A stretch of DNA of 64,000 bases from Octopus sinensis (GCF_006345805.1 NC_043026.1:5332001-5396000); one strand, 5' to 3'. Numbered from the stretch's first letter, positions 1 to 64,000 are shown. The notes: a model not told the origin generated them from the sequence alone. A program made the numbers and translations.

Positions 1-377
1 TTTACAATTGTATGCCAGACTTGTTTGGAGGTGTCTTGGCAACAGTGTTCTGCAACTGGCAGCAAAACGGGAGCATAACCCAGTTTTGTGAGCCAAAGAG
101 TTGTAATGTTGCTAAAGAAAGATCCCAACAAGAAGCACAGTGTAGATAACATTAGGCAGTTAGCCTGGCAGTGCTATCGAGAGGCACTCCCCATTCGAGA
201 TAGGCTCTACAGGCATGGCTCAAGAGACACAGGGCCAAGATGTGGACATCGTGACGAAACCTTTCTCCATGCACTCGTACAGTGTCCACCAATTTCCGAC
301 TTGTGGGCCTATGTCGAACGACTGCTATCACATGTGGGACAAGTCAGATTATCAGCTGAGTCTATCATCAATATTCT
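1..377 (+). mobile_element. Tx1/L1-clade LINE ORF2 remnant (RT N-terminal piece fused to the C-terminal zf-RVT-like region; internally deleted)
   Basis: ORF 88..468: VVMLLKKDPNK (RT 'LLxKDPNK' segment) is joined directly to AWQCYREALPIRDRLYRHG...PRCGHRDETFLHALVQCP..LW (CxxC..ET..H...C zinc-binding tail typical of L1/Tx1 ORF2). The ORF runs into a SINE at ~378. Confidence 0.7.
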
Positions 378-585
378 ATTCTACTCTAGGTACAAGGTCC
401 GAAATTTTGTTGGAGGGAGCCAGTTGATTACATTGACCCCAGTACACAATAGGTACTTAATTTATTGACCCCGAAAGGATGAATGGCAAAGTCAACCTTG
501 GCTAAATTTAAACTCAGAACATAGAGACAGATGAAATACTGCTAAGCATTTTGCCCGGTGTGCTAATGTTTCTGCCAGCTAGCCG
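378..585 (-). mobile_element. tRNA-derived SINE, family A
   Basis: The reverse strand reads GCTGGCAGAAACATTAGCA...AAATGCTTAGC...GTTCTGAG(T/A)TTAAATT...CATCCTTTCGGGGTCAATAAATTAAGTACC. Related copies recur at about 19085-19290(+), 22478-22645(-), 23560-23740(-), 27704-28740(+, several), 57770-57980(-) and 60527-60770. Confidence 0.8.
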
Positions 586-1689
586 TCTTAGAGTCTATTG
601 TTGTGCCTCCTTCCTTCAAATGGGAAGGAAGAGCCATTTTCATTTTGGGGCATCTGAAAGGTCTGGAGACAAACACTTTCCTCTCTGGTCAATCTCTCAT
701 CAACCTCTTCAAGTATCACTTGAAGAGGAAGGTGAGCATAGAGAGGGAAGTTTTGTCTAGTGAATACTTCAAACAAAGATGGGTGAATGTAGCAAGGATG
801 GCACGTGTGAATGACGGATCCACGTTCAGCATAACCCTACAAACCAGAAAAACAAAGGAGTAAAAGAGAGCCACTTACTGTAATGCGTTTTTGTTTTTGC
901 ATGACGTAATTGCCCGAGGTAACCGTGGTCTTTTCTGTAAGCTTTTCTTTCCACAGATAAAATTAATCTGTTTTCCTTTTTACATTTATGACATTTCTGT
1001 GATACACGATCGCTATTGATTGGAATCTTATTTCCCCCCCCCCACTTCTTCCCCAAGAAGAAAAGCTCTGCATTGTATTTTGTCTCCTCTGTGTTCAGCC
1101 CTGTGTGGCTAATTAAGAAACATATCTGTCTGTCTGTCTGTTTGTTTATTACCTGCTTTTTGGCTTAGAAGTTGGCATCCCAGTCATATGTACGCCTGTA
1201 TGTATGCATGTCTCAGAATATGACGTCAAGAAATGCAGCATTCCTGTGCACCAGTTTCGTATGGTGTGCATACAATGATTATAATTTAACTGTTATCAAA
1301 TTTCTGGCTGCTTATTCAAAATGATGAAATGAAGAACAACTTTCAAAAGAAACATATTTATTGCTTTAAAATAAATTCAAAGAAACAATATTGAAAATGT
1401 AAAAGAAAAACAGGAAAAAATTTAACTTCAAATCACTCTCCATGGGGATGGAATATATTCTGAAAGTTTAGACACTGCCACTCCTTTTCTCTTTCACACA
1501 CACACACACACACACATGGTGCTGGCATGGCTGTTTTCCTTACCAACCACCACCACCACCACCACCACCACCACCACCACCACCACTACCACCACCACAA
1601 TTGTCAACAAGCTGCCAAATAAAGGCCTACTTCTTAATCTGAATAATTTCCTGTAATAAGAGTGAATAGAATTCTCAGAAAAACCGCTT

Positions 1690-2760
1690 TTATCGTTGGC
1701 CTAGATTTAAAACCCAATTCTTGGAAGTAAACAACAACCCGGATGAAATTCATGATTGTAGCTTGACCTGCACAAAACAGCAAGTAAATCACCCTCAAAT
1801 CAAACACTACTCCTTATGTATAATTAATATATACATATATATAAACCAACAAGTGAATGCTCTACATAGTAGCTAGACGTCCCTCAAGTTGTAAACTCTT
1901 ATGTATGTATATATGAGCCAATAATGGAGTCCCGTATACGGTTGCTAGACCTTTTGGAAACAACAGCCAAATCTCTCAAATCAAACACTACTGTCTAATG
2001 TATATATCTTTGTATACATAAGTAAGATGGCCCACCACATGCTAGCTACACTTGTTAGAAATAACAGCTACCCCTCACTCAAATCACACCATACTCTCTG
2101 ATCATTGTATATGGGTATGAGCCAACAAGTGGGACCTCTGCATTGTAACTAGTCCTGGCAGAAATAGCAGAGATATCTCCCTCCAATCACCCCAGCTACC
2201 TTATGTATGTATGAATATATGTCTAAACCCATGAGAGATGTGTCTATATGGTAGCGAGACATGCTAGAAATAGCAGATACTCTTCTCTCAGATTAAATTC
2301 TACTGCTTTATGTCTGTGCATATGTGTGTACATGCCAATGATTGAGGTAAGAACCTGGCCATACATGTGTGTGTGTGTGTATTTGTATGTACCACTAAGG
2401 GAGATGTCAGACATAGTAACTGGACCTTTTGAAAATAGCTGCTAAATCTCCCTCAAACCCCACACAACACTCTCTTTTGTATGCATATATGAAAGTATAA
2501 GCCAACAGCTGAGACCTCTAAATGCTTGCTGGAACTACTAGAAACATCAGCTAAATGTTACTCAAATCCTGCCCTACACTCTCAATTAGGAAGCCATGCA
2601 TGGATATGCAAGCAAGTGAGGAGTCTACACAGTAGCTAGACCTACTAGAAATAGCAGCTAAACCACCTCCAAATAAAACCTTACAGTCTTATGTATATAC
2701 GTATGAGTTAATGGGGGAGTCCTCTACAGAGTTAGACATTGCAGAATAACCTCTTTCCCC
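1690..2760 (+). repeat. Degenerate tandem array of ~100-110 bp units (GCTAGAAATAGCAGCTAAATCTCCCTCAAATC core)
   Basis: CTCAAATCA-like cores recur at about 1795, 1976, 2078, 2181, 2287, 2450, 2560 and 2668, most preceded by (G)CTAGAAA(T)A(G/A)CAGC. Dispersed monomers also occur at about 18600-19000(-), 20250-20440(-), 23420-23470(-), 38400-38740 and 60025. Confidence 0.7.
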
Positions 2761-3174
2761 ATTTCATAATCCTGTGTATTTACTTAGATTACTGAGACAA
2801 GTTTCAGACAGAATCGGTCCAGGCCTTGACTAATTTCATAGCACTACCAGCTAAAGACAAAAAAATATGAGGATTAGTCCAGAGGGCCCTTGTAAAGAGA
2901 TGGTACATGGCCTCGTTCCCCATTGAAATTGGCTGCCATGGCTTTCCAACTACATCAGTGTGTTATATTCTGCAGAAGATAAGGGTGGGACCCCAACAAC
3001 TGAAGAAAGCGAACAAGAGGATGGATAGGAGAGCACAAACTAGATGAAGATGTGTATAATGAGAAACCACAATTGGAACCCTTATTAAGGTGATGGTTAT
3101 TTAAGTCCTTGCTGCCCCACACAGGTCATGTATACATGCTGAGGGACAAAATTCTTGGTGCTTCCGTTGATTAG

Positions 3175-4025
3175 GTGACCAATTTACTAGTAGTGGGAGG
3201 TGATTCTGAATGCACAGCTTCTAGAATAAGAATAGGCTGGGTGGAGTTCAGAGAGTTACCACCACTGTTTGTAATGAAGGGCCATTCCGTCAGAGTGAAA
3301 GGCAGACTGTATGATGCCTGTGAACAAACAACTCTGCTACGTGGCAGTGAGAGCTGGACTGTGACTACTGAGGATCTGCAAAGGCTTCAAAGAAGTGAAG
3401 CAAGTATGCTTCGATGGATGGGTAATGTCAGTGTGCATATATGACAGGGTTTAAGTGGTGGTTTGAGAGAAAGAATGGGTGTATGAGGCACCAGGGTTAG
3501 CGTACAAGAGAGAGAAGACTGCGCTGGTGTGAGCATGTAATGTGTATGGATGAAGACCGTTGCACCAAGATGTGCTGATGTCTAATTATAGAAGGAGCAT
3601 GTGGAAGGGATAGACCCAGGAAGACGTTGGACAGAGGGGTGAGAAAGGATCTACAGATGTTGGGACTCACAGAGGTGATGGCAAGGGACCAAGACTCCGG
3701 GTGGTTTGCTGTGCTTGAGAAGATGTGCCAAGTAAAAGCATTGTTGTCCCTGCATACAGTCTTGTCCCCTTCATTCCTAATCTTGTGGGTGCTGGTGTCA
3801 TGTAACAAATACCCGTACTGGTGTCACATGAATGTACCCCTGCCAATGCTGTATAAAAGCAGCCAGTATACTCTGTAAAGTGGTTGGGGTTAGGAAGGGC
3901 ATCCAACAATAGAAACCCTGCCAAAACAGATATGGTGCTTGGGCAGCTCCTCTACTGGTTCGTTCCTGTCAAATTGTTCAACCATGTCAGCATGGAAAAC
4001 AGAATTGAAATGATGATGATGATAT
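3175..4025 (+). mobile_element. RTE-clade LINE 3' fragment (decayed)
   Basis: Translation RVKGRLYDACEQTTLLRGSESWTV...LQRSEASMLRWMGNVSV and RKDLQMLGLTEVMARD. It is followed by the GGTTAGGAAGGGCATCC 3' UTR motif and an (ATG)n tail at about 4010-4025. Confidence 0.85.
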
Positions 4026-4114
4026 TTGTATGTGTATATATTTTTATGTATTCATATCATATATATATATATATACATACATGCATATACATATACATAT
4101 AGATATACATATAC

Positions 4115-4192
<78 letters not shown>

Positions 4193-4225
4193 ATGTATAT
4201 ATATATATATATATATGTGTGTATA

Positions 4226-5270
4226 TATGTAATGTCAGTGTTCTTACTCGACAGAGTGTAAGTACCCTGAGAGAAAAGTTGGACCTAAGAAGCATCAGTT
4301 GTGGTGTGCAAGATAGACGTTTGCGCTGGTATGGTCATGTGATGAGAATGGCTGAAGATAGTTGTGTGCAAAAGTGCCACACCCTAGTGGTTGAGGTAAC
4401 CTGTGCAAGAAGTAGACTCAGGGAAACCTGGGATGAGTTTGTGAAGCACGACCTTCGAACTTTAGGTCTCACCAAGGAAATGACTAGAGACCGAGACCTA
4501 TGGATATATGCTGTGTGTGAAAAGACCCGGCAAGTCTGGTGAGACTATAAACCGTGGCCTCTACCGGTATGTAGCCAGTCGACTTATACATACTTTTTTC
4601 CTTCTAGGGACACAAAACTCCACTTGTGAAGACCCGTTGAGGCAAGTGAAAATCAAAAATCAAAATCAAAATCAAAATCAAATCAAATCATATCAGATAT
4701 CAGAACCAAAATTGAAGTCGATCAACATCAATGGAAATTGCAGCTGTGACACCAGTGCCGGTGACAAGTAAGCGAAACATCCGATCATGGCCGTTGCCAG
4801 CGCTGCCCCGAATGGCCTCCGTGCCGGTGGCACGTAAAAAGCACCATCCGATCGTGGCCATAGCCAGCCTCGCATGGCCCCCGTGCCGATGGCACGTAAA
4901 AAGCACCATCTGTTCATGTCCATTGCCAGCCTCGCGTGGCCCCCGGGCCAGTGGCATGTAAAATTCACCGTCCGATCGTGTCCGTTGCCAGCCTCGCCTG
5001 GTCCTTGTACAGGTGGCACGTAAAAAGCACCATCTGTCTGTGGCCATCTTGCCGGCCCCATCAGGCACCTGTTTGTGTGGCACGTAAGAAGCAGCGACTA
5101 CACTCACGGAGTGGTTGACGTTAGGAAGGGCATCCAGCCGTAGAAATTCTGCCAGATCAGACTGGGCGTGATGCAGCCTTATGGCTTCCCAGACCCCAGT
5201 TGAACTGTCCAACCCATGCTAGCATGGAGAGCAGACGCTAAATGACGATGATGATGATGATGATAATGAT
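4226..5270 (+). mobile_element. RTE-clade LINE 3' end with long 3' UTR and (ATG)n tail
   Basis: ORF 4030..4542 C-terminal part: CNVSV...[21 protein letters not shown]...[28 protein letters not shown]. The UTR contains a 62-bp minisatellite, and the tail ATGACGATGATGATG lies at about 5242-5270. Confidence 0.9.
4781..5070 (+). repeat. ~62-bp minisatellite (about 5 units) inside the RTE 3' UTR
   Basis: Units begin at about 4781, 4848, 4910, 4971 and 5034. Consensus CCGATCGTGGCCGTTGCCAGCCTCGCxTGGCCCCCGTGCCGGTGGCACGTAAAAAGCACCAT. A similar array lies at about 10545-10790. Confidence 0.85.
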
Positions 5271-5380
5271 ATATATATATATATATATATATAATAAAAT
5301 ATTAGGGAATAAATCCAAACTTACAGGGAAAAATGAGATTTAGGATTAAATCCAATTGTATAGTATAAATATATTATATA

Positions 5381-5657
5381 ATATTATATTAAATTAGAGA
5401 TAAAACCACTATTAGGCAAATCAAACAATGAAAAACATAAGCCAATACATAAAATTAATTAATTTGTTTTATTTTAAAAATATATCAAAAGTATTATAAG
5501 TTTAATAAATGTGTTTTACTCTTCATCATTTATTAAACTTTTAATACTTTTGATACATTTTAAAAATAATTTAAATTAATTAATTTTATGTATTGGCTTA
5601 TGTTTTTCATTGTTTGATTTGCCTAATAGTGGTTTTATCTCTAATTTAATATAATAT
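5381..5657. repeat. Long inverted repeat / fold-back element embedded in (TA)n
   Basis: 5381-5465 is the exact reverse complement of 5573-5657 (85/85 by manual alignment). Inner arms 5466-5513 and 5524-5572 pair imperfectly around a ~10-nt loop. Confidence 0.9.
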
Positions 5658-6281
5658 ATATATATATATATATATACTTATGAGAGGGAAACCACTATGT
5701 GGATAACCTTATGCAGAAATAGGTCCGCTATGGTCTTACCACTAAGAAATGTTCTCAAAAAAAATTAGCAAAACAACCAAATCGTAATATATATATGTAT
5801 CAGGGACATGCCACCTCTGTAGGCAAGTTAGGCAGTGCCTACATTGAAGAAAATAGGTCAATAGCAACATTTTGTTTTTATGGCAAAATATGCAACTAAT
5901 TTAATAAATTTATGAACGTTACTCTGATTACTATGCATAAATACAAAATATCTTATTTTTTGTAGATTCGGTAGACATCATTGACCCCTGCTTTTCAATC
6001 TCAGTATTTAAGCAATGCATAGTAATGCTGTAGTACACTTGTTGCGTACACTCCTACAACACCATTTTCTTTATGTGTTATAAAGGCAGAAGGAAATCTG
6101 CCTTCAACTCAGTCACACGTCTCTGGTTTGCTTGGTCACCAACTGCCTACCCTGAGTAATTACTGATGGCACGTGCTTGATATGTGTTTAGGTAACAATT
6201 GTAGCTGAATGAATTGACCCCAGTTCAGATTTATCTTTGTAAGCCTGGGCTTCTTTCGGTCTCCTTCTACCAAATCCATAT

Positions 6282-6400
6282 TAAAATAGAAAATGAAAAA
6301 GCAAAACATTTTGCTTCATTGAAAAAAACTTTTAACACAGAGGCTTGGCTCTGTCTCATTCTATTCTGTGTCTAAACTTGCTTTATCATTTTCTATTTTA
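6282..6400. repeat. Small inverted-repeat element (23-bp arms, 22/23 identical) flanked by TTAA
   Basis: TAAAATAGAAAATGAAAAAGCAA (6282-6304) versus TTGCTTTATCATTTTCTATTTTA (6378-6400). TTAA occurs at 6281-6284 and 6398-6401. The element abuts a SINE-B remnant. Confidence 0.55.
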
Positions 6401-6739
6401 ATCTCTGTCCATTTGTCCAGAGAGGAACTACATCTAACCATCTTAGATGGACAGACTCAATACCACATTTTTCAGATGCAGTTGAAGCCAGGGTAGTAAG
6501 CCAAACTGACCACTCTTACACATACCTATAACATTATGTCAGTTACCGAAAACTCCTTGTTTAGCAGTGTATATGTATATATATATATATATAGATATAT
6601 ATATATGTTTGTATGGCTGGCATGGGTTGGACAGTCTGAGTGAGAGCTTGCAAGCCAGAAGGCTGCATCAGGCACCAATCTGATCTGGCATTTTCAATTA
6701 GTTATAACAATTGGAGGTCAACGACTGGACGCTTATTCT

Positions 6740-8090
6740 CTCAACATTCCAAAACTGAATTGAAGGCACCTGTCCCACCCAATCACTTCATTCTCAGAGA
6801 AACATCCTACAACATCGACAAACTCAGACATTATATGCTGCTGAAAAACAGGTCCCTTCAGAATTCCGATAAAGCCTCACATATACAATTTTGTCCTCGG
6901 AAACATCTCCACACAATTGGTGGAACCATCCGAGCAGCACCGGTGGTGGAATTGGGAAAACATTCCTCTTGAATTTTCTTCTAACAAAGTTGTGGCATAA
7001 TGGTGACCTTGCAATTGCTGCTGCTTCCTCAGAAATAGCCTCGACTCTTCTCGGCGGTGGACGCACAGCAGACTCTGCCTTCAAATTGCCTTTCAATGTA
7101 GCACATCAAAGAACCCAACGTGCGACACAATGCATTACTTGGATGAAGCGGCAGTTTTGAAGAAGTGCCACCTCGTTGTTTGGGATGAAGCAACAAAGTC
7201 CCCTAAATGTTCCCTTCATGCACTTCATATCACAATGAGGGATCTTAGATCAAACAACAACGTCCTTAGAGGTGCGACTCTGCTTCTTGCAGGAGATTTT
7301 CGATAAACTCTGCCTATTATACCCAAAGGAACACCCACTGATGACCTTAATGCCTGCCTCAAAAAATCCCTCCTTTGGTCGCATGTCCAATCGAAACAAC
7401 TCACCAACAACATGAGATCACTCCTACAGACTGGTCAGCCTAGAGCCCAGGTTTTGCAAATGCTCTTTAAAATCGTCAATGGACAAATTACGTTCGACGG
7501 CAATGGATACATTGACACTACCATCATTGGCCAGTCCTGATGACTTATGTTCTGCCATTTACCCAAATCTTACAACGGAATACATAAAACCAGACTGGCT
7601 TCGTGTCAGGCCTGTTCTTACACCTACAAATGCAGCTGTCAACACTCTTAACTATGACTTACTCAGTCAGCTACCTTCTCAAGAATGTTGTTACAGATTG
7701 GTTGACACCGTGACTGACCTCAATCAGGTTACACACTTTCCAACAGAATTTCCCAACACCCAACATCCTCCAGGTCTCCAGGAAGCCCAAAATTATCATG
7801 AATCACAGCCAAATGATACAGTTTTCATTCCGTTAACCCAAACCAGACTGCCACCCCTCTTACCTAAGCAGAAATATCGTTCCCTCTAAAACCCAGATTC
7901 GCTATGAAAAATTAACAAAGCACAAGGTCAGTTGCTGAAAGTTGTTGGATTGAGACTTCGACCATCGTGCTTTTCACATGGAGAGATCTACGTCGGTTGT
8001 TCCAGAGTTGGCCATCCAGACAACTTATTCATCTATGCTGCTGAAGGAAAAACTAAAATCGTTGTCAACAAAGCAGGCCTTCAGTAGTTA
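6740..8090 (+). mobile_element. Helitron RepHel PIF1-family helicase region, pseudogenised
   Basis: Frameshifted motifs in order: GGIGKTFLLN (Walker A), AASSEIASTLLGGGRTADSAFKLP, WDEA, LLAGDFR.TLPIIPKG, LTNNMR, VLTPTNAAVNTLN, FPTEF.NT..PPGL, INKAQGQ.LKVVG, FSHGEIYVGCSRVG. Confidence 0.92.
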
Positions 8091-8718
8091 TTCTTCTTCT
8101 ATATTCTTCACATTTATGCCAAACGGTAGCCGTTAGCAACCAGACTTCCTGCAAGGATTCCATTGATACTTTGCTTTATTTTCCTGATTTCTGTTAATAG
8201 TAAGATACCTTCCATGACCCTTCTTACTTCACGCCCACTGTCCGCTCATAAGCATGCTCTGACATTTATCGTTGTACATGCCATTATTCTATTTGCATGT
8301 TTTCTATAAAGGTTTGCTTTTCTTTATCATACATGGCTTTCATTGAAACAAAGCTTCAATGCGGTTGTGTCAGGCATTTCGAGAAAACTAAGTACAGGAT
8401 ATAAAACGCTTCAAGTAAGATAGAGGATCTCCAATGCTTACGGAAATTGCGATCCCATTTCTTGGACTCTCATTTATTACTCACTGCCAAATTTGTGTTC
8501 AGAGGAAATTTATTCATTCCCTAAGTTCTTTAATACCTTTGAGAAATGCTAACGAAAATGGTAATTTACATATTACACTTATTAAGTGAAACAACTTCTA
8601 ATTGTGGGCTAATTCAAATAAAACCAAAACCACCACAAAGGAATGCGTCATTATAATAAATTACACCGTCCATAGGATGGGTGCATTTCTTTTATATATA
8701 CATATATATATGCTCCGA

Positions 8719-8989
8719 TGGGTGTGTAATGCTCCAGTATGCTCCGATGGATGTGTAATGTCAGTGTTCATACCCGACAGAGTGTAAGTACCTTGAGAGA
8801 AAAGTTGGACCTAAGAAGCATCAGTTGTGGTGAGCAAGAGAGAGACGTCAGCGCTGGTATGGTCACATGGTGAGAATGGATGAAGATGGTTGTGTGAAAA
8901 AGTTCCACACCCTAGCGGTTGAGGGAACCTGTGGAAGAGGTAGACCCAGGAAAACCTGGGATACGGTGTGAAGCACGACTTCATCTTTA
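8719..8989 (+). mobile_element. RTE-clade LINE fragment truncated by an assembly gap
   Basis: Closely similar to 4226-4465 (GTGTAATGTCAGTG...GAGAAAAGTTGGACCTAAGAAGCATCAG...GTGAAGCACGAC). Confidence 0.85.
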
Positions 8990-9089
8990 NNNNNNNNNNN
9001 NNNNNNNNNNNNNNNNNNNNNNNNNNNNNNNNNNNNNNNNNNNNNNNNNNNNNNNNNNNNNNNNNNNNNNNNNNNNNNNNNNNNNNNNN
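8990..9089. other. Assembly gap (100 N)
   Basis: A run of exactly 100 N, a typical placeholder for a scaffolding join of unknown size. Confidence 0.99.
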
Positions 9090-9129
9090 ACATTTAAAAA
9101 AATTATCTGATATTATTTTGTACCTTCAA

Positions 9130-9265
9130 GATAGGAAAGATGTAATTGCTTATTTTTGGAGTGACATTGCAGGGTAGGTGTGAGATGCATGTTCTGGCCA
9201 GTTTGAGCAATAAATGTGTAGAATATTTGGGCCGGATACAGCCGGTTTAAACACTAATGGGTTAA
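9130..9265 (-). mobile_element. piggyBac-type MITE terminal fragment
   Basis: The minus strand starts TTAA CCCATTAGTGTTTAAACCGGC..., i.e. a TTAA target site followed by a CCC terminus. The other end is lost in or near the gap. Confidence 0.55.
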
Positions 9266-9418
9266 ACAGAGTCAACAAGTGGCCTGGGAAAATTTCAATT
9301 GAAAAACATTTTCTCAGTACAATTATGCATATATATATATAACTGTGGGTGTGAACATGTATGTATTTATGTGTATGAATATATAAAGGTGTATATTTGT
9401 GTGTGAGTGTGTGTGTGT

Positions 9419-9467
<49 letters not shown>

Positions 9468-9730
9468 TTATATATATATATATGTATACATGTGTAGGTG
9501 TGCCTGCATGTGAGTCTTTCTTAAGATCGAAGTTTCTCTTCCTGGATTGGGTGAGAGATTACTTTCTTGAGCAAAACCCTTCACTCCACTTACCCCAAAC
9601 TAATTAGCTGATAAAAATGAGCAATCCAGCGATGGCCCACCTTCCTATTCTGCGGGGAAATATATACGCTACAGAATCCGGGAAACCATCTTTTTAAGTT
9701 AATGCCTTGAGAAAGCTTTAATCTCATATC

Positions 9731-9763
<33 letters not shown>

Positions 9764-10084
9764 ATATATGTATATATATATATATATATAATAACATTAG
9801 GGAATATGATTCCTAACTTACAGGGAGAAATTCAATTTAGTAATACTAAATCAAATTTCACAATATATGATGCATGTATGTAAATCAGAGAAGAACCACC
9901 ATGTAGCAATTCAGCAATGATATACTTAAATCATACCATGTAGGAAAAAATTAAAGATACGATAAAACATTTATGTAGAACTAAATAAAGTACAAAATAA
10001 TAAATAAATAGTACATAATTTAGTTCTAGGTAAATGTTACATGGTACTTCTTCTCTAACTTATATACATGTAGTATATATATAT

Positions 10085-10131
<47 letters not shown>

Positions 10132-10159
10132 TATATATATGTATATATATATGTATATA

Positions 10160-10267
<108 letters not shown>

Positions 10268-10544
10268 GAGATAGGGGTTGAAAATTCAACCCACCATGGG
10301 ATAACATATATCCAATATACTGCTAGAGAGGTACCCAACAAGACTAATACATAAATGTTAAAAATTGCCATGCAATTATATAATATATATATATTAGATA
10401 CATACAGACATAACCATGGCCTATGCCAATGCTGCATAACCAGCCTATTTAAGAGACCTTCAATCATTGGCAATGGTCTCCACTTGCGAAGACCTGTTGA
10501 GGCATGTGATATTGTTATTATGGACAATGACAGTACTGCCTGAC

Positions 10545-10935
10545 GGAACCCGTGCCAGTAGAAAACGTTAAAAGCACCATTTGAGCATGATTGATGCCAT
10601 GCCACCTAACCGACTCTGGTGCGGTGGAATGGAAGTAAAAGCACCATCAAGCATGCGTTGCCAGCATTGCTTGACTGGCTCCTGTGCAGGTGGCACGTAA
10701 AAAGCACCAATTGAGCGTGGTCAATGCCAGTAATGCCTGACTGGCCCTCGTTCCAGTGACACATAAAAGCACCCACTATACTCTCGGAATGGTTAGTGTT
10801 AGGAAGGGCATCCAGCTTTAGAAACTCTGCCAGATCAAATTAGAACTTGGTGCTGCCTTCTGGTTCACCAGCCCTCAGTCAAACTGTCCAACCCATGCCA
10901 GCTTGGAAAGTGCACATTAAACAACAATGATGATG
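10545..10935 (+). mobile_element. RTE 3' UTR-derived repeat
   Basis: GGCACGTAAAAAGCACC units, TTAGGAAGGGCATCCAGC, CAACCCATGCCAGC and an (ATG)n tail. The same family appears at 21983-22290(-), 30012-30290(-), 50102-50775(-) and 51452-52005(-). Confidence 0.85.
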
Positions 10936-11032
10936 ACGATATATACACTTAAATATCCAGATATATATATATATATATATATTTACATAATATTGAGGTC
11001 TCTTTCTTTCTTTTGTTATCTTACCGTTTTCT

Positions 11033-11073
<41 letters not shown>

Positions 11074-11204
11074 TATACATATATATACATAAACATGTAT
11101 ATGTACATATACATATATATATATACTATATATATAAGTATGTATGTATATATATATAAGCATGTACTTATGTATGTATTTATGTATATGTGTGTATATT
11201 TCAA

Positions 11205-11592
11205 TCTTTTACTTGATTCAGTCATTAGATTGTGGCCATGCTGGGGCACTGCCTTGGGGTATTCTTTGCTTGTCAAATCGATTCACCTACACAATTATTT
11301 TCTTTGTCAGTGCAGTATTATTCTATTGGTCCCTTTTGACAAACCACTAAGTTACGGGGACATGAACACACTGCCATGGATTGTCAAGCAGTGGCAAGGG
11401 ACAAATACAAAAATTAGGTTTAGGGTTGGTCTTCTTTCAGTTCAGTCTACCAAATCCACTCACACATATCTAATTAGCCTAATGCTTTAGTAGAAAACAC
11501 TTGCCCGAGGTACCAAGCAATGGGACTGAACCTACAATAATGTGGTTGAGAAGCAACCACATTCAAGTTTCTTATTACAGAGCCACTTCTGC
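11205..11592 (-). mobile_element. tRNA-derived SINE, family B (diverged)
   Basis: Colinear similarity to the cleaner copy at 13867-14279, including TTTCAGTC...TGGCCATGCTGG, CTACCAAATCCACTCAC and GGGACTGAACC. Confidence 0.8.
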
Positions 11593-11608
11593 ATATATAT
11601 ATATAAAA

Positions 11609-12250
11609 ACCGTAAATCCTCGAGTATAATCCCCTTTTTTTCCCAAAATTTAAAGGTCAAAATCCCTAGTGCGTACTATTTATGAGGTTAAAAATGAAAA
11701 CTATTTTCCAAGCAATGTCCAAGTCTCTATTTGCTGTCTGGCAATGTTTATTCAGACGCATTTTGTGATGTCGGGCATGAAAATGCCTTAAGCTAAGCCT
11801 GAAAGCAATGAAGAATCATCTAGAACTTGCAATAAGCAACATTTATTAAAATAAAAGTATTCAGAACACAGAATAATCCATAACAAAAACAATTTGCAAA
11901 CATATTTACATTCCCATATAACAGTTAAGAACATCACCATTATTGTATTACGCATGCGCGGAAGTGTTTGTTTGACTAGGTGCTGCTGGCGTAATTACGC
12001 ACGACTCAATTTAGAGAAGGGGTGTGTATTATACACAAGGGGACCCTGTCAAAGACTTTCTCCATGTCAACAAAAGCCAGGTACTGGGGCTTATCTTTGG
12101 CCGGGCATTTCTCCTGCAGCTGTCTCGCCAGAAATTCTGAAAACTTTTGGGTGAGAATTTTACATGAGCAGAAGCTTTTTCTAACAAATTTTATCCTGAA
12201 AATCACCTGCGTAAATTACACAGGTGCGCAAATTACATGGGTTTTATGGT
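11609..12250. mobile_element. Nested Tc1/pogo-type MITE pieces interrupted by an RTE RT fragment
   Basis: TIR-like CCGTAAATCCTCGAGTATAA at 11610 and ...AAATTACATGGGTTTTATGGTA ending near 12250. The minus-strand peptide KCPAKDKPQYLAFVDMEKVFDRVP (RTE RT domain) lies at about 12040-12125. Confidence 0.45.
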
Positions 12251-12389
12251 ATTCATTTTTGAGTGAAATGAAGTGTTTTGGTCAAGAACACAAAGCATCA
12301 CCTGGTACAAGAATCGAAACCAGCAATCTTACGATCATGAGTCCAAACACCCTAACACTAAGCCATGCACCTCCACCTGTATGTATATA

Positions 12390-13565
12390 CAGTAGAAACT
12401 CCTCTAATTCGAACGTGTGCTTTGTTCAAGTTAGAGGATGCTGTTCAAATATGGGAAGAAAATGCATAAGGGTGTGAAAATATTTCCTCTACATTTCCGG
12501 GTACCCCCTCTAGTATTTAATGTATATATTAAGATGAGCACATTATATATTTTAAAGAATTGTTAATATCATTGCTTGGGGGGAAAAAAGTTTGAAAATA
12601 AATTAATATTAGATAATGTTAATTTACTTTCAAATTTTTTTTCTAATTAAATAAATGTTAGTGTTAGGTATTATTACATAAATTATCTCATTAACAATCA
12701 ATCACCAATGTAGAATACTTTATGCGTTCATTGAATGAGCTTCTTCACTTTTGTTTCTGTCTTCATTTATCAAACTCACGGGGTCTGCCATTGCATTCCT
12801 CAAGCGATCACAAAAAACTCCACTATTTCCTCGTGCTGTAGTCTCTTTATGATCATATCCTTTCAAAGTGACATTGCTTGCCAAAAATAGTTGTCACTAA
12901 AGTAAGGATTTCTTTCTAGAAATTTTATCACTATCTCCATAGACGTTTCCGTCATCTTATCCCATGATATTTCCTCATTAGAGTGTTCTTGGCCATTTAC
13001 ATAAGATTCACTCGAATGGGAGCTGTTGCTGTCACTAATTTCATGACCAATATTTTCTTCAGGACATTGTTTAGTGTTTTCTTCATCTTGTCAAACCCAC
13101 ATTTCAATTCCATTTGCATCCAAGTGTGTTTGGTTGGAAATCCTCTACTTTCAAGAATATTTTGTACACCAGATACATTTTCTGCTTCTTTCACTTTAGG
13201 AGCACAAGACGCTGGGTATAATTTCCCCCACGCTTCTGTTAATGTGCCTGCTCAAACCTGATTCCATGCACTTGCAAGGGAAAAAATGGCATCTTTGGTG
13301 GTAAAATTGCACTGGAAAATACCTATACTAACATTGCTATTTATTATATTCATCATGAAATCATTTCTGTAGAAACGTTTTAAGCTCCAAATAATCCCTT
13401 GCTCCAGAGGTTGAATGAGAGATGTCACATTCAGTGGTAAGTAGCACGTAAAAACATTCCCACACGATGACACTAGTTTTGTGTCTTGAGGATGTGCTCT
13501 GCAATTGTCTAATAGCTGCAGGCACTTGAATCAGATTTACCAAATTTGTGAGAGCGCTTTTGTTC
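12390..13565 (-). mobile_element. pogo/Tigger-family DNA transposon remnant (DDE_1 transposase C-terminal half plus one TIR)
   Basis: Minus-strand DNCRAHP...YLPLNVTSLIQPLEQGIIWSLKRFYR...KDAIFSLASAWNQV (the D..AHP / LP.N.TSLIQP.DQG signature). TA-CAGTAGAAACTCCTCTAATTCGAAC forms a terminus at about 12388-12412. Confidence 0.85.
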
Positions 13566-13668
13566 AGCTGGCACAAATTCTGGTATGAACATTCTGTGAC
13601 AAGTGTTCATCATCCACCTGTTTTTGAAGAGATATATAATATTGGAAAGGTGGAACGCCTTTATGTTA

Positions 13669-13714
<46 letters not shown>

Positions 13715-13751
13715 ATATTATATATATATATTTATATACTATATATATATG

Positions 13752-13829
<78 letters not shown>

Positions 13830-13866
13830 TACACACACATATTTATATATATATATGTATATATCT

Positions 13867-14279
13867 CTCTTTTACTCTCTTTTACTTGTTTCAGTTCATT
13901 TGACTGCCGGCCATGATGGAGCACCGCCTTTAGTCGAGCAAATCGACCCCGGGACTTATTCTTTGTAAGCCCAGTACTTATTTTATCGGTCTCTTTTGCC
14001 GAACCGCTAAGTAACGGGGACGTAAACACACCAGCATCGGTTGTCAAGCAATGCTAGGGGGACAAACATAGACACACAAACACATACACACACATACATA
14101 TATATATACATATATACGACAGGCTTCTTTCAGTTTCCGTCTACCAAATCCACTCACAAGGCATTGGTCGGCCCGGGGCTATAGCAGAAGACACTAGCCC
14201 AAGATGCCACGCAGTGGGACTGAACCCGGAACCATGTAGCTGGTTAGCAAGCTACTTACCACACAGCCACTCCTGCGCC
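13867..14279 (-). mobile_element. tRNA-derived SINE, family B, apparently full length
   Basis: Minus strand: GGCGCAGGAGTGGCTGTGTGGTAAGTAGC...GGGTTCAGTCCCACTGCG (A/B-box-like head), internal (TA/CA)n, and a 3' end GGCGGTGCTCCATCATGGCC...ACTGAAACAAGTAAAAGAG. Other copies lie at about 27260-27455, 28775-28920, 46629-47270, 47625-47980, 50990-51420, 60170-60525, 61300-61450 and 61898-62240. Confidence 0.88.
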
Positions 14280-14280
14280 T

Positions 14281-14339
14281 ATGTATATATATATATACAT
14301 ATATGTATATATATATATATACATATATATACGTATATG

Positions 14340-14381
<42 letters not shown>

Positions 14382-14744
14382 GTGTATACATATATATAAA
14401 TTTTATATTTTATATATTTTGTATATTATATTAATTATTTTATTTATGTCTTGGTTTATGTTTACACTGTTTGATTTGCCTAATAGTGCTTTTATCTCTA
14501 ATTTAATTTATATATAGATATATATATATATAATATATATTTATATACATATATATATATTTATATATATATATAATATATATATATTATATATAAATTA
14601 TACACATAATAATAATATATATATACACATACACACAACATATTTATATATATATTTATGTATATATATATATACATATATGTATATATATATATATACA
14701 TATATATACGTATATGTATATATATATATATATGTATAGATATA

Positions 14745-14779
<35 letters not shown>

Positions 14780-14918
14780 ATATTATATATATAGTGTATA
14801 CATATATATAAATTTATATTTTATATATTTTGTAATTATATTAATTATTTTTATTTATGTCTTGGTTTATGTTTTACACTGTTTGATTTGCCTAATAGTG
14901 CTTTTATCTCTAATTTAT

Positions 14919-14951
<33 letters not shown>

Positions 14952-14954
14952 ATT

Positions 14955-14985
<31 letters not shown>

Positions 14986-15025
14986 ATACATACATTAATA
15001 TATATATATATATATATATATACAC
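14281..15025. repeat. Compound (TA)n tract containing a direct duplication
   Basis: 14381-14504 and 14793-14916 are near-identical (offset 412). Both contain the TGTTTGATTTGCCTAATAGTG.TTTTATCTCTAATTTA segment also found in the 5381-5657 fold-back. Confidence 0.85.
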
Positions 15026-15375
15026 GCACACAATGAAAATTAAAATATTGCAAATACAATTGTCTTACTTTCCAGTCAAATAAAACACAGGTAAAGTAGA
15101 AGTATGAATATAGAGTAGGGTACAACAAGGCACCATGTTTACTAGAAATAGCAGTCAATAGATTTACGACCCTGTAGTAAAGCTTCACTGTGTATATATA
15201 CTGGGAAAGACGCGTGAAGGCTGGGAACATAAAGACTTCCATCTTACCTCTAGGAAGAACATTAGATAAATGGACAACCCAGAATCGGATAAATCTAGTA
15301 CCTAGGTTTCAGACCCTTAAATAATTTGTAAATTTGATAGTCTCTTCATTTAGATATACCTGGACAATACTTCAA

Positions 15376-15442
<67 letters not shown>

Positions 15443-16339
15443 TATATGTATACATATATACTATTGTTTTATTGTTTTCTTTTACTCATTTCAGTCATGC
15501 AGCTGTGGTCATGCTGGAGCACCACCATATATATATATAGACAGATAGACAGACAGACAGAGTTTCTTACTTAAAAGCAATTTCCAAAGTCTTCTCCTTT
15601 CTTCGGTGGGGTGGAGGGTGGAGGGTGTATCAGATTTCTTTTCACGCAGTCTTCATGTCTGCCCAGGTCTTGATGGGTGTGGCACATCCCTACGCACACA
15701 CATTAGCATGCAGGTGGTTGCACACACGCATACATATATACACACACATACACATGAATAGAAATTGCAAGAGGTCAAAATAATAAGCAAAAAAAAAAAT
15801 AAGAGAAAAAGGAAAAAAAACCCAGTTGTTTTGCATTATTGAATGAAAGGATTAATACCTGCTGAACAAAAGAATCAGGTGAGTTTTATTTGAAAAGATG
15901 AGATTTAGGTCAGCGACAACGTCACCTGTGTTTATGTCTAAGTAAAAACATACGTAAGAGTGAGGGTGTGTGGGCAGATGTGCTTGGGTACACATTTACT
16001 TATACATAAATACAGATATATTTATGACCTAACCCAAAAACAATTGTTTGAAATAAAACTACCTGATGTTTCTCTATTCAAAAAGATTTTGTCATTTCAC
16101 TCAATAAACCTATTTTTTAGGTTTATGCGTTTGTTTTCGCAAGATTATCCATGTTTCTGGCCCAGTCAACTGAAAACAGGTAGACACCCTACCACCACCT
16201 CAATGGCCAAGAATACCCTTATGGACAGGTGGATCAGAGGCATAAGGACTCCTGAAAACTATGACCAGATGAAAAAAATGTCACCTGATAGCTGCGAGTA
16301 CCAAAGTTAATTTAAAGGGTCAAATTTTTAAGTTCAATA

Positions 16340-17340
16340 AAAAAAATATATGGCTCCTTGTCAATGAATGCCATGTATGGAGACTATCTTTGACTAGGTA
16401 TTTCTCCTGCAGCCGCCTTACCAGAAATATAACATCAATAGTGCTTCTCCCTGGCACAAACCCAAACTGCATCTCATCTAAACTAACTCACTCCCTATTT
16501 AGTTGGGCTATGTCCCTCTCCGTGGCTTTCATCACCTGGTCCAACAATTTCATACCTCTGTAATTAGTTTTGTCTAATGCATCACCTTTACCTTTGTAGC
16601 AATTGATTATGGTGCTGCAACACCAGTCATTGGGTATGACCCCTTTGCACATCACCTGCTTGACTATACATGTGACTAGACTACAGCCTACACCACCAGA
16701 TATTTTAAGCATCACACCAGTGATTCCTAATGAGCAGGAGGAGCTTTCCCTGCTTCCATACCCTTAATTGCTTTATCTACCAAGGTACTGTCAATTTGAA
16801 TAGCTGATCCCTCTGTTAGGTCAACATTGGCACACTTTCTCCCATTCAGGAACCATTTATAGTGGCATCTCCAAGTCTCTCTCTTTGCAGCATCATTAAA
16901 TGCAAGTGACCCATCATCCATTGCAGACACATTTCTCTCTTTTGACATCACAATTCTCTCTCACACACTGTCTTGCAATATGAAACACTTTGAGTCTCTG
17001 GTCCACACAAGAAAGAACATTGGCAAATTTTTATTCTTACCTGCTTCCCTTCTGGCTAAGTAAACCTGTCTCCTAGCTTCCCTTCTGGCGATCTGATACA
17101 GTTCCCTGCTTCCACCACACTTCCAGTCCTTCCATGCCTGTTTCTTTTTCCTAATGACCATGTCAACTACATTGTTCCACCACCATGCCACCTTAGATCA
17201 AGTGGGCCTTTGCATCAGCCACAGATCTGGTCAGTAACCCGCAACAGGTTGTCCCATAGGAACCTTCAGTTGTCCTCCAGATGTGGTGTCACACTTCTCC
17301 TGTCTCTTTTATGCAGTTGTGTATCCCTCATCTGTAGAAG
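16340..17340 (-). mobile_element. RTE-clade LINE ORF2 fragment (region between endonuclease and RT)
   Basis: Minus-strand WWWNNVVDMVIRKKKQAWKDWK, KAIKGMEAGKAP, IPNDWCCSTIINCYKGKGDALDKTNYRGMKLLDQVMK..ER. Confidence 0.88.
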
Positions 17341-17364
17341 TTGGTTGGCTGCATCTAGAGTCAA

Positions 17365-18450
17365 GGCTTTACCTCAGAAATAAGTTTGTCATCTGAAAAT
17401 TTCTTCCCCTTCAAAAAAGATTTCATGGTTGGAAAGAGGTGGAAGTCAGATGGTGCGAGGTCAGGAGAGTAAGGATTTCATAGCCAGAGGAGTGTGCTTT
17501 CATCTGGGCAACATGTGTTTTGTGAACTGAGTTGTTGTCTTTGAGGAAGCAGACTCCTTTGGTCAGCATGCCATGCTTCTCTGCTTTGATGGCATCTGCA
17601 ATTTCTGCGCAGAAAGCATGATGTGCCCCCATTAATGGTGGAGCCCTTTGCCAGAAAATCCATCATCACTAATCTGTGCTGGTCCAAAAAGATTGAGCAT
17701 CACTTGCCTGGTCAGGGCTGGACGCGACCCTTCTTTGGAGGTGATGAGTTATCATACTTCCATTGTTTTGACTGGACTTTAGTCTCAGGACCATAGTGAT
17801 GGACCCACGCTTCATCCTGTGTGATAAGTCTGCCGAAAAAATCCTCTCATTTTCTTGACACATTGCCAAAAGGGCCTTGGAACAATTGACCCATTCCTGC
17901 TTTTGAAAAGATGTGAGCATCTGGGGAATCCATTGTGCTGATAACATGTACAAATGGTTGTAAATGAGTTTTTTCCCACAGATCCTAAGCTTATCTTCAC
18001 TTTTGGGTTAGTTGCCATAAAGTTCTGTGTGTGATCCTCCAAAATGGCAGCTTCCACTTTATGGATGGCATCATCATCAATGGCAGAATGTGGTTGTCCA
18101 ACAGTTTCCACCCATGTCCAGCCCCATTTGAACAGGTGATGCCAGTGCTTGACTATGTTGTATGATGGTGCATCGTCACCATAAGTGCTTCTTTGTCTCA
18201 TCAAAAGTCCCATTTGGTGTACGACCTTCCAAGTATAAGAAACCTGATCCCTGATCTGCATCAACTGCCTCCATTATAACAGCTTAGTCCACTTCAGCAG
18301 CCGCAAAAGACAAACAAATCCGACGAGGAAAGCTGCAATTTACAATGGGACATGGGGAGAGACAGGTATGACTATACCTGTACAAGTTCCGTTCCTGCAA
18401 TAACTGGAAGTGGGTGGGGGAGGGAAACATCTTTAATGAACACCCCTAAT
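17365..18450 (-). mobile_element. mariner (DD34D-like) transposon, pseudogenised
   Basis: YGDDAPSYNIVKHWH.LFK.G (HTH), LSAQWIPQMLT.FQK (WVP motif), MDFLAKGSTING and KGVCFLKDNNSVH. A TIR-like TTAGGGGTGTTCATTAAA lies at about 18432-18449. Confidence 0.88.
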
Positions 18451-20996
18451 TTTTGTTAAGCCTTGTATTTATTCCAGCGATCCCTCCTTCTTTCTCACTC
18501 AATCATTATATGTCCTCCTCCCTCTCTCACTCTTTTCTCTCATTATGTCTGCTCTCTCCTCTTTCATCTCCTATGTTTAATTTCAGAGGGAGATTTGGAT
18601 ATTATTCTAACAAGCCGAGTCACAATGCTAATATTTCAAATAATGTGTGATTTAAAGGGATTTGACTGCTATTTCTACAAGAGAAAATATCAATACAACT
18701 ATATACACAGATATACAAAAAGCGACTCCCTGCCCTCATAAAGAATAGATTTTTTTTCCTGATTTATGGAGAATGCTAGAAATTTTAAGGGGAGGGGGTT
18801 AATCAACATTTACTAAAAGTGATCTAGCTACCAGATAGAGATCCTGTATGACCTCATATATACATGCATTAGAAATTACTCTGTAATTAGAGCTTTAATT
18901 GGCTGGTAATTCCAACGAGCCTTCCTACAATGCAGTTAATTTCTTCAGACATAACACAGCATGGTGTGTGATTTTAGGAGATTTGACTGCTATTTCTAGA
19001 AGCATATATGTATTAATATAACTATATATGATATATATTATTGTAGTTATAGTATGTGTGTGTGTGTGTGTGTCTGTGTGTTCATAAGGCAGCGTGTTGG
19101 CAGAATCCCTCACACGGCAGAGGAAATGCTTCACACCATTTCGTAGTTTCACATTGTGAGTTCAAATTCTGGTGAGGGTAGCTTTGCATCCAATCGTTCC
19201 AGGCTCATGAATTGAGCACAAATCAAGTAATAGGGTCAATGTAATCGATTAGGTGCTCACAATAATTGCAGTCCTTGTGCTAAATGTTAAATGAGAATTA
19301 TTACATAATTAATAGATGAATAGAAAGATAGAGAAGGAGAGAGTGACAGAGAGAGAAGGAGAGAGTGACAGAGAGAGAGAGAGATGTTACAGTATGTGTA
19401 TGTGTATAAGCCGGTGAGGTGGAAGAATCGTTCACACGCAGGGTCGATGGAGTCAATGGCTGCCTCTACTAGATTCCAGGCCTTGTGCCAACAGACAAAG
19501 AATAATCATATATGTGTATGGTAGAAAATGGTGCCTGGGACTGAATGTCTATACGGATGAGGGTTGCAAGGAAGGTATCTGATCCTAAAATGCTGTGAAG
19601 AAGAGCTGATAATAGATAGACAGACACACAGAGAGATAGGTCTGTGATTTAGGGAGACTTGGCTGCTATTCTTGCTGCAGGTCTAGTGTCCATTAAGCAT
19701 TGATACATGAGATATTTAAATATTTTCTTTCTGCTTCTTTCTATATTTTGTCCATGTCGGAATTCTGATTGAAGCATCCCATATAATCACTCATAACAGT
19801 TTGTTTTTTTCAGTTTCCAGGAAATTTTGTTTTAATATTTTGAAATTAAAAAAATGGACAGTCTGGACTTTGTGCTTAAATCCCATCAAAAGACCATTAA
19901 AGAATTTATTGAAAGATAATGAAAACATCAAATGTAAGAGTGAGAAACAAACAAGGAGGGTATCAAAGTGATCATGCGATATGCTAAAAATAACAGCTAA
20001 ATAGCCCTTAAAAGCACAAAAAAACTATCTTTTCTTTTCACTTTTGCAAACTGTATCAATTCCTGTGTTAGAACAAATTTACAAAACTCTTCTAAAATTC
20101 ACAAAAGGAAAAAGTTATGAGGGTTTGTTTGGGTGATTACATCAAAATTGCTCCCTCTGTCTTCATATACATGTTTGCTAAAGTCTTGCTGTTGTTTCTA
20201 GCATATGAAGTGCTGCAGTTAAATGGACCTGTTGTTCATTTGTTGAAAGACAGCCATAGAATTTATAAACTGCAGTTAATTTCAGTAGGTTGGAGGGGCA
20301 TTTGGCTGCTATTTCTAACAGCTGTAGCCCTCATGTACAATTCAACTGTCACTGGTCACATACATAAATATGTATGAAGTTATGTTAAGACAAAATGGTG
20401 TGTTGGAAGGGGATTTGCTGCTATTTCTAACAGCTCTAACATTCTTTAACCTTTTATACATCATGAATTTAATTTTCTTTTTTGGTCTTCATGGTGTGGT
20501 GGTGGTGGTGGTGTGGTGTGTGTGTGTGATATTGTTGGTGTTGTTGTTGCTGTCATGTCATTTCCCCCAAGCTTGTTGATCAAGTCAGTGAATGCCAGCT
20601 ACAAATTTATTGTTCCACATGTGATTTGGGTGAGGTTTACCTACTTTCTCTAATAGTCCATGCTAGTGGTGGTGGTCATGGTGCCTGTCGGAGGGAGAGG
20701 ATCGTATTATTGTGGTTATAGCAGTTTAGCCCCAACTCAACCCTGATCCATCAAATCTAGAAGCCAAGACATTCCAGCCATGACATACTATTTAGACTAA
20801 CTTTACACAGCATCTCGCCAGACAGTGAAAAACATAAATACAGTAATAATACGTTGTTATCATTCTGCTCACGTAATTATTAGGTTTGGGGCACTGAGTA
20901 AGTTATGGGCTCTGCGTTACACTCTCTCACTAATTAATTAGCTTGCATATGTGCATAAATGTATATATACATACAAACAATCATATATAGGTAAAT

Positions 20997-21032
<36 letters not shown>

Positions 21033-21932
21033 CAAAATAAGAAAATGGAGAAATACATCCAAATCAAATATCAATTTCCAGATAATACCCAATCACATAC
21101 TTTATTAAACCACCACACAAGAAACTTTAAGGTCAAACATAATAATATAGAACAAAACAGTGTACATAAAGGAGTAATGTGATACAATAAATACAATATG
21201 TATAAGAGAATATAAATATAAGTAAATAGCAGTATATTGGATATATGTTATCCCATGGAGGGTTGCATTTACAACCCCTATCTCAATTTGTATATATATA
21301 TATATATATATACACATATATATATGTACATATATACATATATATATTTATGTAAATAATATAGAATAAACTTGTCCATTCTCAAGCTTTTAACTAAAAC
21401 ATGTGTTCCTTGTTCCTACACCTGTCTTTTGTTTTTTTGTAAATTTGAACCATATACCTGTTTGTGTGATTGGATGCATGGACAGACGGACGGACGCAGA
21501 GACAGTCAGTTGGACAGTCTCTCTACAGAAAGAGAGCGTTACTTTTCACTCCCCTCCTCTCTTATTAAATAGGATCATATTCGGAATAGGCAGAGTGAAT
21601 GCACAAAGAAGTAGGAGCATCTGTATAATGAAGGGGTTCAGAAGACTGTACAGGGTGTGTGGATAGAGAGAAGAGAGAGGGGTGATCCCTAAGAGGGTGA
21701 GAGATACAGGAGTGTCTAAGGGGACAATGGTACGTCTGTGAGGGCAGTGAGAGTGAATGTGTGTGAGGAGGCATATGAGGGAGAGTGGAGGGCATGATGT
21801 AGGAGGAAAGGAAAGTGTTGAGATAGGGTGGAGGACCAGATTGTATTGGGGGAAGGCATGGGTGTAAAGGGTGTGACTGTATGTGTGTGTGTGTATGTAT
21901 ATATATATATATATATATAATACATATACATC

Positions 21933-21963
<31 letters not shown>

Positions 21964-24900
21964 TATATACCCAACCACAAATCATCATCATTGTTTAGCG
22001 TCCATTTTCCATGCTAGCATGGGTTGGACAGTTCAACTGGGGTCTGGGAAGCCAGAAGGCTTCACCAGGCCCCAGTCTGATCTGGCAGCGTTTCTACAGC
22101 TAGATGCCCTTCCTAATGCCAACCACTCCGTGAGTGTAGTGGGTGCTCCTTACGTGCCACCGGCACAGGAGGCTGGCAAACGGCCAGGATTGGTTGGTGC
22201 TTTTACGTGTCACCGACATAAACGCCAGTCAGGCCACGCTGGCATCTGCCACATTTGGACGGTACTTTTAACATGTCACCGGCACAGGTATCTTAACAAC
22301 AATTTCCATTTGGGCAAATCAATTTATTTGCACAGTAATAGAGAAACTCGTGTTCCCTTTGAAATTACTCTTGTGGTTTGGGCTTTAACTGCCCTCTCTA
22401 GCACGTAAGGTGTCCTGTTAAAGGTCACCTCTTTTGTGTATAAATATGTGCATTATTATATATATATTGGCTTCAAATTTTGGCACAAGGCCAGCAGATT
22501 CGTGGAATGCTCCAGTTTTGATTGCATCAGTCCCAGTGGCCATCGTCCCTGAATGCGAATCTCCATGGAATTAGAACTCAGAACATAAAGTCAGATGAAA
22601 ACACTGCTAAGCATTTTGCCTGGTGTACTAACGATTCTGCCAGCTCAGCAGATATACATACATATATATACACATATATATGTTTATATATACACGTATA
22701 TATATATATTTATATATATATATATATATATTACATATTTATATATATACTTACCTTTGTATATATACTTACTACATATGTCTATACATATACTTAATAT
22801 GAACATACACACATATATACAGCTACAGATGCATGCACATACTCACCCCTGCATACATACATGTGCTTACTGACCTACATATATACAGACACACATTCAT
22901 ACATTTATATACACACATATATACATTGATGAGAGGGATTATATATACATTGGTTTTTCTTAGGTTTTGTTTTCTGCAACAAAGAATGTCTGTTGAAATA
23001 GAATATTTTTCAGTAGAAAACAGACATTTTACATGAAAAAATCGTGAGGAATAATTTGATATTATATACAGTAACATACGGAGATATATACACACACACA
23101 TACATAGATATATGTATATGGACAGTGTGTGTGTGGTGTATTTAAGGATATTTAATTATCAGTATATCACTCTCTCCAAACCAATTAAAGGGCTCCTTTC
23201 TGATCCCTTATGGCAGATAAAATGCTAACACAAAAAATGAAAAGAGATGCAGCCAATGTTACCAAATGTGCGGAACTTAGGGATTTAGAAAATATCAAAC
23301 TTTAAAGATCTTTAGTACACAAAGCTCAGATCAAAATAGAATTCTTGTGATTTAACAGCCATACAGAGCTCTCGGTCATTGGCTCATTACATACATATAT
23401 ACATTCCTATAACAATAGAATCTGACTAGAAGGAGATTTGGCTGTTATTTCTATCAGGGTTAGCTACTCTAAAGCATTCTCCTTCCTTGCTTCGTTCAAT
23501 GTCCGACACATTAACGATGAAGTCATTCACTGCACAAATAACAGTCCTTTCTTCTAAATGCACAAGGCCTGACATTTTGTAGGGAAGCGGACGGTCGACT
23601 ACATGGCCTCAGTACTCAAATGATACTTGTTTTATTGACCCTGGGGAGATGAAACCAAAGTCGGCCTCGGTGGAATTTGAACTTGGAACATAGTGACAAG
23701 TGAAATACCACTAAGCATTTTGCCCTGTATGCTAATGATTCTTATTAATTATAATAATAATAATAACTATAATGGGCTTATTGTATACGATGTTAGGGTC
23801 ACTACAACTCATTGGAAAAGGTATGCCTGTATGTGTGTATGTATATGGGTGTGTTTGTAGGTACATGTTTATATGTATATATATGTATATATATGTACAT
23901 GTGTGTGTGTGTAGCTATATATGTATGTATACAAATTTAAATGTTGAGGATGGGATTTTTCCATATAAAGAAAGAAGGCAAAATAAGTGAATATGATTGG
24001 TTCAGAAACATGAAACACTTGAATGGAAATGCATGGAGAGGTGGTGGTGGTGGTGGCAATGTTGGAGAGGATGTAAAGAGAGAAAGAAAGAATATAGAAT
24101 TGGATGGGAGGTGGGGAGAGGGTGTCATTCATATAGTCTGTGTTAATCTGAGATAGGCGTGTCGATGTAATCTGGCTAACATATACTACAACACACCAAC
24201 ATATACACACACATACCTATACACAACAGACACATACTTTTAAACCAAGATACATACCCATGACAAGGTAACACCCACCAGGTATCTAGAAACTTCTTCC
24301 TGGTAGATTATAAATATAACTTTAAGTGCAGTATACTAGCCAAACCATTGCCACCTTTGCATGATATTTCTGAGAGAGACAGTCTTCAGGCTAGAATAAA
24401 CACCTCAACACAAGTAATCCAGGTAATTATTTTATTTAATACGCAATTTACCAATACACTTCGTTAAAGCTTCATTAGAACTATTTTGAAGCATAACTTT
24501 TATATTGGAATTTGTTTTATTTTCAGGCAGTATTTTTTCGACTAGAAAATTTTCAAAGACTTTACACTGTTACATTACAAGTAAACATTTTCATTTCCAG
24601 AATATAAAATAAAGTATAGTTTGGTTATGACTATGTCAAAACTATTTAATGGGAATTAGAGGAATGGATATGTTCATCTAAGGATACACAATTTTAGGTA
24701 GTTTACAGTGGATTTCTAATTCTCAAGTGAAATTTAAAATTTGTAAATTAATTTTATGGCTGTTAAATTATTAGTGTTTTGTAAACTTAATTTTTTAAAA
24801 GGTTAGCAAGGGAGAAGGGCCCTGCCGATGGTCCTGTATATTTCCAGGGTCTTCAAATGTGGTGAATGGAAGATAGACATTCTCAAAACAAGAGACCTAA

Positions 24901-25689
24901 CATGAATGCATACACCAGAGAAATCCCCTCCTAAAAAGCATCTCAAGGGCCAGGTGATGGTGTTGAAAAATGTGATAGATTAAGTCTGCAACCCAGGGAG
25001 GCAACAAAAGGATTTGAACTCAGATCACAAAGAACCACATTAAATACTACAAGGCATCTTGTCAAATATATAAATCCATCAGACCACCACCTCAGACTGG
25101 CATTTTAATTATCGACCCTTGCATAATAAAAAAATCAAAATTAATCTCGGCAGGATTTGAACTCAGTAGACAAAGAGTTTGTATAAATACCACAAGGTAG
25201 TGTGTGTGTGTAGCTATATATGTATACAAATTTCAATATTGAGGATCGGATTTTTCCATAAAAAGAAAGAAAGCAAAATAAGTAAAAAACAAATTTATAG
25301 CCTGATTAAGTTTGTGTCTAAGTCCAACGTTCTAACGACTCTACTAACACAATGTAACACATGTTTTGTTTATTTGTATTTTTTAATGTTCATATAAGCA
25401 TTTTTTGCCACTAAATTCAAAAATCACATTCATTTTTACCTAACATCGATAGTTATTTATTTATTCCTAATTTCATATTTGCTCGTTATATTTGTAACTT
25501 TTCTCTACAGCACTTTGCTGGTTCAATCTATTCTAGTATTGTAAGGATAATTACACATTTAGTAATTTTTCATTTATTGAAAGGTATTTAGGAAGTATAA
25601 TATTAGTTACAACAAAAAGAAACAATAAAACTCTGCACTGTAAATGCCTTGATAACTCTTTTCTTAAGATGAGAAGTGCTTTGACGATC

Positions 25690-26450
25690 GAGATTTTCTA
25701 GAGTGTATACCTTCATCTCTTCTGACTAGAGACCATATATAATCTCCCATCATAGCAGTATCCCATCGTCCTTGGTATCTTCTTTCCATAGTTGCGACGT
25801 CCTGATGAAATCTCTCACCATGATCCTCACTTCATGGCATTTCCAGTTCACAGATGTCTTGCAGTCTTCCCCCAGTAGATTCCATTCCTTCAACCTTGAA
25901 AGAATTTCAACTCCTGATTTAGTAAGACCCAGATCCCTGATTAAATCATCTAGCTCACTCTGATTTGGAAAGTGAGGCTCTGAAGTCGTTCATGGTACGA
26001 AAGCTTCTGCCATTTCTTGGCTTCTGCTACATGTTGACTCTTCAGATGAAATATTTTCTGGTGGTAGTGGTACCCGTAAACTGTCAGGTGCTCTAGATGA
26101 TGGTATGTCTGGATACTGAAGAGCTTGTCTTCTTTTCACTTTTCTGTACTTTGTCACATCGATCATACAAAACTAACAGTCATCGTGATGGTTCTTTGGC
26201 TCTCTCCATACCCTTGGAATGGCAAAAGGCATTGACCTTCCTGTACTTCTTAACCATCATTCTAGAGTAGACTGACAGCTTCCACATATCACATGTGGGG
26301 GCCTGTGGTTTGTCCTGATCACCCATGGGCATTCCGAAATAGTCAGTACGCTATCCACAATTTGGCACCTTTCACAATCTTATGTAATACCTGCTTTTTT
26401 CCAATATAATAACCACACACATAGCAAAATGTATCTGGAGAATTTTTACA
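25690..26450 (-). mobile_element. Chapaev(3)-like (CMC superfamily) transposase remnant with a large internal deletion
   Basis: Minus-strand YFGMPMGDQDKPQAP-HVIC and IPRVWREPKNHHDDC*FC (N-terminal Cys/His domain), then LIRDLGLTKSGVEILSSRLKEWNLL, joined almost directly to the C-terminal SEDHGERFHQDVATMERRYQGRWDTAMMGDYIWSLVR. Confidence 0.75.
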
Positions 26451-27703
26451 TATTCTAGAAGCCATCCTGAAAGTAGCACAACTTAGTAATTGGTCTGAAA
26501 GGGAAAATTAGACATACATTAGTTCGGAACATTATAACAATACCGAATATATAATAACATTGAAAGTCGACATATTATTTTTAACTGTTGATGAGACACA
26601 AAAAATAATTTCAGTTTTGGAATCAGCAGAAAAAATAGATTGATAAACAATAAAAAAAATACAATAAACAAATTCTTTTTGAAAATTGTTACGTTGTGTA
26701 AATGATCTTTTTCTTCTTTCAATCAATGAAATATATTTTTTTAACTGATTTTGATTTTAATATTATACTTTGTATATAAATGGAATTGTTCTGGTGATTT
26801 CATTTCTATTTTATATCTTGAAGCAAACAAGAAGAATTGTTTAAATATTAAACAATTTGGTGACAACATATATTTTCTCTCTCAGCACATCTTTATCCTA
26901 CATCAACATTTTAATGTGCAATGCATTAAATATATATATAAAGTGAGAGAGAGAGAGATACACACTGGTATACATACATATATACGCACACTCTTCACGT
27001 TTGTGCTAATTTCCTCCTACCATTTTATAAACTATAAAAAATGTGTCCAGGATTTCAAATACTTTTACAAGAAGAGAAAGTTTATATTTTTTTGAGCAAT
27101 TTCAAAAATATTTGATGAATTCTAAAGAAAGAAATTGTAAATTATATTTAATGACAAAAAGTTTTAGATTTTATTTTGCATGGAAAATTCAAAGTTTGTA
27201 AATCAATTTTACAGAAATATAAGCTAAGAAATCAAATAGGTACGTAATTGTGTCTTTATTTTTGTCCCACTAACATTGCTTGACAACCGATGTTGGTGTG
27301 TTTACATCCCTGTAACTTAAAGTTCAGCAAAAGACACCAATAGAATAAGTACTAGGCTTACAAAGAATAAGTCCTGGGGTCAATTTGTTTGACTAAAGGC
27401 AGTGCTCCAGTATGGCCACAGTCAAATGACTGAAACAAGTACAAGAATAAAAGAATATATATACATATATACACGTACACTATATAAATACACACACACA
27501 CATAATATATACATGTTTATGTAAAAGGGAAATAAAATGTTGAAGTTGATATTGAAAAGGAGAGAGGGAATGAGAGAAAGAGAGAGAGATGAAAGTATAA
27601 GAAGAGAAGGACATATGAAGGATATAAAATAGGAAAGGGAGGGTTGTTATCATTATTAATTACTATTATTATTATTATTATTAATTACTATTACTATTAT
27701 TTG

Positions 27704-28095
27704 GGTGGTGAGCTGGCAGAATCGTTAGCATGCTGGGCAAAATGCTAGGGAGCTATTTGTTTGCTTTTACGTTCTGAGTTCAAATTTTGCCGGCATCAAC
27801 ATTGATCCTTTCGGGGTCAATAAAATAAGTACCTTTTGTGTTCTGGAGTCGATGTAATCAATTTACCTGCTCTCCAGAACAAGCTGGCCTTCTGTTAAAA
27901 TTTGATGCCATTATCATTATTATAATTATTATTATGACTTATCTGCAACTACATTCTGAGTTCAAATTCAACCAAGGTCAACTTTGCCTTTCATCCTTTT
28001 GGGGTCGATTCAATAAGTTCCAGTTATGCACTGGAGGCGATGTAATTTACTAGTCCCCTCACCCCAAATTTCAGCCCTTGTGCCTATAGTAAGAG

Positions 28096-28179
<84 letters not shown>

Positions 28180-28740
28180 ATTATTTTTATAATTACTGTG
28201 ACGAGCTGGCAGAATTGTGAGGATGCAAAGCAAAATGTTGAGCGGCATTTTGTCCATCTTTACATTCTGAGTTCAAATTCCACCTTTTCGGATCAATAAA
28301 TTAAGTACTAGTTGAGTACTACTGGGTCAGTGTAATAGACTGGCCCCTCCTTGAACTTGCTGGCCTTGTGCCAAAACTTGAAATCATTTTTATTATATTA
28401 AATAAAACATAAAAGAAATCATTGCTGTTGTTGTTGTTGTTTTTTGCTGCTGCTGCTAATATTATTATTATTGATGTTGTTATTGTTATAGTTATTGATT
28501 ATTCTTCTTTATTATTATTAATGTGATGAACAAGCAGAATTGTTACAAAATGCCAGACAAAATACTTTGCATCATTTCTTCCAAGTTTACATTTTGAGTT
28601 CAAATTCCACCAAGGTTGATTTTGCCCCTCGTCCTTTTGGGATTGATAAAATAAGAACCAGTTAGGGGCTGGGGGATGACATAATCAATTAACCCCCCAC
28701 ACCCAAAATTTCAGGCCTTATGCCTATAGTAGAAAGGATT
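27704..28740 (+). mobile_element. Cluster of about 4 head-to-tail family-A SINE copies separated by (TAT)n
   Basis: GAGCTGGCAGAA / GAGTTCAAATT heads at about 27710, 27955, 28203 and 28530. The long (TAT)n tract spans 28098-28180. Confidence 0.8.
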
Positions 28741-29937
28741 ATTATTATCTTCAGAATATTACCAAAAAAAAGTGGGGGCATGGCTGTATGGTTAAGAAAT
28801 TCACTTCAGAACCTTGTGGTCTCAGGTTCAGTCCCACTTTGCAGCACCTTAAAGAATTAACTTCTTCTAATGTTCCAGGTTGACTAAAGCCTTATGAATG
28901 GGTTTCGTACATGGAACTGATAAATCCTATGGTATATACATGTGTGTGTATATTCATGTATGCACATCTACATTTGTACATGTATGTGTATGCATGTGTG
29001 TGTGTGTGTGTGTGTGTGTGCATATGTCTGCTCACGTCTCCTTGTCTTGACATCTGCTGCGAATTATAAACAAATGTCACGTCAAACAGTGTCGTTTGTT
29101 TGCAGTGTTCCACCAGAAAACATATACAACCATTGTGCTGTTCATGTTGGAAGAACTTGGGGAAATATTCTCTTGCTTGAAACCAGGTGAGGATTGGTAA
29201 GCCTCATCGAGTGTAGTCATAGACTTGACTGAGTGGCACTCACAAGAACCTGGCAAGAAAACAAACAAAATTATGAGAGGGAAAATACAAAAAAGAAAAT
29301 ACATCATCTGATGTATTATAAAGGTTTTGACATCCATTTTCCCTAACTGGCATGGGTAGGACAGTTGATGAGGAAGCAGTGAACCAGAGGACATTGCTGA
29401 GCTCCAATGAAAGATTTGGCAAGATTTCTACAGCTGGATGATCTTCTTAATACCAGATGCACACATACACATGTGTGTATGTGTTTATGCGTGCATAAGA
29501 GTATATGAATGAATAAACATGGGTTTACTTATGTTTGATTGCACATCTGATTTTGTATGCTAGCATGGGTTAGATGAATATATTATTGTAGCCTTGTTTT
29601 ACAGACAGACAGCCTTCCTATTGCTCACCCAAAACCATTTTGCAAGAACAAAAGTTCTTATTTCCCATGTCTTCCAAGGTGGGGGTGATTGGTTGACAGA
29701 TGTTTCTGCTTGGAGCAACTTAAAAGAGATTGCAAACATAAACAAATGCACAGACACCTACGCGCACACACACTCACCTCCAGTTCACTGCTTCCTGTAG
29801 CAGAAACAGCTGGAAGCTAATGAAGGTGTCTACGTAACTCTTGTTCTTTTGTCGTTCATTGATTCATATCTATAAACATACATAGACACAAATATTTATA
29901 CACGGGTATGTGAAGGTATATATATGTATATATATAC

Positions 29938-30011
<74 letters not shown>

Positions 30012-31521
30012 CATCATCATCATCATCATTTACCATCCGCTTTCCATGCTAGCATGGGTTGGACGGTTCAACAGGGGTCTGGGAAGCCAGAAGGCTGCAC
30101 CATGCCCAGTCTGATCTGGCAAAGTTTCTACGGCTGGATGCCCTTCCTAACGCCAACCACTCCATGAGTGTAGTGGGTTCTTTTTACGTGCATCCTGCTG
30201 TAGAAAGAAAACCAGAAAATGTAACTTCAGGCAAGATATTCTTTGAACCATCCAACCAATTCCAGCATGGAAAGTGGGCGTAAAATGATGATCATCATAC
30301 ATACATACAGACATATAGATGTATAAATATACATATGTGCATCCGTGTGTATATATTATACATGTATAAATATACATATGTGCATCCTTGTGTATATATT
30401 ATACACATTCATTCATATATATGTATGCATGTGTATATAAATACATCTACAATTAGATTAAAGTCTAATTATTATGAGGGGTTTTGTAGGTTTTTCTTCC
30501 CCAAAATAAACCAAGTAGAATGGCACAAATGAAACATAAACATTCATTCCAATTTAATTTTACAATAGAAATATTGGCAATTATCTGCTTTTCTCTGTAT
30601 AAACTTTGTTGTCAACAACAACAGCAATAACAACAACATAGCCTTATCCAGCTTTTCCCCAAAAATATGTTGTTGTTTAGTCCATGTATATTCAAAGAGC
30701 TGACATCCTGAACAAGGTCTCTTTTATTTTTCATTCCTCCTGGGGTCAATAGAGTAACAGTCATTATTTCATAGACCAAGGAGGGGTGGAGGATCATTCT
30801 GATGATGATGGGTCACCAGAATATCATTAAACACCCCACCAATATTTCCTAATCCACCTCATTAAACCCCCAATACTTCATAATAAACTACACCAAGTTA
30901 TAACTCCTCACCTAACACAAAACAAAACACACTTCACCTGCCAAACCCCTTTTTCATACAAACACATCTTTCTCATTGCTACCCAAACATTGTCCCTTAT
31001 ATTAAAGATAATTAAGATGAACCTACCTTTCATTAATTGGGCTTATTCATTAACCAATCTTTATGATCTCAATCAGCAACAAATAATAACGATCCTCTCA
31101 ATATGCTGTCTATCAGTGTGATTATATGAAAGCCCATCTTTGGATAAGCTTTCCGAGTTAATCAATGTTGTGTATGATAATTGTGTGGATTATATTGAAA
31201 TGTCGAGAGATTTACAGCATTTGTCAGGTTAAGAACAGTTTCATCTCCAGCTTTATTGGTATCTGTGAATCCAGGTAAATATGATGGAAACCAAGCCAAC
31301 CATGACTGTCACATCATTTCCAGTGCATATAATTATTAATAATACTTATATTCCTGATTTGTAGGGACGTGATATTTCATTATGCAACCATAAATTCCTG
31401 TAAAATATATTAAATCGTTTTAGAAGTCAACACCACATTCTACTTTGTTAGCAGTGTTTTTCACATTATTCTATTGATATTCCATAGAAATTATAGTTGG
31501 CTCTGATTTTTTGCTAAAACC

Positions 31522-31624
31522 TTTCCTATCCAGATGTCAGATGTAAACAAACAATGAGAACAAACAACAGATGTTTTTCTCTTTGATCTCATTGTTTGTT
31601 TCCATCTGACATTTCGATATGAAA
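31522..31624. other. Hairpin-forming inverted repeat (43-bp stem, 17-nt loop), pri-miRNA-like
   Basis: 31522-31564 pairs with 31582-31624: 38 Watson-Crick pairs, 1 G:U and 4 isolated mismatches, with no bulges (manual pairing). Confidence 0.85.
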
Positions 31625-31938
31625 TGTTGTAGCAGGAAATCAGTCCTGGCTATAATTTCTACCGATAATATCTGTAGAAATAACCTCAACAAAATATTTA
31701 TATTCCTTCTTACTACAAAACTTTTCACCATCACTTATATTCAGTCAATAAAGATAATGGTGTATTTATATCTTCAAGTTTTATTTCTAATGATTATTCC
31801 ACTGGAAACAGTTTAAATGTTTAACTTCACTGTCAAATAAACAATTTGGTTATATATTTAATGAAATGTGTGTTTTCCTTGAAATAATTCTTTGAATGAA
31901 TCAAGTAAATATTATTTTATCAAAAGCTTTTCACAAAA

Positions 31939-31964
31939 CTAATAAAGTTTTCATTTTATTTCAG
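31939..31964 (+). promoter_or_regulatory. Putative branch point and 3' splice acceptor of the large coding exon
   Basis: CTAAT at 31939-31943 followed by TTTTCATTTTATTTCAG ending at 31964, 117 nt upstream of the strong-context ATG at 32082. No upstream exon was identified. Confidence 0.45.
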
Positions 31965-32081
31965 CTTTCATGTAAAAATTAGTGAATTTTGAAGAGATAA
32001 ATTGTATTCCAAAGGAAGAAAACAAAATCCACAAAAAAGAATATATTTAACAGAAAAAGATAATAATTCTATATTCATAAA

Positions 32082-32585
32082 ATGGAGAAGATTAATGAAG
32101 AAAACAAAATGTTGGCTCTCATTCCTGCCACAGTCTGTGATACAACAGCAATTTATAAGGAAACTACACCAATTATTACCCAAATATTACATACACAAAA
32201 CACAAAGAAAAGAGAACAGGAAAGAAAAGACACAAAGAAATCTAAAGAACAGGAAAAGTCCATGTTACCAAGTTTCCTTCATATTGTGACATGTTACCGA
32301 GCACTAATCAAAACAGACCACATCAATACGTTTATAGATTATGTAAAGGATAAATGTAATCACATGGACTCTCTGGGTTTAAATGGATCTCGAATTTTAC
32401 GTAATATCAAACGTAAAATGCCAAGATTTCTGGAATTTGCAAACAAAATAATGATTTGTTCACCAAAACTTGATTGGTTTCAACAAAGACTCTTTGACAT
32501 TTATGTCACCTGTAACCCATACAACCACAAGACCATTGAACCACCAAAAGTAACCACAAAATTTCGTCCTCTTCGGCAGTTGTGA
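32082..32585 (+). CDS. 167-aa ORF, probable N-terminal (helical/charged) segment of the large propeller protein
   Basis: ATG in strong context (AAAATGG). Non-repetitive coding-like sequence with a charged KKREQERKDTKKSKEQEK stretch. Its TGA (32583-32585) overlaps the opening of the 1737-aa frame. No RING or B-box Cys/His pattern is visible. Confidence 0.65.
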   Translation: MEKINEENKMLALIPATVCDTTAIYKETTPIITQILHTQNTKKREQERKDTKKSKEQEKSMLPSFLHIVTCYRALIKTDHINTFIDYVKDKCNHMDSLGLNGSRILRNIKRKMPRFLEFANKIMICSPKLDWFQQRLFDIYVTCNPYNHKTIEPPKVTTKFRPLRQL

Positions 32586-35500
32586 CCAGAGAAGTAGAGA
32601 TTGAGGAATCTGGTGAAGACTTAAGCAACCCAATATCCAATATTGTTGTCATACAAGGGGGTATTGTAACATATTCCCGCCACTTTATGACAATATGTTG
32701 TATAACAAGAGACGGCAAAAGAAACGATGTTCGTTGCTCATCTTCTGTCACTGATTTTACAAGAATCAGTGAAGACACAGTCCTCGCCACCCTGCCCTTC
32801 CGAAAAATGATTCTTATTATCAACCCTTTAAGTTTGAGAATCAAAAGAATTCAGCTAGGATTAATCTTGGTTTCTTATTTGGAACATTCTACGCTTATAG
32901 GTGTAGAAATGTTTGGTCAGACCATATACGTCATTGACTGGGAAGAGAATAGAATAAAATACGAATTCATAACGAAAGAAACCCCTTCAGATATTGCTGT
33001 AGGAGCACAAAATAAACTTTTAGTATCCTTTTCCAATATTAACAGGGTTACCTGTTACAATGTAGATGGTCAGCAGTTATTTGAGGTGGATACCAATTCC
33101 CTGGACATTCCAAGCCACATCTCTGTGTACCAAAACCATTTTTATGTCCTCCAGGGACATATTATTTATCGGATATCAGGTACAGGTGCTGTGACAACAA
33201 GAGAAATTGGCATGAAATGCCGCCATATTTCTGTTGGCAGAGAAAACATTTTTGTAACCGATTATTTTGATGTCCTTCATATCATTGGAACAAATGAAGA
33301 CTTTTGGCCCAGGCAGTCATATAAACCCCAGCTATGGACCCCAACATTGAACAACTATATTTATATTGAGGATTGCTACAACATTACAAATATTCTACCT
33401 ATGTCTACATCTTCTATATTAATAATTTACAAAAACAAGAAAGCTAAATTATTCACTGATAATGGGGAAATAATTAACCAAAATAATTCAGTTTTCCTTG
33501 AGCTTCCTTCTTTCTGTTGTAGAATAGATGCAAACAGATTCCTGGTATTTTATTGTGAAATGAAAGGATTTCAGTATATCACCTGTCCTGAACTCAAAAA
33601 AGGCCCTTTAATAAAGGTGCAAACTGGTTACATGAAAATATGTCATGTTGTATCAAATAAGTGTCTAGCTGTGACCACCACTAAAAACAAAATCGAGGTC
33701 CATATCCTATTGATCAACGAAGATAAAGTTGACATTGCAGAAAGAATTTCTCTGGGACATCATAATGTCAGCATTGCTGCAACTCCAATTAATTTTGTAG
33801 TCGTAGATGGAAACGAAAATAAAATGGTATTTTATTCCACATGTGGTGAAGAACTTTTTCAAAAATACCTTCCATTCTATGGCCACCCTCATCACATCTA
33901 CTCTGATAATGTTTATTTCTATGTCCTCTTCAGGAGACACTCTATTCTCAGATGTTACGATCTATATGGACAAATGAAATGGCAGTGGGAACTGCCTTTC
34001 CCTGTTCACCCTCACATTGCTGTTTTCCAAGGAACTCTTTATGTCCCGGACTCTCAACTCAACAGGGTTCTTCTTTACAAGTATCAAGACCGGTCGTCTG
34101 GCTGTCTTTTACCCATTAAAAATCCTTATATCAGAAATCTAAATCTACGACTCAAAGAAAAGGAGAATGACCAAAAACTTGTCATTGGTGAAATATGTAA
34201 TCTGTCCAATGGACAGTTGGTGGTCTCTGACATCAAGCATGATTGCTTGTTGTACATTTCTGAGGAAGGAGACATTGTGTCCAGATTATCTCTGCCGTCT
34301 ACAGCCACAGATATATGTCGATGGGATTCTAATCATATAGGGGTCACATTACCCCTACAGAAACAATTAAGGGTCATCGGAAACCTATCAAAGACAGTGA
34401 GAAGTGTAAAATTAAGGCAGCCTTATGTACGGGTGTGTAAGATGGGTGAATGTGAAATTGTTAGTTATTGTGATAAACCATCACATTTAGACATTTTAGC
34501 CATCAATTATTATAATCAAGTTGAAGTAATTAAGACAATTAATATCCCTGTGTTTGTAAAATCATTATCAATAGACAAGAAAACAGAAAAGCTATTAATT
34601 GTTACTAGGGGAAAAGCTTTTCAGTACAACACTAGAATAGGTGGTGGTGGTGGTCATGGCAGTGATATTAGTACTAGAAGTATTCTTAATATGATATGCA
34701 GTGATTCAGTGTCTGATATAGAAGCTATCTTCAAGGACATTAGTGGTGGTGTTCATGGCAGAGCACATCATCAGAGTGGTGGAAGTGATGGTAGTATTAG
34801 TAGTAGGGATGGTAGTATTAGTTGTAGTGACGGTAGTATTAGTAGTGGTGATGGTAGTATTAGTAGTAGTGATGGTATGGTTTCCAGTGATTCAGAGTCC
34901 GAAACAGAAGCTTTCTTCAAGCACATTAATGGTGGTGGTCAAGGCGGTCGTCAGATGGTCCCCAGTGTTTTAATGTCCCAAGTGAAACGTCCCCTCAGTC
35001 TCCAAGGTGGATCTATTGACCAAACGTCTGTTTATCTGATAGACAGAAGCCGTATGTTTGCCATAAACGATCAGAATTTGTTGGTTAATGATCTCGTTAC
35101 TAATAATCAACTTAATTATTATATCGACCTGGTGGATGTATTTTCCAGACACATTTCTCTCAGTGAAATGTTGTCTTCCACTTTATATCTACAGGACCTG
35201 ACAGTTTCTGATAAAGCCAAACATATTCCTCCTCCTAAACATTTGGGAGACAAAGAACCAGCGAGGATTGATCGTTTGGTTCTTACTGAAAATAATCTGA
35301 TTGCAGGATGGGACTGGGTGAATGGAAACATTAAGATATTCACATTGGATGGTCAACTATTGGATTCAATCAAAGTGAATGTTTATAGACATATTAAAAT
35401 ATGTCGATGGCAGTCAAACACACTGGTCATTGCGAGTTGGGATTTTCTTGAAGATAAATACCAACTGCAGACATTAAAAGTGGAGTTTCCATTGTCGTTG

Positions 35501-37795
35501 GTAAGTTACCAAACGAGAAATATATATGAATGTGTGGCTTCTTTATCAAACAATCAACTGGTTTTTAGTGAAGAGGGAGATGTAAGACATTTGCATTTTG
35601 TTGATATTGATGAAATACATTCGAGTGTGAAGGAAATAAAAAAAATAGACATACCTGAACCATTAATAAGAAGAGAAGATGGAGATTATTCTGATAAAAT
35701 CCAGGATATTAAAGTTACTGATGAAGATGTCATCATTGTCTTAAACAAAAGATTCATCATTTTCTTCAACAGTGGTGGTCAATATTTACATTCAGTCAGA
35801 CGCTACATGGATTGTTTTTTTGGTGATGACAGGATGACAATTGATGACAGTTTTTTGTACATTTATGGTCAGTGGGAGAAATGTTTTGGTTTATCTGGAT
35901 ATGGAAACATTTTGTGTTTGACCCAGAATGGGGAATACAAGAGAATATTTTTAAATGAAAAAATTTATAAAGATAGAGTAGAATTCTCCAGTATAGACTG
36001 TAAAGGACCAAGGTTTGTTGGAAGCCCCAGGCGGGGAAAAAGGAATGAATTGTATGTTGAAGGGTTGTTTATGGTGAATCGAGACAGCTTCCCGGTTGCT
36101 CGTTTACAAACAGACGAATGTCCTGTTCAAGTAAAAGATTTTGATGTCTCTGAGGAAGGAAAGACAGTTGTGTGTGAAAAAGCCAATAATGGAATTGTTA
36201 AAATATTCGATGAAGACGGCCAGTTGCTATGTCACAGAAATGTTGCAAGTTTAGTTGGTGGTGTGTGTTTTACAAAAGAATCACACATAATGGCCACGGT
36301 TCCTAAAAGGAAAGAAATATTTCAACTGAATGGAAAAGATTTGCAGACATCTCAAGTTTGGTCGAGTCTCATCCCTTATGGTGTAATATGGAGAAAAGTG
36401 GCGGGTATTTACTGGTGTGTACATAATGAATTGATTGAATGTCATTGCATAAAGATTGATGGGGACCAAGTGAACATTCTGGAATCTGTGTCATCATTAA
36501 ATCTTGATTCTGGTCTTCGTTTCCCTTCCATTACATCTGAAACGAACAAGGAAATATTCAGTAATGAATTAATTAATAAATTGGAATTCATAGGAGGAGA
36601 TGGAGATGGAGGAGGAAGAAGAAGAGGTAAATCAGGTGAAATAATTGGTAAAGGTAGATTAAAGGTGAGATGTGGTAATTACATAGCGGAGATTAATAAT
36701 TCAGGAATTGATGAAATATCAGTGAGGAGACTTCCATATAGGACAGCAATGGTCCCTTTTTCCATTCCTGCATTCGAGGAACCTGTTGATTATAATTTGT
36801 TGGACATTAGGAACCGGAACAGTAAACTAATTAAGTTAGATGAGAATGTGAGTGTGTTGATGTTTCGAGAAAGTGTCACATTAATCAGAACAACAACAAC
36901 AACAGTGGACATACTTCAACATGAACAACAACAACGACCAGCACTGGACATATGTCGGTGGACAGAGGAATGTTTCATTGTCGCCTTTGGGAGAGAAATG
37001 AGGGTCTTCAACCGGGATCTCCGTCGTTTAAAAACCATCACAACTGAGAAATACTACAACAGGATTTATAAATACAACGACAATCAACTCGTGTGTGGTG
37101 GTCATTATATTAGAGACATAACACAAGAAGAGAGACACAAGAAATACCGAAGAATATGGAAGAACAACAAGGATTACTATTATTGCATTGACTCCGACAT
37201 CTTTGACCCTTATTATGTGGATGTGGTTGATATCAAAGATGGGAAATGTAAAGATGAAGTGTGTGATGGGAAGATGAGAAGATGGGGAAGGTTTGAGGGA
37301 TATGAAGGGGTGGTGGATGGTGTGGGAGTCACATCTTTTGGTGATGTTGTTGTTTTGAGGAGGGAGATGGAGGAGGATGAGGATAAGAATAGATGGGGGG
37401 ATATGATGAACATGTTAGGAGTGAGGGAAGTTTTTTGTTTAGTGGAATGGTTCAGGGAAAAGTCTTTGGTGAGGAGGATAAGAATAGCAGAAGAAAGGGT
37501 TTTTGGTCTGGAATATTATTATACTGCAAGACCTCGTCTGACCATAATTGGTGAATGTGTTTATATAACAGATTTCATAAACAATATTTACGAAATACCT
37601 CGACATATTGAAGAGGAAACATCTGAAGATGATGAAATCCTGAGATTAGAAGATAATCCAAAATATTTACTCCTCAGAGGGGATGATAATGAAGTCTTTG
37701 AAGTTCTTGGTTTGGATGTTTCAGACAATTCTTTGATGGTTTTTGGAATTATTCCTGGACGTCAATCTTTTGCTTTCTTTTATTTTGACAAATAA
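32582..37795 (+). CDS. Intronless 1737-aa ORF: six tandem NHL/TolB-like beta-propeller modules (mollusc TRIM-like C-terminal domain type), uncharacterised
   Basis: A 5.2 kb stop-free frame in otherwise ORF-poor DNA. An equivalent blade motif recurs at aa 58 (DFTRISEDTVLATLP), 311 (FCCRIDANRFLV), 577 (DICRWDSNHIGVTLP), 939 (KICRWQSNTLVIA), 1227 (GVCFTKESHIMATVP) and 1456 (DICRWTEECFIVAF). NHL-like blades include PSDIAVGAQNKLLVS, HPHIAVFQGTLYVPDSQLNRVLLY and EICNLSNGQLVVSD. The listed start is GTG; the first ATG (32687) is in weak context. Confidence 0.88.
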   Translation: MTREVEIEESGEDLSNPISNIVVIQGGIVTYSRHFMTICCITRDGKRNDVRCSSSVTDFTRISEDTVLATLPFRKMILIINPLSLRIKRIQLGLILVSYLEHSTLIGVEMFGQTIYVIDWEENRIKYEFITKETPSDIAVGAQNKLLVSFSNINRVTCYNVDGQQLFEVDTNSLDIPSHISVYQNHFYVLQGHIIYRISGTGAVTTREIGMKCRHISVGRENIFVTDYFDVLHIIGTNEDFWPRQSYKPQLWTPTLNNYIYIEDCYNITNILPMSTSSILIIYKNKKAKLFTDNGEIINQNNSVFLELPSFCCRIDANRFLVFYCEMKGFQYITCPELKKGPLIKVQTGYMKICHVVSNKCLAVTTTKNKIEVHILLINEDKVDIAERISLGHHNVSIAATPINFVVVDGNENKMVFYSTCGEELFQKYLPFYGHPHHIYSDNVYFYVLFRRHSILRCYDLYGQMKWQWELPFPVHPHIAVFQGTLYVPDSQLNRVLLYKYQDRSSGCLLPIKNPYIRNLNLRLKEKENDQKLVIGEICNLSNGQLVVSDIKHDCLLYISEEGDIVSRLSLPSTATDICRWDSNHIGVTLPLQKQLRVIGNLSKTVRSVKLRQPYVRVCKMGECEIVSYCDKPSHLDILAINYYNQVEVIKTINIPVFVKSLSIDKKTEKLLIVTRGKAFQYNTRIGGGGGHGSDISTRSILNMICSDSVSDIEAIFKDISGGVHGRAHHQSGGSDGSISSRDGSISCSDGSISSGDGSISSSDGMVSSDSESETEAFFKHINGGGQGGRQMVPSVLMSQVKRPLSLQGGSIDQTSVYLIDRSRMFAINDQNLLVNDLVTNNQLNYYIDLVDVFSRHISLSEMLSSTLYLQDLTVSDKAKHIPPPKHLGDKEPARIDRLVLTENNLIAGWDWVNGNIKIFTLDGQLLDSIKVNVYRHIKICRWQSNTLVIASWDFLEDKYQLQTLKVEFPLSLVSYQTRNIYECVASLSNNQLVFSEEGDVRHLHFVDIDEIHSSVKEIKKIDIPEPLIRREDGDYSDKIQDIKVTDEDVIIVLNKRFIIFFNSGGQYLHSVRRYMDCFFGDDRMTIDDSFLYIYGQWEKCFGLSGYGNILCLTQNGEYKRIFLNEKIYKDRVEFSSIDCKGPRFVGSPRRGKRNELYVEGLFMVNRDSFPVARLQTDECPVQVKDFDVSEEGKTVVCEKANNGIVKIFDEDGQLLCHRNVASLVGGVCFTKESHIMATVPKRKEIFQLNGKDLQTSQVWSSLIPYGVIWRKVAGIYWCVHNELIECHCIKIDGDQVNILESVSSLNLDSGLRFPSITSETNKEIFSNELINKLEFIGGDGDGGGRRRGKSGEIIGKGRLKVRCGNYIAEINNSGIDEISVRRLPYRTAMVPFSIPAFEEPVDYNLLDIRNRNSKLIKLDENVSVLMFRESVTLIRTTTTTVDILQHEQQQRPALDICRWTEECFIVAFGREMRVFNRDLRRLKTITTEKYYNRIYKYNDNQLVCGGHYIRDITQEERHKKYRRIWKNNKDYYYCIDSDIFDPYYVDVVDIKDGKCKDEVCDGKMRRWGRFEGYEGVVDGVGVTSFGDVVVLRREMEEDEDKNRWGDMMNMLGVREVFCLVEWFREKSLVRRIRIAEERVFGLEYYYTARPRLTIIGECVYITDFINNIYEIPRHIEEETSEDDEILRLEDNPKYLLLRGDDNEVFEVLGLDVSDNSLMVFGIIPGRQSFAFFYFDK
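34699..34945 (+). repeat. In-frame coding repeat: 61-bp direct repeats flanking 4+ copies of a 21-bp unit (DGSISSx)
   Basis: 34699-34759 resembles 34885-34945 (SDSVSDIEAIFKDISGG vs SDSESETEAFFKHINGG; offset 186 nt). The 21-bp units start at 34787, 34808, 34829, 34850 and partially 34871. Confidence 0.9.
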
Positions 37796-37796
37796 A
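37791..37796 (+). promoter_or_regulatory. AATAAA overlapping the stop codon (possible polyadenylation signal)
   Basis: GAC AAA TAA A places AATAAA at 37791-37796. The hexamer is common in AT-rich DNA, so support is weak. Confidence 0.25.
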
Positions 37797-37821
37797 TATT
37801 TCCAGAAATATTAAACTTCAA

Positions 37822-37912
37822 TCTTCTTCTTCTTCTTCTTCTTCTTCTTGTAAATAGCTTCGCCCGGGAATCGAACTTGCATCGCATACATTGCATTCTA
37901 CACACTAACACT
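37822..37912 (-). mobile_element. Short tRNA-derived retroposed unit with an (AAG)n tail
   Basis: Minus strand ...GCAAGTTCGATTCCCGGGCGAAGC (B box/T-arm) followed by about 9 AAG repeats (37822-37849). The 5' half is degenerate. Confidence 0.5.
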
Positions 37913-38999
37913 TATTGTTGTAACATTCCTCAACACTCTCTCTTTGTGTGTGTGTGTATATTTATATACAGTATATGTACATGCGTTTATATATATATAC
38001 ACACATATTTAGGAATGTATGTATAGAAATAAGGCTAGAAGTATGTATGTTTGTGTGTGTGTGTATATATATATATACGCATGCATGTATGTATAGGAAT
38101 GTCTTGTCCGAAACCAGAGACTTTCATAATCGTTGATTCTCCATTAAAAGACAGACGACCAACAAACAACAACAAAAACAGCAGACGACCACCGCCACCG
38201 CTTCCATCATCGTCATCAGCGTTGTGTGTGCGTGTGTGCAGTCTGCATCTGACAGTTTTTAACGTTTAATAAGAATAGATTGTTGTTGTTGTTGTTGCAG
38301 TGACATTCCAACTGCACACACGCACAAACATTGCCTTTCGTCCTCGTAGGGTTGTTGTTGTTGTTGTTGTTGCTGTTGGGGGTTCATAAAAAAAGAGAAG
38401 GACACTTTAAGAAGCATTCAGTAAAAGCTTTCCCATAGCTGGTCATTTTTCATGCTAGAAATAGAAACCACTTTACTTTTCATATAAAATTTGAAGGACA
38501 GATAAGAAGCATTCATAAATAAAATTGACCTGTATATGGTCTCATTTCATGCTAGAAAGAGCCACAAAAACCTTCACATTTTTATTTCATCACTAATAAA
38601 AATCGAAGGACAATTTACAAAGTATTCACGTCAAATATTGTCCTATAGATGGCCTAACATCGTGCTAGAAATAACAGCCAAATACTCTGAAATTTGCATC
38701 GTTTTTCATCAAAAAAGTGAAGGACACTTTAAGAAGCAACTCTAAAAATATTGTCCCGTGGCAGTTTAAGTGTAAAATATTATAAAAGTATGCATCTATG
38801 AGTTTTGTGTTTAAAAAACATAGCAAAGACATGTGTGTATATGTAGGTATATATAAATATACATGTGTATAAAGGTTCCTTGATGATGTATATGCTTCTT
38901 CCCTAATAACTTGCAGAAAAATGGATATTTTTCATGGAATTTCTTACAAATATGCTTCTGTGTGTGTGTGTGTGTGTTGTGTGTGTGTGTATGCATGGT

Positions 39000-39780
39000 G
39001 TGCTATTCTTACTGCACCTTCCCTCCTCCATTTTCTTGGACGTTTTTCTTTTCTGGTTATCGTTTGTGCCCTTCCGTCTTTTCCTTCCTTTCCCTGTGAC
39101 TCTTTCACATGCCTGTCCCTCCTTATTTCTCTCATTTTCCTTAGCTGAATAGGGGACGGGTATTTCTTCTGCAGGTATTTGTTTTACTGTTGGCGCTGTT
39201 AACAGTGTTGCCATTATTTTTTTTTGGGGGGGGGTTCCCTGTTGCTGCTGCTGCTGTGCATTCTGCTTGACATTATGCAGTTGTTTCCATTCCAGTCGAT
39301 GTTGTAGCTGCAGCTGCTGCCGGCGCTGTTGTGGTTTTTGTGAATGTTCTTATGTCCAATTGTCTCTGTTGCTGCCCTTCTTGTGGTGTCTGTTGTTATT
39401 GTGGTTGCAGTGGTGTTAATGGTTGCTGTGGATCATTTTTTTCCCCTTTTCTTCTTTCCCTCAGACTATAGACTCTGACCTGGCCTGAATCACCACAGAA
39501 GTAACATTGTGGCCTTCTTCCTTCCACGATTACCTGAAGATGCTTGTCTCCAGGGATTTCTATTATGTCGGGAATTTTCTCTATAGTTTCTGGTTTTACT
39601 TGCAGTAGAATTTCTGACCCTGTCCCACCCTAGTTCATCCTTTTGGATTTTTTTTCATTTCTAGGAGGCTTCTAGAATCTTCCAGCACCACGGTTTTCAC
39701 TACCCACCAGAAATCGATTTCTGGTGGTATTTTACTTATATTTATTTGGATCACTCTCTGTCCCAGATAAATAGCAATTA
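39000..39780 (-). mobile_element. L1/Tx1-type ORF1 (gag-like zinc knuckle) remnant
   Basis: Minus-strand VKPETIEKIPDIIEIPGDKHLQVIVEGRRPQCYFCGDSGQ (CxxCGxxGH-like) followed by Q/T/A-rich low-complexity sequence with stops. Confidence 0.6.
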
Positions 39781-39899
39781 AAGAGAACTCTTCCATTTTT
39801 AATGTACAGTTGAATGTTTATGTGTTAGTGATTCCCACTGGAATATGACCTTGATGTAGCCAAACTTTGGGGCATGGCAGACAAAGCTGATATCTCCCC

Positions 39900-41315
39900 A
39901 TATATTTTTCAGGCACAGCTCGGCTTGCTCTGATGGTATTTTTTCCATGCTGAGTGATACCCAGCATGGTTTCTGACAAGGTAAGAGCTGCCTGACCCAG
40001 CTCTTACAACATTATGACTGGGTGTTGAGGCAGTTACTCAACAAATCAAATGTGGACGTAATCTACCTTGATTTTGCAAAAGCTTTTGACAAGGTGGATC
40101 ATGGTATGATATGCCACAAACTGCGTGACCTCAGCATAGCTGGAAAACTTGGAGTGTGGTTACATGACTTCCTGAAAGATAGGAGTCAGGCAGTAGTGGT
40201 TAATGGAGCCACCTCTATGAACACACAAATAGTGAGCGATGTTCCACAGGGCACTGTCTTGGGACAACTGCTTTTTATAGTAGCCCCTCTCAGATATGCC
40301 CTCAAATGCCCGGATAGCCACACTGGCAAGCTATGCAGAGACGATACGAAAGTCTCGCAGAATATACAGAACCCAGCGATGTTGCACACCTGCAGCAGGA
40401 GTTGGACTCAATCTACAGATGGGCTGAGAATAATAATATGCAGTTTAATGCTGAAAAATTCCAGGCCCTGCACTACCAGCATCCAAAACTGAATATTAAA
40501 CTTACAGGATACACCGGTCCACAGAGAATTTCAATTCCAGAGCCTAAGTCTGTGAGGGACCTGGGTATCGACATGCGTGAGGATACCTCTTTCCAAGTGC
40601 ACATTACCAGGATGGCGATAAGTGCAGATGACTGGCTGGATGGATCCTAAGAACATTCAGAACCAGAGATAAGGAAATCATGATGGTTCTCTGGCGACAT
40701 TCGTCCTCAGCTGCCTGGATTACTGCTCACAGCTATGGTCACCCACCAGAGTAAAATTAACAGCGGACCTTGAAGCAATCCAGAGAAGATTCACAAAGAA
40801 GATCATCTCTTTGCAACAGCTCAGCTACTGGGAAAGGTTGGCACAGCAAAGACTCTACTCCCTGGAGAGAAGACGGGAGAGGTATGCAATAATATATATC
40901 CGTAAGATCCTGGAAGGAATTGTGCCAAAATTTGGCATTGTAAGCTACACCATGCCAGAAGGGGCCAATACTACATAGTGCCAAAGATCCCAGCAATGCC
41001 ATCGCACTTCAGGACCTGTTACTGCAATAGCCTGGGCTTCAGGGACCCACAGCTTTTTAATATTCTCCCAAAGAGCCTGAGGAACCTGCACAAAGTGGAT
41101 GTAGGGGTTTTAAAATCAAAGCTGGACCTCTTCCTGTCAAGAGTCCCAGATGAACCTACCTCACGGCAAGAGGTGCAAATGAGGATAAGCAACATCAAAC
41201 TCCATTCTTCACCATGGGCCACATATTAGAGGAGACTCTCAGTAAAAACAGAGTAGCAAATGGCAGTGCTCCAGCATGGTCACAACATGAGCTGAAACTA
41301 CAAGAACAAAAAGAA
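39900..41315 (+). mobile_element. CR1-like LINE, 3' half (RT and C-terminus), frameshifted
   Basis: VDVIYLDFAKAFDKVDHG, VPQGTVLGQLLF, DDTK, FNAEKFQAL, RDLGI, YSLERRRERYAII and KSKLDLFLSRVPDEPT. The 3' tail lies at 41262-41315. Confidence 0.9.
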
Positions 41316-41335
41316 AAAATATGCATGTATGTATG

Positions 41336-41390
<55 letters not shown>

Positions 41391-42562
41391 TTGTATATAT
41401 ATATATATATTTGGATATATATATATATACAAATATTAATTCAATTTAATGAGATTAATCGATATGCGGGTATTCTATTTCAGATAATACAAAAATAACC
41501 TAATGAAATACAATTTTTCAATTGGAAATTTTCAAAAGGTTTGTGACTGATTTCCAACATTTTCGGTTCTCATGTTTTCTTGACAAAGATTTACACTACA
41601 GTGAAATGCAGGGTAAATATAATCTTCACAGCTATTAGTAAATGTGTATTAACCCATAATTTCTCAATCTGATGAGTGTGAGTGAGGAAAATTTCTAAGT
41701 GCAATTTTTCATTTCACAATTCTTAAAATATTTGCTGATTATTTCAAACATTTACAGTCCTCGTCTTTTCTGATAAATCGATACATGCCTCTTGACCTTA
41801 CAAGGTCAGCAAGTCCTCAGTGTGCTGCCACTACCTCATACATCGGCACATGAGTGCCCTCACCTTCGCTGTCATTGTTGCACTCCGCCTTGCACCCAGG
41901 CAGCCACCATGCTTGCTCATACACTCATTCATGCTTGCCTGCTCCTCACCATCATATGCACCGCTGACAGCATCTCTGGTCATTCATCATTTTTCACATT
42001 CAGACTCCTCCTCACCTTCGCCTTGATGTCATGGCTATGACCTCATCCGCTGCCACAGCTGTGAAGACTACACCTCTGCCTTGCTTCTAGACCAACAATA
42101 TCATCATTGTGTCCCCCAATGCATTCCCATGACCACCTCCATCAGTTGGCATGCTATGGAAGCTTGCAATCTGTTGCTGCCCTTCTGGCTGATTTCGTAC
42201 TGGGGACACTGTTGCTCATGCTTATGCGCTCTATGATCAACCACCTGCTTCTCTTTACTTCCTCCTCACTGACCCTCGACCTTGACTCAACATCCCCTCC
42301 ATGCTGGGCACCACCAGCGACCATTGTCAACACCTCACCACTTCCATATATGCTCACTGCTCCGGTTTTGTCGTTTTCTGTTGTTGAGGACCCGGTCAGG
42401 TTATGCTACTGATCTTGTGTTGCATTGCCACGGATGCAGCAGAAAGGCAAGAAGTAAAAAGAATATAAATGTGATATTATATCCCAGGATTCATGAAGCT
42501 TCCAGTCGTTGTGATACGTGCACCAGAAAATAAATAAAACAAGAAGAAAAAACACATTATTT

Positions 42563-43120
42563 ATAATAATAATAATAATAATGAAATTATTGTATACAGT
42601 GCTCAGGTGCACCACAACTTGTCAAAAGTGCATACAAAGCATATGCAGTAATGTACAAATGTCTGGAAAGCGAACAGTATATGAGTCAGATACATGCTTG
42701 CACGTGTATGGAGGGGAGAAAATCAGGTGTAGTGTTGGCGAATCTCAGGAAGCATGGAAGTTTTGAAGGATGCAGTGCTCCGACAACTAACAACTGATGT
42801 CGGCAGTTTGTTCCATGCTTCAGCAACTCTTAGCGTGAAAAAATGTTTCCGAAAGTCATGGGAGCTGTGCTGTTTTCTGACTTTGTAAACATGTCCACGG
42901 GTGTTAGACAGGTGGAGTTTGAAAAGGTGCTCAGAGTTATAAATACATTCACACAAATGAAAGAAAACAACAGTGTCCCAGTGCAGCATAACTGAAAAAA
43001 TTCTTGCAGGAACAAATGGACTTCATAACAAGAGGTAAATGACACTGGATAGTTATTGCTGTTCGTAACAGTAAAGCAGAAGCTAAAACTGTGGCTACTA
43101 TTACTTGCACATCCCAAGGT
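42563..43120 (-). mobile_element. CR1/L2-like LINE 3' terminal fragment with a (TAA)n tail
   Basis: Minus-strand TRGHVYKVRKQHSSHDFRKHFFTLRVAEAWNKLP.SVV...FK. An (AAT)n tract lies at 42563-42581. Confidence 0.85.
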
Positions 43121-44690
43121 TCTCTTATGACTTAACTATTTATAGAGAAGACTGGTGACCAAAATAGGAGTTAGCAATGTATCAGCCCCAACAGGGGCCA
43201 GACAAAAGTGGTGGCGATGGTGGAGGAGCACATAAAGGTTATAACCCTCAAGTCCACTCTCTAGCAGAATCATTCACCCATGACAGCGGGTGAATAAATT
43301 AATTGGGTTTAAAAGACTGTGTTCATTGAGGAGAATCTTTTGGTGAAAACCTTGTTAAAAAGTATCAGCAAGGAGAAAAGTTGTGACTTTAAGTAATGAA
43401 ATATGGTAAGTAACACCCAAGATTGACTTTGAATCAAAATATATCAACTAATATTGAAGAAAATTATACAACAGTTGTGTTCAAATGAATCATCAAAAAA
43501 TATTAGCATCAAAAAAGTGGTGTATCTTTAACTGACAAAAATAAAGGTGATTGTTTACACAAATGAAAATATTTTGGTCATTTTAAGATATTTAACATTA
43601 TAAAAGTTGGTATCAGATGTAATAGTTCACGTAGCTTAATGGTACAGTATGCTTAACTGTTTTTTAAATGATACGGTTTCTCTGTAGTGGCTTGGTATAA
43701 AGTTTTCTGTTTTCATTTTCTAAGAGTATTTTATCGATCTTAGCTGTTTTCACTTCTCCACTGCATTCGAGATTTCTTTTCTAGATTTTTCTAAAATTTT
43801 TCTGGAACAACTGAATAACAACATCAGGTTTAGTGAGAAAAATTACATCAGTATATCAAATTTAAACATTTTCACTCAATTTAAAAATGTTTTAAAAGTG
43901 AAAACCAACCAGAAAAGAATTTCACTTGTTCCAGAAAAATTTTAGAGAAATGTTAAAGAGGTTTAAAGTTTGATTATTCTTAATCAGAAAACAGAATTTA
44001 GAAATCGATAAGTTGTAAGAAGTTTTGAAATTTGAATAAGTTTAAATGAATCAAGTCAAGCGAAACACTGGAGAAGGAAAAATTATCCATAAATTTTTTT
44101 TGGAAAAATTACAGGAAAACAAACAGGTACAGATGCATTTTATGTGGTAGCAGCAGCCAGAAGCCTGCAAGATGAAGAACACTCAGCTGGAGAGGGACGC
44201 AGGGGACACGCCTGTATGCAAGGACAACCATGCTTTAACTTGGTTTGACATGTCCTCTCATACAATCAGGGTTCCAGTTCCTCTGCCAGAGTTCTCTTTC
44301 TGCTGGGTCAGCTCTTCTTTTGCCCCTCACTAATCCAACAGTGAATAGCATCTTGTGATTTTGGTTAATACAACTGCTTCCCTTACTTTGTGCAGTCCTT
44401 TACAAACAACAAACCAAATAACACACTCTCCTGCTTTAATAAAGGTGAAGGGTAAAGAGCCCCTTTGGTATTGCACCTAGAAAGTTGCCCTCCGGGGCAC
44501 AAAGTCCAGGCAGGATGGTTTTATGCATACCAGTCCCTCCTCTCCATAGGGCAAAGAAGGGTAAAGAGCCCCTTTGGTCATGAATGACTAAGGGATTACG
44601 GTAGAATTAACAAATTTGATGTCATACAAACACAGAGGCATTGCGCACCATATTGCAGTACTGCACACATACCCGGGGTGGGGCTGCTGT

Positions 44691-44729
<39 letters not shown>

Positions 44730-44760
44730 CTGTGTGAGCAACGTTGAAATATGATCTAGG

Positions 44761-44796
<36 letters not shown>

Positions 44797-45157
44797 CAGC
44801 AGAAGTGTTCCAAATATGTAAACAGTTCCATAATGGGGCCTAGCGAGTGTGTTTGTGTGTGTATGTTTATGTGTGTGTGTGTTTGTGTGTGTGTGTATTT
44901 GTGTGTGTGTGTGTTTATGTGTGTGTGATTGTGCAACAGCAGACCTGTTCCAGGTATGCTAGTAGCCCATCCATTCTCCCTGGCTGCCCCCTCATGGGGC
45001 CAATGTCAATGTCTGCTGCACTCAAGTCTGGGAACCTGATTGACAGGAATGAAAGGCCAGCTTCTTACACTTTATTCGAAGATATCGATCTTCTTTGGTT
45101 GGGTTTTTTATCTTTTTTTTTTCCATAATCTTAAACAGAAAGTGGTGTACAAATGCA

Positions 45158-45198
<41 letters not shown>

Positions 45199-45294
45199 CA
45201 GCAACACATGCCGGATGGCACCAAAATTTGGTCATAAACAGAAACAGGTACTCACATCTGCAAATGTCTGGAAGGAGGTGCATCCTGGAAAAAG

Positions 45295-45341
45295 AAATAA
45301 TGATAATAATAATAATAATAATAATAATAACGATGATGATG

Positions 45342-45430
<89 letters not shown>

Positions 45431-45659
45431 GTGATGATCCCTAAAGATCTGAACAGAAGGATAGAGGAAATAGGCATAAAACCCAGTTTCGTACAGCTGC
45501 AGAAAACAGGGACAGCTAGGATACTTAGGAGGGTTCTTGGCATCTAAGGTTACTTGTTGTAATACTTTAGGGGGGTTCTTGGCATTTCAGGCAACTTGTT
45601 GGAGCACGATGTTAGGATTCTTTTCTTTTCCAACAGTCTAAGCTGTTGAGTGTATAACA

Positions 45660-45703
<44 letters not shown>

Positions 45704-45720
45704 TAATAATAATAATAATA
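45295..45720 (+). mobile_element. R4/Dong-like (REL endonuclease) LINE extreme 3' end within (AAT)n/(ATG)n arrays
   Basis: GIKPSFVQLQK..TGTARILRRVLGI* resembles the LQK..LLGTARILR.VL terminus. It is flanked by (AAT)n 45295-45330, (ATG)n 45330-45437 and (AAT)n 45660-45720. Confidence 0.6.
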
Positions 45721-48240
45721 TTCTGCTCAATACCACAGACTTGCTTGTCAGTTACTTGACTGTAACTAGTTGAGCATGCCCCTTGGTAGCTGACGATATG
45801 TGCATCTCTGATCATGAGCAGAAGTACTGGGGCGGGGGGGGTATCATAGCCATGTGTTGAGAGGAATTCTTTGGGGTTTGAATAATTCACCTGTGGAAAC
45901 ATGGGTATTTAGCTCATCATCTTTGAAACAAACCTTATTCAGGGACCTTTTGAGCAGGATGGGCTACTCAACCAGAAGAAAATTCTAACTGGGCCCCACC
46001 TGCAAGGTCAAGTGCTGTTTATCTTGATATGAGATCACCATGTCACGCACATATGGTTGTGATGCATGTGCCTGATGTACCCTTATCAGGCGGGTAGTCA
46101 TGATGGGTATACTGGGCTTTGTATATTTTACCCCAGTGTCACTTTGATGGCTTGCACTGCTCTCTAAATCAGTAGTAGTAGTAGTAGTAGTAGTAGTAGC
46201 AGTAGTGGTGGCGGTGGTGGTGGTAATTGATTCTCATGTGTTTTAGAGTTACATGAAATGAAGTGTGTTGTTCCCTGGCAAATGACAGAGCCGCTGACAC
46301 AGACAGATATTTATAAATAGACAAACAAGGAAGTGAAAATGAAATTTGAAGGAAAAAGAAAAGCAACAACAGTGAAATGATTGAAAAGAATATTTGAAGA
46401 GAGGGAGGGAGAGAGAGGAGAGAGAGAGAGGGAGGGAGAGAGAGAGAGGAAGAGAGAGGGAGGGAGGAGGGGGGAGAGAGAGGGGAGAGAGAGGGGGAGG
46501 GAAAGAATAAGGCAGAGTAGAGAAAAACAAAAACAAAAAAGTAACAGAAATGAAATGGGAAGCTGAATGAAGAGTCGGAATTTCCAAGCCTGCCATCACA
46601 ACAATACAAACGAGATATAAAGCTGATAGGTGCAGGGGTGGCTGTGTGGTAAAAAGCTTACTTCCCAACCACAGGGTACCAGGTTCAGTCCCACTGTGTG
46701 GCACCTTGGGGAAGTGTCTTCTACTATAGCCTTGGGTTGACCAAAGCCTTGTGAGTGGATTTGGTAGATGGAAACTGAAAGAAGCCTGTCACGCACATAT
46801 GTGTGTGTATGTATGTATGTATATCAAGGACGTATATTGCAGGTGTGCCAGGTGTGCACTGAACACCTGTCGACAGATGCAAATTCATTATAAAATATTG
46901 ACCTTACTCGTTAATTTAATCACAAATCTTAACGGAAAACTTTTGTTAAGCTCCTGCTTGAAATTTGGTGGCACTGGGTGTGGCAGCACATCCAATACAA
47001 TAATCACCATAGGCCAGTGCGTATGTATGTATATGTAAGTATATATCTATGTGTCTACGTCTGTGCTTCCAACACCCCCCTCCCACCAACAACACAGCTT
47101 AACAACCGGTGTCAGCATATTTATGTCCCTGTCACTTAACAGTTTGGCAAAAGTATAAGTAGTAGGCTTTAAGGAGTAAGTCCTGGTGCCAATTTGTTTG
47201 ACTAAAAGACTTCAAGGCAGTGCCCCAGCATGGCCACAGTCTCACAACTAAAACAAATAAAAGAATAAACAATAGTCGTATTAGTTAAAGAAATGGGGGT
47301 CAGTGCCTTGACAGTGTCTCCCTGCACCTGCCATCTGTTGGTGATCCCTTACAACTCATGCAGCACTCGGGTGACAACCTTCCAAACGCATGGGTCTGTT
47401 TGGGAAGTTGTTGCTGTTGAGGGTTTTACAAAGTCAGAGTACAAATCCAGCCTCATCCTCTATTAATCAGCTTTTATGATAAGCAGAGGAAATGCTGGGT
47501 CTATGCTTTGACATGTCAGTCCCCACATGGCTCCAGAGCAATGTGAAATGAAGGGTTCTGTTCAGGGACATGCCACCTGAGTCGAGGATCGAACCCACAA
47601 TCTCATGTCATGCATACAGCAGCCTAACCACCGAGCCATATCCTTTCCAACCCCATGGCTTCAGGTTCAATCCCGCTGCGCCACACATTGGACCAGCCAA
47701 AGACTTGTGAGATGATTTGGTAGATGGCGACTGTAAGAAGCCCATCATATATATCTATATACACACACACATATAAATACATGTATATATATATGCACAC
47801 ACATAAATATATATATACACACACATATACGACGGGCTTCTTTCAGTTTCCATTCTAATGCACTCAGAAGACTCTGGTCGGCCCAAGGCCACAGTAGAAG
47901 TCACCTAGCGAAGGTGCTGCGCCATGGGTTTGAACCTAGAACTACATGGTTGGGGAGCAAAATTCTCACCACACGGCTACGCCTGGATATATATATCTAT
48001 ACACACACACTGATGAGAAATACAAGTTGACCTACTTTCAGCAGACTATGAAATTTCACATGACAGGCACACAATGTACATATATACACCACACATATAC
48101 ACACACACATATATATACACACCACACATATACATATATGCGGGGCGTGGGGGGGTAGTAATGACAATTCAGCTGGACTTTTTCCTCCTCTTCCTCCTAC
48201 TCTCCATATATTCATACATAAACACAAATACATACATGCT

Positions 48241-48273
<33 letters not shown>

Positions 48274-49710
48274 TCCTATATATACACAACACACACACAC
48301 TTATACACATATACATACACATTTATGTACACATGCACACACACATCCATGATTCTATACACATACATGTTTACACACATACAAATATATGCACCTGTTT
48401 ATACACACACCTACACATTCAGACAGACGCATGTATACATGTGCATATATATATATATGTATACACACACACTGTTGAGATTCAGATATATCCTTATATA
48501 CAGAGGCACACATGCCTTTCACCTCCAGGTATATAGACAGAAGCCAGAAGGGATGTTTGGTTAAGAAGTTTGTGTGATTTGGGGTTCAAGTCCCGCTGTG
48601 AGGCATTCTGGCATAAATTTCACAGATATATCATTATGAAACAGCTGTTTTATCAGCAATAACTATAACAATTCTAAAATTATATAATTAAGATAAATCT
48701 ATATTAATAAAAGCGAAATTCTGTCCATCTGGGACCCCTGTATCTTGGTCTATATTTGCTCTATATAGAAATTTCATACCCTTTTTTGGAATCAGGATGG
48801 TCCTGTGATTGAAAATCTGCCTTTCATATGGTTCTTGAACACCCAACATTGGGATCTGATTCAAAAGCATTTGGCTTGCTATTTCTAACAGGTAAAGCTA
48901 GGCTGATTCTTGCCATCTTGCTGGACATTTGTCAGATGACATCAGAGATCAAGCGGGGACACTTGTTTCGTTAGTTTTATGTCGAGATAAGAACTTTGGG
49001 AGAAATCAGGCTACAGTTAGAACTGGAACAATAGAATGATTGCATTACGGGATCAATTCTCGTCCATCTTTAGCTATTGGTCAAACACCACCGGGGCATA
49101 CATTCATTACAGACATATTATAGTCATGCTATTTCAAGCTCTCATTAGTTTGGGGCTGCAGGTCCAATTAGCCCTCTGCAGGAGCTAGTTTAAAAGTCCA
49201 CATGGAGTGCAGCTTTTAACCTAGTAATTAATATAAACGAATTTAACTTGAGTTTTATCCTTCATTATTTAGTTAAACACCTTCCATCCTGCACCACCAC
49301 CCCATAATCTTTGAAATTTCAGCTTCCATATCTCAGCCCCTAGTCACTGTGTGCCCTAAGTGTGCTCCTTTTACCCCCTCAATTTCATCACTTCCCACCT
49401 CTATTCACCTTTTTAGTACATCTTCCAACTGCATATATTTTGTCTTCATAGAGCTCATTTTAAGGCCTAACTGCTATATATTGGATCGTCCCATAAAGAA
49501 TGGGGTTTCTTTATACTTTTTTACTTTTCAAAATTGAGGCAAAGTTCTTTTTTAATCTGAAATATACTCTCCTTCATTATCTACAAAGCTCTTCTGTCTA
49601 TCTGGTAGACTTGCAAGGCCCCTCTTTCAAGGTTCATTTGTCCCTGATGAAAAATACTCTTCCAGTACGGTTCTACTCTTGTCTACAGAATTCATATCTT
49701 TTCCATGCAA

Positions 49711-49750
<40 letters not shown>

Positions 49751-51140
49751 GGAGAATTCACAAAATAAAAAAAAATGAAGACAGGTGGTGTAGACAACAA
49801 ATAGATGTATTAGTATAATACTCGGGAAGTGAAAAAGTCTTTAATGTTTCGAGCCTACCACAGTGACTTAAAGGAATAGCCATTTCATGGACAGTCACAA
49901 TTAACTTAATATTTTGGAAAATGAAAACTGCTTAAATAATTCCAGGGGATTTCTTCCTAAGCAAAAATTTATCCAGGAATCCATTCTCGAGCTCTAAACA
50001 GATACATTTTTAAGTGGTTTCAAATTCTGATGATTTTTAAGTCATGAGTCAAAGCAAGAACAAATACAAGACTTGACGTTATGGTCCCTATTAAGGATCA
50101 CATCATCATCATTTAGGGTCTGCTTTCCATGCTGGCATGGGCTGGACGGTATGAATGAAAACTGATAAGCTGGGGAGCTGCACCAGGTTCCAATCTAATT
50201 TGGTAAGGGCTCTACAGAGGGATGCCCTTCCTGATGCCAGCCACTCCAAGAGTGTAATGGGTGCTTTTCCATGCCACAGGTGCCAGTTATGTAACACTGG
50301 CATCATCCATGACTACGATCTCAATTGGCCCGACAGGTTTTCCCAAGCACGGTGTATCGCCCAAGGTCTCAGTCACCTGTCACTGCCTCAGTGGGGTCCA
50401 ATGCGTAAGCAGTGCCTTTTACGTGCCACCAGCACTGGAGCCAGTCAGATGGCACTGGCATCAGCCACAACGACGATCTCACTTGGTTTGACAGATCTTC
50501 ACAAGCACGGTGTATTGGCAAAGGTCTCGGTCCCATCACTGCCTCTGTGAGGCCCAATTCTCGAATGGTGCAGACAGCACTGTCATCAGCCAACAACTAC
50601 AATCTCCCGTGGCTTGAAAGGCCGTCCCAAGCACAGCGCATTTTGCTTTTTACATGTCAGTTACGTGACACTGCTATCAGCCACAACTATGAGCTCACTT
50701 GGCTTCACAGGTCTTCTCAAGCATGCCATATAGCCAAGGACCTCAGTCACTTGTCATTGCCTCTGTGAGGCCTGCAAACCCAACAAATCTTTTAAATAAA
50801 CATCACAAGTTATATTACACTTTGGGGTTGAACTTCATATAAAACCAGATGCGTTATGAGCTTTACACTGTTCTATCTTTACTAACGACTCTGTGAGATT
50901 AAGATTATCCTAATTGCTTTAATATGTAAAAGGAGACCAGTCTGTTTCATAAGCATTGCATGAACTCATTTGAGGCTGCTAATTAGTTGTTTCAGTCATT
51001 TGACTGTGGCCATGCTGGAGCACCGCCTCGAAGGGGTTTTAGTTGAGCAAATTGACCCCAGGACTTATTCTTTGTAAGCCTAATATACATATTCTATCAT
51101 TCTCTTTTGCCAAACTGCTAAGTTACAGGGATGTAAGCAC

Positions 51141-51380
51141 CAGGGCTGTGGAGTCGGAGTCAGTAAAACTATACTGACTCCAATCCTGATTCACAATGTC
51201 TTTATTCCTTAATATAAACCAGTTGTAACCTATAGGCTGACTCAAAGTACAAGCGTATGCATGTGCTTTATGAGATGTGTAGACCAGAATCACTTGATTA
51301 CATAAAGAAGAGTCAGAGTCAGAGGTGCCAATGGTAGAGGAGTCGGAATCGAAGGTTTTTGTTTTGATTCCACAGCCCTG
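51141..51380. mobile_element. hAT-like MITE (240 bp) inserted in a family-B SINE
   Basis: TIRs CAGGGCTGTGGAGTC / GATTCCACAGCCCTG (14/15) with subterminal GAGTC(G/A) repeats. An imperfect flanking duplication ATGTAAGCAC / ATGCAAACAC is present, and SINE sequence resumes on both sides. Confidence 0.75.
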
Positions 51381-52007
51381 ATGCAAACACACCAACACCG
51401 GTTGTCAAGCGGTAGTTGGGGTGGGGACAACTCAGACACACACAAATATATCATCATCATCGTTTAACGTCCGTTTTCCATGCTGGCATGGGTTGGACGG
51501 TTTGACTGAGGTCTAGAGAGCCAGAAGGCTGCACCAGGCTCTATTCTAGTCTGGCAGGGTTTCTACAGCTGGATGCCCTTCCTAATGCCAACCACTCTGA
51601 GAGTGTAGTGGATGCTTTTTACATGCCACCGGCACAGGAGCCAGTCAGGCAGGCCTGGCACCAAAACATTCAGATAGTGCTTTTTATGTGCCACCAACGT
51701 GGGAGCCAGTCAGGAAGCACTGACCACAGCTGCAATTTTGGTTTTACTTGACTCAACAGGTCTTTTTAAGCATATAGTATCACCTGACACATCAGGGGTA
51801 CTCTTAAATGGGCCAGACATGCAACTCTGGCATCGGCCATGGCTGCGATCTCACTTTAGTTGCTGGGTCTTCTTAATCACAGCATATCTCCAAAGGCCTC
51901 GGCCTCCTGTCACTGCCTCTGTGAGCCCCAAAACTCAAAGGTCATCCTTCAGCACCTCATCCCATGTCTTCCTGGGTCTACCTCTTCCACAGGTTCCTTC
52001 CATGAAA

Positions 52008-52130
52008 CTACATGGACCCTAAGTAAGGCATGTGTAAAATTTGAATGAAATTGGTTGTGTAGTTCTCAAGTTTTAGGGAAACACACAGACAGACAGACAG
52101 ACAGACACACATTCTCAGTTTTATATATAT
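52008..52130 (-). mobile_element. Probable non-autonomous Helitron 5' end (TATATAAAACTGAGAATGTGTG(TCTG)n...)
   Basis: A (TA)n, short spacer, (TCTG)n microsatellite, AACCAATTTCATTCAAATTTTACAC arrangement, as in microsatellite-bearing Helitron 5' ends. Confidence 0.45.
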
Positions 52131-52132
52131 AA

Positions 52133-52172
<40 letters not shown>

Positions 52173-52240
52173 ATATATATATATATATATATAGGCGCCG
52201 AAGTGGCTGTGTTTTAAGAAGTTTGCTTCCCAACCACATG

Positions 52241-52652
52241 GTCTGAAAATCTCCATTCAGTTGAAATATTTCTTTCCTTTTAGGAACCGTGGCCATTATG
52301 AGTGATTCTTGTGTAAAACAAACACCACCAACTAAACTTGCAACATTTCTGTGTCGTAGCAACTGCCCGTCTTCATAAAATATTTTAACATTTCCATTAT
52401 TGGCTTTTTCACACACAACTGTCTTTCCTTCCTCAGAGACATCAAAATTTTTTACTTGAACAGGACATTCGTCTGTTTGTAAACGAGCAACCGGGAAGCT
52501 GTCTCGATTCACCATAAACAACCCTTCAACATACAATTCATTCGTTCCCCTCCTGGTGCTTCCAACAAACCTTGGTCCTTTACAGTCAATACTGAAGAAA
52601 TCTACTTCATCTTTATAAATTCTTTTATTTAAAAATATTCCCTTGTTTTTCC
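52241..52652 (-). pseudogene. Inverted partial paralog of the propeller gene (end of module 4 / start of module 5)
   Basis: Aligns to 35931-36348. IFLN..IYKD...SIDCKGPRFVGS...NELYVEGLFMVNRDSFPVARLQTDECPVQVK...VGGVCFT...ATVPKRKEIFQLNG. There are no stops and two 3-nt deletions (418 vs 412 bp). The ends are fused to unrelated DNA and a SINE head. Confidence 0.92.
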
Positions 52653-53064
52653 TAATCTCTGTAAAAGAACGCAATACACGAATTTTTAAGATGGTGTGAC
52701 ACATTCCATTTGTAAATGAATCTATAAATTCATTTTATTGATTGTTGCACAGAATTGATTGAGATGATCACTTTGTGGAAAAGCGAATTTAATTATTCAG
52801 CATCACTGTTGCAAAATGATGTGTCACAACAACGATTGTTAACAACAATGCCCTGTTTAGTCATAAATTTGAAGAATGTTATATCCGCTTCTAATTATCT
52901 TGCAGGTCATTAATAGGTTCTTCTGCCATACTCTTTCTAATTAGAGTGTCTGATCTCTGGATCTACAGGTAGTAAAACCTCTTTCTTCCATAGATTCTCT
53001 TCATTAAAAGAAAGAAAAGGAACCTGTTGTAATAACACTCTCTTTTACTACCATAGACACAGCT

Positions 53065-53265
53065 CCACAGAACGATCGCTACCTTGTCGCAACAGAGGGG
53101 GGCTGGGATGAGTCTATAACCCAAAAGGAAATGTTAGTGAGAGTTTAAGCTCTTGGCAGGGTTACCCGTACCAGATTGACCGATAGCAATCCACCTGTCA
53201 TCGAGCCTAAAGAGGCTGACTTGCAGCTAACAACCTCAATCAGAAAACCAAATTCTCATGGAAAC
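53065..53265 (+). mobile_element. RTE-clade LINE 5' UTR remnant
   Basis: CTACCTTGTCG...GGGGGCT, CTTGGCAGGGTTACCC and GCTAACAACCTCA resemble conserved RTE 5' UTR blocks. Degenerate. Confidence 0.4.
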
Positions 53266-54399
53266 AGCAAAGAAGATGTGAAAAGAGTGCGTGAAGGATG
53301 GAGGTGGAAGCAGTCGGTCCCTCTTGGTTTGAACTGAAAGAGGCAGACTAGGGTCGCATCCACTGGCATGAAATAGATGCGGTCCTCAGCTTTTCATTTG
53401 AGTAATGTACAATAAAACACACACACACACATGAATGTATAACATCGATATCAGGGGAAAAACAAGTTTATATCCTCCATGTATAGTGCTGCTGCTGTTA
53501 CTACTACTACAAGCAGTAGCAGTATTAGTTGTTGGAGTAGTATTAGTATTTGCAGCAGCAGCTGCGGTCCAAACCCCACCATCATCGCCACTTTCTCACT
53601 TTGACCCAAAGAGTATTTGTATGCATGTACATACACACACAAACACATATGCATACATACATACGTACACACATACATGTATACATACATAAATACAGAC
53701 ATATAAACAGGCATGCATGCATGCACAGACACAGAGATATAAATACACACAATCAGGGATACAGATAAATAGACGCAGAAAGAACGACACACGGACAGAC
53801 AGAAAGATGGAACGAAATTTGCTCCGAAAGAGAAAAGAAAATTTTGTAAACGCGAAGAGTTTTAGTGTCAAGGGAAATCACTCTTAATGTAAACTGTTAC
53901 ATTTGGAGAATTCTCTCCCTTTGATTGTAATCTTACCTGGAAGCGAAAAATGCTAAGATTTTCGAAACGGAAAATGGATTGGAGAAGAAATGATGGAGAG
54001 ACGAACGAAATAACACTGTATACAATATATACATACAGCAGGCGTTTATGTATGTATACACATCCAGCCACCAGCCAACCATCCATCCATCCATGGAAGT
54101 GCTTGGTCTCTATTTCTAGCATGATCGCAGAGCACCTCTTTCTCTCTCTGTCCTCTGACAGGAAGAACATTGTTAGATAGATTGATATATATCTTAATAT
54201 ATAAAAGATAGATTCCGTCTGTTTGTCCCACAAAACATAATTGAAACACCATTTCATTTATAAGCGTTGGTGTTTTGTCCACTTTCACGCTTTAATGATG
54301 ACGACGATGATGATGATGATGATGATGGTGTGACCAGAGCCAAAGTGCCAAATTGTCAAAGAATTGACACCTTTCAATTCCCCCCCTCTCTCTCTCTCT

Positions 54400-54910
54400 T
54401 TGTTTATCGTTCTGTCTTTGTATTTGACCAGAAATTGTCCTGTGGCAAGAATGGTCAGAGTTCAAGACAAGGACAACCACCACACCACATATATGGCAGG
54501 AGACCATCTGCCCCTGTGGGACGAAGTTAAAATAATAGACAGAGAACACCACTGGAAAATACGAAAACTAAAAAAGGAGCCCATATGCAAGGACACAACA
54601 ACCTCCTAAGCAGACCGAGTGCAGATATGAGTAGCATATAGGAACCGGTATTAAGGAAGGATAGGAAAATATTAGATTTATAAGCCCTGAAATTCACTCT
54701 CTAATTGCCCACGGGCATATGGCATAGTGGTTAAGAGTGCAGGCTACTAACCTCAAGGTTCAGAGGTCGATTCTGGGCAGTGACATGAATAACAACAAAA
54801 AAAACAACAATAGTGAAAAATACCTCAGAAATGAGAACCCAATTTGAAATTTCCTCAAGACACCTGATCAAGGGTGGAGAGTATATCGGCCGAAACATGA
54901 CACACCAACA
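54400..54910 (+). mobile_element. Penelope-like element 3' region: GIY-YIG C-terminal remnant, tRNA-like segment and degenerate hammerhead motif
   Basis: HLPLWDEVKIIDREHHWKIRKLK...LLSRPSADM. The tRNA-like segment spans 54713-54785 (A box TGGCATAGTGG, B-box-like GGTCGATTC). ACAC-CTGATCA-A-GGGTG..CGGCC-GAAAC lies at 54860-54896. Confidence 0.65.
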
Positions 54911-55289
54911 AAAAGACAAACACACAAAGCCTTGCCCTGCATTCCTGTAAAATAGCGTCGGAATTTCAGGGAAAACTTGACCTCATTCAGCATTTGTAAA
55001 TTCATTTCACTATTACTTACTGATATGTTTTATATATGTATATATATATGTGTGTGTGTATATATATATATAAAGGTTCTTTTCTTGATCTTAACTCTCT
55101 GAGGAAAATATTTTCTCTCCATATATATATATATATAAGAGAGATTCTATTTCTCTGTTAGTTCCAAAAACTGAAAATAAAACCAGGCACCATCACTATG
55201 ATTTTCTTTCTTCTCTATCTGTCTATTTCCCTCTTTCTTTCTCCCTCTCTGTCTCTCTTCCTTTGTCTTCTTTCTCTCTGTCTTTCTTT

Positions 55290-55328
<39 letters not shown>

Positions 55329-56478
55329 TTCACTAAAACAACATACACACACACACATACACACACACACATAAAACAACTGCTGGCATACATTGAAGTC
55401 TTTTAAAAGATGTCTGAAATATTGATGGTAAATATTTACAAGAAATAGTTTCAGCTGTTCCTGCCTTTGTCTGTTGAGAAAATGGAAAGCATTCGATGGA
55501 ACTGAAATTCCTGCCCCTGTAGGTGATGAGGAATTTAGCAGGAGGACGAAGATCTGTGCAAAAAATGGAGGGAGTGAGAGAGAGAAGAGAGGGTGAGAAT
55601 GGATGTGAAGCAAAAGCAGGAAGGAAAGAAACAAAGCAAGAAAGCAGCGAGGATGGGTTCTTTTCAAACATCTCAGCATTTACATCACAAATACAAATGT
55701 CTGGATACATACTTGCATGCATTTAGACACATACGTACGCACAGGCATTCGTGCATACGTACGCATACATACATATATGCATGCATATATACATACATTC
55801 ATGTATACATACATACAATGCTTACGTACATACATGCATACATACACATACATACATATTATAATGAAGCAAAACAAAAAAAAGGAACATGTTCTGTAGT
55901 AGAAATCAAGTCTTACGGTCAGCAAAGTGGCTGGAAAAATAGAAGAGAATGCGAAAGTCTATCAACGATTGATAAGGTGTTTGCAAATCCCTTAGCCAGG
56001 ATAAATTTGCCCCTTGTGTTATTTGAGTAGTAGCATATGTACCAACCAGTTAAGAGTGAAATATGGCTGAACTGGGGGTATTGGGGGACGAAGGAAATGC
56101 TTTAATTCTAGCACAATATCCAGAACGATGAAATCTGTAAGATATTCCTAAGATTTAAAAAATGATGACCAAAACAAGACGATTTCCTCACCACCCCAAG
56201 CAGAATGCCGACCAAAATTTATTCTAAATGAATAAGACAACATACATATTTTCATAGATGTGTGCATACATAAGTAGATATTATACATATAGATATATAT
56301 CTGTACGTACATAGATATACGTGAACACTTGTCAATGTGGTGTGCGAACAGACGGAGAGAGAGAGAGGAAAAGAGTGATTGCGGTTGAATGAGTGCGACA
56401 GAGAGAAAAGAGTGATAGAGAGATACTGAGTGAGTAAGTGTGATGGGGGAGGGAGAGAGAGGGTAGGAGAGAGAGAGA

Positions 56479-56514
<36 letters not shown>

Positions 56515-56739
56515 GAGGCGCAGACAGCAGCGAGGAGTTGCCAGTGTTAAATGCGGATGAATCTCCCACTTGAGGTAAGAAAAAAAAAAGGTGGCAGGCG
56601 GGGGTATTCAAAGGGAACAGTAATTTACTCATTAATTACTTCATACTGAAACCAATTACTTCATATTAGTCAGTAATTATTTCATTTCGATTCTATCCTA
56701 TCTATCTGTGTATGGGTGTGTATATATATGGGTGTGTGT

Positions 56740-57330
56740 GTATGTATGTATCTAAGAATGTTTTATTGCTTAAGAAAAGCTCAAAATGCTTAAATAAGTG
56801 ATGACCATTAGGGGCGATATCAGGGCAATAGGCACTGTGAAGAGGTTTTTAAAGGATCTTTCCATAGACACACACATCGCATTCTCAGATAAATCATTTC
56901 ATTTGTTTCCCCCATTTATTCTAATCCATATTTTTTCATCCATAATTTTTACCAAATCAGTCAATAAAATATTCTCCTTCATTGATCACAACTCCTTACC
57001 AATATTTTGTTGGCTTCTCAATGCCCGGACAGTAGAAATTTCCTGGTCTTGCAATCGAAGAATTCATCGAGCCATGTTTTCAACTTCATGGCCGAGTTGA
57101 ATGAAACGCCTTGCTGACTGTTGGAGAGCAACAATGGGGTAAAGAAATCTCGGCCTGTGTCCACGGGTAGCCTGGAGTGTGTCTCTTTTGTTCAGACCGT
57201 ATGGTACCCATGCAACAAGATTTAGAACCTTACCCATCGAGTGTAGGTGATTCGCGACGGTACCATGAGAACCTCCCATCTGCTGGTTCAATTCCCTAAA
57301 GAACTGGCATGAATCCTCATGGATGCGCTC
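56740..57330 (-). mobile_element. mariner transposase remnant (second copy, different family)
   Basis: Minus-strand MGKVLNLVAWVPYGL (WVPHEL-like) and LHSAYCPDIAPNGHHLFKHF (YSPDLAP.DYHLF-like). Confidence 0.8.
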
Positions 57331-57769
57331 CTACTATCGATCCTCTTTGACACTCCAACCTCATTTTCATGATAGGTGGTCAAGTTTATTGAACTCTCAA
57401 AATGACAAACATAAACTGAAGAGAAAAATAGACATACTAAACACTCGTAAAAGTCTGGATAAATATATTTTGAGGAGAATTGAAATAATGTTGGAAAATA
57501 AGAAACAAATTAATCTGAATAATACACACGCAGGCACGCTTGCTTTTGTGTGTGTGTGTGTGTGTGTGTGAACGTGTGTATACCAATTGGAAAGATTTTA
57601 TAGAAAATAAGCAAAACTAGGGACAAATAAAAAGAGAAGTAGAGCAAAGAAAGCCCTTGCTAAACATAGAAACTGTGTCGTCCCTCAGTTGCTTAACTTC
57701 ACATCTGAGAACTCATCTTCATGAAACTGGCTGTAAGATCATTCTAGCAAACATGCTCATGTCTCATAT

Positions 57770-57980
57770 TCTTTTCTACTCTAGGCACAAGGCCCGAAAT
57801 TTTGGGGGACGGGTCTAGTCGATTAGATCGACCCTAGTATGCAACTGGTACTTAATTTATCGACCCCGAAAGAATGAAAGGCAAAGTCGACCTCGGCATT
57901 ATTTGAACTCAGAACGTAAAGACGAAATACCCCTAAGCACTTCCCCTGGTGTGCTAACGTTTCTGCCAGCTCACCACCTT
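57770..57980 (-). mobile_element. tRNA-derived SINE, family A
   Basis: Matches the 378-585 copy (TTCTACTCTAGGCACAAGG...GACCCCGAAAG...TTTGAACTCAGAAC...CTGCCAGCTCACC). Confidence 0.85.
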
Positions 57981-57985
57981 TCATG

Positions 57986-58160
57986 TGTCATATTTGTAAT
58001 AAGACATTTAAGTCCTGCCTTGGTCTAAAAAGGCATTTAAATATCCATAAATCAGACAAGACAAACAACACTGTACCACTTGATGTGAAACTTATTTGCA
58101 TTGTTTGTGATGCAAATTTCAAACAGTTTTGGGGATTAAAAAGCCACTTAGGGGCTCGTG
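57986..58160 (+). pseudogene. Isolated pair of C2H2 zinc fingers (probably LINE-derived)
   Basis: CHICNKTFKSCLGLKRHLNIH (intact CxxC-12-HxxxH) and CIVCDANFKQFWGLKSHLGAR (last His lost). There is no TGEKP linker. Confidence 0.6.
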
Positions 58161-58254
58161 CTTCATCTTGGGGTGATATTTGACAGTTTGCACAAATGGA
58201 AATGAAAGGACCATATCCCATCCAAAAGTAAAAGTATTTTTAAATAATTGAAAA

Positions 58255-59290
58255 ATCAACCATGTTACGGTCGGGATAAAACAGTTTAATCAAAGTAGCC
58301 ACCCTCAACTGCCACCAGAGCCTCAAGGTGTCTCTGGAACCTAGCCCTTGTGTTCCTCGTTGAGTTCCTCAGATGATCTTTGAATGCCTTCTTCATCTTG
58401 GCCATCAGCTCAGACTTTGTGTTGCAGAGAGAGAGCAGTTTGTGTCTTTCCCAAGACACACATAATAATCCATGGATTTGCAATCACGGGGTTTAGAAAT
58501 TAAGAAATGGGGGCTGGTGAAGTCAAAGATATTCTCTGACAACCACTTTTGATTATTTCTGGAAGTATGGAGACATAGTAATCCTGCTGCCACACATATG
58601 GCATTCCAGCAGAAATTTCTCCAGCCGGGGCTTCAACAGAGTCTCCACATAACCGTTTGAATTGACCCAAAAGCCCTGAGGGGTAGCACGATGTCACCCT
58701 CACTCAAGATACACTCAAAGACAGTCACTGTTTTGGGCAACTTTGTTTTTCATGATACACAGCACATCACATGGATTTGTTTTCTGACAACTGTGAATAA
58801 CCAGACAATTCTTGGTTCAACGGGATGCATTACCTTGTTCAGGAGATCTTTTGGCCTTGGTCAGGAGGTCCTCCTTGAACTTGGCTATCAGAATTTGTCC
58901 TTTGCTACCACTCGTGTAGTGGTAGCACAGGTCCTTCTTCAGGATCAGCTTCACAGTGGCAACTCTGACACCCATCTCGCTCACCAAAGCCCACATTCCT
59001 TTGTTTGGGTCTTACATCCCCTTCCCCTGCCGTTGTGGGATGAACCTTGGCATTCAGATCCAGTCAGGACCACTGATGTACCCTTTCCTTCTGGCCATGG
59101 TGTCGTAGTCTCCATTGCAGTTCTCCATGTCACGTGCTACAGCCTTAAAAATGTTCACAAAGCATTGAGCACCAGTCAGGATGTTGGCATTTGGGTACCT
59201 GGGTTGAATCATTATGATACAGGTAACTCGTTTCTAATATGCAGATGCCTGCCACACCTCCATCTCAGCTAACTTTGTTTTTCTCAACGA
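58255..59290 (-). mobile_element. maT/mori-type (DD37D) Tc1/mariner transposase, pseudogenised
   Basis: Minus-strand AGMPYVWQQD, QKWLSENIFDFTSP, DCKSMDYYVCLG, CNTKSELMAKMK and RFQRHLEALVAVEGGYF. The + strand ORF 58691..59272 is its antisense shadow. Confidence 0.85.
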
Positions 59291-59449
59291 TACCTTTGAC
59301 TGATCGCCAACATATCAAGTTGTTCCTTAAGAAACAAGACATAGCAGATCGTCAAATATGACCCAGACATCCAGGTACTTGTATATACAAACATTCTCGG
59401 CTGTACATGCATAGTGTATATATTATCTTTATACACACATTTATCACGG

Positions 59450-59652
59450 AATAGCATTGAGGGAAATCTCCCTACGCAACCCCGAGTGTTAAAGAACACT
59501 GAATGTCTCCGAACAGGCCAGACAACTGTCCCCTACATGAGATAGAATGGTAGATATCGATATTTCCCCATTAATGTAGTTCCCAGGTACTATGCATTCA
59601 GTGTTCTTTAACACCCGTCGTTATGTAGGGAGTCTCCCCAGAATGCTATCCC
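59450..59652. repeat. Imperfect inverted repeat (~57-bp arms, 20-bp perfect core, ~88-bp spacer)
   Basis: GAATAGCATT...GTGTTAAAGAACACTGAATG (59450-59505) versus CATTCAGTGTTCTTTAACAC...AATGCTATCC (59594-59652). Confidence 0.7.
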
Positions 59653-60802
59653 GCAACAAACTGGCGGATAAACAAAACACATACACTATCAATATGCGAC
59701 AGATAAAGTGTGTGTGTGTGTGTGTGTGTGTGTATTTACTACACAAGAATTCACTATAAACGAAATATCAAGTGTTGAACATTTTCAGTGAGTTGATAGA
59801 TACAGAGAGAGGGAGATGTATGATTCTACACGTGTAAATGCATATATGTATATATGCGTACATACATAAATGAGTGTATGTAGAAGTGGTATGCATACAC
59901 ATGTGTGTATATATATACAAATATAAATATTATTGAAAATAATTTTATTGCTCAGCAAGAATAATGCACCATAAAAGGTAGAATTATAAATATAGAAAGC
60001 AGGCGTACACGAAGTACGATCATTGCTAGAAATAGCAGCTGGTAAGCTATTGGCGATATGTAGAGCATCACTGAATGTTTACAGGCAGAGCCGCTAAGTT
60101 ATGGGGATATAAACAAACCAACATCAGCTATCAAGCGCTGGTCGGAGGACAAACACAGACACACACACAAATATAAATGTGTGTGTGTGTGTCTGCGTTT
60201 GTCCACTCATTAGCGCTTGAGAACAGGAGTCGGTGTATTGATGTCTGCATAACTCAGCGGTTCGGCAAAGCAACTGATAGAATACTTACCTGGGGAGGGG
60301 GGTCGAATTATTTGACAAAAACGCTTCAAGGTGAAGCCCCAGCATGGCCGCAGTCAAATGACTGAAACAAGTAAAAGAATAAAAGAATACATGTGTATAT
60401 CTGTTTAGATTGCTTCCCAACTGTGTGGTTCTGGGTTCAATCCCACTGCATGGCACCTTGGGTAAGTGTCTTGTACCATAGCCTCGGGCCAACCAAAGCC
60501 TTCTGAGTGGATTTGGTAGACGGAATTTGAACTCAGAATGTGAAGGTGAACGAAATACTGCTAATCATTTCTCCCGGTGTGCTAGCGATTCTGCCGGGGC
60601 AAGCTTGGAGAGTCGTGAGCAAATCGGACAAGATGCTTAGCGCCATTCCGTCCATCTTTGCGCTCTCAGTTCACATTCTGCCAAAGTTGACATTGCTTTT
60701 CATTCTTTCAGGGTCGATAAAGAAAGTACCAGTGAGGCAGCAGGTGTCAATGAAGTTGACCTACCCCACTAAAATATATATAAATATACATATATATATA
60801 CC

Positions 60803-61190
60803 GTGAGGTATATTTACCACCTAAATGTGGCTAACCCTTAAGGGTTGATGCTACTGTAGCTTGTAGCCCCAGGACGACATTTCCTCTAGCTGGCTATTGA
60901 CACACATTCTGTCCCCTATCAGTATTTGCAAAGGGAAGCCATCGTTCCCTTCTCCAGTGTGACATTATACACATGGACCGGAGTTTCTGGACAGGTCAAT
61001 GCCCAGAAACTCGGGTCCGTGTGTATCACGTCAGGTTGAAGATGGGAAGGACGGCTTCCCTTTGCAAATACTGATAGGGCACAAAAAGTGTGTCAATAGC
61101 CAGCTGGAGGAGATGTCGTCCTGGGGCTACAAGCTACAGTACCATCAACCCTTAAGGGTTAGCCATATTTAGGTGGCAAGTATACTTCAC
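60803..61190. repeat. 388-bp near-perfect palindrome (188-bp arms, 12-nt loop)
   Basis: 60803-60990 versus the reverse complement of 61003-61190: 21 substitutions and no indels by manual alignment (~89%). The loop is ACAGGTCAATGC. Confidence 0.92.
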
Positions 61191-61233
61191 AATGTTGTGC
61201 AGTTACTGTTCATAGCTCGCTCAGAGATTTATG

Positions 61234-61265
<32 letters not shown>

Positions 61266-61450
61266 CCCTCTCTTTCGGTGAGGCACTGAGCAGCTATACG
61301 CACACATACACACACGGCAGTAACTCCCGCCTACCGAATTCAATCACAAAGCTTTGGTTGGCTCAGGGCTATAGTGGAAGACACCTGCCCAACGTGCCAT
61401 GCAGTGGGACTGAACCCAAAACCATGTAGCTAGGAAGCAAGCTCCCGAAC

Positions 61451-61518
<68 letters not shown>

Positions 61519-62399
61519 GAGTGAAAGAGAGACAGACAGAAAGAGAGAAGGACAGAAAGAGACTATTAGCTAGATGGATGTGTAGGCAAGGGCGTGTGTG
61601 CAATGCAGTGGTGTTGGTAGTTGAGGTGAAAGAGATAATGGCAAGGAGTCATTGTTTCCTCTGATATTGCAATCTCTTATTTCTTTGGCAAATCTCAAAG
61701 TTGAAGAGAATTTCACAATAAATGATGGCAGGTGGCAGGGAGGAGGGTCTGCAAACAGGATAAGAGCTGATAGGGGTGCAATATCACAGAAGATATATAA
61801 AGAGGAGTTGGGGGTAGGTAAGGGGGCGTTAATGGGGGTACGGTGTGTGTATACAAGAGCAACAGCTATGATAACTGTGTATGTGTGTGTGTAGTATCAC
61901 TATGTAAAGCCACATGGTTCTGGGTTCAGTCCCATTGCATGGCACCTTGGGCAGTTGTCATCGACTACAGCCACAGGCTGAGAAAAACCTTGTGAGAGGA
62001 TGTGGTAAACGGAAACTGAAAGAAGCCCATCATCTCCAAGTGTGTGTTTGTCTCTCCCCTCCCACTGCTTGACAACCAGTGTTGGTGTGTTCATGTTCCT
62101 GTAACTTAGCGACTTGGCAAAACGAGATTGACAGAATAGGTTCTAGTCTTAAAACATAGTAAGTACAGGAGTTGATTCGTTTGACTAAATGTCTTCAAGG
62201 CATTGCTCCATCATGGGCGTAGTTTAATGACTGAAACTAGTGTAGTACACACACACACACATAAACTGGAAACAAGCTATGTTAGATGATGATTATGATA
62301 CATACATACATATGTACGTACGTATGTCTATATATGTATGTATCAATTTAAAAACTGAAATACATTTTGGCCAAAGACTAGCCCCAACCATGTCTGACT

Positions 62400-62940
62400 T
62401 AATAGCATCCCCTCATAGGATCTATTAAATCGTTTTCAAGTCATATTTGGTGGTATTGAGCCCCATTCACGTAGGGAGTTGTTGAGTGAGATGTACCCAG
62501 GTATTGGGGGTTTCTCTGGTATCCCCTGAGGAAATTTGTCCAGGTTTCATTTAAAGGGAATGGGATAGTATTTTTTTTTCTTTGATTTGTTTTTGGATAA
62601 CATTAAATGGAATAGGGTCCTGTTGAGGAAAAGAATTATATTGCTGTGGATTTATGTGTTGTGATCCTGAATTGTGTAGGGGCCATGTGGCACGTGGCCA
62701 CCCTAGCCCTGGATGTATTCTGAATCAAATATTAATGTTGTTTCAGCAATGCTGGTCATGTATTCGCCACATCGTGCAAGATGGCTTTGGAGAGAATAAA
62801 GTTTCAATGCTTTAATGTGGTCCCAATAATCAAGACGAGTCATACTTTGTATATCTTTAATGATTGCTCTCAGGAGTGACTCATTTCTCTTAATGTTTTG
62901 TTTGGTGTGGGGCAGGGGTGAGGGGCCGTAGGGGGCACCA
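62400..62940 (-). mobile_element. CR1-like LINE 3' fragment (decayed)
   Basis: Minus-strand RLDYWE, LKLYSLQ and NLDKF..GIPE..PIPGYISLNNSLREW, the same terminus type as 40850-41200. Confidence 0.65.
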
Positions 62941-63089
62941 TCATTTTAGGTGTGGCTGCTGAAAAGAGGAGAGTGGGGAAAAATTGCATCTTGCTCTCCG
63001 GACTGGAAAGTTCCGAGGATCCAGGAGCTCGTCCTGCAAGCTATATTGACTTCATTGTTGATGCATAACAAGCATAAGACCGCTGCCCC

Positions 63090-63430
63090 ACCCGTAGGTC
63101 CATTGAGAGACAATAACAGGATTCTCCACCACAACGCTAAAGACATGGCTGAAGTACTACAGAAACAATACTGTCCTGCCTTTAGCGATCCCACTGATAT
63201 TGATGCAAGGGATGTGAACGAGGTCAACCCTCAGCATATTATCTCTACCATAACTGTCTCACACACTGAAGCAGCAAAGAAGACCAAACTGAACACGTGC
63301 AGTTTGCAAAAGAGAATGCCCTCAGCCGACCATATCTCTTCCATCAGAGGACTACTCACAGCATCCAAAAGTAGAGACTTAGGAGTAGCTGTTGGAAACA
63401 GTCTCGACTGGAGTGTCTCATCAACACTAA
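63090..63430 (+). mobile_element. CR1-like LINE fragments, heavily deleted
   Basis: AKDMAEVLQKQYCPAFS (pre-RT KA..LN..F.S-like) and SRDLGVAVGNSLDWS (post-RT DLGV...L.W). Confidence 0.5.
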
Positions 63431-63489
63431 AGTCAATATGGTTCACAGAATGAGCTCCTCGATCCTTAGAACCTGCCAGTCCAAGGTGC

Positions 63490-64000
63490 CAAAATGTCAT
63501 CAGACCATTTCCTCCACCTCTGTCCACCTTACATGACCATGCCAGCACAGTCTATCTTGTACACCACATCCGATGTCTCCAAATTTCTCAGCACATTTCT
63601 TTGTCCTAAAAGCACCCTGGTATTGCACATCCAGTGGAGCATGCTAGTTCTTCTCTTCTATATCTTCTGCATTCAACGCCTAACTTTCACAACTGTGTAG
63701 CTTTGCTGTTTGTATATAGGCATCGTACAACCTACCATTCACTCTGAGAGAAAAGTCTTTCATTACCAACTTACATAAAAGTTCTCTAAGCTTTCTCCAC
63801 TCACATCTTATTCCAGTAACTATCCTTTCAGTCTATCCCCCTCCACTGTTAATTAGCTCACCTAGATAACAGAATCTGTCTACTATTTCTAGGGAGCCTC
63901 AGAGGTATTCCACAACATCTATTTCCCATGTTCTCTTATTACATATTGCTCCTGCACATCTGCCACAAACAACTTCTGTTCTCTCTCTCTTTACATTCCT
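63490..64000 (-). mobile_element. RTE-clade LINE fragment
   Basis: Minus-strand FCYLGELINSGGG, WRKLRELL, FSLRVNGRLYDA and SMLHWMCN, homologous to 3175-3444. Confidence 0.85.

What the first reader, a model, noticed from the sequence alone, without database searches (positions are those of the whole stretch)
32082..37795. Giant single-exon protein made of six tandem, highly diverged beta-propellers with no recognisable RING/B-box or membrane anchor
Seen: a 5.2 kb uninterrupted frame with an equivalent blade motif at aa 58, 311, 577, 939, 1227 and 1456 (spacings 253, 266, 362 including a ~100-aa insertion, 288, 229). Three copies conserve even the DNA (ATATGTCG[A/G]TGG at about 34312, 35399 and 36950). 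There is no signal peptide or TM helix. Established: molluscs have greatly expanded TRIM-like families in which a B-box/coiled-coil precedes one NHL/TolB-like six-bladed propeller, and NHL propellers bind RNA, proteins or glycans. Inference: this is a lineage-specific cytoplasmic multi-propeller derivative that multiplied the ligand-binding module six-fold and lost the E3/B-box head. It could be a rapidly evolving intracellular sensor or scaffold (immune or RNA-binding). This architecture is not one I can assign to a named gene.
Basis: partly seen in the sequence, partly recalled or inferred. Interest (0 to 1): 0.72.

Follow-up and report, generated by a model that had tools for sequence, protein, structure and literature searches.

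The report
Octopus giant six-propeller protein gene
This is one copy, broken by a single missing base, of an uncharacterised octopus-only family of intronless genes. Each encodes a huge cytoplasmic protein of six NHL-like beta-propellers in a row, and two of the six change amino acids unusually fast between copies, as a ligand-recognition part would.

Summary
Window 32582-37795 (+) is a 1737-codon open frame. AlphaFold models are all-beta, and Foldseek matches only multi-propeller proteins. No RING, B-box, signal peptide or TM helix was found.

- The 167-codon head ORF (32082-32585) lies in another frame. Compared with intact paralogs, one C is missing at 32577/78, so this copy is a very young pseudogene or an assembly error.
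- The gene is not unique. At least 70 protein clusters exist, all from octopods (Octopus vulgaris, O. sinensis, O. bimaculoides, Argonauta hians). Their coding sequence is a single exon, and copies spread by segmental duplications of at least 16 kb.

An exhaustive profile search of 1.84 billion proteins found no six-propeller relative outside octopods. The nearest outsiders are NHL-repeat proteins, including mollusc B-box+NHL proteins (hhalign 98.7%, E 2.6e-16).

Among seven recent paralogs, propellers 4 and 6 have median dN/dS of 1.63 and 1.44. Propellers 1-3 and 5 have 0.26-0.58. I read this as a constrained four-propeller part carrying two diversifying recognition propellers. The ligand and the expression pattern are unknown. 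Novelty: a new architecture of a known fold. Interest is moderate.

The parts
32082..32585 (+). Head ORF of 167 aa with an ATG start. It has a K/E-rich N-terminus followed by a conserved ~90-aa segment ending ...LDWFQQRLFDIYVTCNPYNHKTIEPPKVTTKFRPL. It ends in a premature stop caused by the frameshift.
   Evidence: It aligns with the N-termini of P0003 and P0002. It has no Pfam or PDB match and no similarity to any propeller module. The head type varies between paralogs.
32577..32578 (+). One-base deletion. The window has CGG-CAG where the intact P0003 gene has CGGCCAG. This shifts the frame between the head and propeller 1.
   Evidence: DNA alignment with the P0003 gene in L001 and protein comparison.
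32582..37795 (+). Open frame of 1737 codons plus stop that encodes the six propeller modules. The frame is open from 32540.
   Evidence: It is 83-93% identical to O. vulgaris paralogs.
32630..33301 (+). Propeller 1 (ORF2 aa ~17-240). It has 23 predicted strands, which fits six blades. Constrained: median dN/dS 0.26.
33335..34087 (+). Propeller 2 (ORF2 aa ~252-502). It has 24 predicted strands, which fits six blades. Median dN/dS 0.58.
34178..34639 (+). Propeller 3, first ~4 blades (ORF2 aa ~533-686). It contains the DICRW motif at 34313. This is the module that best matches mollusc B-box+NHL propellers. Median dN/dS 0.37.
34640..34948 (+). Gly/Ser-rich low-complexity insertion (ORF2 aa ~687-789) that almost all other family members lack. 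It includes a 21-nt tandem repeat of 4.5 copies at 34784-34877.
   Evidence: It was left out of both structure models, which end at ORF2 aa 690 and start at aa 790.
34949..35218 (+). Conserved segment after the insertion (ORF2 aa ~790-879). I infer that it supplies the last ~2 blades of propeller 3.
   Evidence: The inference rests on length bookkeeping against propeller 2 and on conservation. The model here is low-confidence because its partner blades were in the other model. It has no hhalign match of its own.
35219..36064 (+). Propeller 4 (ORF2 aa ~880-1161), with the KICRW motif at 35399. It is hypervariable among recent paralogs: median dN/dS 1.63, above 1 in 21 of 21 pairs. Variation is concentrated in loops.
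36131..36760 (+). Propeller 5 (ORF2 aa ~1184-1393). It is the shortest module, with about 4 blades modelled plus a disordered Gly-rich loop. It is nearly invariant among recent paralogs (entropy 0.11; median dN/dS 0.40).
36824..37792 (+). Propeller 6 (ORF2 aa ~1415-1737), with the DICRW motif at 36950. Its distal half is hypervariable. Median dN/dS 1.44, above 1 in 20 of 21 pairs.
22229..38876 (+). Segmental-duplication block collinear with the P0002 locus of O. vulgaris OX597841.1 at 91-97% DNA identity. Similarity to three paralog loci ends about 1.1 kb past the stop codon.
52216..52701 (-). Isolated fragment of another family copy. It corresponds to P0003 aa ~1254-1409, with 75-88% amino-acid identity to the closer O. 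vulgaris paralogs.

Best explanation
The locus is one copy of an octopod-specific, multicopy gene family whose coding sequence is intronless. This copy is probably recently disabled or mis-assembled.

The family's 1,600-1,900-aa cytoplasmic products have a variable N-terminal head of unknown fold followed by six tandem NHL-like, roughly six-bladed beta-propellers. The propeller module is homologous to the single propeller of mollusc B-box+NHL (TRIM-like) proteins. It was multiplied six-fold, and the B-box is absent. The family then expanded by large segmental duplications with exchange between copies.

Proposed mechanism (inferred). The protein is a multivalent intracellular binding platform. 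Propellers 1-3 and 5 are a constrained part, perhaps for assembly or for an invariant partner. Propellers 4 and 6 are diversifying ligand-recognition modules. Each paralog would then present a different pair of recognition surfaces, as expected for recognition of fast-changing targets such as viral or transposon-derived RNA or protein.

Shown: the fold, the six modules, the homology, the taxonomic restriction, the gene structure, the frameshift and the selection pattern by module. Inferred: cytoplasmic location (from the absence of a signal peptide or TM helix), the binding function, the division into constrained and recognition propellers, and the nature of the ligand.
For: - ORF and frameshift.
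- Family membership. 54 to 71 octopod protein clusters, none with a name. 37 of the 71 lie on one 29.19-Mb O. vulgaris record.
- Intact paralogs have single-exon coding sequences in O. vulgaris, O. sinensis, O. bimaculoides and Argonauta hians.
- Six modules in register by hhalign.
- All-beta AlphaFold models with 23 and 24 strands in domains 1 and 2. Foldseek finds only multi-propeller chains.
- NHL link. The PDB profile hits are all NHL domains. In the exhaustive search, most of the non-family hits that were checked against Pfam are NHL or B-box+NHL proteins. hhalign against B-box+NHL proteins gives 98.7% probability and E 2.6e-16, with a shared motif G.L.v.D..N..LL...G.....L.LP..P.D....D.n.v.VTLP..KQL. 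That outside family carries Pfam zf-B_box and NHL.
- No RING, B-box or TM helix.
- Selection. dN/dS over the whole coding sequence is 0.40-0.57 in the comparisons with the O. sinensis, O. bimaculoides and Argonauta copies, so the family is a constrained coding gene. Across 21 pairs of 7 recent paralogs, median omega is 1.63 for P4 and 1.44 for P6, against 0.26-0.58 for P1-P3 and P5. dS is similar across modules, but dN is several-fold higher in P4 and P6. Variation is concentrated in loops.
- Duplication. A block of at least 16.6 kb is collinear with the P0002 locus. dS is mosaic along the gene: window against P0006 gives 0.8 in P1 and 0.08 in P2, which indicates exchange between copies.
Against: - No expression data could be examined.
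- The window's own ORFs are not annotated anywhere in the collection.
- This copy is frameshifted. Several O. vulgaris models are split, fused or given introns, so part of the family is decaying.
- Omega above 1 is individually significant in only 4 of 21 pairs for P4 and 7 of 21 for P6. The pairs share branches, and gene conversion and indel-rich stretches in P6 may distort the estimates.
- Direct Pfam NHL hits fall below threshold: 1 of 25 members at E 0.002, and none for the window.
- Blade counts for propellers 3, 5 and 6 are uncertain.
- The full six-propeller assembly was not modelled, and pTM is low (0.48 and 0.66).
- No ligand or partner is known.
Confidence: 0.6

Rival explanations
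1. This particular locus is a dead copy. The frameshift at 32577/78 is real, translation from the ATG stops after 167 aa, and the 5.2-kb frame is open only because the lesion is very recent. The family may be functional, but this copy does nothing.
For: The deletion of one C relative to the intact P0003 gene is unambiguous in the sequence given, and the P0002 and P0004 proteins read through the same site. The ORFs are not on record as annotated products. Other copies are visibly broken, and a loose fragment lies at 52216-52701. Overall dN/dS against the closest paralog P0002 is 1.02.
Against: There are zero stops in 1737 codons and no other frame-breaking indel, despite dS ~0.04-0.06 to its nearest paralogs. 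Its per-module pattern (P1-P3 at 0.2-0.6, P4 and P6 above 1) matches that of intact-intact pairs. It was therefore under the family's normal constraint until very recently. A one-base error at a CC dinucleotide in an assembly is an equally simple reading.
Confidence: 0.45
2. The family is a scaffold or regulator with no arms-race role. The high dN in propellers 4 and 6 reflects relaxed constraint in dispensable modules of a redundant, decaying family rather than positive selection.
For: Most pairwise tests do not exclude omega = 1. Many copies are fragmentary. The comparisons with the O. sinensis, O. bimaculoides and Argonauta copies give omega 0.39-0.72 for P4 and P6, not above 1.
Against: 41 of 42 P4/P6 pairs exceed 1, and 11 pairs are individually significant, including comparisons between three full-length intact copies (P0003/P0002 P6 omega 3.4, P = 0.002). 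The frames stay open. Variation is loop-biased. Under pure relaxation omega should approach 1 but not exceed it.
Confidence: 0.25
3. The proteins are sequence-specific RNA-binding regulators like TRIM-NHL proteins (Brat, LIN-41/TRIM71). Each propeller would read an RNA motif, and the family would diversify post-transcriptional control rather than defence.
For: The only solved-structure sequence hits are NHL domains of the TRIM-NHL class, among them the RNA-binding proteins TRIM71 and Brat. Homology to B-box+NHL proteins is strong. The head has a Lys/Arg-rich stretch.
Against: Similarity is too low to test conservation of RNA-contacting residues. NHL propellers also bind proteins. Nothing here distinguishes an RNA ligand from a protein ligand.
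Confidence: 0.15
4. The ORF belongs to a mobile element or an endogenised virus, and its copy number reflects transposition.
For: The copy number is high and the coding sequence is intronless. A reverse-transcriptase fragment lies 2.2 kb downstream at 40022-40492. Some gene models are fused to DUF4371 or zinc-finger domains.
Against: No transposase, RT, integrase or capsid domain was found in the ORF or in 25 relatives. Copies share at least 16 kb of collinear flank with variable upstream ends, which indicates segmental duplication rather than a compact element. The RT fragment lies outside the shared block. The fold and homology are those of a cellular NHL propeller.
Confidence: 0.03

Closest known systems
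Mollusc B-box + NHL (RING-less, TRIM-like) proteins of about 470-620 aa. Examples are the Mytilus galloprovincialis 'B box-type domain-containing protein' VDI39367.1 (P0101), Potamilus streckersoni KAK3588083.1 (P0090) and P0100 from an unnamed ENA assembly.
   Same: The propeller is homologous (hhalign 98.7%, E 2.6e-16 over 153 columns) with a shared ...VTLP..KQL... blade motif. The family is expanded within a lineage, and a bivalve-expanded B-box orthogroup is reported in PMC8382680. P0100 also has a single-exon coding sequence. No signal peptide was noticed.
   Different: Those proteins have one or two B-boxes, a linker and one propeller. The octopus family has no B-box, a different head and six propellers in one chain. 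It is three to four times longer, and no direct Pfam NHL or B-box hit passes threshold.
Canonical TRIM-NHL proteins (TRIM71/LIN-41, Brat, TRIM2, TRIM3, Thin)
   Same: These are the only solved structures detected by sequence profile, at E 0.002-0.2. They share the six-bladed, four-stranded propeller. They are cytoplasmic, and their NHL top face binds RNA or protein (established knowledge).
   Different: The octopus family has no RING, no B-box and no filamin domain, and it has six propellers instead of one. The similarity is far below family thresholds.
Multi-propeller scaffolds (IFT-A subunits IFT140/122/144, Utp21, DDB1, LRP4/megalin YWTD arrays)
   Same: These are the best Foldseek matches, at E 1e-22 to 1e-13, because they too are chains of beta-propellers. 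They show how tandem propellers serve as assembly platforms.
   Different: They are WD40 or YWTD propellers, mostly seven-bladed, with only 7-12% identity to the models. They have 2-3 propellers (or extracellular arrays with EGF spacers) and are conserved single-copy genes. TM-scores are low (0.1-0.3), so only the fold class is shared.

Membership tests
NHL-repeat beta-propeller (Pfam PF01436, beta-propeller clan) | Six-bladed propeller with four antiparallel strands per blade of about 40 aa | tested here: met
   The AlphaFold2 model has 23 strands in ORF2 aa 20-236 and 24 strands in aa 255-500, with pLDDT about 85-90. Foldseek finds propeller chains only. Blade counts for propellers 3, 5 and 6 are less certain.
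NHL-repeat beta-propeller (Pfam PF01436, beta-propeller clan) | Sequence match to the Pfam NHL repeat model above its gathering score | tested here: not met
   The window protein has no NHL hit. Among 25 relatives, only one hits NHL, at E 0.002. DUF4934 is hit by 10 of 25 with best E 0.0077, all below cut-off.
NHL-repeat beta-propeller (Pfam PF01436, beta-propeller clan) | Profile-level homology to proteins that do pass the NHL model | tested here: met
   hhalign of A4 against A6 gives 98.7% probability and E 2.6e-16. A6 members P0100, P0103 and P0102 score 38, 36 and 26 bits on NHL against a cut-off of 20. Most of the non-family hits in the exhaustive search that were checked against Pfam are NHL proteins. 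The PDB profile hits are all NHL domains.
TRIM / RBCC proteins (TRIM-NHL class) | N-terminal RING finger | tested here: not met
   There is no RING hit in the window ORFs or in 25 relatives. The head has no Cys/His cluster.
TRIM / RBCC proteins (TRIM-NHL class) | One or two B-box zinc fingers | tested here: not met
   There is no zf-B_box or ANCHR-like B-box hit. hhalign aligns only the propeller to the B-box+NHL family, not the head.
TRIM / RBCC proteins (TRIM-NHL class) | Coiled coil between the B-box and the C-terminal domain | not tested
It has no sequence match to anything.
TRIM / RBCC proteins (TRIM-NHL class) | A single C-terminal NHL propeller | tested here: not met
   There are six modules in register.
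WD40 tandem-propeller scaffolds (IFT-A, Utp21, DDB1) | WD40 repeat signature and seven-bladed propellers | tested here: not met
   No WD40 Pfam hit reaches the cut-off. Strand counts fit six blades. The Foldseek similarity is at fold-class level only, with 7-12% identity and TM 0.1-0.3.
Octopod six-propeller family (unnamed; e.g. O. bimaculoides LOC106878473, O. sinensis LOC115226288) | End-to-end alignment of the head plus six propellers with family members, ending ...FAFFYFDK | tested here: met
   The junction-bridged window product aligns along its full length with P0003 (86%), and its N half is 95% identical to P0002.
Octopod six-propeller family (unnamed; e.g. O. bimaculoides LOC106878473, O. 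sinensis LOC115226288) | Uninterrupted single-exon coding sequence | tested here: not met
   The window copy has a 1-nt deletion at 32577/78. Intact paralogs are single-exon.

The most novel reading that the evidence does not exclude
Octopods may have evolved their own germline-encoded family of intracellular variable receptors. Each member would be a six-propeller protein in which four constrained propellers carry two hypervariable recognition propellers (P4 and P6). Diversity would arise by segmental duplication and by exchange of modules between paralogs clustered on one small chromosome. The family would recognise viruses or transposons, making it a functional analogue of TRIM5/TRIM-SPRY or NLR repertoires built from NHL propellers without an E3 ligase head.
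Probability: 0.2. Interest if true: 0.75.

Novelty: new variant of a known kind. Interest (0 to 1): 0.5.

Why it matters
Cephalopod genomes are known for lineage-specific expansions such as protocadherins, C2H2 zinc fingers and GPCRs. This family appears in databases only as 'uncharacterized' or 'hypothetical' proteins, and I found no paper describing it.

It shows how a common single-domain binding module, the NHL propeller of mollusc B-box proteins, can be multiplied into a 1,900-aa six-propeller chain and then amplified to dozens of copies.

The contrast between modules is the useful result. Four propellers are conserved, and two evolve at or above the neutral amino-acid rate. This gives a concrete, testable prediction of which surfaces bind variable ligands.

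If the family is an immune or genome-defence repertoire, it would be a new type of invertebrate recognition system. If not, it is still a clean case of domain-level birth-and-death evolution and a likely source of annotation errors in octopus genomes, since many models are fused, split or given false introns.

Tried and rejected
- Self-BLASTP of the 1737-aa product found no internal repeat at E<=10. Only profile-profile comparison sees the modules.
- Pfam on the window ORFs and on 25 relatives found nothing above cut-off.
- The word-indexed homolog search returned only octopod family members, both with the single sequence and with the family alignment. The exhaustive search was needed to reach them.
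- The transposon or viral-origin idea was rejected. There are no mobile-element domains, and duplication occurs in blocks of at least 16 kb with variable upstream ends.
- Programmed frameshifting at 32577 was rejected, because paralogs simply carry the extra C.
- Look-ups of the window's own ORFs as annotated products found nothing on record, so the source assembly and any annotation of this copy stay unknown.
- Literature searches for an octopus NHL, propeller or novel-family description found nothing. Neither the O. vulgaris genome paper nor the repeat-annotation paper mentions the family or OX597841.
- Rfam and tRNA scans of the window found nothing.
- The head domain has no relative by Pfam, PDB profile or hhalign to the propellers or to the B-box proteins.
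- The DNA 12-mer repeat is not strong evidence on its own.

Full report
**1. What is at the coordinates**

Window 32582-37795 (+) is a 1737-codon open frame, and the frame is open from 32540. The window is AT-rich (28-46% G+C, 35-37% across the gene) and looks eukaryotic. It has no tRNA or Rfam match.

Just upstream, ORF 32082-32585 (167 aa, ATG start) ends in a stop that overlaps the start of the long frame, but it lies in a different frame.

Intact relatives read ...KFRPLRPVVTREVEIEESG.... The window reads ...KFRPLRQL* in one frame and VTREVEIEESG in the next. A DNA alignment with the intact P0003 gene shows that the window has CGG-CAG where the paralog has CGGCCAG, so one C is missing at 32577/78. 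With X placed at the junction, the 1903-aa product aligns end to end with P0003 (1870 aa, 86%). Its N half is 95% identical to P0002.

**2. Are there six modules?**

BLASTP of the protein against itself finds nothing. I built a 22-sequence family alignment and compared 150-aa slices with hhalign. This gave off-diagonal matches of up to 96.5% probability.

I then cut the alignment at domain boundaries taken from the structure models. All six modules connect, and always in the same register:

| Module pair | hhalign probability | Aligned columns |
|---|---|---|
| P2-P4 | 94.6% | 187 |
| P4-P6 | 94.0% | 180 |
| P3a-P6 | 95.9% | 69 |
| P3a-P4 | 90.7% | 120 |
| P4-P5 | 91.3% | 93 |
| P2-P3a | 88% | 103 |
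| P1-P2 | 78% | 184 |

The head matches no module.

The 12-mer ATATGTCGRTGG is present exactly at 34313, 35399 and 36950 and encodes I-C-R-W. By itself it is weak evidence: 0.57 matches are expected, and 2 of 100 shuffles reached 3.

The long third spacing is due to a Gly/Ser-rich insertion (ORF2 aa ~687-789) that almost all other members lack. It contains a 21-nt tandem repeat of 4.5 copies at 34784-34877.

**3. Fold**

I ran two AlphaFold2 jobs with family alignments.

- ORF2 aa 1-690 gave pLDDT 80.3 and is entirely short beta-strands. There are 23 strands in aa 20-236 and 24 in aa 255-500, which fits two six-bladed, four-stranded propellers separated by low-confidence linkers. A further 15 strands in aa 535-682 run up to the insertion.
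- ORF2 aa 790-1737 gave pLDDT 71.2 and is again all-beta. It has confident domains at about aa 880-1161, 1184-1304 (plus 1361-1393) and 1415-1737.

Foldseek against the PDB returns only multi-propeller chains for both models. Hits include IFT-A subunits (E 9e-22 and 6e-15), the Utp21 tandem WD domain, LRP4, DDB1 and megalin. TM-scores are low (0.1-0.3), as expected when inter-domain orientation is free.

The segment after the insertion (aa 790-879) is conserved, but it was modelled without its partner blades and has low confidence. That it completes propeller 3 is an inference from length bookkeeping against propeller 2.

The maximum 19-residue hydropathy is 1.40, so there is no TM helix. The N-terminus is not hydrophobic.

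**4. Which kind of propeller, and where from?**

Pfam gives nothing above threshold for the window protein or for 25 relatives. The best results were DUF4934 in 10 of 25 members (best E 0.0077) and NHL in 1 of 25 (E 0.002).

Family profiles searched against all PDB sequences hit, apart from a few noise-level matches at E > 0.1, only NHL domains: TRIM71, Brat, TRIM2, TRIM3 and Thin, at E 0.002-0.2.

I ran an exhaustive HMMER search with a profile of the head plus propellers 1-3 against 1.84 billion representatives. It found only 39 proteins at E<=0.001.
- The 19 hits with E below 1e-28 are family members or fragments, and all those checked come from octopods.
- After a steep drop come weak hits at E 1e-7 to 1e-3. 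Pfam identifies these mainly as NHL-repeat proteins: bacterial CARDB+NHL giants and proteins of about 470-620 aa with B-box and NHL domains.
- The named ones are bivalve proteins: the Mytilus 'B box-type domain-containing protein' and a Potamilus hypothetical protein.

An alignment of seven of these weak hits, four with a B-box and two more with NHL repeats only, shows the same blade motif as the octopus modules...G.L.L.D..N......G..L....L...PFDV..VD...V.VTLP..KQ..F. hhalign between it and the octopus profile gives 98.7% probability and E 2.6e-16 over 153 columns. It aligns octopus propeller 3 to the start of their propeller.

That outside family carries Pfam zf-B_box and NHL and is itself hugely expanded in some unnamed assemblies. 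P0100 is also single-exon.

So the propellers are NHL-type by transitive homology. They fail the direct Pfam test, and no RING or B-box is present.

**5. The family**

Homolog searches return 54 protein clusters with the single sequence and 71 with the family profile. All come from Octopus vulgaris, O. sinensis, O. bimaculoides and Argonauta hians, at 31-93% identity, and all are labelled uncharacterized or hypothetical.

37 of the 71 lie on one 29.19-Mb O. vulgaris record, OX597841.1. Copies were sampled there at 9.57, 9.80, 10.31, 10.43, 22.17 and 22.66 Mb.

Intact copies have single-exon coding sequences in all four species. Several O. vulgaris models are fused (P0001 holds two copies), split (P0018 is preceded by a 465-aa model), or given introns (P0004, P0011). 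This suggests that many copies are broken or hard to annotate. Models carrying C2H2 zinc fingers or DUF4371 are probably fusions with neighbours.

N-terminal heads fall into at least three types. They converge on a conserved segment before ...KFRPL.

No paper describing the family was found.

**6. How copies arise**

The window is collinear with the P0002 locus from 22229 to 38876 at 91-97% DNA identity. It is collinear with the P0003 and P0006 loci over shorter, patchier upstream stretches. In all three, similarity stops about 1.1 kb past the stop codon. This pattern indicates segmental duplication, not transposition of a compact element.

Synonymous divergence is mosaic along the gene. Window against P0006 gives dS 0.81 in propeller 1 but 0.08 in propeller 2. 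This indicates exchange between paralogs.

A loose fragment of another copy, about 490 bp long, lies at 52216-52701 on the minus strand.

**7. Selection**

I computed Nei-Gojobori dN/dS on codon alignments. Over the whole gene it is 0.40-0.57 in the comparisons with the O. sinensis, O. bimaculoides and Argonauta copies. The family is therefore a constrained coding gene, though a fast one. It is 0.87-1.02 between the most recent O. vulgaris paralogs.

The average hides a sharp difference between modules. Across 21 pairs of seven recent paralogs:

| Module | Median omega | Pairs above 1 |
|---|---|---|
| P1 | 0.26 | 0 of 10 |
| P2 | 0.58 | 2 of 21 |
| P3a | 0.37 | 0 of 21 |
| P3b | 0.56 | 3 of 21 |
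| P4 | 1.63 | 21 of 21 |
| P5 | 0.40 | 1 of 21 |
| P6 | 1.44 | 20 of 21 |

A binomial test against neutrality gives P<=0.05 in 4 pairs for P4 and 7 pairs for P6. One example is P0003/P0002 in P6, with omega 3.4 and P = 0.002; both copies are intact.

dS is similar across most modules (0.02-0.14), but dN is several-fold higher in P4 and P6.

Protein entropy among recent paralogs agrees: P4 0.53 (loops 0.72, strands 0.36), P6 0.40 and P5 0.11.

Caveats: the pairs share branches, recombination is present, and P6 has indel-rich stretches. Nei-Gojobori ignores transition bias, which tends to lower omega rather than raise it.

**8. Status of this copy**

The window copy shows the same per-module pattern as intact-intact pairs. 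It has no stop in 1737 codons and no other frame-breaking indel, at dS 0.04-0.06 from its nearest relatives. The single-base loss is therefore either very recent or an assembly error. I cannot distinguish the two without reads. Neither ORF is on record as an annotated product.

**9. Mechanism (inference)**

The protein has no signal peptide or TM helix, six NHL-type propellers and no catalytic or E3 domain. This points to a cytoplasmic, multivalent binding platform.

The selection pattern suggests a division of labour. Propellers 1-3 and 5 would form a constrained part, for self-assembly or for an invariant partner. Propellers 4 and 6 would carry ligand-contacting loops that differ between paralogs.

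By analogy with TRIM-NHL proteins (RNA or protein binding on the propeller top face, established knowledge) and with positively selected TRIM repertoires in vertebrates, the most likely role is recognition of fast-changing intracellular targets, viral or transposon-derived. I give that reading about 0.2-0.35. The anatomical and evolutionary description deserves about 0.85.

Rival readings are relaxed constraint in a decaying family, endogenous RNA regulation, and a mobile-element origin, which I consider disfavoured.

**10. Verdict**

The feature is a new architecture of a known fold: six NHL-like propellers with no B-box. It belongs to an unnamed, octopod-restricted, actively duplicating family. 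Interest is moderate. The selection contrast between modules is the most useful new lead.

Noticed in passing
window 52216-52701 (-), within ORF 52066-52704: An isolated ~490-bp fragment of another family copy. It corresponds to P0003 aa ~1254-1409, with up to 92% DNA identity to the P0003 gene. No further pieces of that copy lie nearby.
   Followed up: partly
window 40022-40492 (+): A 156-aa ORF with a partial reverse-transcriptase (RVT_1) match at E 1.5e-5, below the Pfam cut-off. It is probably a retrotransposon remnant. It lies just outside the block shared with paralog loci.
   Followed up: partly
window 7674-7766 (-): A 31-aa match at 97% identity to the first 31 residues of the spliced O. 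vulgaris model P0004. It is on the opposite strand, 24 kb upstream of the gene. It is probably a repeat that the annotators used as a false first exon in the P0004 model.
   Followed up: no
window 8990-9089: A run of 100 N, which marks an assembly gap.
   Followed up: no
window 34784-34877: A 21-nt tandem repeat (AGTGATGGTAGTATTAGTAGT, 4.5 copies, 89% matches) that encodes DGSISS-like heptads inside the Gly/Ser insertion of propeller 3. The length of the insertion differs greatly between paralogs.
   Followed up: partly
window 31900-31975: A polypyrimidine tract followed by CAG (ttcattttatttcag) about 110 bp upstream of the ATG, inside the region that is 95% conserved with paralog loci. It may be a splice acceptor, which would imply a non-coding 5' exon further upstream.
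   Followed up: no
L001 20137-22589 (O. vulgaris OX597841.1, downstream of the P0003 gene): A second, partial family copy lies 4.5 kb downstream of P0003. It is 97% identical to window 33878-34348 and then 75-80% identical to 34953-37128. It overlaps a 414-aa gene model annotated with C2H2 zinc-finger hits, which is probably a chimeric model.
   Followed up: no
window 37822-37849: A perfect (TCT)9 microsatellite 27 bp after the stop codon.
   Followed up: no
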